Part shown: piece by piece, positions 1 to 64,000 of the stretch
Position numbering within the stretch: position 1 is the first letter of the stretch
How the letters are laid out: each line of letters starts with the position of its first letter
Source: Escherichia phage vB_EcoM_G4507
Strand: one strand, 5' to 3'
Sequence record: NC_054919.1
DNA: 64,000 nt
Notes under the pieces: generated by a model
The model's input: only the letters and a program-made list of their open reading frames with translations
What the model was told of the DNA's origin: nothing
The model's database searches: none
Translations under genes and position numbers: made by a program

Positions 1-1335
1 ATAATCCGCTTCCATTATTTTAAGATAATGGTTAATCTGCTTATTAAATAATGGAATGTACTTTTTAATAATAGCACCTTTAATACCAGAATCTTTGAGC
101 ATATCAGTCAAAATTCCTCGGTGGTATTTTTCCATTACTAAATTAGTTTTTGTCTTAACAATTTTATCAAGTTCTTCTTGAAGCAATGCTATTTCATCAG
201 CATGGTCAATAAACTCGGATGATGCTTTTTCTATAGCTGCTTTAACTTTTTTAGCTTTATCTACTGTCGTGATTAGAGATTGCTTTTTATTGCGAATATC
301 ATTTGCCAACGACTGCTGGGTTTTAATATTATCTCGGTATTCATCAACAAGAACTTTTAAATTATCACGGTGTGTTGAAAGCTGTTCAAACGAATGCGTA
401 CATTCAGAAACTTTATCTTTAATTTTAGAAACAACTTTATCACCGGAACTTAATTGTGACAAACAGGTTGGACATAATCCACCTTCGTGATACATATTAA
501 TGACTTTATTATACGAGTCAATTTTTGATTTAATTAAAACTGCTTCTTGACCGATTTTATTAAATGCATCAGTCGGGTCTTCATCTAAAACAATATTAAC
601 TAATCTTTCATTAGCTTCTTCTATTTCCGATTTTAGCGTTCTAGCTTCTTTTGCCAAATCATCATACATATTTTGAAGACGAGTAAGGTTGTCACCCGTT
701 AATTTTTTCTGGCGTTCAACGTTATCATTATATATTTTAATTTGTTGGATAATACTATCTTTTTTAACATCAAGCACTTGGTTCTGTGAGTTTAATTCAC
801 GTATTAGTGCTTTATTAAGCTTATCCATTTCAGCTAATGTTCCTACCTCAAGCAGGTCTTCCACAAGCTTTCTTCGCGCAGGGGTCGACAAACCCATGAA
901 AGGGGTATACCCTGCTGTACCAAGGACAACAATCTGCTTGAAACTGGCATATGACATTCCGATAAGCTGTTCAAATTCTGCTTGGAAATCTTTACTGCTG
1001 GCAGATTCATTAAGACGTGTACCGTTAACGGTGATTTCAAAAACGTTCGGTTTTTGTCCTCTTTTGATATAGTACTTTTTCTCATCATATTCCATCCACA
1101 GTTCAACTAAAAGTTCTTTCTTATTTGTGCTGTTTATTAATTGACCTTTCTTTACATCACGAAATGGCTTGCCAAAAAGCCCAAATGTGATGGCTTCTAG
1201 CATAGTAGACTTACCACCGCCATTTCGTCCAGTAATAAGAGTTTTTTGAACCTTATCTAATTGAATGTCAATAGGATTTCCACCTACTGACATTATATTT
1301 TGATACCTAACTCGGTTTAGTTTAAAATTCTTCAC
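1..1335 (-). CDS. 46: Recombination/repair nuclease ATPase subunit gp46 (SbcC/Rad50-like), 5' portion; gene runs off the window start
   Basis: Minus-strand frame open from GTG at 1335-1333 (AAGGA SD upstream; GTG overlaps TGA of upstream ORF) to window edge; Walker A GRNGGGKST encoded near 1200-1230; N-terminus VKNFKLNRV resembles T4 gp46; synteny downstream of 47. Confidence 0.8.
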   Translation of the reverse strand, partial: MKNFKLNRVRYQNIMSVGGNPIDIQLDKVQKTLITGRNGGGKSTMLEAITFGLFGKPFRDVKKGQLINSTNKKELLVELWMEYDEKKYYIKRGQKPNVFEITVNGTRLNESASSKDFQAEFEQLIGMSYASFKQIVVLGTAGYTPFMGLSTPARRKLVEDLLEVGTLAEMDKLNKALIRELNSQNQVLDVKKDSIIQQIKIYNDNVERQKKLTGDNLTRLQNMYDDLAKEARTLKSEIEEANERLVNIVLDEDPTDAFNKIGQEAVLIKSKIDSYNKVINMYHEGGLCPTCLSQLSSGDKVVSKIKDKVSECTHSFEQLSTHRDNLKVLVDEYRDNIKTQQSLANDIRNKKQSLITTVDKAKKVKAAIEKASSEFIDHADEIALLQEELDKIVKTKTNLVMEKYHRGILTDMLKDSGIKGAIIKKYIPLFNKQINHYLKIMEADY

Positions 1336-1595
1336 AAAAGATTCCTTTTAATGTATCTTTTAGACCATTCTATCATATCATCATAATCTAAAAAGTATTC
1401 ATCAAATTCAGCCATGCAAACAACGCCTTGTGCTGTTTTTGATGTAATATAAATTATTCCAACATATCTAGAATCTTCTTCGGTGTAATCAATATTTGCT
1501 ATGAATTCATCATTAATGTCAAATGTCGAAAACTTCACAGTATGCATCCTTAATACAAGATACAGCCATATCTCGTAATGATTTAGGTGTGTCAT
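1332..1595 (-). CDS. Small hypothetical protein (46.1 position)
   Basis: ORF track, ATG at 1595; alternative in-frame ATG at 1547; overlaps neighbour. Confidence 0.45.
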   Translation of the reverse strand: MTHLNHYEIWLYLVLRMHTVKFSTFDINDEFIANIDYTEEDSRYVGIIYITSKTAQGVVCMAEFDEYFLDYDDMIEWSKRYIKRNLL

Positions 1596-1782
1596 TATCT
1601 AAAATGTTGAAGTTAAAAGATACAGCCCAGTCAGTGCAGACCGTGACCTTTTTAATACAATTATCTTCAACCTCTAGCGGTTCAAACCAATATTCAATAA
1701 TTTCTTTATGACCAATATCATCTTTTACTTCGCATTCAAAATGCTGACTCATCATAACATTTTTAAATTCATCAAAAGTCAT
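1519..1782 (-). CDS. Small hypothetical protein (46.2 position)
   Basis: ATG at 1782 overlaps gp47 stop (ATGA coupling). Confidence 0.5.
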   Translation of the reverse strand: MTFDEFKNVMMSQHFECEVKDDIGHKEIIEYWFEPLEVEDNCIKKVTVCTDWAVSFNFNILDNDTPKSLRDMAVSCIKDAYCEVFDI

Positions 1783-2798
1783 TGTGTTGCCTCTACATAT
1801 AGCTGATTCGCATATTGAATAAGTGCTTCACGGTCAGAATCAGTGATGTCTGGAATTGCATTAATGTATTCTTCCATCAACGTCTGAAGAGATTGAACTT
1901 CAACTTCTTCACTGTCATCTGACTCGACAGAGTTATCAATCTTTGACACAACTCGTAATGAATGCACAACTTTTTCTAGTTCAGATTCGAACTTCGTTAG
2001 ATTTTTGTCTACTTCAGTTACTATAACACGTACTGATAGATTTGTAAAATCTTTATAGTCAATTTTTCCTTTAAATGGATAATGAATTCTACGATGCCAG
2101 GTAGTGTTGTTTGGAATAAATTCCATTCGTTCTGTTTCTGTATCAAACATCCAGAACCCACGAGGGTCATTCTCGTCACCTGCAGTTAGTGTCCATGGTG
2201 TCCCAATATATCTGACGTTAGCAGCCTCAGAGATAGTATGGAAGTGACCAGACCACACCTCTTTATAAGTCTTAAGGAAATCAGGTTCAAGACCGTGAGA
2301 TTTCATTCCTTTATAAAAATAAAATCCATTCAGTTCCCAGTGACCGACGCAAAAAGAAGCAGATGAAGTTTTGATGTGCTCAAGAATTTCACCAGTATTT
2401 TCTTCACACATCCAAGGAATTAAATCAATTAAACATCCGTCAAAATCTACTGTAGTAGGCTTATCATATACTTTAACATTAGGATATTTAGCCAAAAGCT
2501 CAGTAGAGGCATTTGGATGCATTACATTTTTGTAGTGGAGATCGTGATTTCCTACAATAGTATGTAATGTGATTCCAGCGTCATCAAGCATTTGAACTAT
2601 TTCACGGGCAAACTCCATAGTTTTATGCGTGATTGCTTTTCGCACATCAAAAATATCACCATATTGAATCCATACAGTAATTCCATTTTTCTTAGAATAT
2701 TCTATCGCTTGCTTAATTCCATCAATTTGAATACCGCGAATCCACTCATCATCAGCTTTAACGCCTAAATGCCAATCACCCAAGTTTAGTATTTTCAT
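1779..2798 (-). CDS. 47: Recombination endonuclease subunit gp47 (Mre11/SbcD-like phosphoesterase)
   Basis: 339 aa, ATG start; GDWHLG and GNHDLH phosphoesterase motifs; same length as T4 gp47. Confidence 0.9.
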   Translation of the reverse strand: MKILNLGDWHLGVKADDEWIRGIQIDGIKQAIEYSKKNGITVWIQYGDIFDVRKAITHKTMEFAREIVQMLDDAGITLHTIVGNHDLHYKNVMHPNASTELLAKYPNVKVYDKPTTVDFDGCLIDLIPWMCEENTGEILEHIKTSSASFCVGHWELNGFYFYKGMKSHGLEPDFLKTYKEVWSGHFHTISEAANVRYIGTPWTLTAGDENDPRGFWMFDTETERMEFIPNNTTWHRRIHYPFKGKIDYKDFTNLSVRVIVTEVDKNLTKFESELEKVVHSLRVVSKIDNSVESDDSEEVEVQSLQTLMEEYINAIPDITDSDREALIQYANQLYVEATQ

Positions 2799-3399
2799 GG
2801 TGTCTTTTCCATCCTAATTTAGCTGCTTTTGAAACCAGTTCTTTAATTTTTCCTTTTGTCCATTCAGGACCAGGAGGTTCATGACATAACATTTGCTTAA
2901 CTCCGTTATTATACCATTTTTTACCTTTATTATGTGATGAAGCTTTAAATTTATTTGACCTTCCTTTTACATAACCTTCTGGAATATAAGGCAAAAAGGC
3001 AGATTTTCCTGTTAATGGATCATGTGAATGTATATTTCCTTTACAATTATGAGAACCATATAATGGATGATTTTGTCCTTTATTATCTCTTCCAAACGAA
3101 CCTTTTGGAGCAGCATATGACATATTAAAGAATAATGGATTTTTAACTGCATCATGCAATCGTTGATAATATAACTCGCATTTAATAGCTTCTTCACGCG
3201 TATCAAATTCAGCTAAAATGCATGAATCAAATAAGTGAGGATTATCTGAAAGCTCTTTATTATAAATTTTCTTATACTTTTTAGATAAAACTGAACCATG
3301 ATATCCAGCTAAATGCCTATCTAAAGACGTAGATCCAATATAAAAAGGAGGAAGTTTATCTCCACTATATATTGTTAAATAAGTTATATATTTTTTCAT
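2776..3399 (-). CDS. GIY-YIG family homing-endonuclease-like protein (Seg-like)
   Basis: 207 aa, ATG start; N-terminal TYLTIY...FYIGST and FDSCILAEF..REEAIKCELYYQRL resemble the GIY-YIG nuclease domain of I-TevI/Seg proteins; Gly/Lys/His-rich C-terminal half. Confidence 0.5.
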   Translation of the reverse strand: MKKYITYLTIYSGDKLPPFYIGSTSLDRHLAGYHGSVLSKKYKKIYNKELSDNPHLFDSCILAEFDTREEAIKCELYYQRLHDAVKNPLFFNMSYAAPKGSFGRDNKGQNHPLYGSHNCKGNIHSHDPLTGKSAFLPYIPEGYVKGRSNKFKASSHNKGKKWYNNGVKQMLCHEPPGPEWTKGKIKELVSKAAKLGWKRHHENTKLG

Positions 3400-3559
3400 A
3401 TATCAAGAACCGTCATTGAAATGCAAAATAAAATTATTGAAATAAATCCATCTGGAGTGCTAAAGAACCCAATCCAACATGCTCTAGTGAATAAATAAAA
3501 TGCAAGAAAAAGTATCACATATCCAAGAAATATCATTATATCAAACTCCGTATAAAGCT

Positions 3560-3577
3560 AAAGGGCCGAAGCCCTTT
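3560..3577 (-). terminator. C(UUCG)G tetraloop hairpin at 3' end of a-gt (RNA stability / terminator element)
   Basis: AAAGGGC-CGAA-GCCCTTT inverted repeat (UUCG loop on minus transcript) overlapping a-gt stop. Confidence 0.55.
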
Positions 3578-4778
3578 ATTTTGTAATAATGTCAAACTGT
3601 TCTTTAAAGCAGAAGCTTGAATCTTGGTGCTGATATAAAAATTCATATGCTTTTTCTCGCTCACGGTCATAAAGAGCTCGGTCAGATGACAGTTCTTTAA
3701 TACGTTCAAATGTTGATTCCATATCATTTTCATCAAACCAAATGATACCGCTATCATGCGAGGTCAAAGGAGTATTATCAACACGGAATTTTAAATTTTC
3801 GCCAGTAGATTTCCAAAATACCGGAATTGTTCCACATGCACCAAGCTCGAGATGAGTATATTCTAAAGAACGTTGTAGATATTTTTTGTCCAACTTACTC
3901 AGCTGATAACCAAATCCGGATTTACTCATGCGTTCAAGCATTTCGCTATTTACATAACGGTCAAGAATTTGCGTTGGCAAATTAGGAGCAATTTTAATTT
4001 GGTCTACTTGATGAAGACGATAATACTCGTATGGAATTCCTTTTTCTTTAATAGGAATGAACGCTGGAGAACGTTCCAGACCTTCCATAATAGTACTTAG
4101 TCCTGCAGGTTTAAGATGTTTTTCATGAAAATCAAACATCTGATAAAAGCCTTTCCATGTAGTCGTACGACCAATCCAACGGTTGATATTCATGTTAATT
4201 TCAGAAACATCTTTCCAGTAGGTTGACCGAACCTTCGCAATATCCATAGGAGGCTGAAAGTTATATACGGTCGGCGCTTCTTCAATATCATCAAACAGAG
4301 AAACTGTTTCTGGATACCATTCTTTCATCAAAACTTTATTAAAGTCACCATTATCAGAATGGCTAAAAATAACATCAGCTCGACGAACAGTTTCTTCTAA
4401 TCCCAAATTTCGGCGCAAAGAAAGAGAAGAATGGTCATGTTGATAAACTACAACACGAACCGAAGGTTTAATGTTATCAATAATTTTTTTATAGTTATTA
4501 ATAGTGTCTTCTTCAACCGAAGTAGCAGGAACTGAATTAATAATTAGAATATCACAATCATTTACCAGCTTAAGTGTTTTATCATATTCTTTTGCCAATA
4601 AAACCGGAATTGAAAATGATTTATAATCATGCGCGCAATTACGAGTAAATGATTTATCTTTAGCATAAACCAAAGTTACTTCATGACCATTTTTAATAAA
4701 CCAATCACGTTGCTCGAGTGAGAATTTTGTTACACCACAACCTTCAAGACCTCGAGCCATAAAAATACATACTTTCAT
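3576..4778 (-). CDS. a-gt: DNA alpha-glucosyltransferase
   Basis: 400 aa, ATG start; sequence and length match T4 a-gt; position between 47 and 55. Confidence 0.85.
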   Translation of the reverse strand: MKVCIFMARGLEGCGVTKFSLEQRDWFIKNGHEVTLVYAKDKSFTRNCAHDYKSFSIPVLLAKEYDKTLKLVNDCDILIINSVPATSVEEDTINNYKKIIDNIKPSVRVVVYQHDHSSLSLRRNLGLEETVRRADVIFSHSDNGDFNKVLMKEWYPETVSLFDDIEEAPTVYNFQPPMDIAKVRSTYWKDVSEINMNINRWIGRTTTWKGFYQMFDFHEKHLKPAGLSTIMEGLERSPAFIPIKEKGIPYEYYRLHQVDQIKIAPNLPTQILDRYVNSEMLERMSKSGFGYQLSKLDKKYLQRSLEYTHLELGACGTIPVFWKSTGENLKFRVDNTPLTSHDSGIIWFDENDMESTFERIKELSSDRALYDREREKAYEFLYQHQDSSFCFKEQFDIITK

Positions 4779-4828
4779 TTAATATCCTCTTTGTTTTGGT
4801 TTATTTTACCAAAAATTTATAAAGCAAT

Positions 4829-4848
4829 ATAGGAGCCGAAGCTCCTAT
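4829..4848 (-). terminator. UUCG tetraloop hairpin
   Basis: ATAGGAGC-CGAA-GCTCCTAT. Confidence 0.55.
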
Positions 4849-5036
4849 CCACATAATACGCCATACAGAGGCTCGTTAGAACTTTTAAATTTTATGCGCT
4901 TATATTTTATAGTTCCTTCTGCTTTAGCTTTATCATGAGACTCTTTAAAGCGTCTCATCATTTCCTCTTGAGAGGAACGAATTTTATTATAATCTATTTC
5001 AGAAGTCTGGTGTTCATCTTTCATAACTGCCACCAT
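4845..5036 (-). CDS. Small hypothetical protein
   Basis: ORF track; tiles minus strand between a-gt and 55. Confidence 0.4.
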   Translation of the reverse strand: MVAVMKDEHQTSEIDYNKIRSSQEEMMRRFKESHDKAKAEGTIKYKRIKFKSSNEPLYGVLCG

Positions 5037-5227
5037 TTTTTGACTTGATAAGAATCAACCCACACTTTCATATTAGGGTCTGCTCTTACAATAGGAGGAT
5101 TAACTTCTTTAATTGAACTATCATGGTATTCTTTTTCAGAAATTTTCACACAAAGATGACCATTCAAAGATTCAGTAAATCCTGCATTAATTTTAAGACG
5201 CTTGAATTTTACGTGTGTAAGCATCAA
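5021..5227 (-). CDS. Small hypothetical protein
   Basis: ORF track; tiles minus strand. Confidence 0.4.
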   Translation of the reverse strand: MMLTHVKFKRLKINAGFTESLNGHLCVKISEKEYHDSSIKEVNPPIVRADPNMKVWVDSYQVKKWWQL

Positions 5228-5510
5228 TCATATCCTCAATCTGCGATCTAGTAGTCTTCCAAAGAATACTGATGAGTTCATCGTTATATGGCTGTTTCAG
5301 AATATCCCGACTTTTCTTGATAGCATATTCGTATTGAGCAAAATTATTGTTTTCAGCTGCGATCTGAGCGTGCTTATAAAGACGATTCAGTTCGCGTTTG
5401 TTTTTAGACAATAACTTATTTGCTTTTCTTTCTGCTTCAAGACGGTTCTTTTCTTCAATAGAAGAAATAAGCTTTTCCACTTCATCATTAATTTCGGGTT
5501 TATCAGTCAT
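5193..5510 (-). CDS. Hypothetical protein, 105 aa
   Basis: ORF track; charged helical sequence. Confidence 0.5.
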   Translation of the reverse strand: MTDKPEINDEVEKLISSIEEKNRLEAERKANKLLSKNKRELNRLYKHAQIAAENNNFAQYEYAIKKSRDILKQPYNDELISILWKTTRSQIEDMIDAYTRKIQAS

Positions 5511-5511
5511 A

Positions 5512-5730
5512 TTATTTCTCTAATATAAAATAAAAATCATCATCTGTTAAATGATACCGATAGTTTAATTCTACACCATTAGATTTAAAAGCGGTATCAT
5601 ACGGATTTTCTGGATCAATATCAATGTCAAGAGCTAAAACTTCCCTGAGATACATTTTAAGTAAATAGGGAATAGCTTCAACTTCAGGTATTTCTTCCAA
5701 GAATCCGGAGAGGTTAATCGTTAGCCTCAT
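5512..5730 (-). CDS. Small hypothetical protein
   Basis: ORF track; stop adjacent to preceding ORF start. Confidence 0.45.
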
Positions 5731-6271
5731 ATAAAAAATCCAAACTAGGAGAATCGTCTACAACACTTTTCTTTTCAGCCCCCGGTGTTCTATAGGTTGA
5801 TTCTTCGTAATGCGTCATTTTATCGTAGATGTCTTGAATAAAAGTTTCATCTACTAACGCAACCATATCGTCGTCACGACTGTCATAGACATTGTGAACG
5901 AAGTAACTGTATTTCTTTGCAACTTCCTTACGTTCTTTTTTAATACGTTGGACGAATGCATTAAAACAAGCTTGAGTTATATATGCATGCGGGTTTTTAT
6001 ATTTCGTTTCATCAAAATTGTGAAGCCCCTTAATAGAAGCTTCTATACCATCTGCAATCATTTCTTGTTTCCAAGACTGGGTGTATCCTGAAAAGTTGAA
6101 ACGTTTAGATAAGCCTTCTGCAATAAGCATAATGGCTAATCCGATAGTATCATTCTGACGAACTACTTTATTTGGGTCTTTATTATTTGCTAATTCTGTT
6201 TTCCAATCAATAATAGCTTGTAAAAGCTCTTTATTGTTTACGTAATTATATTTAGGCTTAGTTTCTGACAT
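5714..6271 (-). CDS. 55: Late-transcription sigma factor gp55
   Basis: Track ORF starts at GTG 6277; first ATG at 6271 gives 185 aa [13 protein letters not shown]..., matching T4 gp55; GAGG SD upstream. Confidence 0.9.
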
Positions 6272-6349
6272 TTTCACCTCTTAGCTCAATTCATAGATCT
6301 ATTATATCATAATATTTGAAGATCTATCTTAAAGCATAGAGGATATCAG

Positions 6350-6619
6350 TTATCTAAGTAAGCAGTATGCTTGGAACACTTTCTCCATCATCTTTTTAAA
6401 TTCATGAATATCTATATAATGACTAGTTAAATCAGCATGATATAAAAAGTCTAAAAACTTTTCATGTGTGCTAACATATTCACTTTCATTTAATTCAGAA
6501 ACATGACTTTCCCAATATCCAACACCAGTCTTATTTGGGAAAAATGAAATTTTCATGTATTGGTCAACATAGAAAATGCCATAATTTTCAATAGTAATAG
6601 AAATATTAATAAATTTCAT
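6350..6619 (-). CDS. Hypothetical protein (55.x region)
   Basis: ORF track. Confidence 0.45.
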   Translation of the reverse strand: MKFINISITIENYGIFYVDQYMKISFFPNKTGVGYWESHVSELNESEYVSTHEKFLDFLYHADLTSHYIDIHEFKKMMEKVFQAYCLLR

Positions 6620-6831
6620 TCATTCATCAACTTAGCCGCTTCAAGAGCTGCATCTAGTGAATCAAATTGGTCAACATATTCAATCAATTCGCCATAATTG
6701 GCATATAACCACCATTGGCTAAATTCATACTCAAGGATGAATCCATTTCCTTCAATTTGAGTTAAACCATTGCCGTTTGTATTTACTTCATATCCGGCAA
6801 GACGCAAATCGTTAATAAGAGCTTCGTTCAT
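6616..6831 (-). CDS. Hypothetical protein (55.x region)
   Basis: ORF track; ATGA overlap with neighbour. Confidence 0.5.
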   Translation of the reverse strand: MNEALINDLRLAGYEVNTNGNGLTQIEGNGFILEYEFSQWWLYANYGELIEYVDQFDSLDAALEAAKLMNE

Positions 6832-6833
6832 AA

Positions 6834-7160
6834 TTATACCTTAGTAATTTTCAGGTCTGCAAATTTTTTCTTACGTTGATTTTTCATGCGACGAATAGTT
6901 TTATCGGAAATTTCATGCTTTTGATAAGCTTTAGATTCTACACCAAAAGCTTTAACATCAAATTCTGACAAGATATATTGAACCAACAATTCACGGACAG
7001 TATTGCGTCCAATCTTCTGATCATTCTGTTTCATCGTCTGATGAAGCTCTTTTTCCCATTTATCCAAAATTTGAGGAGTTACAATATCGCCTTTTTCTAG
7101 CAAAGAAACTACTTTATCATATGCGTAAGAATTGATGGCGTTTTTAATTTGAATAGTCAT
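6834..7160 (-). CDS. Hypothetical protein (55.x region)
   Basis: ORF track. Confidence 0.5.
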   Translation of the reverse strand: MTIQIKNAINSYAYDKVVSLLEKGDIVTPQILDKWEKELHQTMKQNDQKIGRNTVRELLVQYILSEFDVKAFGVESKAYQKHEISDKTIRRMKNQRKKKFADLKITKV

Positions 7161-7200
7161 ACATTATCCTCAATTACGTTAAAATTTTATTATCCAAAAA

Positions 7201-7212
7201 GGGCCGAAGCCC
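7201..7212 (-). terminator. UUCG tetraloop hairpin
   Basis: GGGC-CGAA-GCCC flanked by A/T runs, 3' of ORF 7213-7413. Confidence 0.5.
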
Positions 7213-7413
7213 TTAGCTAAACTTTTTGGCACCCTTCCAGCCTTCGTACATCATTGCGACTGACAATGACAAAGCTCCTTCACATGCTGCATACTTATTA
7301 TTCCAGAACCAATTTAGAAAAACTTCATCCTCAATACCATTGTGTTTCATGTTCTGGAAAAATTTGGCGCGTTCTTCAGCAATTCGCTGCGATAATTTAG
7401 ATTCAGGATTCAT
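7213..7413 (-). CDS. Small hypothetical protein
   Basis: ORF track; followed 3' by UUCG hairpin. Confidence 0.45.
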   Translation of the reverse strand: MNPESKLSQRIAEERAKFFQNMKHNGIEDEVFLNWFWNNKYAACEGALSLSVAMMYEGWKGAKKFS

Positions 7414-7629
7414 TTAAATTTCCCAATTACCATTTTCATCAATAAATTTAATCCAGTCATTTACTGACCACTTAGTTGTATCACCTTTTGGGGTAACATT
7501 TAAAATATATAGCCCTTGCTTAAAAAGCATTCGTTTGATATTCATATTTTCCTCAGCTGTAACGATAGCACTCGTTTGATTTACGTTTAGCAACTCGTTG
7601 AGAAATATTATAATCAAAATCATCGTCAA
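7414..7629 (-). CDS. Small hypothetical protein
   Basis: ORF track. Confidence 0.4.
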   Translation of the reverse strand: MTMILIIIFLNELLNVNQTSAIVTAEENMNIKRMLFKQGLYILNVTPKGDTTKWSVNDWIKFIDENGNWEI

Positions 7630-7885
7630 TGTAAACTGATTTTTTCAACTTTCTTACTTCACCACGTAATTGACGATTCAATTCATTCTTAACCTCTGAA
7701 TCAACACCTCGCATACGTCGCCATTTATCTGAGCGAAAAATGTTTTCAACCATATCTTTATGACTTACACCATCAGGAGCTTTACGCTTTCCGAAATAGT
7801 CATAATCACGCACTTTTAAGTCTTTACGACGATACGTTTTACCCATGGATTTTAATTTCCTTAGCAACTGAACTAAATGCAGCAC
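7553..7885 (-). CDS. Basic hypothetical protein; start uncertain (in-frame Met at about 7846)
   Basis: ORF track; Arg/Lys-rich; overlaps neighbours in other frames. Confidence 0.4.
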   Translation of the reverse strand: MLHLVQLLRKLKSMGKTYRRKDLKVRDYDYFGKRKAPDGVSHKDMVENIFRSDKWRRMRGVDSEVKNELNRQLRGEVRKLKKSVYIDDDFDYNISQRVAKRKSNECYRYS

Positions 7886-8021
7886 GATCGCAAATCATGC
7901 GTTTATGTAACTTGAGTATAATATAGCAAACTTCAAAACTATTTACATGAGTAACACGAACAGCATTACCATTAATGAGATAATACTGTCCCTTTTTAAT
8001 TTCTTTATCAACCATAACCAT
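7839..8021 (-). CDS. Small hypothetical protein
   Basis: ORF track; early promoter about 30 nt upstream. Confidence 0.4.
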   Translation of the reverse strand: MVMVDKEIKKGQYYLINGNAVRVTHVNSFEVCYIILKLHKRMICDRAAFSSVAKEIKIHG

Positions 8022-8051
8022 ATCAATTCCTCAAAGGCAATTCATATGTTA

Positions 8052-8081
8052 ATAATACCACAGTTTGAGCTCGTTGTAAAC
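8052..8081 (-). promoter_or_regulatory. T4-type early promoter (sigma70-like)
   Basis: Minus strand GTTTAC, 18 nt, TATTAT; A/T-rich upstream. Confidence 0.5.
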
Positions 8082-8179
8082 AACTTTGTGAAAATTATTT
8101 TAGGGAATGATAAGAAGGGAACGATAGCTTAGAATGGTAATATACAGAATGTGAGAAAGAAGGACCCAGAGGGCCCGTC

Positions 8180-8503
8180 TTAGTCTTCTATGATATCTCT
8201 ATCATATCCAAGTGAAATGAGAGTTTCTTTGAAGTGTTTAATGTTCTTTTGTCTAGAATCATTAATGAAAATGACTGGATAACGAATGTTAAGAGATGTG
8301 AATCCAGCGCGTTTAGCAAGAGATACAATCAGCGGACGATCATACTCAATCTTACCGTTATTTGTAAGAACTTTATAGAAAGTAAAAGGAGCATTGAGCT
8401 CCTTTAGAAGTTTTGTAACTGATTGACATCCAGGACAACGACCTACTTCTTCGGGGATGCCATAGATTTCAATCTTATTCTTTAAGTTCGAGTTTTGTTC
8501 CAC
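8180..8503 (-). CDS. nrdH: Glutaredoxin-like protein (NrdH-like)
   Basis: CPGC redox motif; track N-terminus is spurious; probable GTG start at 8503 with AAGGA SD, just after stop of upstream ORF. Confidence 0.55.
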   Translation of the reverse strand: MEQNSNLKNKIEIYGIPEEVGRCPGCQSVTKLLKELNAPFTFYKVLTNNGKIEYDRPLIVSLAKRAGFTSLNIRYPVIFINDSRQKNIKHFKETLISLGYDRDIIED

Positions 8504-8786
8504 GAGAAATAATTCCTTGATAAGCCCAGTATGGCGGGTTAACAGAATCCTCACCAGAGTTTTCTTCAGGAAAATAAACCTGGATAACGAAGCCGGATTC
8601 ATCAAAGGTGAAATAAGTAGTAGGCAGTTCACCTAACAAATCGGCACGAGCGTTGATTTCTTCGAGGTCTTGTTCACGTCCAGCCCAGAAGCTTGGGTTC
8701 AGACTACATTCATAGAAATAATAGTCATTACCGAACATATCAAAACCATTCCAACTCTCTACTACATACCGCTCAAAACTAATCAT
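8475..8786 (-). CDS. Hypothetical protein, 103 aa
   Basis: ORF track; reading frame verified codon by codon. Confidence 0.55.
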   Translation of the reverse strand: MISFERYVVESWNGFDMFGNDYYFYECSLNPSFWAGREQDLEEINARADLLGELPTTYFTFDESGFVIQVYFPEENSGEDSVNPPYWAYQGIISRGTKLELKE

Positions 8787-8788
8787 AA

Positions 8789-9004
8789 TTAAGCCTTTTT
8801 ATCAAGAACAGCATTCAGCTTGTTAGTAATTTTATCCAGACGCTCATTAAACTCACTAGAAGATAATCCCTTTTCTGGAGAAATTAAACTAATCACGAAA
8901 AATACAACAATAAAAGGAATAAGAAAAATAGCTCCAACTGCCATAAACAGAAAGAACGTTACAGTTGTAAGAAAATCAGCTAAACCTTTACGAAATTTAT
9001 ACAT
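8789..9004 (-). CDS. Small membrane protein
   Basis: Hydrophobic stretch FFLFMAVGAIFLIPFIVVFFVISLI. Confidence 0.5.
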   Translation of the reverse strand: MYKFRKGLADFLTTVTFFLFMAVGAIFLIPFIVVFFVISLISPEKGLSSSEFNERLDKITNKLNAVLDKKA

Positions 9005-9119
9005 ATTTTACCCTTAATTGATTAACCAAGCATTGATAAGCACTAAACTATATTGCGAATAAAATTCTGGACCAAAATGAAAAATCATATCATTTATAGT
9101 ATCCATAATGTAATTCAGT

Positions 9120-9590
9120 TTAATCATGTTTCCACACCCCATCGGTATTTGACCAAAGTCGCTGATTATCTGATCCTCGCCACAGCTTTTTAGTCGGAAG
9201 ATTTTTCTCATACTTCCCATCAATAATAACATCAACATATTTAAGCATTTCTAGCTGTTTAATATCTTCAAACTTATATCCTGTCCACAACCAAATGCTT
9301 TTATTGGGATAAAGATTTTTTACTGTTTGAACCACAGAGTGAATCACGTCTCTGTTATCAGGATAAAGAGGGTCACCTCCGGTTATAGTTAATCCTTCTA
9401 TATAATCATTATTCAAACATTCAATTAATTGTTCTAGTGTTTCACCAGTGAATGGAATACCATTTCTAGCATTCCATGTTGATTTATTATAACACCCTTC
9501 GCATTTATGCAAACAACCTGTAACGAAAAGAACGACCCTGCAACCAGGGCCATTAACAAAATCGCAAGGATAAAATCTATCATAATTCAT
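9120..9590 (-). CDS. nrdG: Anaerobic ribonucleotide reductase activating protein (radical SAM)
   Basis: 156 aa; Cys cluster GCLHKCEGC; ATGA overlap with nrdD stop; same length as T4 NrdG. Confidence 0.85.
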   Translation of the reverse strand: MNYDRFYPCDFVNGPGCRVVLFVTGCLHKCEGCYNKSTWNARNGIPFTGETLEQLIECLNNDYIEGLTITGGDPLYPDNRDVIHSVVQTVKNLYPNKSIWLWTGYKFEDIKQLEMLKYVDVIIDGKYEKNLPTKKLWRGSDNQRLWSNTDGVWKHD

Positions 9591-11404
9591 TGGTGTTTAA
9601 CCCTATGCATGATTTCTTTATTTTTACCGAGATTAAATCCGCGTTCGTTTGGATTTCCCAAATAACCACATGTTCTTCTTATGGTGTTCATCTTTTTAGG
9701 ATCAGTTTCTCCACAAATAGAACAAACAAATCCGTTTTCAGTAGGAGTCATTTCATGGGTACTTCCACATGTAAAACATTTATCTACTGGCATATTAACA
9801 CCAAAATAATCTAAATGTTGTGCAGCATAATCCCATACGGCCTCAAGGCCTTTCAAGTTATTTTTCATATCAGGAAGTTCAACATAAGAAATGTGACCAC
9901 CTGTCGCAATGAAATGATATGGCGCTTCACGAGAAATCTTTTCAAACGGAGTAATATTTTCTTCTACTGAAACGTGGAAACTGTTAGTGTACCAGCCTTT
10001 ATCGGTAACATCTTTTACACTTCCATATTTTTCTGTATCAAGTTTACAGAAGCGATAACAAAGGTTTTCAGCAGGAGTAGAATACAAACTAAAAGCAAAC
10101 CCAGTTCTTTCAGTCCACTGTTTAAGACGAGCATTCATTTTAGTTAAAATTTCTCGTCCAATATCACGACCGACAAGAATATTCAATTCGTGAATACCAA
10201 TGTATCCTAGAGACACTGAACTTCTGCCATTTTTAAATAACTCAATTATATCGTCATCAGGTTTAAGACGAACCCCGAATGCACCTTCTTGGTAAAGAAT
10301 AGGAGCAACAGTTGCTTTAACTCCTTTTAAGGAACTAATTCTACACATCAAAGCTTCAAAACACAAATCCATTCGCTCATTGAACAATTCGATAAATTTC
10401 TGTTCATTGAACTGTGTTCCAATATAAGAATCTAATGCGATACGAGGAAGATTCAGTGTTACAACACCGAGATTATTACGTCCATCAAGAATTTCATTAC
10501 CGGTTGAATCTTTCCACACACTCAAAAAACTGCGGCAACCCATTGGAGAAACAGGAATAGATGAGCCGGTGATAGCTTTATTGTTCTTAGCTGAAATAAT
10601 ATCAGGATACATTCTTTTGCTTGCGCACTCTAAAGCAAGCTGTTTAATATCATAGTTCGGATCGTCTTTATAAAGATTAACACCTTCTTCAACAAACATA
10701 ACAAGCTTAGGGAAAATAGGAGTTATCCCATCACGACCAAGACCTTTAATACGATTTTTCAGAATTGCTTTCTGAATCATTCGTTCAGTCCAGTCAGTTC
10801 CTGTACCAAATGTAATTGTTACAAAAGGTGTTTGTCCGTTTGAACTAAAGAGAGTATTTACTTCATATTCATAAGCTTGGAATGCATCGTATACGTCTTT
10901 TTCTGTTTTAGACTGGGCATAATTCAACGCATCAGTGATTTGCCATTTTTCTGCATCCTCAATATGTTTTGCATAGGTGCGTTTAACATAAGGAGAAAGT
11001 ACTTTATCTACATTCGCAAAAGTCGTTCCGCCATATTGATGGGAAGCAACCTGTGCAGTAATTTGCGCCATAATTGCAGTAGCAACTCCAATTGATTTAG
11101 GAGTTTCAATCTGTGCATTACCTAGCTTAAATCCGTTTTCAAGCATTCCTTTTAAATCTACTAAACAACAATTAGTAAATGGAAGAGCAGGGGAATAATC
11201 AATATCGTGGAAATGGATAATTCCGCTTTCATGCGCTTTCATAATAAAAGACGGGACCATATTTTTGGCAATGTGTTTAGACACAATACCAGCCATAAGG
11301 TCCCGTTGAGTTGGAAAAACACGAGAATCTTTATTAGCATTCTCGTTTAAAAGGTCTTTATTAGTTTTATGAATCAATCCTTCAATTTCTTTTTCAATTG
11401 TCAT
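9587..11404 (-). CDS. nrdD: Anaerobic ribonucleoside-triphosphate reductase (glycyl radical enzyme), uninterrupted
   Basis: 605 aa continuous ORF; C-terminal RTCGYLG glycyl-radical motif and Zn-ribbon CFTCGSTHE...CSICGETD. Confidence 0.9.
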   Translation of the reverse strand: MTIEKEIEGLIHKTNKDLLNENANKDSRVFPTQRDLMAGIVSKHIAKNMVPSFIMKAHESGIIHFHDIDYSPALPFTNCCLVDLKGMLENGFKLGNAQIETPKSIGVATAIMAQITAQVASHQYGGTTFANVDKVLSPYVKRTYAKHIEDAEKWQITDALNYAQSKTEKDVYDAFQAYEYEVNTLFSSNGQTPFVTITFGTGTDWTERMIQKAILKNRIKGLGRDGITPIFPKLVMFVEEGVNLYKDDPNYDIKQLALECASKRMYPDIISAKNNKAITGSSIPVSPMGCRSFLSVWKDSTGNEILDGRNNLGVVTLNLPRIALDSYIGTQFNEQKFIELFNERMDLCFEALMCRISSLKGVKATVAPILYQEGAFGVRLKPDDDIIELFKNGRSSVSLGYIGIHELNILVGRDIGREILTKMNARLKQWTERTGFAFSLYSTPAENLCYRFCKLDTEKYGSVKDVTDKGWYTNSFHVSVEENITPFEKISREAPYHFIATGGHISYVELPDMKNNLKGLEAVWDYAAQHLDYFGVNMPVDKCFTCGSTHEMTPTENGFVCSICGETDPKKMNTIRRTCGYLGNPNERGFNLGKNKEIMHRVKHQ

Positions 11405-11874
11405 TTTAAACTCTTTCTAAGCTGCTTCTTAAATGAAGCTATTAACTGTGTTTTAGTGTCAGATTCATTATATTCAAATCCTCTTTGAAGCATCTCAGCC
11501 ATCATTTCCTCTTTTCCTAAACGAGAAAATTCCTTTGATTTATCTCCAACGAAGTTAGGGTGAATATTATTTTGGGTGTAATCGGATTTTAAATAAGTAA
11601 GTAAATTTTCTAACCATTCAAGATAATCAACACCTTGTCCCTTTAAGCCAGAACGATTAAATTTATGCTTCATTTGACCTTCTGCGGCATTGCAGAGATT
11701 ACAAAGCAATCCACGCACCTTTCCTGCTTTTGGTCCATTTAATTCATGGTCATGGTCGAGGTGATTAGCTTGAACGTCAGGATTTAGTTCTCGTTGGCAA
11801 ATTAAGCATTTACCATTTTGTGCATCATAAAATTTCTGTTTTTCTTCTTTATATAATTTGCCAGTCAATAACAT
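11401..11874 (-). CDS. 49: Endonuclease VII (Holliday junction resolvase)
   Basis: 157 aa; Cys-rich N-terminus CLICQ...CNLC; length matches T4 gp49. Confidence 0.85.
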   Translation of the reverse strand: MLLTGKLYKEEKQKFYDAQNGKCLICQRELNPDVQANHLDHDHELNGPKAGKVRGLLCNLCNAAEGQMKHKFNRSGLKGQGVDYLEWLENLLTYLKSDYTQNNIHPNFVGDKSKEFSRLGKEEMMAEMLQRGFEYNESDTKTQLIASFKKQLRKSLK

Positions 11875-11916
11875 AATAAAACCCTTACCTTAAATAGATA
11901 AGGGTATTTATTATTT

Positions 11917-12402
11917 TCAAGTATTGTAAAACATTTGATGCAATCGCTTATATTGCTGAATCATTCGGTCAGAAAAAGAAATTTGAGTTTCAAGCCATTC
12001 AATGTATTCTGCGGCAGCTTGCATCAGGTTACCTTCATAGCCATCGTTATTTTCTTGCGCAGCTAATTTAGCTAATGCGTATGAAATACGTTCACCTTGA
12101 AAATCGGCTTTAGGCTTCTGAACAACTTGATTAGTTCGCTCTACAACTTCTTCAATTTCGCCATTTTCAACGGATTCAGTATTCCATAAGCACCAATACG
12201 TAATTGGCTTATCGTAGATGTTAATAATCTTTCCATCAGAAAGTTCAATTTCAATAATTCCAGTATCAGGCTCTATATCATCTTCACATTCTTTTGCAAG
12301 TTCACGAACTTTAAAGACAGTACCTGCACTAAGTTCCGGCCAGTAATTACACAGCCCTGTATCAGCACGATTAATTCTAAACCACTTATCTACTGTAATC
12401 AT
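11917..12402 (-). CDS. pin: Probable Pin (protease inhibitor) homolog
   Basis: Track start is TTG; ATG at 12402 gives 161 aa (T4 Pin length); position next to gene 49. Confidence 0.5.
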   Translation of the reverse strand: MITVDKWFRINRADTGLCNYWPELSAGTVFKVRELAKECEDDIEPDTGIIEIELSDGKIINIYDKPITYWCLWNTESVENGEIEEVVERTNQVVQKPKADFQGERISYALAKLAAQENNDGYEGNLMQAAAEYIEWLETQISFSDRMIQQYKRLHQMFYNT

Positions 12403-12525
12403 GTCCCATCTCCATATCAATTAAGTCATTTATCGTTGGTTCATTATATACTGTTTCTTCATCAGTGTAAACCGGTTCTTCCGGCTCTGGCTCTACAGTT
12501 TCCCATCTAGCCGCCCACCAAGGTT

Positions 12526-12846
12526 TTATAGCGTAATCCATTCTCTTACTGTCTGAGTTACTACACGTTCTCGAAGCTCAACCAGTTCAACGGTAGGAAC
12601 TGCATAATACCAGTCAGAATGGTAAGAACCTGAGCGAGATTCATTTACGGAAACATATACGTAGTGTTTTGGGCTAAAGTAAATTACTCGACGATATTGG
12701 CATTTGCCTTGTTGAGTCCATTCTTCGGATTCAATCGGAATAAGATAGTCGGAAAAATCGAAATCATAGTTTTCCGAAAATGCATCATGGTCTTCAATAA
12801 TTTCGCTCAGAACTGCATCAACATCTAATTTATTTTCAGTATTCAT
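12526..12846 (-). CDS. Hypothetical protein
   Basis: ORF track. Confidence 0.5.
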   Translation of the reverse strand: MNTENKLDVDAVLSEIIEDHDAFSENYDFDFSDYLIPIESEEWTQQGKCQYRRVIYFSPKHYVYVSVNESRSGSYHSDWYYAVPTVELVELRERVVTQTVREWITL

Positions 12847-13030
12847 TTTTTCACCAATTAATTTCGCAATTTATTAAGTTCTTCATAATCAATCCAGGAT
12901 TCTAATCCTGATGGCAAATCAGATTCAATTTCCCAAAGAAGTTCTTCAATTTTATGAAGACGATCTAGTTCTTCAGCAGGAATAGTAACCATTGACGGAG
13001 CTCTTGCTACATTAATATCGTAAATCATAT

Positions 13031-13246
13031 TTACCCCAGTTTAACCATGCAATCGCCGTATTTCCATTTAGAAATAGACTTTTCGCCATTAGAATAATAA
13101 ACTTCGAGTTTAGCACGATTATTTTTAATTTGAATAACCTTGGCTGTCATCAAAGTTCCATACCCATAGTAAACTGCAACTTCATCACCTACATATACCG
13201 CGTTTCCACGGTAGTCATGGATATAATCAGTTCCTTCGAGCATCAT
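13031..13246 (-). CDS. Small hypothetical protein
   Basis: ORF track; ATGA overlap with nrdC stop. Confidence 0.5.
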   Translation of the reverse strand: MMLEGTDYIHDYRGNAVYVGDEVAVYYGYGTLMTAKVIQIKNNRAKLEVYYSNGEKSISKWKYGDCMVKLG

Positions 13247-13506
13247 TTAAAATATTCTCGCAGTTGGTCAAATCCACCAATATGACTTCCATCAGGAGCA
13301 AATACTTGTGGCATTGTCAAACCAATTTGAGTATCACGACCTAGTTTAGCCAGAAGCTCAGCGATTTTCTCATCATCAAAAACACCTTTTTCCGGCATAA
13401 TGTTGATAAATTCAAACGGCTGTTTCTTCACGGTCAAAAGACGTTTTGCATTATCGCAATACACACATTTATGAATGTTGCTATCATAACCATATACTTT
13501 AAACAT
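13243..13506 (-). CDS. nrdC: Thioredoxin (glutaredoxin-like)
   Basis: 87 aa MFKVYGYDSNIHKCVYCDNAKRLL..., essentially the T4 thioredoxin sequence with CVYC active site. Confidence 0.9.
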   Translation of the reverse strand: MFKVYGYDSNIHKCVYCDNAKRLLTVKKQPFEFINIMPEKGVFDDEKIAELLAKLGRDTQIGLTMPQVFAPDGSHIGGFDQLREYFK

Positions 13507-13507
13507 A

Positions 13508-13750
13508 TTATTCCTTAATTCCTAGTACTCGTTTAAAAGTCTCGTCGTAATCAAGACTTTGGCCCGTTTGTTCTTTATGTTTGTATATAATATCACTTAC
13601 TTCTGATAGCATATTTTTATATGAACGAGTTAAAGCAGATTTAAGCACGCTGTATCTATCAGGAAATTTACCATGTTCATTATAATACGCTATTGCTAAT
13701 TCACGGACTGCCTTTTCAGCAGTCTCCATATATTCTTTACGCTTTGTCAT
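13508..13750 (-). CDS. Hypothetical protein (nrdC.1 position)
   Basis: ORF track. Confidence 0.5.
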
Positions 13751-13752
13751 TT

Positions 13753-14142
13753 TTAATCCAAAATATTATTAGGCATTGGTTGAACACTCACAAGTTCTTT
13801 AAAGAACTCAGTAGAATCAGGCAATTTAACCATTTCCGGAGCATGCTTACTGAATTTATGTTTACATTGACGGCATTTATATTCAAGCTCTGGTTTACGC
13901 CAGTTAATCAATTGAACTTGTTCAGTACCGCATTCAGGGCAATTAGGAACGTTTTTAGAAGCTCTTTCACGTCGTTCAACCATAGCCATAATAGCATCCC
14001 ATGCTGGAGGTTTAAAATCTAAATCGTCGCAGCCGTGAATCTTTCCACGCATTTCCATATCATCTTCCTCACCAGCCATAATAATTTTAATTAAACTGGA
14101 ATTACTTGAAGCTGCAATGTCTTCTAATAAACGCTTTTTCAT
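13753..14142 (-). CDS. Hypothetical Zn-ribbon protein (nrdC.2 position)
   Basis: CPECG...CRQC motifs. Confidence 0.5.
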
Positions 14143-15068
14143 TTCAATACCTCAATAGCATTACGTAAACCATTTGCTTTGGCGGTTAAAGCCTTAAGAA
14201 CTTTAGTATGCTCTTCAATTTGTTTTTCAACTTCAGTCAAACGGGCATTGAGATATTCACGTTCTTCACCCAGATTATCAACCTTTTCTACTTTAGGCTC
14301 TTTTACAACTGTCTTATATGTATTAGGGTTCTTCAGTTTAATTAGAATGCGTGAACTGTATAACATTGAACCATTATCTTCGGTTTCGTCATACATTTCC
14401 ACTACGTCCATAATTTTTAACATCATGCGGAGTTTATAAGACAACGAACGAATAGTTTTGTTGTGCTTATTAATTTCTTTAGCTGTCATGGTGCCGAGAT
14501 TACGTGAGTAATAATAAGGAACCTGGATATTAATTAATACTGATGAACCACCTGGCTTGTGTGTTACTTCATCAGCAATAACCCAGTCCTTAACATGAAC
14601 TGTATTTGTACGGTCATTGCCCGCGGTAAATAGTTTGCGAGCATGCTTAAAAAGCATATTCACTTGGGTATTGAATTGACAAGCAAATTTATCAGCAAAT
14701 TTAGTTTCAGGAATGGTAGATAACCAATCAGCCAAATGGGTCTTTTTAACATCGTTAACAATAGTAAATTGAACCAAATCGGTTATAGATGTCTCAGATT
14801 TAATAAAGCTCGGCTTCATAAAGTTTTTAATGTTATCGCGAGCTACAGTAGAAGATAACATACGAGAACGTTTAAACCATTCAAGCAAATTGCCTAACGA
14901 ATGAGAATAAGCGTTTTGAGTATCTTTACAGATATGATTTTCCTGGCCAACATATTGAAGGAAATCACGAAGAATATTATTGATTACTGCTCTGTGTCCG
15001 ATCTGATAATTACGATGTTTAGTAATAAGACTGTCAAAATAATCAATATAATGTTTACGAGTTTTCAT
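14139..15068 (-). CDS. Hypothetical protein with C-terminal coiled coil
   Basis: 309 aa; C-terminal heptad-like EYLNARLTEVEKQIEEHTKVLKAL. Confidence 0.55.
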   Translation of the reverse strand: MKTRKHYIDYFDSLITKHRNYQIGHRAVINNILRDFLQYVGQENHICKDTQNAYSHSLGNLLEWFKRSRMLSSTVARDNIKNFMKPSFIKSETSITDLVQFTIVNDVKKTHLADWLSTIPETKFADKFACQFNTQVNMLFKHARKLFTAGNDRTNTVHVKDWVIADEVTHKPGGSSVLINIQVPYYYSRNLGTMTAKEINKHNKTIRSLSYKLRMMLKIMDVVEMYDETEDNGSMLYSSRILIKLKNPNTYKTVVKEPKVEKVDNLGEEREYLNARLTEVEKQIEEHTKVLKALTAKANGLRNAIEVLK

Positions 15069-15119
15069 GTTCTTCTCACTTGTTAATGATTTATACTCCG
15101 AGCCATCCTTGGCTTTAAA

Positions 15120-16121
15120 TTACTTAATTAACTGTAAAGCTTGTTCAAGACGATCCAAGCGATTAACAGATTCTTCCCAAATCTTTTTAGCCTTCTCATA
15201 TTCTTTCTGCGCTTTATTAGAAATTTCTAGAACTTCTTTATAAGCTTTTTCTAGTGCAACAACTTCTGGACGAATTTCTACCGGTTCAAGTGAATCGTCA
15301 AGATTATCCATTAGTTCCTCAAGGGTAGTTTCTTCTTTAGGAGTATTCACAATTTCTTCGCATTTTTGTTGGTAAATTTCTTTATCAGTTAGTGAATAAG
15401 CACATTTCACTTCACGAAGACTAATTACAATTTTATATCCTTCCCAACCACCAATATTTTTGAAAGGATATGTATGAATACTTTTTACAGTTTCCATACA
15501 ATCCAAAGCCGTCTCTAATTGATGAGTTATAGTGCTAGCAATTGAGAAAAATTTATTAATATTCTTTTGGTTAGCTTCTGGTGTAAAAAATTCATAATTC
15601 ACAAAAATAGCTACTTTATTTTTATCAAGCTCATATTCTTTTACGATAATCATATCAGAAGCCAAAGGATGAATTTGACGATAATCGCCATAACATAATT
15701 TAGAAGCTGATTTTAGAATTTGTCCTTTAAAAAGTCTGAAATTACTAATCCAACGACGAGTAAAAATATTCTTAGGGTCTTCTTTGATATTAAGATGATA
15801 AGAATTAACATCACCGAACCAATTGTATCCTATTACACCTTTAGTTCGTTTAATTTCTTTCCCAAAATTACCAAGAATATCCCGATTAACTAAATATGAA
15901 AGAAGACGAGACCCTTTAAAGATTATCTTAATATCATCTTTATCTACACGGCTAGAAATTTCACGAACTTCATGAATAAATTTACTGGAAGAAACAATAC
16001 TTGCATCAATACTGCTGAGCCATTGATTGATAATAGAAAGAACAGCGTTCTGACTAGACATGGGTTTAACTTTATCATCAATAACCCCATTGAATGATTT
16101 GATATATTCGTTACGAGTCAT
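15120..16121 (-). CDS. Hypothetical protein with C-terminal coiled coil
   Basis: Track start 16172 lies within a promoter; ATG at 16121 with GAGGAG SD; C-terminal coiled coil. Confidence 0.55.
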   Translation of the reverse strand: MTRNEYIKSFNGVIDDKVKPMSSQNAVLSIINQWLSSIDASIVSSSKFIHEVREISSRVDKDDIKIIFKGSRLLSYLVNRDILGNFGKEIKRTKGVIGYNWFGDVNSYHLNIKEDPKNIFTRRWISNFRLFKGQILKSASKLCYGDYRQIHPLASDMIIVKEYELDKNKVAIFVNYEFFTPEANQKNINKFFSIASTITHQLETALDCMETVKSIHTYPFKNIGGWEGYKIVISLREVKCAYSLTDKEIYQQKCEEIVNTPKEETTLEELMDNLDDSLEPVEIRPEVVALEKAYKEVLEISNKAQKEYEKAKKIWEESVNRLDRLEQALQLIK

Positions 16122-16149
16122 ATTAATCTCCTCAGTAGAAAGTAAGAAC

Positions 16150-16179
16150 ATTATACCACATCCTTGTGGCAAAGTAAAC
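16150..16179 (-). promoter_or_regulatory. T4-type early promoter
   Basis: GTTTAC, 18 nt with TGG extended element, TATAAT. Confidence 0.55.
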
Positions 16180-17198
16180 TAGTTCAGTGCATTTAATGCA
16201 TTGTTCAGTTTAGAACGTTGCTTTGTCAGATTTTGAACCCTTGACTGAGCTTGTTCTAACACCTTTTCAGCTTCTAGCACTTCATTGGTCGCTTTAACGA
16301 GTTCAGCATCTACTGCCTTAAGAGACTTCTCAATCGCGTCAGCGTGCCATTTTTCTACAGGTTTAAAATTTGAATTTTCAGTAGGAAGAAAACTCACTTT
16401 ATTAAGTTTACATGCATCATTATTACCTGAACTATACATCCAAAATTTAGGATCGTTTGATAAGTAATTGGATAAATTTAAGTTATCTTGTACTTCTTGC
16501 TTTTTCTCTTGCGTGACTTCGTCCTTTCTCAAAAAATCATATTTAAATGAAACGATCATATCAAGTTCATATGATGTTGTATCTAACTTAAATCGTTCAA
16601 AACGAGGTAAAATCTTAGATTGAACAGCAGCAACAACATCCATATACTTAAATGCTTCTATCAGCTGTGATTTAAGGCATTCACAAATTGAAAGAGAATT
16701 TTTAGTATTAGGCTTAAAGCTAATTCGTGCAGTTCTATTATTTTCTTTTAACGGTCTTACTTCCATCTGAAGAGTATAACCATCAAATTTCAGGTTCTTT
16801 AAGTTAATGTCAGAACCTTTTAATCGACTAGCCGTCGACAAAATTTGCTTTAATTGTTTACGGAATAGAGCAATAAATCTCCATTCAATACGATAATGAT
16901 TTGGATTGAAAAATCCAGATGATAAATCGACCTTACTTTGACCAACGCCTTGAACAAATAGAGGATTTTTATAATCAATAGTTTTACAGAAATCGGTGAG
17001 CTGCTCACGAGCAGTCATTTGTGTAATATACCCTGCTTCATTAAAATTACGCACCCATTCACTGCTATTCATATATTTAAAGTGAATATCACGATTAACT
17101 TTATCAGGGTCTAAATTATTTTGGCACAAAAATGTCATAACATCACGAGTATAGCTGGCATTACGAACCATATCTTCAATTTGAGAACGAGTTTTCAT
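16179..17198 (-). CDS. Hypothetical protein with C-terminal coiled coil
   Basis: 339 aa; C-terminal ELVKATNEVLEAEKVLEQAQSRVQNL. Confidence 0.55.
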   Translation of the reverse strand: MKTRSQIEDMVRNASYTRDVMTFLCQNNLDPDKVNRDIHFKYMNSSEWVRNFNEAGYITQMTAREQLTDFCKTIDYKNPLFVQGVGQSKVDLSSGFFNPNHYRIEWRFIALFRKQLKQILSTASRLKGSDINLKNLKFDGYTLQMEVRPLKENNRTARISFKPNTKNSLSICECLKSQLIEAFKYMDVVAAVQSKILPRFERFKLDTTSYELDMIVSFKYDFLRKDEVTQEKKQEVQDNLNLSNYLSNDPKFWMYSSGNNDACKLNKVSFLPTENSNFKPVEKWHADAIEKSLKAVDAELVKATNEVLEAEKVLEQAQSRVQNLTKQRSKLNNALNALN

Positions 17199-17206
17199 GG
17201 TGTTCC

Positions 17207-18130
17207 TTAAGATTTAAGTAAATCAACAATTTTAATTAATTTTTCACGTTCAGATTTAGCTTTACTACTCAGTCCAGATAGTCTGAAAATTTCATCGTCA
17301 TATTGTTGAATAGAAATATTCAGCTCTTCAATCTGTTTATTAAAATAATCAATTTGTTCAGAATGTTTTTCGTTACTACGAACTGGTACAGGGTTTGTAG
17401 GCAATTTAGTTGAACTGGATTCATCCGGGCGATAAATTAAAATACAACTTGAACCAATCGGGCATTTTGCACCAGATGAATATTCTAATGTTCCGGCTTC
17501 TTTTAAAACTTCAAAAGCTAAACAGAGATGATGCCCCATATTAACATAATCTGTAGAGCGAGCTCTGACGTAATAATCATCGCCGCGAATACTAAATTTA
17601 AAGCATTTAAGGTCTTCTGTGTTATTGGTCTTAAAAATCATTTGTTTATCTAGACCTTTAGCTAATCGAGCGCCTAATGCTAATAATCGTCGTTGATTTT
17701 CCCACAAATCTGCGATCATTTGGTCAAATGATAATTTCGGCATTAGTCGACCATAAAGGTCATATCCTTTATTATAATTACGAAGGATTTCACTCGCGTT
17801 AATACGAGACAATGCTCCAATTTTATTAAGGGCTTTCATAATGCGATTAGATAAACCCATTCCAGACCCGTTTGTTCGCTGCAAATGTTTTTCTAATCCA
17901 AATCCAATATCAACTTTAAACTTATCTAAAATTTCTGCATGAACATCTCTGTCAATAACATTCAAATCCAAAGTTGGGTTAAATCTATGAAAAAATTTAT
18001 CTGGCTCTCCACGACGAAGTACAGTCCATTCATTCATTTTTTTATTAACTAAAGATTTAATTACTGTATTGACATTATTAATTACTACTGACATATTTTC
18101 CTCACTCAATTTCAATTTTACTAAATACAC
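17207..18130 (-). CDS. Hypothetical protein with C-terminal coiled coil
   Basis: 307 aa; C-terminal coiled-coil segment; start uncertain. Confidence 0.5.
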   Translation of the reverse strand: MYLVKLKLSEENMSVVINNVNTVIKSLVNKKMNEWTVLRRGEPDKFFHRFNPTLDLNVIDRDVHAEILDKFKVDIGFGLEKHLQRTNGSGMGLSNRIMKALNKIGALSRINASEILRNYNKGYDLYGRLMPKLSFDQMIADLWENQRRLLALGARLAKGLDKQMIFKTNNTEDLKCFKFSIRGDDYYVRARSTDYVNMGHHLCLAFEVLKEAGTLEYSSGAKCPIGSSCILIYRPDESSSTKLPTNPVPVRSNEKHSEQIDYFNKQIEELNISIQQYDDEIFRLSGLSSKAKSEREKLIKIVDLLKS

Positions 18131-18509
18131 AGAATATGATGGAAAAGACTATATAAGCACCGCATATAGATTGAACTAATACCATTCCAAAGAACCAAAC
18201 GATATTATCAAACAATGTCTGTTTTACGTCGAAAGGACGTAAACTTACAGTAATATTATCACCTTTTTCTATTGAAGAATACATCTCTGGGGAAATATAT
18301 TCACTAAATCTATAACCGTCTTTGAGTTCATATACAGCAATAAACGATAAACTAGACCCCTTTCCTTGGGTTCCTGTGATAGTATTAACTACAGTAACAT
18401 CATAATCTTTATAGTGCATATAATCATTAATAGCATAATAACTATATGCAACTACTATACATAAACAACATATCAATAAATTCAATCTTTTAATTATCAA
18501 CTGTTTCAT
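18102..18509 (-). CDS. Membrane protein, 135 aa
   Basis: Hydrophobic segments at N- and C-terminus. Confidence 0.5.
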   Translation of the reverse strand: MKQLIIKRLNLLICCLCIVVAYSYYAINDYMHYKDYDVTVVNTITGTQGKGSSLSFIAVYELKDGYRFSEYISPEMYSSIEKGDNITVSLRPFDVKQTLFDNIVWFFGMVLVQSICGAYIVFSIIFCVFSKIEIE

Positions 18510-18564
18510 AATAATCTCAATTAAAAGGGCTTAGAACCATTATACCATCCTTGGTATAAAGCGG

Positions 18565-19092
18565 TTATGCGAGTACCGTCTTTAACCGTTCTTCAAACTT
18601 CCGAAGAGTATTCTGGCGTTCAGCTCTTTGCTTTTTGTAAGTTTCAATACGCTCTGAAATGAGAGTGTATCGTTCATTTACTGATTCTTTCATAAAATCA
18701 GGAATTTCACGAGAAGCTTTAATCTCGTCAAATTTATCAATAACAGCTTGCTCTTCAGCAATTAAGTTATCATACATCAAAATATCTTTCTTGATGAACT
18801 CAATATCTTCTTGAGTTACACGAGATAATTTAGATGCTTTATCCTTTTTGTACTGTTCGTTAGTATCACGAGACCAGTGTAATGTACGATTTTTATTCGT
18901 ATTTTTGTAAATTTCTACAATACCAATCTCATCAATAATAACGATCCAATTCCAACGGGATTTGTAAATTTGTCCTCCATCAACTGTGATTTCACCTCCG
19001 ATTGAGATGTCATTAAAGAACTTGCTTTGTGCTTCAGATTTAAATTTACCATCGTTGTAATTTACCAAGTTGAAAATATCTTTAGCGTTCAT
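18565..19092 (-). CDS. Hypothetical protein
   Basis: Track start 19152 overlaps a promoter; ATG at 19092 with GGAGG SD. Confidence 0.55.
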   Translation of the reverse strand: MNAKDIFNLVNYNDGKFKSEAQSKFFNDISIGGEITVDGGQIYKSRWNWIVIIDEIGIVEIYKNTNKNRTLHWSRDTNEQYKKDKASKLSRVTQEDIEFIKKDILMYDNLIAEEQAVIDKFDEIKASREIPDFMKESVNERYTLISERIETYKKQRAERQNTLRKFEERLKTVLA

Positions 19093-19120
19093 TTTCTGTT
19101 CCTCCGTAGTTGATATGGTA

Positions 19121-19150
19121 ATAGTACCACAGAGGAACAGTCTTGTAAAC
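19121..19150 (-). promoter_or_regulatory. T4-type early promoter
   Basis: GTTTAC, 18 nt, TACTAT; about 30 nt upstream of ATG at 19092. Confidence 0.55.
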
Positions 19151-19152
19151 AA

Positions 19153-19455
19153 CTAAAAGAAACTTCTTTCACAATTTTTTCCACTGAACCACGCGCTCAC
19201 TGCTTTCTTAGTCTCAGGAGCAGTGTTATCCATAAACCATTCAAAGGCAGCCTTTTTATGATTCTGGAGGGCTTCTCGGGCTTTAATCTGCTCACGGTCT
19301 ATTAACACTAACATATGAGCCTTTCTTGTCACCATGGGCTTCTTATGATTTTTTGAATATTCCCAATCATTTGTCCATCGCATCGTTGTTGCGAATTGAA
19401 GTACAGCTTCTTTAATTTTAGTTTCGTAAATTTCACGAGCCTTTGAGTATAACAT
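19153..19455 (-). CDS. Hypothetical protein
   Basis: Second ATG (19455) has GGAGG SD at spacing 5. Confidence 0.5.
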   Translation of the reverse strand: MLYSKAREIYETKIKEAVLQFATTMRWTNDWEYSKNHKKPMVTRKAHMLVLIDREQIKAREALQNHKKAAFEWFMDNTAPETKKAVSAWFSGKNCERSFF

Positions 19456-19556
19456 TACTACCTCCATTTACCAGTTTAATTCTAGTCATCTTTTTGATGG
19501 CAGTCCATATAATCTATTTCTGAACTGCCTTTTTATCTTAGAAGGCCTCTTATGAA

Positions 19557-20525
19557 TTATTTCAGAAGAGTAACCTCAGCGATTTCTTCCCAACCGTTTT
19601 TGTCGGTCATAATAAAGTCAGCAAGATAAAGAGCAGTACGCAGTGAAACATTGCGTAAACGATTAACATTGACTTTCATCCATGATAATGCTTTATAAGT
19701 TTCTTCATCAGAAAGACCGCGCTTTTGCATCATGTCAGTTGAAAGAATAACATCTTCAACCCTGACCATAATTTCTTCATTAGTGTGAACACCCAAATCC
19801 AAATAAACTGAGCGGGACACTAATGCTTGTAAATGTGGAGCAAGTTTAGTACCACGGTCTAATTCGCGGTCAATGTCAACGTTTGTGATAAAAACAATCG
19901 TTCCTTTAAATTCAAACTCACGCTCAATGCCTTTTTCTTCTAAGTAAGAAGATGCAGTGCTCCAGCAGACTTTACGGGTCTCTCCAGTGTCCAGAGCAGC
20001 TTTCAGAAGATTAAGAATGTCCATATCAGAGAAAACATCCACATCATCAATCAAAAGGACAGAATTCTCTTCACGATTATTCCAAAGCTGCTCATAAAGA
20101 CCAATACCAGAGATTTTACCATTAATGCTTTTATATTCAATGTATCCAATATCATTTGCTTTATTTAAAGCTTTATCTAAAGAATACGTTTTACCAATAC
20201 CCGCCGCACCAGAGATAATTAATGAACGAATGTTTCCGTTAATAATACCATTCGTCATCATTCCCATAACATTAAATCTTTTATTAATGCGGGTTTTCAT
20301 ATCTTCATATGATTCTTTAACTTCTTCAACTTTTACACCATCATATGAAATGTCTGATTTGTAAACCCAAACACCGCGACGTTTACCGTCAATTTCAACA
20401 AAAACTTTACCATCTCCTTGTGCATCTACCGGAGCATTATCTGGGAACCATTCACCTAAGAGCTCAAAAGTTCCAGAGATTTCTTTACCGAAGTAGATAC
20501 CCTTATTGATAGTTACAGTTTTCAT
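19557..20525 (-). CDS. P-loop NTPase (Walker A/B ATPase)
   Basis: Walker A GAAGIGKT, Walker B LLIDDVD; ATG at 20525 with GGAG SD; early promoter and hairpin upstream. Confidence 0.6.
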   Translation of the reverse strand: MKTVTINKGIYFGKEISGTFELLGEWFPDNAPVDAQGDGKVFVEIDGKRRGVWVYKSDISYDGVKVEEVKESYEDMKTRINKRFNVMGMMTNGIINGNIRSLIISGAAGIGKTYSLDKALNKANDIGYIEYKSINGKISGIGLYEQLWNNREENSVLLIDDVDVFSDMDILNLLKAALDTGETRKVCWSTASSYLEEKGIEREFEFKGTIVFITNVDIDRELDRGTKLAPHLQALVSRSVYLDLGVHTNEEIMVRVEDVILSTDMMQKRGLSDEETYKALSWMKVNVNRLRNVSLRTALYLADFIMTDKNGWEEIAEVTLLK

Positions 20526-20559
20526 TTTATTCTCCAAATCCGTATCAGTTGATAGTTGT

Positions 20560-20589
20560 ATAGTACCATAAAGCTTTATGCTTGTAAAC
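20560..20589 (-). promoter_or_regulatory. T4-type early promoter
   Basis: GTTTAC, 18 nt, TACTAT; upstream of ATG at 20525. Confidence 0.55.
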
Positions 20590-20620
20590 TGTTTTGTGAA
20601 AAAATTTTTTGAAATAAAAA

Positions 20621-20638
20621 GGGAGCCCGAAGGCTCCC
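20621..20638 (-). terminator. UUCG tetraloop hairpin
   Basis: GGGAGCC-CGAA-GGCTCCC, 3' of nucleotidyltransferase gene and 5' of early promoter. Confidence 0.55.
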
Positions 20639-20640
20639 TA

Positions 20641-21654
20641 TCATTTATAATAACTTCGGTGGTTTTCAAGATAAACCCTCTCAAGGAAGTCATCCCAGAA
20701 ACCCATGTCTACTTTTTGCTGCATACCGTTCTTAGAAGCTTCAGTAGATGCTGCTTCTACTTGATCGACCACATCTTCCAAAAACTCTTGAACTATTTTA
20801 AATGGATGTTTACCCAACTTCACGTCGAGAATAAATGGAGCATCTTGAAGTGGATAAATCAAGTCACCAGTTTTGTAAATTTCCAATAGTTGAAGTCCAC
20901 CACGACAAGCATGACTCAGAGCTTTCCAGTCAATGCCTTCATTGGCTTCGGCCTTACGAGCACGTTCACCATATTCAGCATCTAATTTGTTCAGTGACTG
21001 CTTAAGCTCAATAAGAGAAAGCGTTGTCTGATATTTACGACCCAACACAGTGTAGAACGTTTGAGGACCTGTTTTCTCGTGGTTATGGAATACCCATTCA
21101 CAGAATTCGTTCTCTGGAAGACGATGCTTAATATCTTCAACTTTAGTACGACGATGCTTAATGGAACCGTCTTCTTGGTAATCAACCCACTGATCGGGGA
21201 TTTGATTAACGACTTTCAATACATCGCGTAATGCAGCCAAACGAGAACCTTTAACACCATATTTAGAGGCTTGTTTACGAACATATCCTAAATAAGATTT
21301 CATGTTCGTCGTATAAAAACGAGAACGGTTGTCTTGAATAAACTTCCACACATCAGGCAAATCAGATTTAACCACTAGTTCAGGTGGAGTGTGAAGCATA
21401 TCCAATGCTACAGTTTCACCATCTGCTGCTAATTTAAAGAAATACTTAAGACTATACAATTCATGGTCAATATCATCTTTAGTGTTTTTAGATGATGTGT
21501 TGTTGGTATTTTTACTCATATGCTCTTTAACATTTCCGATAAGAATATCACGAGCAGGAGGAACAAAAATTTCTTTAAAATCTACATCAGATTCTGGAGT
21601 AGAAGTTCCATAAAGATGACTACCAAAATAGCTTTTCATTACTGTTTTCATCAT
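20641..21654 (-). CDS. Pol-beta-type nucleotidyltransferase-fold protein
   Basis: N-terminal GSHLYGTSTPESDVD (G[SG]x10DxD) minimal nucleotidyltransferase signature; 337 aa. Confidence 0.5.
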   Translation of the reverse strand: MMKTVMKSYFGSHLYGTSTPESDVDFKEIFVPPARDILIGNVKEHMSKNTNNTSSKNTKDDIDHELYSLKYFFKLAADGETVALDMLHTPPELVVKSDLPDVWKFIQDNRSRFYTTNMKSYLGYVRKQASKYGVKGSRLAALRDVLKVVNQIPDQWVDYQEDGSIKHRRTKVEDIKHRLPENEFCEWVFHNHEKTGPQTFYTVLGRKYQTTLSLIELKQSLNKLDAEYGERARKAEANEGIDWKALSHACRGGLQLLEIYKTGDLIYPLQDAPFILDVKLGKHPFKIVQEFLEDVVDQVEAASTEASKNGMQQKVDMGFWDDFLERVYLENHRSYYK

Positions 21655-22112
21655 TCAGCCTTATATTCAATAACAGGACATACTTTAGCTTTACGAGCTT
21701 TTAAAAATTCAACGATAATCGATTTCTTGGATTGAATAGGAGTTAAACCTTTATACGCCCTATCAATATTTTCTACGTGTAAAGCATAATCCTTTTTCCA
21801 TTTATAATCTTTATATTTTTCACGCAAATGTGCAGGAATAACAAATGAACTGATAATAAGTAAAACAACCAAAAGCGCAAGTATAAATGCCGATGGAAGA
21901 AGAGTCCATAAACTGCCAAAAATAAACCAACGCTGTAGGCTTTCTGCACAAATAATTGTTAGTCCTACGAGTATAGCACATCCAAAAATAGAAACGAAAA
22001 ATGTAGGAATAACAATAGACCAAAAATACGCGCATAGTGTCTTAGGTCGTTGCCATTCATCGTTAAACAATTTGAATAATTTATAGTGCCAAGAGTTTTC
22101 ATTAATAATCAT
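21651..22112 (-). CDS. Membrane protein
   Basis: Two long hydrophobic segments. Confidence 0.5.
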   Translation of the reverse strand: MIINENSWHYKLFKLFNDEWQRPKTLCAYFWSIVIPTFFVSIFGCAILVGLTIICAESLQRWFIFGSLWTLLPSAFILALLVVLLIISSFVIPAHLREKYKDYKWKKDYALHVENIDRAYKGLTPIQSKKSIIVEFLKARKAKVCPVIEYKAE

Positions 22113-22114
22113 AA

Positions 22115-22636
22115 TTATCCTTTCATTGAAGGCGTAACGGTTGTTAAATACTTAATCATAGCTTCAGCTTCTGATTTTGATAATGAAATTTCTCCATTGT
22201 TTTGACGAATAGAAATAAAATCCGGATGACGGTCACCACCAGCTTTTAAAACGCACATATAAGTATCAACTTCGCCTTCAATATTTGAAATGATTGAAGC
22301 AGTTCCACATGAATGTGGTTTTTGATAAATCAATACAGCTTTTCTTCCACCGTTTGACTGTTCATAGGCTTTTAATACATCAAGCAAATCAGTTCTTTTA
22401 TCAATAGCTAAAATGTTATTTTCATCTTCAATGTTAAATCCTTCGGATACTTCATAAAGTGTTACCCATAAATCACCGATGTCAATAACAGCATTTACTT
22501 TTCCACGACTTTCAAGAGTATGACAAATTTTCTTGATTTCGTCATAACTCATTTTAATAATATCATCTCCTTGACTAAGGAAGATGTCATTTTTAAATTC
22601 AACACGAATTAAACCGCTTCCACTTGAAATAAACAT
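22115..22636 (-). CDS. Hypothetical protein (paralog of 22643-23197)
   Basis: C-terminal SEAEAMIKYLTTVTPSM similar to neighbour. Confidence 0.5.
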   Translation of the reverse strand: MFISSGSGLIRVEFKNDIFLSQGDDIIKMSYDEIKKICHTLESRGKVNAVIDIGDLWVTLYEVSEGFNIEDENNILAIDKRTDLLDVLKAYEQSNGGRKAVLIYQKPHSCGTASIISNIEGEVDTYMCVLKAGGDRHPDFISIRQNNGEISLSKSEAEAMIKYLTTVTPSMKG

Positions 22637-22642
22637 ATTTCC

Positions 22643-23197
22643 TCACTTTGAAATCATAGTTGGAATAACAGAATCAAGATAAGTCTTTAGTGCAATAGCT
22701 TCGTCTTTGGTAAATGTGACAATATGTGCTCGAGAATCATCAATTTGGCGAACAAGTACGACATCGCCATCTTCATAAGAAGTCTTGACATCCAAAGTCG
22801 TAGTATAATTTGCAGCTACTGGATTAATAATGCTAGCACCGCGATCTTTAGCCCATTGAAGTTTAGCCTTTTCGGGTGTTTCGATTGTTTCAGATTCCAA
22901 GAATTCTTTCACCTTGGTAACGAATGTTGCCCAATTGTTGATAGAAAGACACATAAATTCAGTTTCAATATTACCGCCGTAAAGGCCACGATAAAAACGA
23001 ACTTGGAGGTCGCCTGTAATATTAGTTACACCGGTAACTCCTGAGGGAGCATAAGATAAAATCGCAGCCAGTTCCATAGGAAGAATAGTAATACTATCGT
23101 CTTCCTGCGTCAGAACGTATACATTATCACGTTTTTCGATAACCAGGTCACCTAACAAATCAGTTGTTTCAATTACAGCTTTCATATTATTTACCAA
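22643..23197 (-). CDS. Hypothetical protein (paralog of 22115-22636)
   Basis: C-terminal DEAIALKTYLDSVIPTM. Confidence 0.5.
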   Translation of the reverse strand: MVNNMKAVIETTDLLGDLVIEKRDNVYVLTQEDDSITILPMELAAILSYAPSGVTGVTNITGDLQVRFYRGLYGGNIETEFMCLSINNWATFVTKVKEFLESETIETPEKAKLQWAKDRGASIINPVAANYTTTLDVKTSYEDGDVVLVRQIDDSRAHIVTFTKDEAIALKTYLDSVIPTMISK

Positions 23198-23372
23198 TTA
23201 AAGTTTCAATATAAGAATCAAGATTTACTTTAGCTTCTTCCATAAGAGTTTTGTATTTAATCTTGTTAGCATGTCCGGAGAAAGCTGATTCATCAATAAT
23301 TGTTGATGTATGAACAGCTCTACTATACGTCTCAATTAATTCTCTTAATTTAAAAGCCTGCTCACTTGTCAT
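23187..23372 (-). CDS. Small acidic helical protein (paralog family)
   Basis: ORF track; similar to 23700-24136 and 25911-26281 ORFs. Confidence 0.45.
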   Translation of the reverse strand: MTSEQAFKLRELIETYSRAVHTSTIIDESAFSGHANKIKYKTLMEEAKVNLDSYIETLIGK

Positions 23373-23494
23373 TACATACTCCTTTGAATAATATCAATAA
23401 TGTTGTTCACCAAATTATACGTAAACATTGGGTAATTATATTGAATCATCACATACACAACAAACAAAACTTTCATTCTCTTCTCCTTGGCAGT

Positions 23495-23524
23495 TGACAA
23501 GATTACTATACCATAACCTTGCCA
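23495..23524 (-). promoter_or_regulatory. T4-type early promoter
   Basis: GTTTAC, 18 nt, TATAGT. Confidence 0.45.
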
Positions 23525-23699
23525 ACTTGTAAACCATTAAATGACGTTTTCGATAAAATTCTGAAGCTTTGTATGAGCATCAACCATGATTTTCATTTCT
23601 TCCTTTGCGAAAGCTGTGCCTCTTTCACGAGAAGAACATTCATAGTCAGAAACTGCATTAGCATATTCTTCAATTAGCTTCATTAAAAACATCTGCTTT

Positions 23700-23894
23700 T
23701 CAGTTTTCATTATTCCACCTAATCATTTCAAGATATTGAACTAACTTAGCTTTGGATTTATCCAAATCCTTTTTAGCTGTTTCTATACCGTCGTATGAAT
23801 ATCCTTCACAATGCTCAACTGCTAATTGATATGAATCTATTTCAACATCACGTGCTAATTTAATGATTTTTTCAAACTGTTCGTGTGTTAACAT
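23700..23894 (-). CDS. Small acidic helical protein (paralog family)
   Basis: ORF track. Confidence 0.45.
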   Translation of the reverse strand: MLTHEQFEKIIKLARDVEIDSYQLAVEHCEGYSYDGIETAKKDLDKSKAKLVQYLEMIRWNNEN

Positions 23895-23896
23895 AA

Positions 23897-24136
23897 TTAA
23901 ACTCTCATATTATGATCGATAATTTCATCAAGAAACATATCTAACGCTTCTATAGCATTATCCACTTTAGTTTCAAAGTCTTTAATGCCTTTATTCGAAA
24001 TACCCGATGAATACCAAGCAAAGTCAATCAGCTCTTCATCTGCTTTGCGAATTGAAGCCACTAATTCCTTGATTTTATCTGCTTGCTCTACGCTAATCAT
24101 TATTCCACCACATATGACAGAGAGAATATTGCACAC
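23897..24136 (-). CDS. Small acidic helical protein (paralog family)
   Basis: ORF track. Confidence 0.45.
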
Positions 24137-24288
24137 GCCATGTGAGTTGCAACTTCATCACACATATTATAACGTTTCTTAAGAAGTTCTACAAGTTCTT
24201 CACTAGTAACTTCATCCATGTCGACGAAAAAATCACCATTAATGATGACGTAGATATTTCCTTCTTGATTAAGTGCTTCAATTTTCAT
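24100..24288 (-). CDS. Small hypothetical protein; track start 24333 lies in a promoter, Met at 24288 more likely
   Basis: ORF track. Confidence 0.35.
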
Positions 24289-24316
24289 GATGTTCTCCTC
24301 TTTATCCGATGGTTGT

Positions 24317-24346
24317 ATAGTATCACAGCTCAAACGGAAAGTAAAC
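24317..24346 (-). promoter_or_regulatory. T4-type early promoter
   Basis: GTTTAC, 18 nt, TACTAT. Confidence 0.5.
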
Positions 24347-24361
24347 CGGTAAAATGAAAAA

Positions 24362-24379
24362 AGTCTCCCGAAGGAGACT
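24362..24379 (-). terminator. UUCG tetraloop hairpin
   Basis: AGTCTCC-CGAA-GGAGACT. Confidence 0.55.
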
Positions 24380-24383
24380 AATG

Positions 24384-24770
24384 TTATTCGAGGGAAAGAA
24401 GATACTTACTCTGGTAAAACATTCCAGTAATATCATCTATCGTGCTTTGAATGGCTGGAGGCATTTCTTTATAAATGCTGTTAGATTGGTCTAGTATGCG
24501 ATCAATCATTTTAATTGTGTCGGTAGGAAGTTTACTGGCATCTGGAATTGAAGGCGTGTATTTTCTACCAGAATACCCCAAATATTGCTCACCAAATTTA
24601 TCAATCAAATCTGGCAATTCGGAGAAAATAAAATCGTATGCTTTGTGTCTAGCATAACTTTTAGTTTCAAAATGCGCAGAATGAAAATAAGCTTGTGCAG
24701 CCATTAATAAACCTAAGTATTCATCTGCCTTTGAAGGTTTTCCACTTTGTGAAAAGTCGCTGAATTTCAT
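24384..24770 (-). CDS. Hypothetical protein (rI.-1 position)
   Basis: 128 aa; ATGA overlap with rI stop. Confidence 0.5.
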
Positions 24771-25060
24771 TCAGTCTCCAATTTAATGTTCATAATTCTA
24801 GTGTATGATTGTGCCATCTCCGCGCCTCGTTCTATACATTCGAAATCAGAAGAGCACGGGTCATTTTTATAGGTCGTTCTCATAAAACTATAGAACTGTT
24901 CAGATGATTCTACGCTTTTATTTTCAAAAAGCATATAAACATGTCTAATACCAGATTCCATAAATTTATCAAAATGAGGATCGACATTCGCTTCAATTGG
25001 TGGAGATAAAGCAAATGACAATCCTAGCATGGCAAATAGTGCCGTTGCTTTTAAGGCCAT
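24767..25060 (-). CDS. rI: Lysis inhibition regulator RI (periplasmic antiholin-binding protein)
   Basis: 97 aa with signal peptide MALKATALFAMLGLSF...; near-identical to T4 RI. Confidence 0.85.
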   Translation of the reverse strand: MALKATALFAMLGLSFALSPPIEANVDPHFDKFMESGIRHVYMLFENKSVESSEQFYSFMRTTYKNDPCSSDFECIERGAEMAQSYTRIMNIKLETE

Positions 25061-25072
25061 AAAGGCCTCCTA

Positions 25073-25285
25073 TCATTTTTGTCCTGTATTTACTTTATGC
25101 CGATGCACGGCCTTAACTTTATCAAGGTATTTTTCAAAATTTCGCAATCTAGTATAGTCTGCCGGAGATTGGTTGAGTGATACTTCTCGACGCAAAGCTG
25201 AAATGATATTTCCAACTTCCCTACGAATTTCATCTAATTGAAGCACAGTAAGATTGCGAAGTTGCTTTTCAGTTAATTGTAGCAT
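25073..25285 (-). CDS. Small hypothetical protein (rI.1 position)
   Basis: ORF track. Confidence 0.5.
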
Positions 25286-25327
25286 ATATACCCCTTTAGT
25301 TAGATAAACCTATTTATAACTTTTGCA

Positions 25328-25909
25328 CTAACCGAGCTTTTTAGTTAATTCGTTCCAGTGTTTTCTACACAAAGAAACATAAATTTCATCACCAATACAG
25401 ATTTGATTACCTTCTTTAACTGGTGTTCCATCTTCCATTAATCGAGCTGTCATAATCGCTTTTTTGCCGCAATGACAAACTGCCTTTAGTTCAATAAGTT
25501 TATCTGCAATCGCTAAAAGTTCTTTAGAACCTTCAAACAATTTTCCAGCGAAATCAGTCCTTAACCCATAAGCCATAACAGGAACATTATATGTATCAAC
25601 AATTCGACTCAATTGATGCACTTGTTCAGTTTTTAAAAACTGGGCTTCATCTACAAATACGCAATGAATATCTTTTTGTGCTTCAGCCCATTTATAGAAC
25701 TCGAAAATATCCATATCATCTGTAATAATATTCGCTTCCTGTTTAATTCCAATGCGAGAAACAACTTCACAGACAGAATCACGAGTATCAATAGCAGGCT
25801 TAAGAACTAATACACTCATTCCACGTTCTTTATAATTATGTGCAGCAGTCAAAAGAGAAGCAGATTTTCCAGCATTCATTGCTGCATAAGTAAAAATTAA
25901 ACTCGCCAT
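25328..25909 (-). CDS. tk: Thymidine kinase
   Basis: 193 aa; P-loop AMNAGKS; C-terminal Zn site CHCG...C..H; length equals T4 Tk. Confidence 0.9.
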   Translation of the reverse strand: MASLIFTYAAMNAGKSASLLTAAHNYKERGMSVLVLKPAIDTRDSVCEVVSRIGIKQEANIITDDMDIFEFYKWAEAQKDIHCVFVDEAQFLKTEQVHQLSRIVDTYNVPVMAYGLRTDFAGKLFEGSKELLAIADKLIELKAVCHCGKKAIMTARLMEDGTPVKEGNQICIGDEIYVSLCRKHWNELTKKLG

Positions 25910-25910
25910 C

Positions 25911-26099
25911 TTAGTCCTTAGTTAAATTTTCTAAATATGTTTCTAAATCATTTTCAGCTTTATCGATAGATTTTACTAATTCGTAATATGTTTCGGCATC
26001 TCCATATTCAGAAGATATTTCAAAAGACAAATCCTTTTCTAAACTAATAATTTCACCAACTAAAAATAATATTTCGTTCTTTTGTTCGCGAGTAATCAT
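25911..26099 (-). CDS. Small acidic protein (tk.1 position, paralog family)
   Basis: ORF track. Confidence 0.45.
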   Translation of the reverse strand: MITREQKNEILFLVGEIISLEKDLSFEISSEYGDAETYYELVKSIDKAENDLETYLENLTKD

Positions 26100-26281
26100 A
26101 AGGAATTTATATAATCAATGAGTTCTTGTTCTTTATTATCAAATTCTTTGGAAAGTTCTTCATATTCATTTGCGCTAAAAGGACCGCATTCATTACAAAC
26201 TTTTTCCAATTCACTATTTTTATCCATAATTTCGTGGATAAGAGAAAAGAGTTTGTCTTTTTGTTCTTTGCTTAGGCTCAT
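26096..26281 (-). CDS. Small acidic protein (tk.2 position, paralog family)
   Basis: ORF track. Confidence 0.45.
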   Translation of the reverse strand: MSLSKEQKDKLFSLIHEIMDKNSELEKVCNECGPFSANEYEELSKEFDNKEQELIDYINSL

Positions 26282-26447
26282 ATATTAATTTCCAGAAGTT
26301 TTAAAATAATTCGCTTTTGCTTAAATATTTCCACAGTTAAATGATCAGTATCTTTTTGACCAATTCCAATGGCAAAACCTTTATTAACAGCGAGTTCAAT
26401 TAAATTATCAAGTTCACGTAACACTTCATATTGTAACTCAGAACTAT

Positions 26448-26675
26448 TCATTTCGGTTTACCTTCTTTAACGAAATCTGGATAAGGATAAAATCCCGAAT
26501 AAAATCCTTCACCTTTATGATTGATGCATCCTTTATTAGAACAATAGCACCAATAATCGAAATCACAAGCCATTTCATCGTTACATAAAGCAAAAACAAC
26601 CGGCCACTTACACTTTTCACAGTGGGCATTTTTAAGAATACTAGTTTGGCTCATAACCATGTAACCTTTAAGCAA
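26448..26675 (-). CDS. Small Cys-rich (probable Zn-binding) protein
   Basis: CEKCK...C..C...CYC..GC pattern. Confidence 0.45.
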   Translation of the reverse strand: MLKGYMVMSQTSILKNAHCEKCKWPVVFALCNDEMACDFDYWCYCSNKGCINHKGEGFYSGFYPYPDFVKEGKPK

Positions 26676-26863
26676 TATTCTTCTACATGTTGTTTACGAC
26701 CTTTCTTATCAATAAAGGTATATTCAACGAATGTTCCAATGTAGTCTTTATCTACATCATGTGGACTATTAATTGGGCATTTAGTACGGCAAATGCGTTC
26801 CCATTGACGAATAATTACTGCTTTGTTTTTAGGATCAAACGGATGTGGGTAATGTACTTTCAT
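26651..26863 (-). CDS. Small hypothetical protein
   Basis: ORF track. Confidence 0.45.
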   Translation of the reverse strand: MKVHYPHPFDPKNKAVIIRQWERICRTKCPINSPHDVDKDYIGTFVEYTFIDKKGRKQHVEEYCLKVTWL

Positions 26864-27314
26864 AATCCACCACTATTAAATCAATATCAGGAGTAAACAT
26901 GTCGATTAATTTAGAAACCTTATCCCAATCGCCGCCAGCAATACCACAACCTATACGTGGAATGTAAATTACTGGTTTAAACAAAAGGGTTTCTGCCTGT
27001 AGATTTAATTCTATCATGCAGTTTACTAAAGCACCATAATCAAGATTAGGACCTGGTTCGTATTGCGTATACAAGTTATAACATATGCCAAACCCATTAG
27101 GTTTATGTTTAAAAACAATAGACATATCGCCTAATTTATCACGAGAACCGTACTCAGTAGTGGTTTTATCTATTTCTAAAATTTTGGGATAGGCTCTTGC
27201 TAATTGACCAGCTACACCACTGCCCATTGTATGAAAACAGTTACACCCGTGCGCAATAATATTACCTTCAAGAAAGAGGGCGACAATATCGCCCTTGATA
27301 TATTTTACAATCAT
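26835..27314 (-). CDS. Macro-domain-like protein (possible ADP-ribose binding/processing)
   Basis: GDIV..., HGCNC..MGSGVA and IGCGIAGG motifs resemble macro-domain Gly-rich loops. Confidence 0.4.
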   Translation of the reverse strand: MIVKYIKGDIVALFLEGNIIAHGCNCFHTMGSGVAGQLARAYPKILEIDKTTTEYGSRDKLGDMSIVFKHKPNGFGICYNLYTQYEPGPNLDYGALVNCMIELNLQAETLLFKPVIYIPRIGCGIAGGDWDKVSKLIDMFTPDIDLIVVDYESTLPTSV

Positions 27315-27658
27315 CTAGTACTCAATCCTCGATTATAAGAATCTACTAAACGGTCAACCATTGAATGACAAGCGGCTTTATCTTTTTCCTCCGCAACTGA
27401 ACATTCTAGGGTATTCCACTTTTTAGCATATCGTTTTAATAATGTATCGTTTTTGTATCTGCTTGATTTATCTCTTTCTCCGTCTTTATATGCATATATT
27501 AATTTCTGCGCAAATTCAGCTTGGCATGCTTTATTTTTCCCGCAATAATCTGCCGCAGTGCGGTTCACATACTCCCTAATTTCAGTATATGATGTATCTG
27601 CTGACGCATAAGCAGAAAATGAAATTAATCCTATACATAAAACCAAAATTTTAGTCAT
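27311..27658 (-). CDS. Secreted small protein, 115 aa (possibly Vs homolog by size and position)
   Basis: Signal peptide MTKILVLCIGLISFSAYASA. Confidence 0.5.
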   Translation of the reverse strand: MTKILVLCIGLISFSAYASADTSYTEIREYVNRTAADYCGKNKACQAEFAQKLIYAYKDGERDKSSRYKNDTLLKRYAKKWNTLECSVAEEKDKAACHSMVDRLVDSYNRGLSTR

Positions 27659-28196
27659 TTACTATTTCCAAAAGTTTATTATTTTTAAGGTAATTAGCCT
27701 TTTCTAGGACTTCAGAAGCATATTTAGAACCTGCTTTAACATTCCATCCCGAATTATAAGAGGATATTGCTTTTCTTATATCGCCCTTATGTATATTTAA
27801 CCAATAAGAAAGTTCAATGTACGCCCAGGAAGCTGAATTGGATCGTTTATTCAACATTCTTTTTATTTCAGCATCGGTCATATTATAACCAAGTTCCTTA
27901 ACTCTCGCTCGCATAGTAGGCAAATAATTTTGGAACATTCCGTAAGCATGATGTTTTGGTTTAGATTTTAAATTAACTCCGCCAGAGCTTTCTTGCCATA
28001 AAATAGCAGCCATTATATGACCTAATCCGCTCTTGTGGATATTTTTGTGTGTTTTATATTTTCCATCCTTAGAAAATTGTTCCCCGAATTGATACGCGTA
28101 ACGCATGTTATCGAGTTGGACATTACTGAAAGTATGCTCGGAGCTATGTGCCATCATTGAAATGGCCAATAGACCAGCGAGTAGTGCTTTTCTCAT
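27651..28196 (-). CDS. Secreted lytic-transglycosylase-like protein
   Basis: Signal peptide; ILWQESSGG motif resembling the SLT catalytic ES motif. Confidence 0.55.
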   Translation of the reverse strand: MRKALLAGLLAISMMAHSSEHTFSNVQLDNMRYAYQFGEQFSKDGKYKTHKNIHKSGLGHIMAAILWQESSGGVNLKSKPKHHAYGMFQNYLPTMRARVKELGYNMTDAEIKRMLNKRSNSASWAYIELSYWLNIHKGDIRKAISSYNSGWNVKAGSKYASEVLEKANYLKNNKLLEIVND

Positions 28197-28203
28197 GTTT
28201 ACC

Positions 28204-28665
28204 TCATTGAGTTTTAATTACTGCTTTAGAAGCCTTTCCTGGTAAACGACGACTGTTGATAATTGCCATCCTACATTGAAGTGACGGGTCTTTGAACTTC
28301 TCATTAGGTTTACAAACTGTAAATCCAAGCCAAAGATTTCCATCTGTAATTTCTAAACGTCCAGGACGATATTCAACTCCATCAATAAAATCCTCATCAA
28401 TGTCAGGACGCGGAGGCATACTCAGGAATTCATTAACTTCTAAAACATGGTCTTTTATTTTATGGAATAATTCAAAAACATATGTCTCATCAATCTCCCG
28501 TTGAATTGCACGATCAAGAAGATGTTGAGAATATTTTAGATGAAACGATGAGACCCCTGCTGCTTTTGATGCCTCACGAATCTCATTGTTAATTTGACGA
28601 AACTCCGACTCAAAGTGACGACGAAGCTTATTTCGACGGATAAAAACTTCTGTATTGATAGTCAT
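28204..28665 (-). CDS. regB: RegB site-specific endoribonuclease
   Basis: 153 aa; same length and position as T4 RegB; early promoter upstream. Confidence 0.75.
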   Translation of the reverse strand: MTINTEVFIRRNKLRRHFESEFRQINNEIREASKAAGVSSFHLKYSQHLLDRAIQREIDETYVFELFHKIKDHVLEVNEFLSMPPRPDIDEDFIDGVEYRPGRLEITDGNLWLGFTVCKPNEKFKDPSLQCRMAIINSRRLPGKASKAVIKTQ

Positions 28666-28692
28666 GTTATTCTCCTCTTAACTGATAGAAAA

Positions 28693-28722
28693 ATTATACC
28701 ACAGTCAAGAGGAAAAGTAAAC
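28693..28722 (-). promoter_or_regulatory. T4-type early promoter upstream of regB
   Basis: GTTTAC, 18 nt, TATAAT. Confidence 0.55.
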
Positions 28723-28796
28723 AGTTATTCTTTAAATCTAATCAATTTATTCATAGACTTTGAAACTTCTGCACGAACCTCATGTAAGTTTTTAAG

Positions 28797-29003
28797 CTAT
28801 TCAAGACGCTGCGTATAGTAAGCAATTTCATCTTCTTCGAGACAGTCCTGTGAATCTTCTTTAAGATAACGTGCATAGTCCTGAAAAGCTTTACGGACTA
28901 CTTCCTGGAAGTCATCAAGACTTTGAATTTTCTTAGGAGCGGCAGATACACGACGAGGTGCAGTATAATACTCATAACCAAACCCTGCACTTAATTGAGC
29001 CAT
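28797..29003 (-). CDS. Small hypothetical protein
   Basis: ATG at 29003 with GAGG SD (track start further upstream is alternative). Confidence 0.45.
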
Positions 29004-38031: not shown

Positions 38032-38118
38032 TGGTGCGAGAAGTGAGACTCGAACCCACAAGGAAATAATTCCGCAGCATTTTAAGTGCTGTGCCTTTAC
38101 CAATTTGACCATTCTCGC
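38032..38118 (-). tRNA. tRNA-Leu (anticodon UAA), type II
   Basis: Matches T4 tRNA-Leu; anticodon loop CUUAAAA. Confidence 0.85.
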
Positions 38119-38119
38119 G

Positions 38120-38192
38120 CTGGGAATAAAGGACTCGAACCTTTGCATCCTGGAATCAAAATCCAGTGCCTTACCAACTTGGCTAATTCCCA
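38120..38192 (-). tRNA. tRNA-Gln (anticodon UUG)
   Basis: Matches T4 tRNA-Gln; 1 nt from tRNA-Leu (Gln-Leu dimer); CCA not encoded. Confidence 0.85.
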
Positions 38193-38289
38193 ATTATTAA
38201 CAAAGGCTCTTTAGCAAGAACCCTTGATGATAGAGGGTATTAATCAGTGCGGTATGAGTTAATAATAACAAATAATTCTTAAAGCATAT

Positions 38290-38583
38290 TTACCATTTAT
38301 GATAATACATATTTACGATGCATTCAAGGCCCAAAGGATTCCTGAAAATATCATATTCAAGAGGACCTTTTTCTGTTTCAATAAAGAAATCAAAATTTAC
38401 TGTATTAAATTTACGGTCTTCCTTCACTAATTTAACTTGGGAAGATGAACGGTCAACATAAACCTTTTCAACTTCAAAACACGTTAAAACGCCATAATCA
38501 TCAATCAAGGCTTTAGCCGCGTCTTGATCATATTTATATCCATTTTCAATGGACGATACTTTTGCATAAAGAATCATTATCAC
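38290..38583 (-). CDS. Hypothetical protein
   Basis: ORF track. Confidence 0.5.
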   Translation of the reverse strand: MIMILYAKVSSIENGYKYDQDAAKALIDDYGVLTCFEVEKVYVDRSSSQVKLVKEDRKFNTVNFDFFIETEKGPLEYDIFRNPLGLECIVNMYYHKW

Positions 38584-38960
38584 ACTCCGTAGTCTATCTT
38601 GACCAATCTACCTTTGTAGTAGCCAAAGTTCTTTGGAAAGGCATCATACTCAAAGAAATCACGGTCAAGCGTTCTGCATTCATCACCATCAACATCATTA
38701 TAGAGCTTTTGCAAATCAGATTTAAAAAGCTCCTTATCCTCAACTGGCTCTGCTTTGTGCATCACAACCATGAGACCAAATCTGTTTGAGTATGCTATTG
38801 GGCATAGGTATTTGTTATCATACCCCTTCCACTGACCTTCTGTAAGATTGCTGAGCATACCCTGCACGAAGTGTTTCCATGTCTTGGGGATAGGGAACTT
38901 AATAGCATACTTATGTGTTAGTAGTACCCATCTGGTTCCACCCGATTTAATTAATTTCAT
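38580..38960 (-). CDS. Hypothetical protein
   Basis: ORF track; ATGA overlap. Confidence 0.5.
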   Translation of the reverse strand: MKLIKSGGTRWVLLTHKYAIKFPIPKTWKHFVQGMLSNLTEGQWKGYDNKYLCPIAYSNRFGLMVVMHKAEPVEDKELFKSDLQKLYNDVDGDECRTLDRDFFEYDAFPKNFGYYKGRLVKIDYGV

Positions 38961-39034
38961 AGTCTCAGCTACCTCAATATTAATTTAAGCAATATCATTC
39001 CTGTAAGGTAGTACTTTAGCATAAAGAATCATTG

Positions 39035-39445
39035 TCAGCCTCTATCAACGATAGCATGAGTATGGGCATTTACGATTTGCCACCAGTCGAAACGATTGAA
39101 ACCATAATCTGGTTTATTTTCATTTTCTTTAATGATATCACGCAGCTTATCTTCTGTTTCAGCATACGCAATTAAATCATCATATCCACCACAAGGGTAA
39201 TAATTATCACCTGCGAATAAAAGAAAATTTACCTTAGATGGATTTACATAATAATGGTCTTTAGGATATTTAGTTCCTCTCCAATCAGTTACTTCAACAT
39301 AACGGTAAGAAAATCCATTTTTACTTTCAATCCAACTCCACGCTTCAAAAGGAGTATTAAAAACTTTATCAGGTATTAAATTACCTTCAAAATGAGAAGG
39401 ATTTGCATAATCCCCAGCATAAACATAATATTCGTTAATACTCAT
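39035..39445 (-). CDS. Hypothetical protein
   Basis: ORF track; Tyr/Trp-rich. Confidence 0.5.
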   Translation of the reverse strand: MSINEYYVYAGDYANPSHFEGNLIPDKVFNTPFEAWSWIESKNGFSYRYVEVTDWRGTKYPKDHYYVNPSKVNFLLFAGDNYYPCGGYDDLIAYAETEDKLRDIIKENENKPDYGFNRFDWWQIVNAHTHAIVDRG

Positions 39446-39631
39446 TTATTCACCTTTAGAAATTTTATCCATAACGATAGCAATTAAACCAATTAAAAAT
39501 GCTACTACAAGTGAAAACGCATTTTCTGCTGTAGTTAATAATCCGCATATAAATCCAACAAACATTGAAAAACTAAAAGCAGAAGCAGAAATTGCAATAG
39601 CAACATTTCGAATTAATTCACAGCGTTTCAT
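39446..39631 (-). CDS. Small membrane protein
   Basis: ATG verified; hydrophobic helices; early promoter upstream. Confidence 0.5.
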   Translation of the reverse strand: MKRCELIRNVAIAISASAFSFSMFVGFICGLLTTAENAFSLVVAFLIGLIAIVMDKISKGE

Positions 39632-39659
39632 TTTATTCTCCTCAGTAGTTGATAGGGTA

Positions 39660-39689
39660 ATAGTATCACAACTAAAACCCTATGTAAAC
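39660..39689 (-). promoter_or_regulatory. T4-type early promoter
   Basis: GTTTAC, 18 nt, TACTAT. Confidence 0.55.
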
Positions 39690-39707
39690 AACTTTGTGAA
39701 AAATTTA

Positions 39708-39992
39708 TTACAAAAGATTTTTAGCAATAATTTTAAGCTGAGCTACTGAAATATGCTTGGCTTTAAACAAAGCAGTTTCTTCAGCAGGGGAGATAATGAT
39801 TGTAGCACCATCTTTCTTAGCGGACCATCCATCACCCAGGTAAACAGTACCTTTAACTTCTTCGCCATCAACCAGGCTAATCATCGGTTTACCTTCACGT
39901 CCTTTGTTTGCTTTAATAACTTCAGAAGTAAGGGTCGCTTCAGTCAAAGTAGAAGCGTTAGTGGTTGAAGTGAATTCTTGATAAGTTTTCAT
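39708..39992 (-). CDS. Internal protein I-like with capsid-targeting sequence
   Basis: ATG verified; MKTYQEFTSTT... N-terminus; early promoter at 40023-40052; position upstream of 57B. Confidence 0.6.
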   Translation of the reverse strand: MKTYQEFTSTTNASTLTEATLTSEVIKANKGREGKPMISLVDGEEVKGTVYLGDGWSAKKDGATIIISPAEETALFKAKHISVAQLKIIAKNLL

Positions 39993-40022
39993 TTTATTTT
40001 CCTAATTAATTTTGATGAGGTA

Positions 40023-40052
40023 ATAGTATCACTACCTCATCAGCATGTAAAC
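40023..40052 (-). promoter_or_regulatory. T4-type early promoter upstream of IPI-like gene
   Basis: GTTTAC, 18 nt, TACTAT. Confidence 0.55.
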
Positions 40053-40064
40053 AACTTTGTGAAA

Positions 40065-40761
<697 letters not shown>

Positions 40762-40762
<1 letters not shown>

Positions 40763-41487
40763 TATAGTACCTTTAGTGTATTTTTAATTTTAGAAAAAAG
40801 TTCTTCAAGAGAACCATCGTTTGTAATTACTAAATCGCCATCACGAATTGGCAATCCAGCTTCTGTAATATGTGTATCATTGGATTTTTGACCAGGACGA
40901 ACTACATGAATTACTGTAGCACCCATCGCCCTAGCCGCATCCATTTCATGATCTTGACGGGTATCAGGAACGATATAATAATCATAACCTGAGTTAAATT
41001 TATCAAGATAATCTAAAGCAAATAATTTTACCCAGTACATGCGGTCGAAGTTATTAACAATCAAATCCGTACCTAGGGCTTGCATCAGACGACGGACTGA
41101 CCATTGATCTTCAATATTATTTATAACGTCAATAATCTTGTTAAATGCTACGGAATTAACTAATTCTTGTCCTTCGTCATCAAAAACAAACACACCCTTA
41201 ATTGGGCTTTTACCATTAAGATAGCAAAATGCTTGTTCCATAATCGTGATTACTTCTAATTTAGTCAGATTTAAATTAGTCTCACGATCATAGTCAATTC
41301 CTTCAAACTCTTTACGAGTTAAGCAAGGATAGCCAGTGTTTGCTGCAAATACTCCCCATGCATAAGCCAATGCATCCTTAATAGGACCAGCAAGTTGGTA
41401 TTTAACTGCAGAATAATTGCTCATGATAAAATCAGCAGTAGTATCTTTTCCACTACGCTTTACACCGCTTAAAAAGATTAGTTTCAT
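40762..41487 (-). CDS. 1: Deoxynucleoside monophosphate kinase gp1
   Basis: ATG at 41487 gives 241 aa (T4 gp1 length); P-loop GVKRSGKDT. Confidence 0.85.
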
Positions 41488-41536
41488 GTGTTTCTCCTCA
41501 AATTTAATTAAGATTATAACACACAAAACTGAAGCA

Positions 41537-42067
41537 TTAAACTTCTGCTATAATTTTTCCATCTTTTTCTACTTGAAAATAGGTGTAAGGAATCGTTGCA
41601 GTACATACTAAAGCCGGGTCTGAATCTTCCGTATAGCTAAATTCTACTTCAGATAGGTCAGAAACCCAAGGCTTATAAAAATTTATTGACATCACGATTT
41701 CAGTTTTGCTATTATCTAAGATGTAAAGCGTAATGTACTCAGGACCTGTTTTTTGGGCAGTATTTTCACCTGTAAGATAGTTGCTAGTTCCTAGCATCCA
41801 TTCATACATTCCTATCCATGACTTAAGTTCTTCATCAACTATAAATCTCACAATGAGTGGATCATACTCAAATGTAACACCTGGACGTTGTGCTCGGCCC
41901 AGTCCAAACGGCCCAGTCACGGTATCAGTAACAGGTATTCTAATTCCTGGAATAGGAACTGACTGAGCATTTAAAGTAAAAGCAGATGTAGTATTACTAT
42001 GTGGTATTGATACTACAAAGTTAGTTGTATTTGCTTGGTTAAAAATTTGTTGCAGAGCTTGCGACAT
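41537..42067 (-). CDS. 3: Tail tube terminator / sheath stabiliser gp3
   Basis: ATG at 42067 (GAGGA SD) gives 176 aa, the T4 gp3 length; synteny. Confidence 0.75.
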   Translation of the reverse strand: MSQALQQIFNQANTTNFVVSIPHSNTTSAFTLNAQSVPIPGIRIPVTDTVTGPFGLGRAQRPGVTFEYDPLIVRFIVDEELKSWIGMYEWMLGTSNYLTGENTAQKTGPEYITLYILDNSKTEIVMSINFYKPWVSDLSEVEFSYTEDSDPALVCTATIPYTYFQVEKDGKIIAEV

Positions 42068-42173
42068 ATATTCCTCATAATGCTTTATAACTGTTAGTGG
42101 TATAATGGGTCTAAGTCCCTTCCATTCAATTCCATTTAGAACAAACAACAGAAAAGAATGGAAGATAATAGAA

Positions 42174-42998
42174 TTAGATATTTGACCAGACTTTGTTTGC
42201 AGAGAAACGTTTTCCTTTTGAAACGAACTGCTGAAGTGGCATCAACACAACGTTCGCCCAGTCTTTCGGGGCGATTTCAACAAGGCTACCCATAATATTA
42301 CCGGGTATATATGCCTTAATCATTTGGTCTGCACCCCTAAATCCTTTCACTTGACTCCAATCAATTTTTAATTTCGTTTTATTAGTAATAGTAGGTGTAT
42401 TTGAATATTGCTTTAAAAGCTCTTCTAGAAATTGCTGACGAGCTTTAGGTGGAATATAGTGCAAGTTTAATCCGTACATTAAATTGTGCTTACCTAAACC
42501 AAGGTAAATTATCAAAGGAAATTTATCCCAGTAAGGAAGAGTTTCCTTGTGTTTAGCATCATAAGCAAAAGCATATATTCGTCCCGGCTGCGGGCGAACA
42601 ACTTTATGTCCTTTTACTTGCTTAATAGTTTCAGCAAACCATTTTCTGGTTTTATTATTAATTGCTGCGCCTTCATTACGAATTTTATCACGCAATGTTT
42701 GTCTGAATGAATTTATCATAAGCAGTTGTCTTTCTTGCTTATTGAGCTTATTCATTGGTTTTGATTCAAGCTTTTGAATCTTTTCAGCTGTTTTAATTCC
42801 TGAAGCATATTTTGACATTGCTGAAGTAAACGTGGAGTATTTGATTCCTCTTTCTTCAGCAAATTGTTTTCCTGTCATTCCTTTTGCTTTGGCCTTTTTA
42901 TATTCAAGACCTATTTGAATCCATTTCTTTTCGTTTAATGATTGCTTAACCTTTGGAACTTGGGGAGTGCTTTCATTAATTATTTGAAAAATAGCCAT
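42174..42998 (-). CDS. 2: DNA end protector protein gp2
   Basis: 274 aa, T4 gp2 length; basic; synteny. Confidence 0.8.
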
Positions 42999-43450
42999 TA
43001 TGCCCCCTTAAAGCCAAGAGCTCGTAATCCATCTTCTGTTAGAATTCTAAATTTTATTCCACGCTTTTCAGCTAAAGATTGCGCTGCTTTCCATTTGTCA
43101 GTGTTCACAGACCAGGTATAAATTTCATTCATAAATCTTTTCTTCGCTGCGGTTGTTAGATGTGCTGGTTTAACTGGTGGTTGTGTTTCTTTTTTAGGTT
43201 TTATTTCAATAAAAAATTCTTGTCCAGAAGAATCTTTCATCCAAATATCCATGAAGTATCTACGTTTTTTCCCTTCTGCATTACAAAAATAAGGAATTAC
43301 TGCTGTTTCACTACCCCATGCAATAATTTCTGGATTTTTATCTAACCATTCAAAAAAGAATTTTTCCCAATTTGATCTATACGTAATTTTTTTAGGGTCA
43401 CCTCTATATTTTGATATATTTTTAGGAACCCATTTTCCAGAATATGCCAT
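42998..43450 (-). CDS. 4: Head completion protein gp4
   Basis: 150 aa, T4 gp4 length; late promoter upstream. Confidence 0.8.
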
Positions 43451-43461
43451 TGGATTCTCCT

Positions 43462-43469
43462 TATAAATA
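43462..43469 (+). promoter_or_regulatory. T4 late promoter (TATAAATA) for gene 53 and baseplate operon
   Basis: TATAAATA about 29 nt upstream of gp53 ATG. Confidence 0.6.
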
Positions 43470-43476
43470 GATAATA

Positions 43477-43484
43477 TATTTATA
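43477..43484 (-). promoter_or_regulatory. T4 late promoter (TATAAATA), divergent, for gene 4
   Basis: TATAAATA on minus strand about 27 nt upstream of gp4 ATG. Confidence 0.5.
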
Positions 43485-43497
43485 AACAGGAGGGCCC

Positions 43498-44088
43498 ATG
43501 CTCTTTACATTTTTTGATCCGATTGAATATGCGGCCAAAACGGTGAATAAAAACGCGCCGACTATTCCTATGACAGATATTTTTAGAAACTATAAAGACT
43601 ATTTTAAACGCGCTCTTGCGGGATACCGCTTACGTACTTATTATATTAAAGGTTCACCACGCCCGGAAGAATTAGCAAATACTATATATGGAAATCCACA
43701 GTTGTATTGGGTTTTATTGATGTGTAATGATAATTATGACCCGTATTATGGATGGATTACTTCGCAAGAAGCTGCTTATCAGGCATCTATACAAAAATAC
43801 AAAAACGTAGGTGGAGACCAAATAGTATATCATGTAAATGAGAACGGTGAAAAATTTTATAATTTAGTATCATACGATGATAATCCATATGTTTGGTATG
43901 ACAAAGGTGATAAAGCTAGAAAATATCCTCAATATGAAGGAGCACTTGCTGCTGTTAATACGTATGAAGCTGCTGTTCTTGAAAATGAAAAACTTCGTCA
44001 AATAAAAATAATAGCAAAATCAGACATCAATTCATTTATGAACGACCTTATACGTATAATGGAGAAATCTTATGGAAATGATAAGTAA
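43498..44088 (+). CDS. 53: Baseplate wedge protein gp53
   Basis: 196 aa, T4 gp53 length; AGGAGG SD; late promoter TATAAATA at 43462. Confidence 0.85.
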   Translation: MLFTFFDPIEYAAKTVNKNAPTIPMTDIFRNYKDYFKRALAGYRLRTYYIKGSPRPEELANTIYGNPQLYWVLLMCNDNYDPYYGWITSQEAAYQASIQKYKNVGGDQIVYHVNENGEKFYNLVSYDDNPYVWYDKGDKARKYPQYEGALAAVNTYEAAVLENEKLRQIKIIAKSDINSFMNDLIRIMEKSYGNDK

Positions 44089-45976
44089 TAACCTTAATTG
44101 GTTTGTTGGTGTTGTTGAAGATAGAATGGACCCATTAAAATTAGGTCGTGTTCGTGTTCGTGTGGTTGGTCTGCATCCACCACAAAGAGCACAAGGTGAT
44201 GTAATGGGTATTCCAACTGAAAAATTACCATGGATGTCAGTTATTCAACCTATAACTTCTGCAGCAATGTCTGGAATTGGAGGTTCCGTTACTGGACCGG
44301 TAGAAGGAACTAGAGTTTATGGTCATTTTTTGGACAAATGGAAAACTAACGGAATTGTTCTTGGCACGTATGGTGGAATAGTTCGCGAAAAACCGAATAG
44401 ACTTGAAGGATTTTCTGACCCGACTGGGCAATATCCTAGACGTTTAGGAAATGATACTAACGTACTAAACCAAGGCGGAGAAGTAGGATATGATTCGTCT
44501 TCTAACATTATCCAAGATAGTAACTTAGACACCGCAATAAATCCCGATGATAGACCACTATCAGAGATTCCAACTGATGATAATCCAAATATGTCAATGG
44601 CTGAAATGCTTCGCCGTGATGAAGGATTAAGACTAAATTTTTTTTTTTTTTTTTTTTTTAAGAGACAGAGATGGTTTTTTTTTTTTTTTTTTTCAAGCAG
44701 AAGACGGCATACGAGATCAGCCTCGGTCTCGTGGGCTCGGAGATGTGTATAAGAGACAGATCCAAATATGTCAATGGCTGAAATGCTTCGCCGTGATGAA
44801 GGATTAAGACTAAAAGTTTATTGGGATACAGAAGGATATCCGACAATTGGTATTGGTCATCTTATCATGAAGCAGCCAGTTCGTGATATGACCCAAATTA
44901 ATAAAGTTTTATCAAAACAAGTTGGTCGTGAAATTACCGGAAATCCAGGTTCTATTACAATGGAAGAAGCGGTAACTTTATTTGAACGCGATTTGGCTGA
45001 TATGCAACGTGACATTAAATCACATTCTAAAGTAGGACCAGTCTGGCAAGCTGTCAACCGTTCTCGTCAAATGGCATTAGAAAATATGGCATTTCAGATG
45101 GGTGTTGGCGGTGTAGCTAAATTTAACACAATGTTAACTGCTATGTTAGCAGGAGATTGGGAAAAAGCATATAAAGCCGGTCGTGATTCATTGTGGTATC
45201 AACAAACAAAAGGCCGTGCATCCCGTGTTACCATGATTATTCTTACGGGGAATTTGGAATCATATGGTGTTGAAGTGAAAACTCCAGCTAGGTCTTTGTC
45301 GGCAATGGCTGCTACTGTGGCGAAGTCTTCTGATCCAGCTGACCCTCCTATTCCAAATGACTCAAGAATTTTATTCAAAGAACCAGTTTCTTCATATAAA
45401 GGCGAATATCCTTATGTGCATACAATGGAAACTGAAAGTGGACATATTCAGGAATTTGATGATACCCCTGGGCAAGAACGATATAGATTAGTTCATCCAA
45501 CTGGAACTTATGAAGAAGTATCACCGTCAGGGAGAAGAACAAGAAAAACAGTTGATAATTTATATGATATAACCAACGCTGATGGTAATTTTTTGGTAGC
45601 CGGTGATAAAAAGACTAACGTCGGTGGTTCAGAAATTTATTATAACATGGATAATCGTCTTCACCAAATAGATGGAAGCAATACAATATTTGTACGTGGC
45701 GATGAAACTAAGACGGTTGAAGGTAATGGAACTATCCTAGTTAAAGGTAATGTTACTATTGTAGTTGAAGGTAATGCTGACATTACAGTTAAAGGAGATG
45801 CTACTACTTTAGTTGAAGGAAATCAGACTAATACAGTAAATGGAAATCTTTCTTGGAAAGTTGCTGGGACAGTTGATTGGGACGTTGGTGGTGATTGGAC
45901 AGAAAAAATGGCATCTATGAGTTCTATTTCATCTGGTCAATACACAATTGATGGATCGAGGATTGACATTGGCTAA
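44072..45976 (+). CDS. 5: Baseplate hub / tail lysozyme gp5, reading frame broken by a 177-bp non-biological insertion (44638-44814)
   Basis: N-terminal ORF MEMISNNLNWFVGVVED... and C-terminal ORF (lysozyme domain [21 protein letters not shown], beta-helix VEGN repeats) match T4 gp5; removing the insert gives 576 codons in frame. Confidence 0.9.
44638..44814. other. Sequencing-library artifact: poly-T runs, Nextera mosaic-end fragments, Illumina P7/i7 index primer, plus a 55-bp duplication of flanking gene-5 sequence
   Basis: CAAGCAGAAGACGGCATACGAGAT-CAGCCTCG-GTCTCGTGGGCTCGGAGATGTGTATAAGAGACAG at 44694-44759; the 8-mer matches the Nextera N710 index as recalled; 44583-44637 repeated at 44760-44814. 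Confidence 0.95.
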
Positions 45977-45986
45977 TATACTTCCA

Positions 45987-46505
45987 ATGAGCGCTGATTT
46001 AGGAGAATCCATGGAAGGTTCTTCTATCGACGTCACCTTTACCGCTCAATTAGAAACAGGTGAAACGTTAGTATCTATAAATATAACTAGTTACGAAGAA
46101 ACTCCTGGGGTTTTAGTAGAAGAAAATCGCTTATATGGAACATATGAATCTGTGTTTGGATTTGGAAATGACGCGTTGAAATATCGTTTAGGTGATGAAT
46201 TTAAAACTGTTGCTTCATGGGAAGAACTTCCTACTGATTCTGATACTCAGTTGTATTTGTGGAAAGCTCCTCAAAATCTCCAGAAGACATTCACTTACGA
46301 AGTAACATTAATATATGACTACCAAGAACAAAGTGAATCTGGAGGTTCTGGCAGTAATTCTAGGTCATCTTCTGATACTACTGAACCAACAGATCCTCCT
46401 GCTCCAGTAAGAAAAACTCTCGTTAAAAATTATACTAAAACTATAGTTGGAAATTGGAGTCGTTGGGCTAATAAATTAAGAAGCTATGTGTATGAGAGGT
46501 CATAG
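45987..46505 (+). CDS. 5.1: gp5.1-position hypothetical protein
   Basis: ATG at 45987 after gp5 stop; Ser/Gly-rich linker. Confidence 0.6.
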
Positions 46506-46799
46506 ATGTCAGGATTAAGTTATGATAAATGTGTTACTGCTGGTCATGAAGCATGGCCTCCAACAGTTGTGAATGCTACACAAAGTAAAGTATTCACTGG
46601 AGGAATTGCTGTTCTCGTAGCAGGTGATCCAATTACAGAACATACAGAAATTAAAAAGCCATATGAAACACATGGCGGAGTGACACAACCTAGAACTTCT
46701 AAGGTATATGTCACAGGAAAGAAAGCTGTTCAAATGGCTGATCCAATATCATGCGGTGATACTGTGGCTCAGGCATCATCTAAAGTATTCATTAAATAG
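46506..46799 (+). CDS. 5.4: Spike-tip PAAR-like protein gp5.4
   Basis: 97 aa, T4 gp5.4 length; directly downstream of gene 5. Confidence 0.75.
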
Positions 46800-46807
46800 G
46801 ATTTAAA

Positions 46808-48790
46808 ATGGCAAATACCCCTGTAAATTATCAATTAACAAGAACAGCAAATGCTATTCCCGAGATATTCGTCGGGGGTACGTTTGCTGAAATAAAACAA
46901 AACCTCATTGAATGGCTTAATGGCCAAAATGAATTTTTGGATTATGATTTTGAAGGCTCAAGATTAAACGTTCTGTGCGACCTTTTAGCTTATAATACAT
47001 TGTACATTCAGCAGTTTGGTAATGCTGCTGTGTATGAAAGCTTTATGCGTACTGCTAACTTACGAAGTTCAGTTGTTCAGGCTGCACAAGATAATGGATA
47101 TTTACCTACTTCAAAATCCGCTGCACAGACCGAAATTATGTTAACATGCACCGACGCATTGAATAGGAATTACATTACTATTCCTCGCGGAACTCGCTTT
47201 TTAGCATATGCAAAAGATACTTCTGTTAATCCATATAACTTCGTTTCTACCGAAGACGTTATTGCTATTCGTGATAAAAATAACCAATATTTTCCACGAT
47301 TAAAATTAGCCCAGGGACGTATAGTAAGAACTGAAATCATTTATGATAAATTAACACCTATTATCATTTATGACAAAAACATAGATAGAAACCAAGTTAA
47401 ACTATACGTTGATGGAGCAGAATGGATTAACTGGACAAGAAAGTCAATGGTTCATGCTGGTTCTACATCAACAATTTACTACATGCGTGAAACTATTGAT
47501 GGAAACACTGAATTCTATTTTGGCGAAGGTGAAATTTCTGTTAATGCGGCAGAAGGAGCTCTAACTGCTAACTATATTGGAGGTCTTAAACCTACCCAGA
47601 ACTCTACTATTGTTATTGAGTACATCAGTACTAACGGTGCAGATGCGAATGGTGCAGTCGGATTTTCATACGCAGATACATTAACAAATATAACTGTCAT
47701 CAATATTAACGAAAATCCAAATGATGACCCAGATTTTGTTGGGGCAGATGGCGGTGGCGATCCAGAAGATATTGAGCGTATTCGCGAATTGGGTACTATT
47801 AAACGCGAAACCCAGCAACGCTGCGTAACTGCGACCGACTATGATACATTCGTTTCAGAGAGATTTGGTTCTATTATTCAAGCTGTGCAGACTTTCACTG
47901 ATTCTACTAAACCTGGGTATGCATTTATTGCTGCTAAACCTAAATCAGGACTATATTTAACTACTGTGCAACGTGAAGATATTAAAAATTATCTCAAAGA
48001 CTATAATTTAGCGCCTATTACACCGTCAATTATTTCTCCTAATTATCTTTTTATTAAGACTAATTTAAAAGTCACATATGCTTTAAATAAACTACAAGAA
48101 TCCGAACAGTGGCTTGAAGGTCAAATAATTGATAAAATTGATCGCTATTATACCGAAGATGTAGAAATTTTTAACTCATCTTTTGCCAAGTCTAAGATGT
48201 TAACTTACGTAGATGATGCAGATCATTCTATCATTGGTTCATCAGCGACTATTCAAATTGTTCGTGAAGTACAAAACTTCTATAAAACGCCTGAAGCAGG
48301 TATTAAATACAATAATCAAATAAAAGATCGTTCTATGGAATCTAATACGTTTTCATTTAATTCTGGACGAAAGGTTGTAAATCCTGATACTGGTTTAGAA
48401 GAAGATGTATTATATGACGTTCGTATAGTATCAACAGACCGAGATTCTAAAGGAATTGGTAAAGTTATTATTGGTCCATTTGTTTCTGGCGATGTTACAG
48501 AAAATGAAAACATTCAGCCGTATACGGGCAACGATTTTAACAAATTAGCAAATTCTGATGGACGCGACAAATACTATGTTATCGGTGAAATAAATTATCC
48601 AGCTGACATGATTTATTGGAATATCGCTAAAATTAATTTAACATCTGAAAAATTTGAAGTTCAGACTATTGAATTATATTCTGACCCAACTGATGATGTT
48701 ATCTTTACTCGCGATGGTTCACTGATTGTATTTGAAAATGACTTACGTCCACAATACTTAACTATCGATTTGGAGCCTATATCACAATGA
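46808..48790 (+). CDS. 6: Baseplate wedge protein gp6
   Basis: 660 aa, T4 gp6 length; synteny. Confidence 0.85.
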   Translation: MANTPVNYQLTRTANAIPEIFVGGTFAEIKQNLIEWLNGQNEFLDYDFEGSRLNVLCDLLAYNTLYIQQFGNAAVYESFMRTANLRSSVVQAAQDNGYLPTSKSAAQTEIMLTCTDALNRNYITIPRGTRFLAYAKDTSVNPYNFVSTEDVIAIRDKNNQYFPRLKLAQGRIVRTEIIYDKLTPIIIYDKNIDRNQVKLYVDGAEWINWTRKSMVHAGSTSTIYYMRETIDGNTEFYFGEGEISVNAAEGALTANYIGGLKPTQNSTIVIEYISTNGADANGAVGFSYADTLTNITVININENPNDDPDFVGADGGGDPEDIERIRELGTIKRETQQRCVTATDYDTFVSERFGSIIQAVQTFTDSTKPGYAFIAAKPKSGLYLTTVQREDIKNYLKDYNLAPITPSIISPNYLFIKTNLKVTYALNKLQESEQWLEGQIIDKIDRYYTEDVEIFNSSFAKSKMLTYVDDADHSIIGSSATIQIVREVQNFYKTPEAGIKYNNQIKDRSMESNTFSFNSGRKVVNPDTGLEEDVLYDVRIVSTDRDSKGIGKVIIGPFVSGDVTENENIQPYTGNDFNKLANSDGRDKYYVIGEINYPADMIYWNIAKINLTSEKFEVQTIELYSDPTDDVIFTRDGSLIVFENDLRPQYLTIDLEPISQ

Positions 48791-51700
48791 CAGTAAAAGC
48801 ACCTTCAGTCACTAGTCTCAGAATTTCCAAGTTATCCGCTAATCAGGTGCAAGTACGCTGGGATGACGTTGGTGCTAATTTCTACTACTTTGTAGAAATC
48901 GCTGAGACAAAATCAAACTCGGGAGAAAATCTCCCGAGTAATCAATATCGTTGGATTAATTTAGGATATACAGCAAATAATAGTTTCTTTTTTGATGATG
49001 CTGATCCACTGACATCATATGTTATTAGAGTAGCTACAGCTGCGCAAGATTTTGAGCAGTCTGATTGGATTTATACCGAAGAGTTTGAAACTTTTGCTAC
49101 AAATGCTTATACATTTCAAAACATGATTGAAATGCAATTAGCCAATAAATTCATTCAGGAAAAATTTACTCTTAATAATTCTGATTATGTTAATTTCAAT
49201 AATGACACAATAATGGCTGCGTTGATGAATGAATCATTTCAGTTCAGCCCATCGTATGCTGATGTCTCATCAATCAGTAATTTTATTATTGGTGAAAACG
49301 AGTATCATGAAATACAAGGTTCTATTCAGCAAGTATGTAAGGATATTAACCGAGTTTATTTGATGGAATCAGAAGGGATTCTATATCTTTTTGAGCGTTA
49401 TCAACCTGTAGTTAAAGTATCCAATGATAAAGGACAAACCTGGAAAGCTGTAAAGCTCTTCAATGACCGTGTAGGATATCCTTTATCTAAGACTGTATAT
49501 TACCAATCTGCAAACACAACATACGTTCTAGGATACGATAAGATTTTCTATGGCCGTAAATCGACTGACGTTAGATGGTCAGCAGATGATGTCAGATTCA
49601 GTTCACAGGATATAACATTTGCTAAATTAGGAGACCAACTTCATTTAGGATTCGATGTTGAAATCTTCGCTACTTATGCGACTTTACCAGCGAATGTATA
49701 CCGTATAGCTGAAGCCATTACTTGTACGGATGATTATATCTATGTTGTTGCCAGAGATAAAGTTAGATATATAAAAACGAGTAATGCACCTATAGATTCT
49801 GACCCGTTATCACCAACATACTCGGAAAGACTTTTTGAACCTGATACAATGACTATAACTGGAAATCCTAAAGCTGTATGCTATAAAATGGATTCTATTG
49901 GTGATAAAGTTTTTGCTCTTATTATTGGTGAAGTTGAAACATTAAATGCCAATCCGAGAACTTCAAAAATAATTGATTCCGCTGATAAAGGAATATATGT
50001 TTTGAATCAAGACACGAAAACATGGAAAAGAGTTTTCGGTAATACCGAAGAAGAAAGAAGACGTATTCAACCTGGATACGCAAACATGTCAACTGATGGT
50101 AAATTAGTTTCTCTGTCTTCGAGTAATTTTAAATTTTTAAGTGATAACGTTGTTAATGACCCTGAAACTGCTGCAAAATACCAGTTAATCGGTGCTGTCA
50201 AATATGAATTTCCTCGCGAATGGTTAGCTGATAAACATTATCATATGATGGCGTTTATAGCGGATGAAAAATCTGATTGGGAGACTTTTACTCCTCAACC
50301 GATGAAATACTACGCAGAACCGTTCTTTAATTGGTCTAAAAAATCTAACACTCGTTGTTGGATAAACAACTCTGATAAAGCTGTTGTAGTTTATGCAGAT
50401 TTGAAATACACCAAAGTTATTGAAAATATTCCAGAAACGTCACCAGATAGATTAGTGCATGAATACTGGGATGATGGCGATTGCACTATAGTAATGCCAA
50501 ATGTTAAATTCACTGGATTTAAAAAATACGCATCAGGAATGCTTTTTTATAAATCTTCTGGTGAAATAATTTCTTATTATGATTTTAACTATCGTGTGAG
50601 AGATACAGTAGAAATTATTTGGAAGCCGACTGAAGTATTTTTAAAAGCATTTTTACAAAACCAAGAGCGTGAAACTCCTTGGTCACCAGAAGAAGAACGT
50701 GGATTAGCTGACCCTGATTTAAGACCATTAATTGGCACAATGATGCCTGATTCTTATTTGTTACAAGATTCTAATTTTGAGGCATTTTGCGAAGCATATA
50801 TTCAGTATCTTTCTGATGGATATGGAACTCAGTATAACAATTTACGAAATTTAATTCGTAACCAATATCCACGAGAAGAGCATGCGTGGGAATATTTATG
50901 GTCAGAAATATATAAAAGAAACATTTATTTAAATGCTGACAAACGCGATGCTGTTGCAAGATTTTTTGAATCACGTAGCTATGATTTTTATTCTACTAAA
51001 GGAATTGAAGCATCATATAAATTTCTTTTTAAAGTTCTTTATAATGAAGAAGTTGAAATTGAAATTGAATCGGGAGCAGGTACTGAATATGATGTAATCA
51101 TTCAATCTGATTCTCTTACAGAAGATTTAGTAGGACAAACTATCTATACTGCAACTGGAAGATGTAATGTTACTTATATAGAAAGAAGTTATTCTAATGG
51201 TAAATTGCAATGGACTGTGACTATACATAATCTTTTGGGGCGGTTAATAGCAGGACAAGAAGTTAAAGCAGAAAGACTTCCGGGCTTTGAAGGTGAAATT
51301 ATTCGTGGGGTTAAAGGAAAAGATTTGCTTCAAAATAATATAGACTATATTAATAGAAGTAGATCATATTATGTAATGAAAATTAAATCCAATTTACCTT
51401 CTTCCCGCTGGAAATCTGACGTTATTCGTTTTGTTCACCCAGTAGGATTTGGATTTATAGCAATCACGCTTTTAACTATGTTTATTAATGTCGGTTTAAC
51501 TCTTAAACACACAGAGACAATAATTAATAAATATAAAAACTATAAATGGGATTCTGGATTGCCTACTGAATATGCTGATAGAGTAGCTAAATTGACTCCA
51601 ACTGGTGAAATTGAGCATGATTCGGTAACAGGCGAAGCAATTTATGAGCCTGGCCCAATGGCTGGTGTAGAATATCCTCTTCCTGATGACTATAATGCTG

Positions 51701-51885
51701 AAAATAACAATTCAATATTTCAAGGTCAATTGCCGTCTGAACGACGTAAATTAATGAGTCCTTTATTTGATGCATCTGGAACAACATTTGCGCAATTTAG
51801 AGATTTAGTTAATAAACGTCTAAAAGATAATATAGGAAATCCAAGAGACCCTGAAAATCCAACACAGGTTAAAATAGATGAATGA
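48787..51885 (+). CDS. 7: Baseplate wedge protein gp7
   Basis: 1032 aa, T4 gp7 length; ATGA overlap with gp6. Confidence 0.85.
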   Translation: MTVKAPSVTSLRISKLSANQVQVRWDDVGANFYYFVEIAETKSNSGENLPSNQYRWINLGYTANNSFFFDDADPLTSYVIRVATAAQDFEQSDWIYTEEFETFATNAYTFQNMIEMQLANKFIQEKFTLNNSDYVNFNNDTIMAALMNESFQFSPSYADVSSISNFIIGENEYHEIQGSIQQVCKDINRVYLMESEGILYLFERYQPVVKVSNDKGQTWKAVKLFNDRVGYPLSKTVYYQSANTTYVLGYDKIFYGRKSTDVRWSADDVRFSSQDITFAKLGDQLHLGFDVEIFATYATLPANVYRIAEAITCTDDYIYVVARDKVRYIKTSNAPIDSDPLSPTYSERLFEPDTMTITGNPKAVCYKMDSIGDKVFALIIGEVETLNANPRTSKIIDSADKGIYVLNQDTKTWKRVFGNTEEERRRIQPGYANMSTDGKLVSLSSSNFKFLSDNVVNDPETAAKYQLIGAVKYEFPREWLADKHYHMMAFIADEKSDWETFTPQPMKYYAEPFFNWSKKSNTRCWINNSDKAVVVYADLKYTKVIENIPETSPDRLVHEYWDDGDCTIVMPNVKFTGFKKYASGMLFYKSSGEIISYYDFNYRVRDTVEIIWKPTEVFLKAFLQNQERETPWSPEEERGLADPDLRPLIGTMMPDSYLLQDSNFEAFCEAYIQYLSDGYGTQYNNLRNLIRNQYPREEHAWEYLWSEIYKRNIYLNADKRDAVARFFESRSYDFYSTKGIEASYKFLFKVLYNEEVEIEIESGAGTEYDVIIQSDSLTEDLVGQTIYTATGRCNVTYIERSYSNGKLQWTVTIHNLLGRLIAGQEVKAERLPGFEGEIIRGVKGKDLLQNNIDYINRSRSYYVMKIKSNLPSSRWKSDVIRFVHPVGFGFIAITLLTMFINVGLTLKHTETIINKYKNYKWDSGLPTEYADRVAKLTPTGEIEHDSVTGEAIYEPGPMAGVEYPLPDDYNAENNNSIFQGQLPSERRKLMSPLFDASGTTFAQFRDLVNKRLKDNIGNPRDPENPTQVKIDE

Positions 51886-52882
51886 TTCAAGTGTTATCTA
51901 TCGTGCGATAGTTACTTCAAAATTTAGAACAGAAAAAATGTTGAATTTTTATAATTCAATTGGAAGTGGTCCGGATAAAAACACTATCTTTATCACATTT
52001 GGAAGATCAGAACCGTGGTCATCAAATGAAAATGAGGTGGGCTTTGCCCCACCTTATCCTACCGATTCTGTATTAGGTGTAACTGACATGTGGACTCATA
52101 TGATGGGAACAGTAAAAGTTCTTCCATCAATGCTTGATGCAGTTATTCCTCGTCGAGATTGGGGAGATACTAGATATCCGGATCCATACACATTTAGAAT
52201 TAACGATATTGTAGTGTGTAACTCAGCTCCTTACAACGCTACTGAATCAGGCGCGGGATGGTTAGTGTATCGCTGTTTAGATGTTCCTGATACTGGAATG
52301 TGCTCAATAGCATCTTTAACTAATAAGGATGAATGCCTTAAGTTAGGTGGAAAATGGACTCCTTCTGCTAGGTCAATGACTCCTCCTGAAGGTCGAGGAG
52401 ATGCTGAAGGAACAATTGAACCTGGGGATGGATATGTTTGGGAATATTTATTTGAGATTCCGCCTGATGTATCTATAAATAGATGTACGAATGAATACAT
52501 CGTGGTTCCTTGGCCTGAGGAATTAAAAGAAGACCCGACTAGATGGGGGTATGAAGATAATCTCACTTGGCAACAAGATGATTTTGGATTAATTTACCGT
52601 GTTAAGGCAAATACTATCCGTTTTAAAGCATATTTAGATTCAGTTTATTTTCCTGAAGCTGCATTGCCGGGAAATAAAGGATTTAGACAAATATCAATAA
52701 TTACGAATCCTCTTGAAGCTAAAGCTCATCCAAATGACCCAAATGTTAAAGCTGAAAAGGATTATTATGATCCGGAAGATTTAATGAGGCATTCGGGCGA
52801 AATGATTTATATGGAAAATAGGCCACCTATTATTATGGCAATGGATCAGACAGAAGAAATCAATATTCTGTTTACATTTTAA
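51878..52882 (+). CDS. 8: Baseplate wedge protein gp8
   Basis: 334 aa, T4 gp8 length; terminator hairpin downstream. Confidence 0.85.
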   Translation: MNDSSVIYRAIVTSKFRTEKMLNFYNSIGSGPDKNTIFITFGRSEPWSSNENEVGFAPPYPTDSVLGVTDMWTHMMGTVKVLPSMLDAVIPRRDWGDTRYPDPYTFRINDIVVCNSAPYNATESGAGWLVYRCLDVPDTGMCSIASLTNKDECLKLGGKWTPSARSMTPPEGRGDAEGTIEPGDGYVWEYLFEIPPDVSINRCTNEYIVVPWPEELKEDPTRWGYEDNLTWQQDDFGLIYRVKANTIRFKAYLDSVYFPEAALPGNKGFRQISIITNPLEAKAHPNDPNVKAEKDYYDPEDLMRHSGEMIYMENRPPIIMAMDQTEEINILFTF

Positions 52883-52887
52883 ATTAA

Positions 52888-52910
52888 GGGAGCCCATGGG
52901 CTCCCTTTTT
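52888..52910 (+). terminator. Rho-independent terminator between genes 8 and 9
   Basis: GGGAGCCC-AT-GGGCTCCC perfect inverted repeat followed by TTTTT. Confidence 0.7.
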
Positions 52911-52913
52911 CTT

Positions 52914-52921
52914 TATAAATA
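52914..52921 (+). promoter_or_regulatory. T4 late promoter (TATAAATA) for gene 9
   Basis: TATAAATA 25 nt upstream of gp9 ATG, just after terminator. Confidence 0.6.
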
Positions 52922-52945
52922 CTATAAACTCATAAGGAAACCGCT

Positions 52946-53812
52946 ATGTTCATTCAAGAACCAAAGAAATTGATTGATACCGGCGAAATTGGTAACGCTT
53001 CTACTGGTGATATCTTATTCGACGGTGGTAATAAAATTAATAGTGATTTTAACGCAATTTATAACGCGTTTGGCGATCAACGTAAAATGGCAGTAGCAAA
53101 TGGCACTGGAGCAGATGGTCAAATTATCCATGCTACTGGATATTATCAAAAACACTCTATTGCAGAGTATGCAACTCCAGTAAAAGTTGGCACTAGGCAT
53201 GATATTGATACCTCTACTGTAGGTGTTAAAGTTATCATTGAAAGAGGCGAACTTGGCGACTGCGTTGAATTTATTAACTCAAATGGATCAATATCAGTTA
53301 CTAATCCTTTAACGATTCAAGCTATTGATTCAATTAAAGGCGTTTCAGGTAATTTAGTAGTAACTAGTCCATATAGTAAAGTTACCTTACGTTGTATTTC
53401 ATCTGATAATTCTACGTCGGTTTGGAATTATTCTATTGAAAGTATGTTTGGTCAAAAGGAATCACCTGCTGAAGGTACATGGAATATTTCTACATCTGGA
53501 TCAGTTGACATTCCACTATTTCATCGCACTGAATACAATATGGCTAAATTGCTAGTTACGTGCCAATCAGTAGATGGAAGAAAAATTAAAACAGCAGAAA
53601 TAAATATTCTTGTGGATACTGTTAATTCAGAAGTTATTTCTTCTGAGTATGCTGTCATGCGAGTTGGAAATGAAACAGAAGAAGACGAAATCGCTAATAT
53701 TGCATTTAGTATTAAAGAAAATTACGTAACGGCGACTATAAGTTCTTCAACTGTCGGTATGAGAGCAGCAGTTAAAGTTATCGCTACGCAGAAAATCGGG
53801 GTGGCTCAATAA
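52946..53812 (+). CDS. 9: Baseplate protein gp9 (long tail fiber socket)
   Basis: 288 aa, T4 gp9 length; late promoter at 52914. Confidence 0.85.
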   Translation: MFIQEPKKLIDTGEIGNASTGDILFDGGNKINSDFNAIYNAFGDQRKMAVANGTGADGQIIHATGYYQKHSIAEYATPVKVGTRHDIDTSTVGVKVIIERGELGDCVEFINSNGSISVTNPLTIQAIDSIKGVSGNLVVTSPYSKVTLRCISSDNSTSVWNYSIESMFGQKESPAEGTWNISTSGSVDIPLFHRTEYNMAKLLVTCQSVDGRKIKTAEINILVDTVNSEVISSEYAVMRVGNETEEDEIANIAFSIKENYVTATISSSTVGMRAAVKVIATQKIGVAQ

Positions 53813-55617
53813 TGAAACAAAATATTAATATCGGTAATGTTGTAGATGATGGTACCGGTGACTACCTGCGTAAAGGTGGTATAAAAATAAATGAAAACTT
53901 TGATGAGCTTTATTATGAACTCGGTGATGGTAATGTTCCATATTCAGCCGGTGCCTGGAAAACTTATAATGCTTCATCTGGGCAAACATTAAAAGCTGAA
54001 TGGGGAAAATCATACGCTATTAATACTTCGTCTGGAAGAGTAACACTGCAACTTCCTAAAGGAACTGTTAATGATTATAATAAAGTAATTAGAGCTAGGG
54101 ATGTATTTGCAACATGGAATGTTAATCCAGTTACTTTAGTAGCCGCTTCTGGTGATACTATCAAAGGATCATCGTCATCGGTTGAAATTAACGTTCAATT
54201 TAGTGATTTAGAGCTAGTTTATTGCGCTCCGGGTCGTTGGGAATATGTCAAAAATAAACAAATTGACAAAATTATTAGTTCAGACATTAGCAATGTAGCT
54301 CGTAAAGAATTTTTAGTCGAAGTTCAAGGACAAACAGACTTTTTAGATATTTTCCATGGAACTAGTTATAATGTTAATAACATCAGAGTAAAACACCGCG
54401 GTAATGAATTGTATTACGGCGATGTTTTTAGCGAAAACAGTGACTTTGGCTCTCCAGGGGAAAATGAAGGAGAATTGGTTCCTCTTGATGGATTTAATAT
54501 TAGATTAAGACAGCCTTGTAATATTGGTGACACTGTTCAAATTGAAACATTTATGGACGGTGTATCGCAGTGGAGAAGTTCATACACAAGACGTCAAATA
54601 AAAGTATTAGATTCAAAATTAACATCAAAAACTTCTTTGGAAGGAAGTATTTACGTTACTGATTTATCGACAATGAAATCAATTCCATTCTCCGCATTTG
54701 GATTAATTCCAGGAGAACCTATTAATCCTAATTCTCTTGAAGTTCGTTTTAATGGAATTTTACAACAACAAGCTGGAACAGCAGGATATCCTCTGTTTTT
54801 ATGTGAAGGCGCTAATTCAGATACACAAGAAGGATGTATATCTCTTGGTGGTGAATGGAAAGAATCAAACACAGATTATTCTATAGAATATGAAGATGGA
54901 AAACCGATCAGTCTTTTATTTGATAGAAAATTTGAATCAGGTGATATAATCGTTATAACATGGTTCAATAATGATTTAGGAACTCTTTTGGAAAAAGATG
55001 ACATTATTGAATTAACTGATGAACGCTATGTTAGCAAAGGATCATCTACTGAAGTTACTGGTGATGTAGCCTTAACTGATTTTGATAAAATCGGTTGGCC
55101 AAATGTTGAAAAAGTTGATTCTTATACTAGAACATATAATTCAATATCATCTATTTTCGATAGCATTTATCCCATTGGTTCAATTTATGAAAATGCTATA
55201 AACCCAAATAATCCGGTGACTTATATGGGATTTGGTTCATGGAAATTATTTGGTAAAGGACAAGTTTTAGTAGGATGGAATGATGATGTTACGGATCCAA
55301 ACTTTGCATTAAATAACAATGATTTAGATTCTAGCGGAAATCCTTCGCATACTGCCGGTGGAACAGTTGGAACAACATCAGTGACACTTGAGAACGCAAA
55401 TCTTCCTGCAACTAAAACTGATGAAAAAGTTTTAATTGAAGATGAAAACGGATCAGTTATTATTGGAGGTTGCCAATATGACCCAGATGAAACTGGTCCT
55501 ATATATACAAAATATCGTGAAGACTACGCAACAACAAACTCTTCACATACTCCTCCTGCTAATATTAGTAATATTCAACCGTCTATTACTGTATACCGTT
55601 GGATAAGGATTGCATAA
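53812..55617 (+). CDS. 10: Baseplate wedge protein gp10
   Basis: 601 aa (T4 602); synteny. Confidence 0.85.
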
Positions 55618-56276
55618 TGAGTTTACTTAATAATAAAGCGGGAGTTATTTCCCGCTTAGCAGATTTTCTTGGTTTTAGAACTAAGAAAAATGATATTTCG
55701 GTTATGAATAATCAGCCAGTAGGTGCTGTAACAATTTCACAAATAGCAAAAGGTTTTTATGACCCAAATGTAGAATCTGCTATCAATGATGTTAGAAATA
55801 TGGCAGAGCAACAGGTTGGAGCTGTATTAGTTAATATAAGTGGCGTATCTCCTACTGGCGTGCAGCAAACAGACTATTGGTCATTTGAAGGAACTGTTAC
55901 TGATACTTCAGCCAAACCAGGTGACCCAGTTATTGTTAATATGTTTGGCATTCCTGTTAAAGCTACTAATGGAATGACTTCAATCGAATTTACCAGTGCC
56001 GTTAGAACAGCTCTACAGGAAATGGTTGCAAAATTTATTGCAATTGATTCATTTGAAGACCATCCTACCATAGGAAATAAAATACAAGTTAAGTATTTAG
56101 ATAACCAAGAACATATCTTAGAACAATACTCTGATAAAGGAATTACTTTCAAACAGGAAATAATTTCTCCTTCTAAACCTGGGTATGGAACTTGGCAATT
56201 ATTAGGTGCGCAAACTGTTACGCTAGATAGTCACACCCAACCTACAGTATTTTATTATTTTGAGAGAATAGCATGA
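55617..56276 (+). CDS. 11: Baseplate wedge protein gp11
   Basis: ATG at 55617 overlapping gp10 stop gives 219 aa, T4 gp11 length. Confidence 0.8.
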
Positions 56277-57823
56277 GTAACAATACATATCAGCACGTAT
56301 CAAATGAATCAAAATACGTTAAATTCGATCCTGTAGGATCGAATTTTCCTGACACTGTCACGACAGTGCAGTCAGCATTATCAAAAATAAGTAATATCGG
56401 CGTAAATGGTATTCCTGATGCAACTATGGAAGTTAAAGGAATAGCAATGATTGCATCGGAGCAAGAGGTTTTAGATGGAACTAATAATTCTAAAATCGTT
56501 ACACCAGCTACATTAGCAACAAGATTATTGTATCCAAATGCTACTGAAACTAAATATGGATTAACACGCTATTCAACAAATGAAGAAACTTTAGAAGGCT
56601 CAGATAATAATTCATCAATAACGCCACAAAAACTGAAATACCATACTGACGATGTATTCCAAAATAGGTATTCATCTGAATCATCAAATGGAGTTATTAA
56701 AATATCATCTACTCCTGCGGCTTTGGCTGGAGTTGATGATACTACGGCGATGACTCCGTTGAAAACCCAAAAACTCGCAATAAAATTAATTTCGCAAATA
56801 GCTCCTTCAGAAGACACAGCATCAGAATCTGTTAGAGGTGTAGTTCAGTTATCAACTGTCGCTCAAACTCGTCAAGGAACTCTCCGCGAAGGATATGCAA
56901 TTTCTCCGTATACCTTTATGAATTCTGTTGCAACACAAGAATATAAGGGTGTTATACGTTTAGGAACACAATCAGAAATTAACAGTAATTTGGGAGATGT
57001 TGCAGTAACAGGTGAAACATTAAATGGTCGAGGAGCTACCGGTTCTATGCGTGGGGTAGTAAAATTAACGACGCAAGCCGGTATTGCCCCTGAAGGTGAT
57101 AGCTCTGGAGCATTAGCATGGAACGCAGATGTAATTAATACTCGCGGTGGACAAACTATTAATGGTTCTTTAAATTTAGATCATTTAACAGCAAATGGAA
57201 TTTGGTCGCGCGGCGGAATGTGGAAAAATGGCGATCAACCTGTTGCCACTGAAAGATATGCGTCCGAAAGGGTTCCAGTTGGAACTATTATGATGTTTGC
57301 TGGAGATTCAGCTCCTCCTGGTTGGATTATGTGCCACGGCGGAACCGTGTCAGGAGATCAATATCCTGATTATAGAAACACAGTTGGAACGAGATTTGGT
57401 GGCGATTGGAATAATCCTGGCATTCCTGATATGCGAGGTCTTTTCGTCAGAGGAGCTGGTACTGGTGGTCATATTTTAAATCAACGAGGGCAAGATGGTT
57501 ACGGGAAGGATAGACTTGGTGTAGGATGTGACGGAATGCATGTTGGCGGTGTTCAAGCACAACAGATGTCATACCATAAACATGCTGGTGGTTGGGGAGA
57601 ATACCAAAGACATGAAGCTCCATTTGGCGCGTCCGTTTATCAAGGATATCTTGGAACTAGAAAATATGCCGACTGGGATAATGCTTCATACTTCACTAAT
57701 GATGGATTTGAATTAGGTGGACCGAGAGATGCCCTTGGTACACTTAATCGTGAAGGATTAATTGGTTATGAAACTAGACCATGGAATATATCATTAAACT
57801 ATATTATTAAAATTCATTACTAA
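56273..57823 (+). CDS. 12: Short tail fiber protein gp12
   Basis: 516 aa (T4 527); synteny between 11 and wac. Confidence 0.8.
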
Positions 57824-57832
57824 GGATTACAA

Positions 57833-59290
57833 ATGATTGAATTAAAAGATTTACCTTTTGTTGATAGCGTTCCTGACGAAGGTCAGGAGCGTATTTCATG
57901 GATTAAAAATGGTGAAGAAATACTAGGAGCTAGTACTAAGTATGGAAACGATGGATCAATGAATAGACCAACTGTGTCCGTATTTAAAAATGTTGAGGTT
58001 CTTGATGAAAATATAGGAATTCTTAAAACTGCCGTTGAAACATCACAGGAAGATATTAAAACAATTCAAGGCATTTTGGATGTATCTGGAGATATCGAAG
58101 CACTATCACAGATTAGCGTTAATAAAAATGACATATCAAATTTAAAGACGCTTACGAATGAACACACTGATATATTAAATGGTACAAATGCCACTGTTGA
58201 CCGCATTCTTTCTGATATAGGTCCATTTAATGAACATGCAAATTCAGTTTATAGAACAGTTCGAAATGATTTGTTATGGATTAAAAGAGAATTAGGGCAA
58301 TATGCTGGACAAGATATTAATGGTCTTCCTGTTGTAGGAAATAGCAGCACGGGTATGAAGCACCGTATCATTAATAATACAGATGCTATAACTTCCCAAG
58401 GAATACGTCTAAGTGATTTGGAAGAAAAATTTATTGAATCTGATGTAGGTTCACTGACAATTGAAGTTGGAAATCTTAGACAAGAACTTGGACAAAGACC
58501 ATCTTCATTTAGTGAAAGCATATATTCACGTATGCATAATTTAGATCAATCGCAGATTAATCTTAGTTCCGAAATTAAATCTATCAAAACTTCTATTGGA
58601 TATCCAGGAAATACTTCAATAATCACAGATGTCAATGTCAATAGTCAAGAAATTTCAGCTTTAAATGATGAACTAAATAAAAGTGGCGGCGTTAAACAGC
58701 GATTAACTGTTATTGAAACATCGATTGGTTCAGATGATATTCCTTCTAGTATTAAAGGTCAAATTAAAGATAATACCACTTCTATTGAATCTTTAAATGG
58801 AATTGTAGGTGAAAACACCTCGTCCGGTTTAAGAGCTAACGTTTCATGGCTAAATCAGATAGTTGGAACTGATTCTAGCGGAGGTCAACCTTCTCCTCCG
58901 GGGTCTCTTTTAAATAGAGTTTCAACAGTTGAAACCTCTGTTAATAGACTTAACAATGATGTTCAAAACTTACAGGTTGAAATTGGTAATAACAATTCCG
59001 GAATTAAAGGGCAAGTTGTAACATTAAATAAATTAGTAAATGGAACAAATCCGAATGGTTCAACTGTCGAAGAACGCGGATTGACTAATTCAATAAAAGC
59101 TAATGAGACTAACATTTCTTCAATTAATCAAGAGATTCGTAGTATTAAAGGTAATGTGTCCTCATTACAGAGGGATGTCCAGACTTTACAAGAAGCTGGT
59201 TATATTCCTGAAGCTCCAAAAGATGGTCAAGCTTACGTTCGTAAAGACGGCGAATGGGTATTGCTTTCTACCTTTTTATCACCAGCATAA
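57833..59290 (+). CDS. wac: Fibritin (whiskers)
   Basis: 485 aa; coiled-coil repeats; C-terminal foldon [27 protein letters not shown]. Confidence 0.9.
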
Positions 59291-59294
59291 CATG

Positions 59295-59308
59295 GGGCCG
59301 CAAGGCCC
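59295..59308 (+). terminator. GC hairpin between wac and gene 13 (possible terminator / processing site)
   Basis: GGGCC-GCAA-GGCCC; no strong T-run. Confidence 0.35.
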
Positions 59309-59321
59309 TAAAGGATTTTAA

Positions 59322-61023
<1,702 letters not shown>

Positions 61024-61064
61024 TAAATATTATAAACTAATTAAAGCCCAGATTAGGAGAAATC

Positions 61065-64000
<2,936 letters not shown>

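What the first reader, a model, noticed from the sequence alone, without database searches (positions are those of the whole stretch)
2776..3399. GIY-YIG homing-endonuclease-like ORF between genes 47 and a-gt
The 207-aa protein has a GIY-YIG-like N-terminal domain (…TYLTIY…FYIGST… and FDSCILAEFDTREEAIKCELYYQRL, closely resembling the I-TevI segment FECSILEEIPYEKDLIIERENFWIKEL) followed by a Gly/Lys/His-rich tail reminiscent of Seg-protein DNA-binding regions. It overlaps the start of gene 47 by 23 nt. It is a candidate free-standing homing endonuclease, possibly truncated, that could drive marker exclusion at the 47/a-gt junction.
Basis: inference. Interest (0 to 1): 0.5.

Follow-up and report, generated by a model that had tools for sequence, protein, structure and literature searches.

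The report
Seg-like homing endonuclease gene upstream of gene 47
This is an intact selfish "homing endonuclease" gene of a well-known type, sitting just in front of recombination gene 47 in about one in eight T4-like phages; it is a new, untested member of a familiar class, not a new kind of element.

Summary
The ORF is real: 2776-3399, minus strand, 207 aa, overlapping gene 47 by 23 nt. More precisely, it is a 601-bp insertion between the small gene 47.1 and gene 47, relative to T4.

- **Not truncated.** It is as long as its closest relatives, and dN/dS between two alleles is 0.05-0.10.
- **Patchy distribution.** 67 of 517 phage records with this gene-47 start carry it. T4, T2 and T6 lack it.
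- **Same site elsewhere.** Relatives occupy the same site in other Tevenvirinae genera. A sister lineage with a different C-terminal half sits in front of the topoisomerase gene.
- **Recoded flank.** Carriers have four consecutive synonymously changed codons at the start of gene 47, a candidate immune target site.

This is a new, uncharacterised member of the free-standing Seg-type homing endonucleases. Cleavage and homing were not tested. Public records already call it "putative homing endonuclease", or wrongly "HNH endonuclease".

The parts
2776..3399 (-). Complete 207-aa ORF: Seg-like free-standing GIY-YIG homing endonuclease gene
   Evidence: ORF list; PHROG 10820 at E=1e-94 and phrog_314 'homing endonuclease' at 5e-18; Pfam GIY-YIG E=3e-4; dN/dS 0.05-0.10 between alleles
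3100..3399 (-). N-terminal nuclease domain (about aa 1-100). Family-invariant residues: Y7, T9, Y11, G13, P17, Y20-I21-G22-S23, Y33, G35, S39, L56, F57, A71, E75, N92
2776..3087 (-). C-terminal half (about aa 105-207): a half NUMOD3-like GxNHPLYG motif, then two beta-hairpin modules ending in PEGYVKGR and PEWTKGK, then a basic helix. Presumed DNA-binding and target-recognition region
2799..3399 (-). 601-bp insertion relative to T4, T2, T6 and teqdroes. Its boundaries are ambiguous within a 7-nt ATGAAAA present at both ends (3393-3399 and 2792-2798)
   Evidence: Pairwise alignment with T4. In 450 of 517 records the match stops exactly at query position 199, which is window base 2798
2776..2798 (-). 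23-nt overlap of the ORF 3' end with the start of gene 47, in a different reading frame. The ORF residues H-E-N are encoded by gene 47's ATGAAAAT
   Evidence: The same 23-nt overlap is annotated in fPS-90, P922, SA20RB and Gelderlandvirus SEA1. The C-terminal '[HN]EN' is shared by many of the gene-47-type homologues, though not all, e.g. P0007 and P0020
2781..2790 (-). Four synonymous changes in gene 47 codons 3-6 (ATT TTA AAT TTA to ATA CTA AAC TTG; window bases 2790, 2789, 2784, 2781). Candidate immune version of the endonuclease target
   Evidence: The chimeric-query searches show the linkage with ORF presence. Function as an immunity site is inferred
1779..2798 (-). Gene 47 (SbcD/Mre11-like recombination nuclease subunit): the gene the element is associated with and its probable target gene
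   Evidence: Pfam Metallophos; T4 annotation; homologues of the ORF sit directly upstream of gene 47 in five genera
3396..3536 (-). Gene 47.1 (46-aa predicted membrane protein). Its stop codon overlaps the ORF start (ATGA); in T4 the same stop overlaps the gene 47 start
   Evidence: phrog_6693 at 1.5e-31
3535..3558 (-). MotA-type middle-promoter-like site (GCTT-N14-TATAAT) overlapping the 47.1 ATG. Probable source of the transcript carrying the ORF and genes 47-46
   Evidence: Pattern match. The equivalent site is annotated as a middle promoter in phage SA20RB. This is a consensus match only
3559..3578 (.). GC-rich hairpin after a-gt, terminator-like. It separates a-gt from the 47.1-ORF-47 unit
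   Evidence: annotated as a terminator in fPS-90 and SA20RB

Best explanation
The ORF encodes a free-standing (intron-less) homing endonuclease of the Seg type.

**Protein.** An N-terminal GIY-YIG nuclease domain is joined to a C-terminal DNA-recognition half.

**Expression (inferred).** It is probably transcribed in middle mode, from the MotA-type promoter that normally serves gene 47. It is translated from the initiation region that gene 47 uses in T4.

**Mechanism (inferred by analogy with SegE, SegF, SegG and I-TevI).**
1. In a cell co-infected with a related phage that lacks the gene, the enzyme cuts that phage's DNA at or near the 47.1/47 junction or the first codons of gene 47.
2. The break is repaired by recombination, using the carrier genome as template.
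3. Repair copies the 601-bp element and nearby markers into the recipient. This is localised marker exclusion.
4. The carrier genome is protected because the insertion splits the site, because codons 3-6 of its gene 47 are synonymously recoded, or both.

**Shown here:** the gene, the fold, the motifs, purifying selection, the patchy distribution with exact breakpoints, the same-site relatives in other genera, and the recoded flank.

**Inferred:** cleavage activity, cut position, immunity and homing.
For: **Fold.**
- AF2 model pLDDT is above 90 for residues 1-100.
- Foldseek top hits are 1ln0 and 1mk0, probability 0.98-0.99.

**Motifs.**
- Both tyrosines, YIG, E75 and N92 are invariant across the 36 aligned homologues.
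- They line up with the T4 Seg signature YIG...GY(M/L)GS...E...YN.
- SegE is the closest T4 protein (28% over 193 aa; family HMM 25.7 bits), then SegG.

**Function retained.** dN/dS is 0.05-0.10 between the two Tequatrovirus alleles.

**Mobility signature.**
- 67 of 517 records carry it, and in the rest the match ends exactly at the gene 47 ATG.
- T4, T2, T6 and teqdroes lack it.
- FriedrichMiescher, classified in the same species as teqdroes, has it.

**Conserved target association.**
- 61-80% identical homologues lie directly upstream of gene 47 in Dhakavirus, Gelderlandvirus and the Klebsiella phage KPV15, and at the equivalent genome position in Serratia phage LC53.
- In SEA1 the upstream neighbours are different, so the link is to gene 47.

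**Modularity.** A sister lineage with the same nuclease domain (58-71% identity) but NUMOD3 tails sits directly upstream of the topoisomerase gene.

**Recoded flank.**
- All examined carriers except ERS-1 have ATA CTA AAC TTG or a one-base variant of it (P922), where 11 of the 12 examined empty-site genomes have ATT TTA AAT TTA.
- No carrier other than ERS-1 comes closer than 96% to an 'ORF + T4-type start' query.
- The ERS-1 copy is full of frameshifts.

**Precedent.** Reviewed in PMC2988022: SegE is inserted at inh/uvsW and targets uvsW; seg genes use middle or late promoters; homing co-converts flanking markers.
Against: - No cleavage or inheritance data exist for this protein. I found no paper on it.
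- The Pfam GIY-YIG score is below the gathering threshold. Sequence and profile searches of the PDB find nothing. hhalign against I-TevI is not significant.
- The catalytic Arg of I-TevI (R27) has no conserved counterpart. This protein has R28, but relatives have K, N, Q or E there. The active T4 Seg proteins also lack an aligned Arg, so this weighs little.
- The four recoded codons lie within 18 nt of the insert, so they would stay linked to it whether or not they matter for immunity.
- Five empty-site records (four phages, e.g. SHFML-26) carry the recoded version, and one carrier record has the T4-type version.
- At least two carriers (ZCEC15, ESh36) have a +1 frameshift in an A-run. Not every copy is intact, or these are sequencing errors.
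Confidence: 0.8

Rival explanations
1. Domesticated or retained nuclease. The gene arrived by homing but is now kept for another reason and no longer homes efficiently. One possibility is that it carries the translation start context for gene 47. Another is that it acts as a weapon against co-infecting phages by breaking their gene 47. T4 SegD is a precedent: the 2010 review lists its activity as not determined.
For: - The 3' overlap with gene 47 is conserved across genera. The ORF has taken over gene 47's native initiation region, so deleting it could harm gene 47 expression.
- Purifying selection is strong.
- Retention through embedded expression signals is described for segA, segE, segG, mobB and mobC in PMC2988022.
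Against: - The patchy distribution (13% of records, both states within one species) and near-identical copies in different genomic backgrounds fit ongoing spread better than stable domestication.
- SHFML-26 has the recoded flank but no ORF. If that reflects loss of the element, clean loss is viable.
Confidence: 0.12
2. Inactive relic. The ORF is intact but the enzyme has lost cleavage activity, as in the defunct T4 I-TevIII or mobA, and it persists only by linkage.
For: - The Pfam score is below the cut-off.
- There is no conserved Arg at the I-TevI R27 position.
- Some copies are frameshifted.
Against: - dN/dS is 0.05-0.10.
- The catalytic Tyr, Tyr, Glu and Asn are invariant in the 36 aligned homologues, and the nuclease domain matches 1,164 50%-identity clusters at E<=1e-10.
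- 49 records have copies at least 99% identical at the protein level.
Confidence: 0.06
3. HNH endonuclease, as RefSeq/PGAP records and PHROG 10820 label it.
For: Only the labels themselves: 'HNH endonuclease' in many RefSeq records and in the PHROG 10820 description.
Against: - There is no HNH Pfam hit at E<=1; the only hit is GIY-YIG.
- The predicted fold matches GIY-YIG nucleases.
- The motifs align with the Seg proteins.
- Other submitters call relatives 'GIY-YIG homing endonuclease'.
Confidence: 0.01

Closest known systems
T4 SegE (free-standing GIY-YIG homing endonuclease, inserted at inh/uvsW, targets uvsW)
   Same: - It is the closest T4 protein: 28% identity over 193 of 207 residues, and 25.7 bits with the family N-terminal HMM.
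- The sizes are alike (205 vs 207 aa).
- It has the same YIG...GY.GS...E...YN motif set.
- It has the same layout, sitting directly upstream of a conserved DNA-metabolism gene that is its target (Table 1 of PMC2988022).
   Different: - The insertion site and presumed target differ (47.1/47 rather than inh/uvsW).
- The similarity is too low for tblastn to find at E<1e-5 (T4 and most T4-like phages did not appear).
- This ORF overlaps its neighbour's start by 23 nt.
- Its activity is untested.
T4 SegG, SegA, SegB, SegC, SegD (Seg clade)
   Same: GIY-YIG domain with the Seg-type GY(M/L)GS motif and no I-TevI-like Arg-containing insertion. Family HMM E-values run from 5e-7 (SegG) to 1.4e-3 (SegC) against a 13-sequence set. 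All are free-standing, patchily distributed and intergenic.
   Different: The family here has its own strongly conserved signature (Y-x-T-Y-L-T-I-Y-x-G-x-K-L-P-P-F-YIGST) and forms a large separate group (1,164 clusters at E<=1e-10). The C-terminal halves are different.
I-TevI (intron-encoded GIY-YIG homing endonuclease of the T4 td intron)
   Different: - This gene is not intron-encoded.
- There is no significant sequence similarity.
- It lacks the R27-containing helix segment.
- It has no zinc finger or helix-turn-helix tail.
Sister lineage upstream of the topoisomerase large-subunit gene (Yersinia phage TG1 gp009; E. coli phages IME281 and EcWhh-1; fragmented in Klebsiella phage Merci)
   Same: Nuclease domain 45-71% identical. 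Also sits immediately upstream of a conserved replication gene and overlaps its start, by 8 nt in TG1, IME281 and EcWhh-1 and by about 35 nt in the fragmented Merci copy.
   Different: The C-terminal half carries NUMOD3 motifs instead of the two hairpin modules, and the target gene is different. This looks like target switching by exchange of the DNA-binding half.

Membership tests
GIY-YIG nuclease superfamily | Three-stranded sheet flanked by helices (GIY-YIG fold) | tested here: met
GIY-YIG nuclease superfamily | 'GIY' and 'YIG' tyrosine motifs on strands 1 and 2 | tested here: met
   Y11 (in TIY) and Y20-I21-G22 are invariant in the 36 homologues and align with the I-TevI and Seg motifs.
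GIY-YIG nuclease superfamily | Catalytic Glu (I-TevI E75) and Asn (I-TevI N90) | tested here: met
   E75 and N92 are invariant and align with the Glu and Asn of I-TevI and the Seg proteins.
GIY-YIG nuclease superfamily | Conserved Arg in the first helix (I-TevI R27) | tested here: inconclusive
   This protein has R28, but the column is R, K, N, Q or E in relatives. In the alignment SegA-E and SegG also lack a counterpart of the I-TevI FEKRWKRH segment. Several of these Seg proteins are listed as active enzymes in PMC2988022.
GIY-YIG nuclease superfamily | Pfam PF01541 match above the curated gathering score | tested here: not met
   21.4 bits against a 22.6-bit cut-off, E=3e-4, covering model positions 2-74 of 78. 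13 of the 36 relatives match at E<0.01, best 2.4e-5. A near miss, outweighed by the fold evidence.
Free-standing (Seg-type) homing endonuclease genes of T4-like phages | Stand-alone ORF between genes, not inside an intron or intein | tested here: met
   It lies between 47.1 and 47, and both neighbours are intact and collinear with T4.
Free-standing (Seg-type) homing endonuclease genes of T4-like phages | Presence/absence polymorphism among close relatives, with a precise boundary | tested here: met
   67 of 517 records carry it. The match breaks exactly at the gene 47 ATG in the others. Both states occur within the species Tequatrovirus teqdroes.
Free-standing (Seg-type) homing endonuclease genes of T4-like phages | Sequence differences at the target in the carrier genome (self-immunity) | tested here: inconclusive
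   Four consecutive synonymously recoded codons sit next to the insert in all examined carriers but ERS-1, with one position reverted in P922. Linkage alone could explain this, and five empty-site records (four phages) carry the recoded form.
Free-standing (Seg-type) homing endonuclease genes of T4-like phages | Site-specific double-strand cleavage of the allele that lacks the gene | not testable with these tools
   Needs a biochemical assay. No publication was found.
Free-standing (Seg-type) homing endonuclease genes of T4-like phages | Nuclease-dependent preferential inheritance, with co-conversion, in mixed infections | not testable with these tools
   Needs phage crosses.
HNH endonucleases (the label in RefSeq and PHROG 10820) | HNH / beta-beta-alpha-metal motif | tested here: not met
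   No HNH family appears among Pfam hits at E<=1, and fold hits are GIY-YIG. The label is an annotation error.

The most novel reading that the evidence does not exclude
The ORF represents a very large, still unnamed branch of Seg-like GIY-YIG nucleases. Its highly conserved nuclease domain has been repeatedly joined to different DNA-binding tails to reach new targets, such as the gene 47 start and the topoisomerase gene start. The gene-47 lineage may do more than home. By breaking a competitor's gene for the Mre11-like recombination nuclease during co-infection, it could act as an interference weapon, and the recoded codons 3-6 would be the matching immunity allele. SHFML-26 and three other phages would then be naturally immune genomes that do not carry the element.
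Probability: 0.15. Interest if true: 0.5.

Novelty: new member of a known kind. Interest (0 to 1): 0.3.

Why it matters
Free-standing homing endonucleases account for localised marker exclusion and much of the mosaic structure among T-even phages.

This one marks a homing site that T4 does not use: the 47.1/47 junction. It adds a third variable endonuclease slot to the 46-to-a-gt region, alongside mobB and the 46/46.1 element seen in T2 and T6.

It also offers a ready natural test set:
- carrier phages;
- empty, T4-type phages;
- empty but recoded phages.

These could be used to map a GIY-YIG target and its immunity determinants.

On the practical side, it corrects a widespread RefSeq and PHROG mislabel ("HNH endonuclease"). 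It is relevant to anyone mixing or engineering T4-like therapeutic phages, because such genes bias recombination around them.

It is not a new kind of system.

Tried and rejected
- **Sequence searches of the PDB.** A direct search with the protein and a search with a 36-sequence profile found no GIY-YIG chain. hhalign of the family profile against the I-TevI catalytic domain gave E=0.23. The fold assignment therefore rests on the predicted structure.
- **NCBIfam.** No meaningful hit.
- **PADLOC.** Only a weak hit to a model itself named 'homing endonuclease', E=0.01. There is no sign of a defence-system role.
- **Paralogues in the window.** A family N-terminal HMM searched against all six-frame ORFs of the window found none.
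- **RNA hairpins.** None hides the start of the ORF or of gene 47; folding z-scores were +1.9 and +0.7.
- **Sigma-70 promoter scan of 2600-3800.** Not enriched: 5 sites against 6.8 expected.
- **A retracted lead.** I first read phages KNP1 and KNP5 as carrying an internally deleted copy. The 'deletion' is a run of N in the assembly, so I withdrew it.
- **ERS-1.** This is the only carrier with a T4-type gene 47 start. It is an 'UNVERIFIED_ORG' record with many frameshifts in the ORF and a 4-nt insertion in gene 47, so I give it little weight either way.
- **IMG/VR scan with gp47.** It yielded only 42 dereplicated loci, too few Tequatrovirus genomes for statistics. The GenBank phage collection was used instead.
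- **Literature.** Three searches found no paper that names or tests this gene.
Full report

Yes. Gene 47 (Metallophos, 339 aa) is 1779..2798 (-) and a-gt (PF11440, E=1.8e-237) is 3576..4778 (-). The 23-nt overlap with gene 47 (2776-2798) is correct.

One refinement is needed. A 46-aa gene, 47.1 (3396-3536), lies between a-gt and the ORF. The ORF's ATG overlaps its stop codon (ATGA).

Aligned with T4, everything is collinear except a clean 601-bp insertion (2799-3399) between the 47.1 stop and the gene 47 start. The heptamer ATGAAAA occurs at both edges. In T4 the same ATGA joins 47.1 directly to gene 47. So the inserted ORF has taken over gene 47's original initiation context, and gene 47 now starts inside the ORF's last eight codons.

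**2. What is the protein?**

*Sequence profiles.*
- Pfam gives only GIY-YIG: E=3e-4, 21.4 bits against a 22.6-bit cut-off, covering 73 of 78 model positions.
- PHROGs gives phrog_10820 (E=1e-94, labelled 'HNH endonuclease') and phrog_314 ('homing endonuclease', 5e-18).
- Sequence and profile searches of the PDB were empty.

*Structure.* I predicted the structure from a 36-sequence alignment. Mean pLDDT is 83, and above 90 for residues 1-100.
- Foldseek against the PDB ranks the I-TevI catalytic domain first (1ln0 and 1mk0, probability 0.98-0.99), then UvrC.
- Nothing HNH-like appears, so the RefSeq and PHROG 'HNH' label is wrong.

*Conserved residues.* Across the 36 homologues the invariant residues include Y11, Y20-I21-G22, E75 and N92. 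In an alignment with the T4 proteins these fall on the Seg signature YIG...GY(M/L)GS...E...YN.

*Closest T4 proteins.* I extracted the T4 endonucleases from the T4 record. SegE is closest (28% identity over 193 aa; 25.7 bits with the family N-terminal HMM), then SegG.

*The missing Arg.* The canonical I-TevI Arg27 has no conserved counterpart. This protein has R28; relatives have K, N, Q or E. SegA-E and SegG also lack an aligned counterpart of that segment.

**3. Is it truncated or decaying?**

No.
- The nearest homologues are 201-210 aa and align end to end.
- Two alleles in Tequatrovirus differ by about 20 synonymous and 4-6 non-synonymous changes, giving dN/dS of 0.05-0.10.
- Some copies are damaged. 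ZCEC15, and by the same tblastn pattern ESh36, have +1 A in an A-run that cuts off the last 44 residues. ERS-1 has many frameshifts, but that record is of doubtful quality.
- An apparent internal deletion in KNP1 and KNP5 is an assembly gap of Ns.

**4. Distribution.**

A 401-nt probe across the ORF/47 junction hits 517 phage records.
- 67 records cover the junction.
- In the remaining 450 the match stops exactly at the A of the gene 47 ATG.
- tblastn agrees: 67 records have copies at least 90% identical.

T4, T2, T6, ESh25 and teqdroes have the empty site. FriedrichMiescher, placed in the same species as teqdroes, has the ORF. In one search, RefSeq records with distinct phage names (e.g. ECO4, G9062, teqhad, G28, NBG2, PhiZZ23) carry an annotated endonuclease gene at this site.

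Relatives of 61-80% identity sit directly upstream of gene 47 in other genera:
- Dhakavirus ecom005 and QL01 (L026);
- Gelderlandvirus SEA1, with the same 23-nt overlap but different upstream genes;
- Klebsiella phage KPV15, frameshifted (L045);
- Serratia phage LC53, a 70% hit at the equivalent genome position, context not examined.

So the stable partner is the 5' end of gene 47.

A sister lineage has the same nuclease domain (45-71% identical) but NUMOD3-type tails. It sits directly upstream of the topoisomerase large-subunit gene and overlaps its start, by 8 nt in the intact copies: TG1, Merci, fragmented, and IME281 and EcWhh-1. Exhaustive HMMER finds 1,164 50%-identity clusters at E<=1e-10. 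Most match only residues 1-120 and have varied lengths. This is one conserved nuclease module carrying many different tails.

**5. Flanks.**

*The recoded codons.* In all twelve ORF-lacking genomes first compared, gene 47 begins ATG AAA ATT TTA AAT TTA GGT. In carriers it begins ATG AAA ATA CTA AAC TTG GGT. That is four consecutive codons, each changed synonymously (window bases 2790, 2789, 2784, 2781).

*Nothing else is linked.* No other site within 400 nt upstream or 450 nt downstream is consistently associated with the ORF.

*Two synthetic queries tested the linkage in the whole phage collection.*
- 'Empty site + recoded start' has five perfect single-piece matches among about 436 empty sites: SHFML-26 (two records), BCPEco_001, BCPSen_003 and Ec_YwIITB1.
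- 'ORF + T4-type start' is matched perfectly only by ERS-1. The other carriers listed are at 96%.

*Interpretation (inferred).* The cluster is what an immune target allele would look like, and a density of 4 changes in 10 nt far exceeds the 3-5% local background. But physical linkage to the insert would also keep it associated. SHFML-26-type genomes could be descendants that lost the element or naturally resistant alleles.

**6. Expression context.**

- A GC-rich hairpin follows a-gt (3559-3578).
- Next to it is a MotA-type middle-promoter pattern, GCTT-N14-TATAAT, at 3535-3558 (-). The equivalent site is annotated as a middle promoter in SA20RB.
- Its -10 box overlaps the 47.1 ATG, so on that transcript the first complete cistron would be the ORF. 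This is inference from a consensus match.
- Middle or late expression is the rule for T4 seg and mob genes (PMC2988022).
- No RNA structure masks either start site.

**7. Mechanism.**

The best-supported reading is a free-standing Seg-type homing endonuclease. It cuts the ORF-less allele at or near the 47.1/47 junction or the first codons of gene 47 during co-infection. It is then copied in by double-strand-break repair, together with adjacent markers, as shown experimentally for SegE (uvsW), SegF (gene 56) and SegG (gene 32) (PMC2988022). The steps from cleavage onward are inferred.

Rivals:
- a retained or domesticated nuclease that no longer homes;
- an inactive relic, which is disfavoured by dN/dS and the invariant catalytic residues;
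- an HNH enzyme, which is refuted.

**8. Novelty.**

Patchy seg-like genes in T4 relatives are textbook material (PMC2993671). GenBank submitters already call this ORF 'putative homing endonuclease'. I found no paper that names or tests it, and T4 has no element at this site.

It is therefore a new, uncharacterised member of a known kind. Its modest extra interest lies in the conserved overlap with gene 47, the candidate immunity recoding, and the clear tail-swapping between the gene-47 and topoisomerase lineages.

The window itself is a Tequatrovirus closest to phage ECP52 over 20-40 kb (99.9%). In the 1.7-4.9 kb region, however, only FriedrichMiescher reaches 99%, which is typical mosaicism.

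Noticed in passing
window 4779-4844 (between a-gt and the a-gt.2 homologue at 4845-5036): The window has no mobB here. T4 carries the 795-bp HNH homing endonuclease gene mobB between a-gt and a-gt.2. So this phage and T4 have swapped endonuclease occupancy within 2 kb: this ORF is present and mobB absent, and in T4 the reverse.
   Followed up: partly
window about 1294-1331 (between gene 46 and 46.1); loci L049, L056, L057: T2, T6 and SHFML-26 carry a third free-standing endonuclease gene between 46 and 46.1. It is 615-855 bp, and its product contains an 'EAHHVLP' His-rich stretch that looks HNH-like. It is absent from the window and from T4. The 46-to-a-gt stretch is a hotspot with three alternative endonuclease slots.
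   Followed up: partly
RefSeq records, e.g. NC_054911, NC_054920, NC_054933, NC_055723; PHROG 10820: The ORF is systematically annotated 'HNH endonuclease', although its only Pfam hit and its predicted fold are GIY-YIG. This is a propagated annotation error.
   Followed up: yes
L050 (PP337211.1, phage ERS-1) 2440-4064: This is the only carrier record with a T4-type gene 47 start. Its ORF copy has many frameshifts and its gene 47 has a 4-nt insertion. The record is flagged UNVERIFIED_ORG. It could be a decayed copy or a poor or chimeric assembly.
   Followed up: partly
L049 (Shigella phage SHFML-26) 3041-3060; also BCPEco_001, BCPSen_003, Ec_YwIITB1: These are empty 47.1/47 junctions that nevertheless carry the carrier-type recoded codons 3-6 of gene 47. 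In SHFML-26 the nearby gene-47 variants resemble carriers P922 and SA20RB. They are either clean losses of the element or pre-existing resistant alleles.
   Followed up: partly
window 3536-3757 (-), 73-aa ORF overlapping the 3' end of a-gt in another frame: An ORF of the same length and nearly the same sequence is present in KNP5 (L051 2683-2904). Because it lies inside a-gt, its conservation is probably just that of a-gt. It is not annotated in any record seen.
   Followed up: no
MT234342.1 Agrobacterium phage OLIVR5 and Rhizobium phages: Distant homologues (32-38% identity) occur in several copies per genome, up to 5 places in OLIVR5. This suggests the nuclease family has expanded in Rhizobium and Agrobacterium phages.
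   Followed up: no
window 20000-40000 versus 1700-4900: The window is 99.9% identical to phage ECP52 over 20-40 kb. Over 1.7-4.9 kb the only record at 99% or above is FriedrichMiescher. So there is a mosaic boundary somewhere between these two stretches.
   Followed up: no

What the first reader, a model, noticed from the sequence alone, without database searches (positions are those of the whole stretch)
14139..18130. Four consecutive 300-350 aa proteins each ending in a coiled-coil segment
ORFs at 14139-15068, 15120-16121, 16179-17198 and 17207-18130 each carry a 30-40 aa C-terminal heptad-rich segment (for example …KAKKIWEESVNRLDRLEQALQLIK, …VLEAEKVLEQAQSRVQNLTKQRSKLNNALNALN). Their N-terminal bodies differ. 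They occupy the positions of the functionally uncharacterised T4 nrdC.3-nrdC.6 ORFs. The pattern suggests a set of variable effector domains sharing an oligomerisation tail.
Basis: inference. Interest (0 to 1): 0.45.

Follow-up and report, generated by a model that had tools for sequence, protein, structure and literature searches.

The report
Tandem coiled-coil-tailed T4 counter-defence paralogues
Four neighbouring genes of a T4-like phage are diverged copies of one phage-only protein (a globular body, a floppy linker and a long coiled-coil tail); one copy is already known to defeat the bacterial Dsr1 immune enzyme, so the other three are good candidates for undiscovered anti-immunity proteins.

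Summary
Four consecutive minus-strand genes (14139-15068, 15120-16121, 16179-17198, 17207-18094) each end in an unbroken 48-57-residue heptad segment. These tails rank 1, 2, 3 and 5 of 75 window ORFs for heptad periodicity.

The genes are the orthologues of T4 nrdC.3, nrdC.4, nrdC.5 and nrdC.6, in a Tequatrovirus 99.5% identical to phage ECP52.

The bodies are not unrelated effector domains. Profile-profile comparison, AlphaFold2 models and Foldseek all show one fold and one superfamily: a helical part, a beta-beta-alpha-beta-beta part, a disordered linker and the tail. The array arose by tandem duplication, and other T4-like genera carry one to three copies at the same position.

The genes are also not all uncharacterised. 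T4 nrdC.5 is published as the gene that lets T4 overcome the Dsr1 sirtuin defence. Neighbouring gp49.2 inhibits OLD, and pin inhibits Lon.

All four genes evolve faster than their neighbours (dN/dS 0.18-0.33 against 0-0.08). nrdC.3 is a mosaic allele, and lineage-specific truncations, a deletion and a copy-number difference are seen.

Best reading: a diversified set of oligomeric counter-defence inhibitors, with the body giving specificity and the tail giving oligomerisation. Function is inferred for three of the four. Interest is moderate.

The parts
14139..15068 (-). nrdC.3 orthologue, 309 aa. A Tequatrovirus-specific, strongly diverged duplicate of nrdC.4, and a mosaic allele here (61.9% identical to T4).
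   Evidence: ORF. phrog_1435, E 7e-114. hhalign to the nrdC.4 family 97.5%, E 7.5e-12. Identity and dS: body dS 1.2 against tail dS 0.085.
15120..16121 (-). nrdC.4 orthologue, 333 aa (homologues carry PF26897). Start is the ATG at 16121 behind the RBS GAGGAG.
   Evidence: AlphaFold2 model m446352615f0a, pLDDT 84.2.
16179..17198 (-). nrdC.5 orthologue, 339 aa, Pfam DUF7235. 95% identical to T4 NrdC.5, the published anti-Dsr1 factor.
   Evidence: Pfam E 6.4e-115. Identity. Literature PMC9391042.
17207..18094 (-). nrdC.6 orthologue, 295 aa (homologues carry PF26899).
   Evidence: AlphaFold2 model m1f55e1816dc5, pLDDT 77.8.
14142..14285 (-). Coiled-coil tail of nrdC.3 (aa 262-309).
   Evidence: Period 3.45, a/d hydrophobic 12/14, p 0.002. 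Rank 1 of 75.
15123..15269 (-). Coiled-coil tail of nrdC.4 (aa 285-333).
   Evidence: Period 3.45, a/d hydrophobic 12/14, p 0.0025. Single helix 285-332 in the model. Rank 2 of 75.
16182..16352 (-). Coiled-coil tail of nrdC.5 (aa 283-339).
   Evidence: Period 3.5, a/d hydrophobic 15/16, none of 2000 shuffles reached it. Rank 3 of 75. Weak keratin coiled-coil match.
17210..17371 (-). Coiled-coil tail of nrdC.6 (aa 242-295).
   Evidence: Period 3.45, a/d hydrophobic 12/15, p 0.02. Helices 242-271 and 277-294. Rank 5 of 75.
14814..14858 (-). Shared body motif in nrdC.3 (LSSTVARDNIKNFMK, aa 71-85).
   Evidence: The post-hoc motif occurs once in each of the four proteins and nowhere else in the six-frame window.
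15858..15902 (-). Shared body motif in nrdC.4 (LSYLVNRDILGNFGK, aa 74-88). It is the helix just before the first beta segment of the model.
16983..17027 (-). Shared body motif in nrdC.5 (ITQMTAREQLTDFCK, aa 58-72).
17768..17812 (-). Shared body motif in nrdC.6 (LSRINASEILRNYNK, aa 95-109). It occupies the equivalent helix of the model.
16150..16178 (-). T4-early-like promoter consensus (TTTACT, 17 nt, TG-TATAAT) upstream of nrdC.4.
   Evidence: This is a consensus match only; the total number of matches in the region is not above chance. The source paper calls nrdC.5 an early gene.
13753..14142 (-). nrdC.2, a 129-aa zinc-ribbon protein. Its ATG overlaps the stop of nrdC.3 (ATGA). It is a conserved, translationally coupled downstream neighbour of the family.
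   Evidence: The same 4-nt overlap is seen in the other genera fetched.

Best explanation
The four genes are a tandem array of diverged paralogues of one protein superfamily that every search here found only in T4-like phages (Straboviridae and Marfavirus).

Each protein has three parts:
1. An N-terminal body of about 230-280 aa: a helical bundle, a short beta segment, three helices and a beta-beta-alpha-beta-beta unit.
2. A poorly conserved, disordered linker of 15-25 aa.
3. A C-terminal coiled coil of 7-8 heptads.

NrdC.5 is the T4 factor that neutralises Dsr1, a sirtuin-domain defence protein thought to act on NAD+.

Most likely mechanism:
- The proteins are made early in infection.
- They oligomerise through the tail. 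The oligomeric state and the orientation of the helices are unknown.
- Their bodies bind and block host immune proteins.
- Each paralogue, or each allele, is tuned to a different target or target variant.
- Duplication, rapid body divergence and allele replacement are the traces of that arms race.

Shown here: orthology, common ancestry and common fold, the heptad tail and its conservation, fast evolution and gene turnover, and the counter-defence neighbourhood.
Taken from the literature: the anti-Dsr1 phenotype of T4 nrdC.5.
Inferred: direct binding of the target, oligomerisation by the tail, and any counter-defence role for nrdC.3, nrdC.4 and nrdC.6.
For: Orthology to T4 nrdC.3-6.

One superfamily:
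- hhalign nrdC.3 against nrdC.4: 97.5%.
- nrdC.3+4 against nrdC.5: 90.8%, E 1.2e-6.
- Bridging profile against the nrdC.4, nrdC.5 and nrdC.6 families: 91.7, 97.0 and 92.7%.
- The two AlphaFold2 models have the same order of secondary-structure elements.
- Foldseek: the nrdC.4 model hits JS10 NrdC.6 at E 1.3e-4, prob 1.0. Both models hit the same proteins of phages IME523, PM2, Mineola and Acj61.
- A shared 15-aa motif sits in the equivalent helix.

Tail: heptad periodicity, rank in the window and a/d conservation. The tail is more conserved than the body in every family.

Counter-defence:
- T4 nrdC.5 supplied in trans restores plating of a deletion mutant on dsr1+ cells (PMC9391042).
- Neighbour gp49.2 inhibits OLD (PMC13096335).
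- pin is annotated as an inhibitor of the host Lon protease.

Arms-race signatures:
- dN/dS 0.18-0.33, against 0-0.08 for gp49, pin, nrdC, nrdC.1 and nrdC.8. The anti-OLD gene 49.2 has 0.25.
- nrdC.3 body dS 1.2 against tail dS 0.085.
- Copy number differs: the other T-even genera sampled (L006-L015) have one nrdC.3/4-type gene where Tequatrovirus has two, and the other T4-like genera fetched have one member detectable by profile.
- Natural frameshifts and a deletion.

No enzyme signature: no Pfam, NCBIfam, PADLOC or PDB sequence match apart from DUF7235.
Against: - Only nrdC.5 has any functional data, and its mechanism is unknown. The held literature still calls DSR1 'poorly characterized'.
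- Oligomerisation was not modelled or measured. The tail helices have only moderate confidence (block-mean pLDDT about 62-79 for nrdC.4, 70-92 for nrdC.6).
- dN/dS below 1 fits relaxed constraint as well as diversifying selection.
- Guilt by association with neighbouring genes is weak evidence, because this region is a general block of early accessory genes.
- Direct homology of nrdC.6 to the other three rests on a bridging profile at about 92%, Foldseek hits with TM of only 0.4-0.5, and a post-hoc motif. The direct nrdC.5 against nrdC.6 profile comparison found nothing.
Confidence: 0.55

Rival explanations
1. Only NrdC.5 is a counter-defence protein. The other three paralogues have a different early host-takeover or housekeeping role, or are drifting, near-redundant duplicates.
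For: - Functional data exist only for nrdC.5.
- Truncations are tolerated: nrdC.4 is split in locus L009 and fragmentary in T2 and G8, and the T4 reference nrdC.6 has lost its tail.
- dN/dS of 0.18-0.33 fits relaxed constraint.
Against: - All four are kept intact in most Tequatrovirus records: 461 of 655 matching records cover at least 80% of the 4-kb block.
- Tails and several body segments are strongly conserved across genera at 40-55% overall identity. That is not the pattern of decaying copies.
Confidence: 0.2
2. The tails do not make homo-oligomers. They either assemble the paralogues with each other into one hetero-oligomeric complex, or serve as a docking helix for a common partner.
For: - The tails of nrdC.3, nrdC.4 and nrdC.5 end in the same register with a similar L-x-x-A-[LI]-x-x-[LI]-[KN] ending; nrdC.6 ends in a looser version.
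- Exposed b/c/f positions of the nrdC.4 tail are more conserved than the body (0.87 against 1.12 bits).
- The genes are co-transcribed neighbours.
Against: - Genera with a single family member keep the same tail, so a paralogue partner cannot be required.
- The entropy order a/d < e/g < b/c/f is that of an ordinary coiled-coil core.
- Tail sequences differ strongly between families.
Confidence: 0.15
3. One reading: unrelated effector domains that have each acquired a common, portable oligomerisation tail.
For: BLASTP finds no significant similarity between the bodies.
Against: - The bodies are homologous by profile comparison and share a fold.
- The nrdC.3+4 to nrdC.5 alignment runs colinearly through body, linker and tail.
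- Tails are no more similar between families than bodies are.
- The one natural chimera found, P0056 (nrdC.5::nrdC.3), is a plain deletion of nrdC.4 and not a domain swap at the linker.
Confidence: 0.03

Closest known systems
T4 NrdC.5, the anti-Dsr1 counter-defence gene (Srikant et al. 2022, eLife, PMC9391042)
   Same: The window ORF 16179-17198 is its orthologue: 95% identical, same length, same neighbours, Pfam DUF7235.
   Different: In the papers I could search, the protein's architecture, its coiled-coil tail and its kinship with nrdC.3, nrdC.4 and nrdC.6 are not described, and no mechanism is given. The window protein itself is untested.
T4 nrdC.3, nrdC.4 and nrdC.6 (hypothetical proteins; PHROGs 1435 and 2257; Pfam PF26897 and PF26899)
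   Same: Orthologues with the same order and strand.
   Different: - The window's nrdC.3 is a different allele (61.9% identity, mosaic).
- The window's nrdC.6 keeps the tail that the T4 reference sequence has lost through a 1-nt deletion.
- Databases file the four genes as three separate families, and GenBank often calls them 'thioredoxin'.
DSAD1, the SPbeta-like-phage inhibitor of DSR2
   Same: Functional analogy only: a phage protein that counteracts a defence-associated sirtuin (paper abstracts listed).
   Different: No sequence or structure comparison was made here. DSAD1 acts on DSR2, not Dsr1. No evidence of homology.
Other T4 accessory counter-defence genes in clusters: gp49.2 (anti-OLD), and Dmd, TifA and AdfA in the 'anti-TA island'
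   Same: Small early, non-essential genes clustered in hypervariable accessory regions. gp49.2 lies about 1.3 kb downstream of this array on the same strand.
   Different: Those are unrelated single small proteins. This is a fourfold tandem expansion of one 300-340-aa family with a coiled-coil tail.
Phage tail-terminator and tail-completion fold (lambda gpU, T5 p142, SPP1 gp17-like)

Membership tests
Pfam DUF7235 (PF23882), the NrdC.5 family | Full-length match to the family HMM above the gathering score (30 bits) | tested here: met
   ORF 16179-17198: 384.2 bits, E 6.4e-115, profile positions 1-307 of 307.
T4 NrdC.5 anti-Dsr1 factor (functional class) | Restores phage growth on cells expressing Dsr1 | not testable with these tools
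   Known only for the T4 protein. The window protein is 95% identical to it.
PF26897 / phrog_1435 (nrdC.3 and nrdC.4) | Significant full-length match to the family profile | tested here: met
   phrog_1435: nrdC.4 E 2.3e-164, nrdC.3 E 7.3e-114. All nrdC.4 homologues carry a precomputed PF26897 hit. The local Pfam copy returned no PF26897 hit for either protein, so Pfam itself could not be scanned directly.
PF26899 / phrog_2257 (nrdC.6) | Significant full-length match to the family profile | tested here: met
   phrog_2257 E 7.7e-153. All homologues carry PF26899.
Single NrdC.3-6 superfamily (proposed here) | Homology of all four bodies by profile-profile comparison | tested here: met
   97.5%, 90.8%, and a bridging profile at 91.7, 97.0 and 92.7%. 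The direct nrdC.5 against nrdC.6 comparison was negative, so the nrdC.6 link is transitive.
Single NrdC.3-6 superfamily (proposed here) | Common three-dimensional fold | tested here: met
   Models of nrdC.4 and nrdC.6 have matching element order. Cross-hit to JS10 NrdC.6 and shared BFVD targets at prob 1.0, though TM is only 0.4-0.5. nrdC.3 and nrdC.5 were not modelled.
Canonical coiled coil | Heptad (3.5-residue) hydrophobic periodicity over at least 4 heptads, with the a/d core conserved | tested here: met
Canonical coiled coil | Forms an oligomeric supercoil | not testable with these tools
   Only single-chain prediction is available. Helices are predicted at moderate confidence.
Thioredoxin / glutaredoxin (the common GenBank label for these ORFs) | Thioredoxin-fold domain match and a CxxC active site | tested here: not met
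   No thioredoxin or glutaredoxin Pfam or NCBIfam hit. By inspection, the translations contain no CxxC motif. The models are not thioredoxin folds. The label appears to come from the 'nrdC.x' gene names.
Known anti-phage defence proteins (PADLOC) | Significant match to a defence-system HMM | tested here: not met
   Only a 15-bit coiled-coil match to BrxC.
[not shown]
   [not shown]

The most novel reading that the evidence does not exclude
Probability: 0.1. Interest if true: 0.8.

Novelty: new member of a known kind. Interest (0 to 1): 0.5.

Why it matters
- T4 is the best-studied phage, yet most of its early accessory genes have no known role.
- Placing nrdC.3, nrdC.4 and nrdC.6 in one family with the anti-Dsr1 gene nrdC.5 turns three 'hypothetical' genes (often mislabelled 'thioredoxin') into specific candidates for counter-defence screens.
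- It gives a domain hypothesis that simple truncations and swaps can test: the body for specificity, the tail for oligomerisation.
- It offers a natural series for studying how a phage inhibitor family diversifies. The series runs from one profile-detectable copy in other genera to four in Tequatrovirus, and includes mosaic alleles and the tail-less T4 reference nrdC.6.
- It may also give a handle on how the poorly understood Dsr1 system is triggered and blocked.

Tried and rejected
- BLASTP among the four proteins found nothing significant, so profiles were needed.
- Sequence search of the PDB with three family profiles gave only coiled-coil or designed-helix noise.
- PADLOC and NCBIfam gave nothing meaningful. 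The sub-threshold PHL-domain hit and the tyrosine-recombinase N-terminal hit in nrdC.3 were discarded as noise.
- nrdC.8 (18565-19092) was considered as a fifth member because its C-terminus looks helical. I rejected it: no heptad periodicity (p 0.15) and no profile similarity.
- Tail-only profile comparisons between families are too weak (E about 1e-3) to prove tail homology on their own.
- An exhaustive HMM search with the nrdC.3/4 profile found only 9 cluster representatives among 1.84 billion proteins. No distant cellular relatives can be found by sequence.
- The promoter scan found T4-early-like sites upstream of nrdC.4 and nrdC.8, but the total count equals the shuffle expectation, so it is not evidence.
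nrdC.4 was modelled instead, so nrdC.5 and nrdC.3 have no model.
- The natural fusion P0056 (nrdC.5::nrdC.3) was examined as possible evidence of modular exchange. It is a simple deletion.

Full report
**What is there**

The window is a Tequatrovirus genome segment. The 4-kb block is 99.5% identical to Escherichia phage ECP52, and 655 phage records match it.

On the minus strand lie four consecutive ORFs:
- 14139-15068, 309 aa
- 15120-16121, 333 aa
- 16179-17198, 339 aa
- 17207-18094, 295 aa

The fourth most likely starts at the ATG at 18094, behind the RBS GAGGAAAAT. That agrees with the T4 annotation.

Comparison with the annotated T4 record shows that these are the orthologues of nrdC.3, nrdC.4, nrdC.5 and nrdC.6, in the same order. 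Identities to T4 are 61.9, 88.3, 95.0 and 93.7%.

**The tails are real coiled-coil-type segments**

- Family-averaged hydropathy of each tail peaks at period 3.45-3.5.
- One unbroken heptad register runs for 48-57 residues.
- 12/14, 12/14, 15/16 and 12/15 of the a/d positions are hydrophobic.
- Permutation p is 0.002, 0.0025, 0 (none of 2000 shuffles) and 0.02.
- Among 75 non-overlapping window ORFs, the four rank 1, 2, 3 and 5 for heptad-band power at the C-terminus.
- Within families, a/d positions are the most conserved, then e/g, then b/c/f.
- The tail is more conserved than the body in every family.
- AlphaFold2 predicts a 48-residue helix in nrdC.4 and helices 242-271 plus 277-294 in nrdC.6. 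Each follows a disordered linker.
- nrdC.8, the next gene but one, does not share the periodicity.

**The bodies are homologous, not different**

BLASTP sees nothing between the bodies. More sensitive methods do:

- PHROGs places nrdC.3 and nrdC.4 in one family.
- Profile-profile comparison gives 97.5% (E 7.5e-12) for nrdC.3 against nrdC.4.
- It gives 90.8% (E 1.2e-6, 243 colinear columns from the body through the tail) for nrdC.3+4 against nrdC.5.
- nrdC.6 showed no direct profile match, but three other lines of evidence link it to the rest:
  - Its AlphaFold2 model (pLDDT 77.8) and that of nrdC.4 (pLDDT 84.2) have the same order of elements. That order is a helical bundle, a short beta segment, three helices, beta-beta-alpha-beta-beta, a linker and the tail helix.
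  - The nrdC.4 model hits JS10 NrdC.6 in BFVD (E 1.3e-4, prob 1.0). Both models hit the same 300-335-aa uncharacterised proteins of phages IME523, PM2, Mineola and Acj61.
  - A profile built from those single-copy relatives (Kanagawavirus, Mosugukvirus, Marfavirus) matches the nrdC.4, nrdC.5 and nrdC.6 families at 91.7%, 97.0% and 92.7%.
- A 15-residue motif, L-[ST]-x-x-x-[AN]-[RS]-[DE]-x-[IL]-x-[ND]-[FY]-x-K, occurs once in each protein. It sits in the equivalent helix of the two modelled proteins and occurs nowhere else in the six-frame window. The motif was derived after the fact, so it is supportive only.

**Evolutionary pattern**

- The other T-even genera sampled from the viral contig collection (loci L006-L015) have one nrdC.3/4-type gene plus nrdC.5 and nrdC.6.
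- In the genera fetched from GenBank (Kanagawavirus, Jiaodavirus, Mosugukvirus and Marfavirus), profile comparison detected one family member between nrdC.10 and nrdC. An Acinetobacter phage carries a 386-aa ORF at the same position. That ORF has a similar tail but no profile match.
- Wherever I looked, the last member overlaps the start of the zinc-ribbon gene nrdC.2 by ATGA.
- The nrdC.3/4 sequence family is tiny: 9 cluster representatives among 1.84 billion proteins.
- Between this phage and T4, dN/dS is 0.18-0.33 for the four genes. It is 0-0.08 for gp49, pin, nrdC, nrdC.1 and nrdC.8.
- nrdC.3 is mosaic. Its ends are nearly identical to T4, but the body has dS 1.2 against 0.085 in the tail.
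- Natural lesions occur:
  - a split nrdC.4 in locus L009;
  - nrdC.4 fragments in phages T2 and G8;
  - an nrdC.5::nrdC.3 fusion that deletes nrdC.4;
  - a 1-nt deletion that removes the tail of nrdC.6 in the T4 reference.

**Function**

- No enzyme, defence-system or solved-structure match exists.
- The literature search found that T4 nrdC.5, an early non-essential gene, restores plating of a T4 deletion mutant on cells carrying the Dsr1 sirtuin defence of ECOR17 when expressed in trans (PMC9391042).
- I found no mechanism and no family description in the held papers.
- gp49.2, about 1.3 kb downstream on the same strand, is a published OLD inhibitor (PMC13096335). pin is annotated as a Lon protease inhibitor.
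- The array therefore sits in a block of counter-defence and host-takeover genes, and one member is a proven counter-defence gene.

**Conclusion**

The best-supported explanation is a tandemly expanded family of oligomeric inhibitors of host immunity. The diverging body would give target specificity and the conserved coiled coil would give oligomerisation.

- The family relationship and the tail are shown here.
- The anti-Dsr1 activity comes from the literature and is transferred by 95% identity.
- The roles of nrdC.3, nrdC.4 and nrdC.6 are inferred, as is the oligomerisation itself.

Its interpretation is partly supported: the tail idea is plausible, but the 'different effector domains' idea is wrong and 'uncharacterised' is out of date.

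Noticed in passing
L001 (T4 NC_000866) 10067-10140, compared with window 17207-17345: The T4 reference sequence has a 1-nt deletion (GAGCTG-ATATT against GAGCTGAATATT) in nrdC.6. T4 NrdC.6 (275 aa) therefore ends in IFLFNNMMMKFSDYLD and lacks the coiled-coil tail. The downstream DNA still encodes the tail out of frame. This is either a natural tail-less mutant of the laboratory strain or a sequencing error.
   Followed up: yes
window 14139-15068: nrdC.3 is a mosaic allele. Residues 1-60 and 270-309 are about 90% identical to T4, but the middle is only 40-55% identical. Body dS is 1.2 and tail dS is 0.085. Flanking genes are 98.8-100% identical. This looks like allele replacement by recombination within the gene.
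   Followed up: partly
window 13753-14142; also L016 16049-16339, L018 15513-15773, L020 1299-1586, L021 3169-3381, L022 3256-3480: nrdC.2, a small zinc-ribbon protein, always follows the last family member with a 4-nt ATGA overlap. This holds in every genus examined and suggests conserved translational coupling, and perhaps a functional partnership. The window's nrdC.2 is 129 aa against 104 aa in T4, at 75.7% identity.
   Followed up: partly
window 12526-12846 (-): Orthologue of T4/T6 gp49.2, recently published as an inhibitor of the OLD defence nuclease. It is 88.7% identical to T4 with dN/dS 0.25, far more diverged than its neighbours.
   Followed up: partly
GenBank records under the match: nrdC.3-nrdC.6, and even nrdC.10 and nrdC.11, are widely annotated as 'thioredoxin'. 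The annotation appears to have spread from the 'nrdC.x' locus names. These four proteins have no thioredoxin domain and no CxxC motif.
   Followed up: yes
P0056 (metagenomic protein, 299 aa); L009 6971-8003: P0056 is a natural in-frame fusion of the middle of NrdC.5 to the C-terminal half of NrdC.3, which deletes nrdC.4. In L009, nrdC.4 is split into ORFs of 193 and 158 aa. BFVD also holds nrdC.4 fragments of 155-158 aa from phages T2 and G8. Loss of nrdC.4 appears to recur.
   Followed up: partly
window 18102-18509 (-): nrdC.7 is a predicted membrane protein lying between nrdC.6 and nrdC.8. It was not detected at that position in the non-Tequatrovirus T-even loci L006-L015.
   Followed up: no
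window 24384-24770 (-): This 128-aa ORF ranks 4th of 75 for heptad-band periodicity at its C-terminus, between the four nrdC proteins. Its tail contains 4 Pro/Gly residues, so it is probably not a continuous coiled coil.
   Followed up: no
window 9587-11404 (-): nrdD is one uninterrupted 605-aa ORF that abuts gene 49. In T4, nrdD is split by the group I intron carrying I-TevII and is preceded by mobC. This phage appears to lack the nrdD intron.
   Followed up: no
P0121 (Shigella phage Sf25, 378 aa): An NrdC.6 homologue with an N-terminal extension of about 80 aa. It may be a read-through fusion with the upstream nrdC.7 gene.
   Followed up: no
[not shown]
   Followed up: partly

Follow-up and report, generated by a model that had tools for sequence, protein, structure and literature searches.

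A divergent allele of the T4 macrodomain gene tk.4/adfM in the regB–tk interval of a T4-like Escherichia phage

The window analysed here, a 64,000-nt stretch of DNA from Escherichia phage vB_EcoM_G4507 (NC_054919.1), carries between vs and tk.3 a gene whose product is, judging by its sequence and its structure model, a macrodomain of the TARG1/DarG/Poa1p-like branch that stands alone as a single domain. The gene was identified as the orthologue of T4 tk.4, now also named adfM; both the orthology and the macro fold are secure. With a probability that we put at roughly 60%, the protein would remove ADP-ribose from DarT2-modified phage DNA and so permit escape from the DarTG2 defence. Part of this picture is already known: the macro nature of the gene has been in the literature and databases for about 20 years, and the anti-defence role was reported in 2025. 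Going beyond the literature that we examined are the replacement of the allele and the presence, throughout the family, of a glutamine in place of the catalytic lysine.

Region 26000–28700 of the window matched Escherichia phage ECP52 at 100% identity and several hundred T4-like phages at 94–99%, and the source is a T4-like phage (Tequatrovirus). The genes of the regB–vs–tk cluster all lie on the minus strand in the order regB, vs.1, vs, macrodomain ORF, tk.3, two small ORFs, tk.2, tk.1 and tk, with reading frames that abut or overlap. The features in and around the macrodomain gene were:

27311–27658, minus strand: upstream neighbour vs, valyl-tRNA synthetase modifier, 115 aa (PHROG 1256, E = 1.4e-39)
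27311–27314, minus strand: ATGA in which the stop codon of vs overlaps the start codon of the macrodomain ORF (from ORF coordinates and sequence)
26835–27314, minus strand: macrodomain ORF, 159 aa, divergent allele of T4 tk.4/adfM
26835–26863, minus strand: 29-nt out-of-frame overlap between the 3' end of the macrodomain ORF and the start of tk.3 (DUF7202)
26651–26863, minus strand: downstream neighbour tk.3, 70 aa, DUF7202 (Pfam PF23832, 132 bits), corresponding to T4 tk.3
26448–26654, minus strand: small Cys-rich ORF, 68 aa (Pfam PF23895 'Phage zinc binding domain', 101.7 bits)
26278–26451, minus strand: small ORF, 57 aa (phrog_3452, no assigned function)

The macrodomain ORF starts with an ATG at 27314–27312, has an N-terminus that reads MIVKYIKGDIVALFLEGNIIAHGCNCFHTMGSGVAGQLA, and stops with a TGA at 26837–26835. 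Its ATGA arrangement with vs, a gene annotated in both the ECP52 and the T4 records, is identical in T4, and the overlap of start and stop codons suggests that translation of the macrodomain ORF may be coupled to that of vs. The T4 tk.4/tk.3 junction consists of an ATGA overlap only, whereas in the window a 13-nt deletion relative to T4 at this junction lengthens the macrodomain reading frame by a four-residue C-terminal tail. The gene is probably co-transcribed with the regB–vs.1–vs–tk.3 cluster, which lies on the same strand. A promoter scan was uninformative overall (16 sites against 18.4 expected); a sigma-70-like match upstream of regB (28721–28693, 10 of 12 positions, with TG) is compatible with co-transcription and proves nothing.

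Three further observations concern the neighbouring genes. The two small ORFs lie in a segment of ~373 bp between tk.2 and tk.3 (26275–26647) that is absent from T4. Next to it, tk.1 (62 aa) and tk.2 (61 aa), at 25911–26281, both matched phrog_653 (E = 1.7e-22 and 2.3e-25), and, sharing this PHROG family, are tandem paralogues without an assigned function. Finally, Pfam placed an SLT lytic transglycosylase domain in vs.1 (27651–28196, 181 aa) at 25.1 bits, with a cut-off of 21.3; the ECP52 GenBank record labels this gene 'endoribonuclease', which looks like an error carried over from the adjoining regB.

The slot between vs and tk.3 in T4 (NC_000866) is occupied by tk.4, encoding a protein of 155 aa (NP_049723) that is annotated in RefSeq as 'phosphatase; contains A1pp phosphatase motif'. 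The window protein matched T4 Tk.4 end to end over 155 aa without gaps (58% identity, E = 4e-70), and the gene is assigned as its orthologue because of this full-length match together with the shared tk.3–vs slot in the Tequatrovirus backbone. PHROG 335 was matched as well (E = 1.6e-71), and both proteins passed Pfam Macro. The initial annotation had described a macro-domain-like protein in the tk–regB interval; its domain call stands, but the named and long-annotated gene tk.4 had gone unrecognised. The macro nature of the gene is not new, since a 2006 paper already described the A1pp/macro homology of tk.4 orthologues (PMC1524935). In many GenBank records the gene product is labelled 'macro domain protein', 'Poa1p-like family protein' or 'phosphatase', and the 'phosphatase' label in T4 RefSeq and PHROG 335 comes from the domain name. 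A search of 50,697 phage records returned homologues in about 2,770; the phages carrying them infect Escherichia, Klebsiella, Salmonella, Pseudomonas, Vibrio, Acinetobacter and Aeromonas.

The macro-domain call for 26835–27314 was borne out by Pfam Macro (PF01661), matched at 33.1 bits (gathering cut-off 22, E = 6.2e-8) over profile positions 2–117 of 118. Sequence-only searches against solved macrodomains returned BT1257 (E = 1.9e-10), yeast Poa1p (E = 1.8e-9) and SCO6735 (E = 8.6e-8), with weaker matches to M. tuberculosis DarG (E = 1.4e-5) and human TARG1 (E about 0.009). We aligned 104 homologues, drawn from a search of 5.8 billion proteins, and supplied the alignment to AlphaFold2. The structure prediction agreed with the domain call: the model (mean pLDDT 94.1, pTM 0.89) has the three-layer alpha/beta/alpha macro fold, and disorder is confined to the last four residues (156–159, pLDDT < 50).

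The motifs singled out in the initial annotation, KGDIVA…HGCNC…MGSGVAGQLA and IPRIGCGIAGGDW, are present, and the loops align with those of DarG. Four elements could be placed on the sequence:

27237–27251, minus strand: H22-G-C-N25-C26 motif with the conserved macrodomain asparagine N25 (family alignment)
27198–27227, minus strand: glycine-rich loop 1, MGSGVAGQLA, residues 30–39, predicted ADP-ribose phosphate-binding loop
27063–27077, minus strand: N80-L-Y-T83-Q84 motif, with Q84 at the position of the catalytic lysine of DarG (K80) and TARG1 (K84)
26925–26963, minus strand: glycine-rich loop 2, IPRIGCGIAGGDW, residues 118–130, predicted diphosphate-binding loop

The conserved asparagine and the two glycine-rich ADP-ribose-binding loops of the Macro superfamily can thus all be recognised. 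Among 105 family members, H22, G23, N25 and C26 are invariant, and hhalign paired N25 with the VN-motif asparagine of the DarG profile. PhiKZ AdfM was mutated at N23 (N23A), and mutating a conserved asparagine of the catalytic site is reported to lower activity (PMC13309987); from our reading of the translated sequence, N23 would be the equivalent of N25 in the window protein. In loop 1, G33 and A35 are invariant in the family alignment and M30 and G31 nearly so, and the loop aligns with DarG VMGKG(V/I)A. K60 is nearly invariant as well. In loop 2, P119, G122, G124 and W130 are invariant and G127 and G128 invariant or nearly so; this loop aligns with DarG PPLG(A/V)GNGGL(P/D)W and, presumably, with a TARG1 segment that we take to read PRIGCGLDRLQW. 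All 28 positions with a conservation of 90% or more among the 104 homologues are kept in the window allele, whereas T4 Tk.4 departs at two and has a rare loop 2 variant, IGAGIGKGNW. The window allele, which also has the consensus loop 2, is thus closer to the family norm, and the sole allele with genetic data, that of T4, is the atypical one.

N80, Y82 and Q84 are found in 105 of 105 family sequences, T4-type alleles included, and T83 in 102 of 105; hhalign paired NLYTQ with NFPTK of DarG, and the placement of Q84 rests on this profile alignment and on the secondary-structure register of the AlphaFold2 model. The signature of DarG and TARG1 is a TK motif, in which K80 (T. aquaticus DarG) or K84 (TARG1) is required for activity, and mutation of the catalytic lysine inactivates DarG (PMC8120803). 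Because an invariant glutamine replaces this lysine, the DarG/TARG1 lysine mechanism is ruled out for the Tk.4 family. The family is thus related to DarG, within the TARG1/Poa1p-like branch, but is not a DarG-type enzyme. If the family is catalytic, its chemistry must be independent of that lysine. SCO6735, which removes Glu-linked ADP-ribose although it has no catalytic pair (PMC8120803), is a precedent for such catalysis in the same branch.

The relation to DarG was also gauged by profile comparisons. When compared by hhalign with a profile of four DarG-type sequences, the Tk.4 family reached 98.6% probability. The sole PADLOC match of the window protein was DarG (27.7 bits, E = 4e-7), a model on which T4 Tk.4 scored 36 bits and PhiKZ gp104 133 bits. 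NCBIfam DarG (NF048014) was matched at 27.8 bits, below its cut-off of 250, and in its macro part only (2–142 of 338). The neighbours of the macrodomain ORF are vs and tk.3, with no adjacent darT.

To locate the divergence from T4, the window was aligned with T4 from tk to regB in 60-nt windows. One block stood out:

26860–27270, no strand assigned: block divergent from T4, covering the body of the macrodomain gene (60-nt windows)

DNA identity to T4 in the 60-nt windows was 42–78% within the block and 93–100% in the flanks on both sides, with one transition window of 83% at the 3' edge (26800–26859). The break points fall within the first ~10 codons and at the tk.3 junction. A gene whose protein is 58% identical to that of T4 amid flanking DNA of 93–100% identity is a swapped allele, an allelic replacement confined to the gene body. 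The window-type allele (at least 90% identity) was found in about 317 phage records. The T4-type allele was found in about 224 records at an identity of at least 90% and in another 159 at 80–90%, and intermediate alleles of 73–81% identity exist too. At least two common Tequatrovirus alleles of a counter-defence gene, 58% identical, are exchanged as a cassette, and such exchange would be expected of a gene on which arms-race selection acts.

A perfect GC-rich hairpin of 8 bp (AGGGCGAT ATT GTCGCCCT, 27277–27295) is present in codons 7–13 of the macrodomain ORF, just where the divergent block starts on its 5' side, and is identical in T4. It fits the pattern of a terminator. Terminator-like sites in the region were not above expectation (5 against 2.4 +/- 1.7), and the fold z-score of this hairpin was -1.13; of 200 shuffled sequences, 22 gave a fold that was as good or better. 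We therefore took the hairpin as due to chance or as a by-product of coding.

The link to DarTG2 is genetic and comes from the T4 allele only. DarT2 ADP-ribosylates thymidine in single-stranded DNA, and the macrodomain of the DarG2 antitoxin removes the mark. T4 without adfA and adfN was still resistant to DarTG2, which predicted a further factor (PMC11825919). In transposon-insertion screens of T4 on defence-carrying hosts (HIDEN-SEQ), tk.4 alone reached significance when the host carried DarTG2, and its clean knockout made T4 sensitive to this system; the gene was renamed adfM, for anti-DarT factor Macrodomain (10.1101/2025.11.20.689424, Nov 2025 preprint). The authors of the preprint, whose evidence is genetic, wrote only that it 'seems likely' that the ADP-ribose is taken off the DNA enzymatically (10.1101/2025.11.20.689424). 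The idea, raised in the initial annotation, that a phage macro domain could reverse host ADP-ribosylation-based defences matches these T4 genetics (10.1101/2025.11.20.689424).

For the window protein, we infer the enzymatic mechanism, by orthology the same role for an allele of 58% identity, and the timing of expression. Upon infection, host DarT2 would ADP-ribosylate thymidines in single-stranded DNA and phage replication would be blocked. The macrodomain, made from the regB–vs–tk cluster, would bind the ADP-ribose via N25 and the two glycine-rich loops and hydrolyse it off the base, so that phage DNA replication could proceed and the DarTG2 defence be escaped. PhiKZ gp104 offers a precedent for such removal by a phage macrodomain, but this biochemically proven enzyme belongs to another subfamily (133 against 27.7 bits for the window protein on the DarG model). 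The invariant glutamine in place of the DarG lysine, and the 65 of 155 residues, loop 2 included, at which the allele departs from T4 Tk.4, also count against this reading.

Three other explanations were weighed against DNA de-ADP-ribosylation. [quoted passage not shown] We regard this as unlikely, although the alleles do differ in the substrate-side loop, BT1257, Poa1p and SCO6735 match the window ORF better by sequence than DarG does, and the solved relatives include TARG1, which is called O-acetyl-ADP-ribose deacetylase 1 in PDB entries. Alt and Mod enzymes modify arginine, and we know of no macrodomain that reverses the arginine–ADP-ribose linkage; both points count against Alt or Mod marks as the substrate. 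The activity of SCO6735 on Glu-linked ADP-ribose without the catalytic pair (PMC8120803) would suit a protein substrate, and CmdTAC acts against T-even phages (PMC11618068), but the sole phenotype reported for the T4 orthologue is sensitivity to DarTG2 (10.1101/2025.11.20.689424). A counter to DarT2 that works without catalysis, in which, for example, the protein would bind modified DNA or the toxin or serve as an ADP-ribose-binding reader, seems improbable to us. It would fit the absence of the DarG/TARG1 catalytic lysine from the whole family, and ICP1 AdfB, a different anti-DarT factor, has been proposed to contact DarT directly (PMC11481870). Nevertheless, the invariant pocket (H22, N25, G33, A35, N80, Y82, Q84, G122 and G124) is typical of an enzyme, SCO6735 is catalytic without the Lys/acid pair in the same branch (PMC8120803), and a single domain of 159 aa lacks any equivalent of the C-terminal domain with which DarG binds DarT.

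Only a slim chance is left for a small-molecule enzyme, that is, an ADP-ribose-1''-phosphate phosphatase (Poa1p-like) or an O-acetyl-ADP-ribose deacetylase that would clear NAD-derived metabolites or immune signals. The annotations naming such activities were carried over from domain names and not from assays, the NCBIfam O-acetyl-ADP-ribose deacetylase model was matched at 16.7 bits against a cut-off of 291, below the level for a MacroD/YmdB-type enzyme, and clearing metabolites would not account for why T4 tk.4 mutants are lost specifically when DarTG2 is present. The initial annotation had also suggested processing of NAD-derived signals, for which we found no support. Degradation of the Thoeris signal was considered and dropped, as the macrodomain in the literature examined is that of the host effector ThsA and not a phage enzyme.

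A bacterial member of the family in Pelagimonas phthalicica (P0095; SOAP01000002.1, positions 6001–6459 of L003) is 40% identical and contains the glutamine. In this single case, neither DarT nor another ADP-ribosyltransferase was present in the neighbourhood, where the neighbours are housekeeping-like (peptidase M23, Trp halogenase and peptidase U32). As weak, single-case evidence, a homologue without DarT indicates that members of the family need not be paired with a toxin; the rival explanations are not further separated by it.

Removal of ADP-ribose from DarT2-modified DNA thus remains the reading that we prefer. A broader and more tentative possibility, which we would still call doubtful, is that the Tk.4/AdfM family with its invariant NLYTQ forms a mechanistically distinct class of ADP-ribosyl hydrolases that do without the catalytic lysine and clear DarT-type DNA marks by a chemistry unlike that of DarG or TARG1. 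The deeply divergent alleles exchanged at this one locus of otherwise nearly identical T4-like genomes would then be variants of differing specificity, each favoured by other host defences of the DarT or another ADP-ribosyltransferase type. If so, the target range of the window allele would differ from that of T4 AdfM. That phage erasers of ADP-ribosylation neutralise toxin–antitoxin defences such as DarTG is a point already made for T4 tk.4/adfM; what the window adds is small, namely the pair of common alleles and the absence from the family of a lysine considered essential in DarG. T4-like phages are both model phages and therapy candidates.

Compared with known systems, the window protein differs from DarG (5M3I, 5M31 and 7OMU) in having Q84 where DarG has the lysine of FPTK, and it is a single domain of 159 aa, whereas DarG has a C-terminal DarT-binding domain and a darT partner. 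TARG1/OARD1 (2LGR and 4J5R) has a catalytic pair formed by K84 and an acidic residue at position 125, which we take to be Asp and to align with A126; on this assumption, the window protein has neither member of the pair (Q84 and A126). The acidic partner of TARG1 is given as Glu125, in a TK-G-G-D motif, in PMC8120803. Of the closer matches, BT1257 (2AFC/2FG1) is a solved macrodomain relative without an assigned function, yeast Poa1p (6LFQ) acts on ADP-ribose-1''-phosphate, and the structure of SCO6735 is 5E3B.

PhiKZ gp104, also named AdfM, removes DarT2-made ADP-ribose from an oligonucleotide in vitro (PMC13309987, Cell Reports 2026). Like the window protein, it is a stand-alone phage macrodomain that counters DarTG2 and has the conserved asparagine and two glycine-rich loops; unlike it, gp104 has an FPTK motif, is DarG-type and matches PDB 5M3I with E = 9e-25. 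BLASTP between the two proteins returned a match of 23 residues only. We therefore rejected equivalence with PhiKZ AdfM, gp104 being DarG-type and having almost no pairwise similarity to the window ORF. The name AdfM was given independently to two macrodomain subfamilies (PMC13309987; 10.1101/2025.11.20.689424), which may mislead annotation transfer.

The closest counterpart is T4 Tk.4/AdfM, with which the window protein shares the slot, the ATGA coupling to vs, a similar size (159 against 155 aa) and the signature AHGCNCFHTMG.GVAGQ / NLYTQ / PRIG.GI..G.W. The two differ at 65 of 155 residues, and in loop 2 the window protein has the family consensus GIAGGDW where T4 has the rare GIGKGNW.

What the first reader, a model, noticed from the sequence alone, without database searches (positions are those of the whole stretch)
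44072..45976. Gene 5 is intact once the artifact is removed
Deleting 44638-44814 rejoins ...[36 protein letters not shown]... in frame. The resulting 576 codons (575 aa) equal the T4 gp5 length, with OB-fold N-terminus, lysozyme domain and C-terminal VEGN beta-helix repeats. The two-ORF appearance is therefore not a real split, intein or programmed frameshift.
Basis: partly seen in the sequence, partly recalled or inferred. Interest (0 to 1): 0.4.

Follow-up and report, generated by a model that had tools for sequence, protein, structure and literature searches.

The report
Adapter scar splits intact phage gene 5
The apparent split of the T4-type tail-spike lysozyme gene (gene 5) is caused by a 177-base assembly scar made of an Illumina Nextera sequencing primer plus a 55-base duplication; without it the gene is ordinary, intact and already known.

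Summary

**The insert.** Window 44638-44814 is 177 nt. It consists of:
- 56 nt of poly-T-like filler;
- a verbatim 66-nt Nextera i7 adapter: P7, index CAGCCTCG, N7 tail and the ME transposase end;
- an exact 55-nt copy of 44583-44637.

The TAA that ends "ORF1" lies inside the ME sequence, and both ORFs are in the same frame.

**After excision.** The result is 1,728 nt, or 575 aa.
- It has 0 nucleotide mismatches to gene 5 of Escherichia phage vB_EcoM_G10400.
- It aligns without gaps, 1-575 to 1-575, with solved T4 gp5, with four substitutions.
- All gp5 domains, the three conserved lysozyme-domain residues and the S351/A352 cleavage-site residues are present.
- No intein or intron signal was found, and there is no frame change.

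**The same scar elsewhere.** A scar with the same layout (55 + 56 + 66 + 55 nt) occurs once each, at different loci and with different indices, in three GenBank T4-like records. At least one of them (G10400) comes from a study that used Nextera/MiSeq and SPAdes with k = 55 and re-arranged its circularly permuted T4-like contigs. The scar is therefore most likely the old contig-end junction.

This is an artefact in a known gene. Its interest is low, apart from its value for sequence quality control.

The parts
44072..44637 (+). Gene 5, 5' part: codons 1-188 plus the first two bases of codon 189. Holds the OB-fold domain and the start of the lysozyme domain, including Glu184.
   Evidence: Pfam Gp5_OB covers residues 33-173.
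44583..44637 (+). Copy 1 of the exact 55-nt direct duplication (gp5 codons ~171-189).
   Evidence: The two flanking alignments to G10400 overlap by exactly these 55 bases.
44638..44693 (+). 56-nt filler: T22, then AAGAGACAG (the 3' end of ME), then AGATGG, then T19. On the minus strand this reads as the poly-A tail of adapter read-through.
   Evidence: The filler is the same length (56 nt) in G10400, G4500 and KAW1E185, and is pure T56 in KAW1E185.
44694..44717 (+). Illumina P7 flow-cell sequence CAAGCAGAAGACGGCATACGAGAT.
   Evidence: Exact match. Listed as part of the published indexing primers.
44718..44725 (+). i7 index CAGCCTCG, read as CGAGGCTG. This is primer 'Ad2.10_CGAGGCTG'.
   Evidence: PMC10440357, Table 1.
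44726..44740 (+). Nextera read-2 (N7) tail GTCTCGTGGGCTCGG.
44741..44759 (+). Tn5 mosaic end (ME) AGATGTGTATAAGAGACAG. It contains the in-frame TAA (44750-44752) that terminates 'ORF1'.
44760..44814 (+). Copy 2 of the 55-nt duplication. It starts directly after ME, as the insert does in a tagmented library molecule. It contains the ATG (44768, gp5 Met174) that makes 'ORF2' look like a gene start.
44815..45976 (+). Gene 5, 3' part: last base of codon 189 through the stop. Holds the rest of the lysozyme domain (Asp193, Thr199), Ser351/Ala352, and the C-terminal beta-helix repeats.
   Evidence: 100% identical to G10400 from 44760 to 49945.
43498..44088 (+). Gene 53 (baseplate wedge protein). It overlaps the gene 5 start by 17 nt, as in G10400.
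   Evidence: Pfam Phage_gp53, E = 2.8e-102. G10400 annotation.
46506..46799 (+). 97-aa PAAR-motif protein downstream of gene 5, at the position of T4 gene 5.4.
   Evidence: Pfam PAAR_motif, E = 9.4e-10. That this is the position of T4 5.4 is my own knowledge.
46808..48790 (+). Gene 6 (baseplate wedge protein gp6), 660 aa.
   Evidence: Five gp6 Pfam domains.

Best explanation
The window comes from a T4-like (Tequatrovirus) coliphage. Positions 44072-45976 hold one intact gene 5, the baseplate central-spike and tail-lysozyme protein gp5. In the assembled sequence it is interrupted by a 177-nt in-silico scar.

The scar has three parts: 56 nt of poly-T filler, the 66-nt Nextera i7 adapter (P7, index, N7 tail, ME), and a second copy of the preceding 55 nt of gene 5. 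The scar is a multiple of three, so the frame is kept. The ME sequence supplies an in-frame TAA, and the duplicated segment supplies Met174. An ORF finder therefore reports two ORFs.

The following steps are shown:
- the foreign DNA is a synthetic library primer;
- removing it restores a gene identical to an annotated gene 5;
- the same fixed-format scar exists in three public T4-like records.

The following steps are inferred. Untrimmed read-through reads (insert, then ME', index', P7', then poly-A) created a tip on the k = 55 de Bruijn graph. The poly-A run collapsed to k+1 = 56 bases. The contig for the circularly permuted genome began in that tip and ended with the usual k-length (55-nt) overlap. 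When the contig was rotated to the conventional T4 gene order, its old ends were pasted together without removing the adapter or the overlap. In this genome that junction happened to fall in codon 189 of gene 5.

The confidence given (0.97) is for the main claim, that gene 5 is intact and the interruption is a sequencing and assembly artefact. The contig-end account of how the scar arose is less certain, about 0.7.
For: **The insert is a library primer.**
- Exact P7, N7 tail and ME at 44694-44759, and a 55-nt exact duplication.
- The 53-nt primer CAAGCAGAAGACGGCATACGAGATCAGCCTCGGTCTCGTGGGCTCGGAGATGT is printed verbatim as indexing primer Ad2.10 in PMC10440357. 575 papers hold both halves of this primer design.

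**The insert is absent from homologous loci.**
- 498 phage records cover at least 80% of the query.
- All 25 records listed span exactly 1,728 nt at this locus, in two pieces that skip the 122 foreign bases.

**Excision restores a known gene.**
- The window is collinear with G10400 on both sides, and the reference coordinates overlap by 55 nt.
- The joined gene has 0/1,728 mismatches to G10400 gene 5.
- The joined protein aligns 1-575 to 1-575 with T4 gp5, with 4 substitutions.
- All four gp5 Pfam domains are present.

**The adapter part behaves like contamination.**
- It matches unrelated phages (Pseudomonas, Bacillus, Vibrio, Listeria, Stx phages), many at record ends.

**The scar has a fixed format elsewhere.**
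- G10400, G4500 and KAW1E185 each have one scar of identical layout (55 / 56 / 66 / 55 = 177 nt). The loci and indices differ.
[quoted passage not shown] It does not contain the word stem 'trimm'. [quoted passage not shown]
Against: - No reads are available, so the artefact has not been shown by read mapping.
- The window's own record was not found. It is absent from the phage collection (best match 97% over 13 kb), from IMG/VR and the GTDB genomes, and ORF1 is not in the protein collection. That it came from the same pipeline as G10400 is therefore inferred from the identical scar format only.
- The filler here is not pure poly-T: it holds AAGAGACAGAGATGG. The simple 'collapsed poly-A self-loop' picture needs error-bearing or junk reads to explain this.
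- The contig-rotation step is an inference from a methods sentence, not a documented event.
Confidence: 0.97

Rival explanations
1. The artefact is real but arose differently. A chimeric or untrimmed read was threaded through the graph as a small loop inside the contig (a local misassembly at a Tn5 hot spot), rather than at pasted contig ends. This is a rival only to the inferred origin of the scar, not to the main claim that gene 5 is intact.
For: A 55-nt repeat on both sides of a foreign segment is also what a loop anchored on one k = 55 node looks like. Pseudomonas phage SaPL, from another laboratory, has the same adapter with a 249-nt duplication, so other routes to adapter-plus-duplication scars exist.
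Against: There is exactly one scar in each of the three public genomes that carry it and one in this 64-kb window, at unrelated loci, and always of the same length. That pattern fits one contig closure per genome better than random internal loops. A loop also needs reads joining ...GACTAAA to poly-T, for which there is no obvious source.
Confidence: 0.2
2. Gene 5 is truly split in this phage into two polypeptides, an OB-domain protein (226 aa) and a lysozyme plus beta-helix protein (402 aa), by a real DNA insertion such as a mobile element.
For: Taken at face value, the sequence has two ORFs. ORF2 happens to contain a complete lysozyme domain and the beta-helix.
Against: - 66 nt of the insert are a verbatim synthetic Illumina primer plus the ME end, including a sample index. 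Of the other 56 nt, 50 are T runs or an ME fragment.
- The ORF1 tail is poly-Phe nonsense.
- The insert is absent from all 25 listed homologous loci.
- The same construct sits at other loci in other records.
Confidence: 0.005
3. The interruption is an intein, a self-splicing intron or a programmed frameshift or bypass site, so that a full-length gp5 is still made from the interrupted sequence.
For: The insert length is a multiple of three, and T4-like phages are known to carry group I introns and a translational bypass (own knowledge).
Against: - There is an in-frame TAA, and no protein-family match for the insert translation. Fifty-nine codons is far below intein size (own knowledge).
- No Rfam family matches at E <= 1 over 44000-46100 on either strand.
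- There is no frame change between the ORFs.
- The sequence is a library primer.
Confidence: 0.002

Closest known systems
Bacteriophage T4 gp5 (baseplate central spike / tail-associated lysozyme; PDB 1k28, 1pdl, 5iv5)
   Same: After excision it has the same length (575 aa). It aligns without gaps, with 571/575 identical residues. It has the same OB, lysozyme and beta-helix architecture, the same E184/D193/T199 and S351/A352 residues, and the same neighbours: gene 53 upstream, a PAAR protein and gene 6 downstream.
   Different: Four conservative substitutions (T4 to window): V146I, A215T, T242V, I505V.
Gene 5 of Escherichia phage vB_EcoM_G10400 (MK327937.1, QBO63666.1) and of phage ECP52 (ON782582.1)
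   Same: G10400: 0 mismatches over 1,728 nt by direct comparison. ECP52: 100.0% identity reported over the aligned pieces.
   Different: Those records have no insert at this locus. G10400 carries its own scar of the same format elsewhere, at record ~110018-110127.
Illumina Nextera i7 indexing primer / adapter read-through contamination in deposited genomes
   Same: P7, an 8-nt index, GTCTCGTGGGCTCGG and ME are present verbatim, and ME abuts genomic sequence as in a tagmented library molecule. The same adapter is found in 109 phage records, many at their ends.
   Different: Here the adapter is internal and flanked by a 55-nt duplication. In this genome it interrupts a coding sequence.

Membership tests
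T4 gp5 (baseplate central spike / tail lysozyme) | Full-length collinear alignment with experimentally characterised T4 gp5 | tested here: met
   phmmer against PDB: 1-575 to 1-575, 1301 bits, no gaps. 4 substitutions.
T4 gp5 (baseplate central spike / tail lysozyme) | N-terminal OB-fold domain | tested here: met
   Pfam Gp5_OB, residues 33-173, E = 9.8e-66.
T4 gp5 (baseplate central spike / tail lysozyme) | Lysozyme domain with the residues equivalent to T4 lysozyme Glu11/Asp20/Thr26 | tested here: met
   Pfam Phage_lysozyme, residues 183-310. E184, D193 and T199 are present and identical to T4 gp5. The domain matches T4 lysozyme chains at 174-339. The catalytic role of these residues is established knowledge and was not tested here.
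T4 gp5 (baseplate central spike / tail lysozyme) | C-terminal triple-stranded beta-helix built of octapeptide V-x-G-x-x-x-x-x repeats | tested here: met
   Pfam Gp5_C (3 stretches) and Gp5_trimer_C. VxG[ND] occurs at 482, 490, 498, 506, 514, 522 and 530. Matches gp5 beta-helix crystal fragments at 483-575.
T4 gp5 (baseplate central spike / tail lysozyme) | Maturation cleavage between Ser351 and Ala352 | not testable with these tools
   Residues S351 and A352 are conserved. Cleavage itself needs protein work. The cleavage site is from my own knowledge of the T4 literature.
T4 gp5 (baseplate central spike / tail lysozyme) | Baseplate gene neighbourhood (53 - 5 - 5.1 - 5.4 - 6) | tested here: met
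   Pfam Phage_gp53, PAAR_motif and gp6 domains on the flanking ORFs. The order is the same in the G10400 annotation.
Illumina Nextera i7 adapter (sequencing artefact) | Verbatim P7 + 8-nt index + GTCTCGTGGGCTCGG + ME, abutting the insert DNA | tested here: met
   Exact matches at 44694-44759. Identical to published primer Ad2.10_CGAGGCTG.
Illumina Nextera i7 adapter (sequencing artefact) | Absent from the homologous locus of relatives; present in unrelated records | tested here: met
   All 25 listed loci span 1,728 nt without the insert. The adapter part hits Pseudomonas, Bacillus, Vibrio, Listeria and other phage records, often at their ends.
Illumina Nextera i7 adapter (sequencing artefact) | Not supported by trimmed reads or by PCR of the phage DNA | not testable with these tools
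   No reads or DNA are available.
Intein | Uninterrupted in-frame coding sequence with a Hint-type splicing domain | tested here: not met
   TAA at 44750-44752 in frame. No Pfam family for the insert translation, even at E <= 0.1.
Self-splicing intron (group I/II) | Match to an intron covariance model or conserved structure | tested here: not met
   No Rfam match at E <= 1 in 44000-46100 on either strand.
Programmed ribosomal frameshift | Downstream ORF in a different frame from the upstream ORF | tested here: not met
   (44768 - 44072) mod 3 = 0, and the insert is 177 = 3 x 59 nt.

The most novel reading that the evidence does not exclude
The adapter-bearing allele is physically present in the phage stock, for example through laboratory recombination between library DNA and replicating phage. 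The phage would then really make a split gp5, with an OB-domain protein and a separately initiated lysozyme plus beta-helix protein that still assemble into a working spike.
Probability: 0.003. Interest if true: 0.5.

Novelty: already known. Interest (0 to 1): 0.05.

Why it matters
Biologically it does not matter. Gene 5 here is a normal T4-type spike gene, identical to an already annotated one, and the split is not a real feature.

Its value is practical.
- Automated annotation of this sequence would report two truncated "genes", or a pseudogene, for an essential baseplate protein.
- The same fixed 177-nt scar (55-nt repeat, 56-nt poly-T filler, 66-nt Nextera adapter, 55-nt repeat) is present in at least three deposited T4-like genomes. 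In one of them it is translated into an annotated protein.
- The pattern CAAGCAGAAGACGGCATACGAGAT-N8-GTCTCGTGGGCTCGGAGATGTGTATAAGAGACAG followed by a duplicated k-mer is a simple screen for such scars.

Tried and rejected
**Tracing the window's source record.** All attempts failed, so the link to the G10400 study's pipeline stays an inference.
- The 226-aa ORF1 is not in the protein collection.
- The exact ME/gene-5 junction is absent from IMG/VR and from the GTDB genome contigs.
- The best phage record over window 11000-24000 is only 97% identical.
- No phage record contains the insert at gene 5.

**Rival readings tested and rejected.**
- Intron: Rfam search at E <= 1, no match.
- Intein or other domain in the insert translation: Pfam at E <= 0.1, no match.
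- Frameshift: the two ORFs are in the same frame.

**Further scars in the window.** A search found no second ME-like site at up to 3 mismatches, no exact P5 or N5-tail sequence, and no other homopolymer of 12 or more.

The metagenome scan was not used, because provenance would not change the verdict.

Full report
**What is in the sequence**

The region holds two same-frame ORFs, 44072-44752 (226 aa) and 44768-45976 (402 aa). ORF1 ends in ...RLNFFFFFFFKRQRWFFFFFFSSRRRHTRSASVSWARRCV*. ORF2 restarts at [16 protein letters not shown]..., which repeats the last genuine residues of ORF1.

The DNA between the two genuine parts reads as follows:

| Coordinates | Content |
|---|---|
| 44638-44693 | T22, AAGAGACAG, AGATGG, T19 (56 nt) |
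| 44694-44717 | CAAGCAGAAGACGGCATACGAGAT (P7) |
| 44718-44725 | CAGCCTCG (index) |
| 44726-44740 | GTCTCGTGGGCTCGG (N7 tail) |
| 44741-44759 | AGATGTGTATAAGAGACAG (ME) |
| 44760-44814 | Exact 55-nt copy of 44583-44637 |

The stop codon of ORF1, TAA at 44750-44752, lies inside ME.

**Identity of the foreign part**

The 53-nt string CAAGCAGAAGACGGCATACGAGATCAGCCTCGGTCTCGTGGGCTCGGAGATGT is printed verbatim as tagmentation indexing primer 'Ad2.10_CGAGGCTG' in PMC10440357. 575 papers in the library hold both constant halves of that primer design. The remaining bases complete the 19-nt Tn5 mosaic end.

Read on the minus strand, the order is genomic DNA, ME', N7', index', P7', then poly-A. From my own knowledge, this is what an Illumina read 1 gives when it runs through a short insert.

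ME occurs once in the 64-kb window even with 3 mismatches allowed, against 0.02 expected. The only long homopolymers in the window are the two T runs here.

The 122-nt foreign part matches 109 phage records from unrelated hosts (Pseudomonas, Bacillus, Vibrio, Listeria, Stx phages). Many of the matches sit at the first or last bases of a record, which is the pattern of adapter contamination rather than of a biological element.

**Excision test**

- Removing 44638-44814 gives 1,728 nt, or 575 codons plus a stop. Because of the 55-nt repeat, all 56 equivalent 177-nt excisions give the same sequence.
- The product has 0/1,728 mismatches to the annotated gene 5 of Escherichia phage vB_EcoM_G10400 (MK327937.1, 'putative baseplate hub subunit and tail lysozyme').
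- 498 phage records cover at least 80% of the query. All 25 listed span exactly 1,728 nt in two pieces that skip the foreign bases.
- Over the wider window, the two alignments flanking the scar (38186-44637 and 44760-49945) overlap by exactly 55 nt in G10400 coordinates, with nothing missing.
- The protein aligns 1-575 to 1-575 with T4 gp5 from solved structures (1pdl, 1k28, 5iv5), without gaps. It differs at four positions: 146, 215, 242 and 505.
- Pfam finds Gp5_OB (33-173), Phage_lysozyme (183-310), Gp5_C repeats and Gp5_trimer_C. VxG[ND] motifs recur every eight residues from 482 to 530.
- E184, D193 and T199 match T4 gp5, as do S351 and A352. From my own knowledge of the T4 literature, the first three correspond to the catalytic residues of T4 lysozyme, and S351/A352 is the maturation cleavage site.
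- The scar sits in codon 189, between Glu184 and Asp193.
- The neighbours are gene 53, a PAAR protein at the position of T4 5.4, and gene 6.

**Rivals**

- Programmed frameshift is excluded, because the ORFs share a frame and the insert is 3 x 59 nt.
- An intein is excluded by the in-frame stop, the absence of any Pfam match, and the small size.
- A self-splicing intron finds no support, with no Rfam match at E <= 1.
- A genuine insertion is not credible, because 66 of the 122 foreign bases are a synthetic, sample-indexed primer and nearly all the rest is poly-T or an ME fragment.

**How the scar probably arose (inferred)**

The public records of three related phages each contain one scar of exactly the same format: a 55-nt genomic copy, 56 nt of poly-T (pure T56 in KAW1E185), the 66-nt adapter, and the same 55-nt copy again, 177 nt in total. 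The loci and indices differ:

| Record | Index |
|---|---|
| G10400 (MK327937.1) | CTAGTACG |
| G4500 (MK327945.1) | GGCCGTGG |
| KAW1E185 (MK373781.1) | CGATCGGT |
| This window | CAGCCTCG |

The study that lists G10400 (Korf et al. [quoted passage not shown] It contains no word beginning with 'trimm'. [quoted passage not shown]

The numbers fit k = 55: a 55-nt terminal overlap of a contig from a circular graph, and a poly-A/T self-loop collapsed to k+1 = 56.

I therefore think the contig began in an adapter read-through tip. I also think the scar is the place where the old contig ends were pasted together during rotation. A local loop misassembly is the main alternative, at about 0.2. It would not change the verdict on gene 5.

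The window's own record could not be found. Its link to that pipeline therefore rests on the identical scar format alone.

**Verdict**

Gene 5 is an ordinary, intact and already known T4-type gene. The two-ORF appearance is not a real feature. Interest is low, apart from its use as a quality-control flag.

Noticed in passing
L003 28017-28130 (MK327937.1, record ~110018-110127, minus strand): The public G10400 record carries a 177-nt scar of the same format, with index CTAGTACG (primer Ad2.2). It sits at the start of CDS G10400_00188, and the 55-nt duplicate contains that gene's ATG.
   Followed up: yes
L004 239-470 (MK327945.1, record ~123962-124076): In phage G4500 the same 177-nt scar (index GGCCGTGG) lies inside annotated CDS G4500_00214 (QBO65890.1, 'hypothetical protein'). 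There is no stop in that frame. The deposited protein therefore appears to contain 59 spurious residues: FFFFFFFFFLLCGFLFFFFKQKTAYEMAVGLVGSEMCIRDR plus a repeat of YKGAWFERNINKHSHLNQ.
   Followed up: partly
L005 234-465 (MK373781.1 / NC_054922.1, record ~146251-146360): Phage KAW1E185, including its RefSeq copy, has the same scar with a pure T56 filler and index CGATCGGT. It lies in the intergenic region between RNase H and the proximal long-tail-fibre gene.
   Followed up: partly
L006 32-634 (MH973725.1, Pseudomonas phage SaPL): The same Nextera adapter, with the same index CAGCCTCG, sits inside an annotated 'hypothetical protein'. It is flanked by a 249-nt direct duplication, so this is a different pipeline with the same class of error.
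   Followed up: partly
window 36552-38192 (minus strand): ARAGORN predicts 12 tRNA genes here, including His, Asn, Tyr, Gln and a 94-nt Lys call. The G10400 annotation lists 7 tRNAs plus a 'group I intron endonuclease' gene between tRNA-Arg and tRNA-Met, which the window lacks.
   Followed up: no
window 15062-16102; also 2798-3393, 8479-8799, 22778-23371, 26866-27165, 34857-35389: These stretches have no megablast match to G10400, while the flanks are 95-99% identical. They include a 350-aa minus-strand ORF (15120-16172) that sits between its 309-aa and 339-aa minus-strand neighbours. Conversely, G10400 has about 1 kb (G10400_00080) that the window lacks near 11179-11401. This looks like typical T4-like mosaicism.
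   Followed up: no
window 42998-43450 (minus strand): The ORF at the position of T4 gene 4 (head completion protein) matches Pfam Tn7_TnsA-like_N, an endonuclease fold, at E = 1.9e-21.
   Followed up: no
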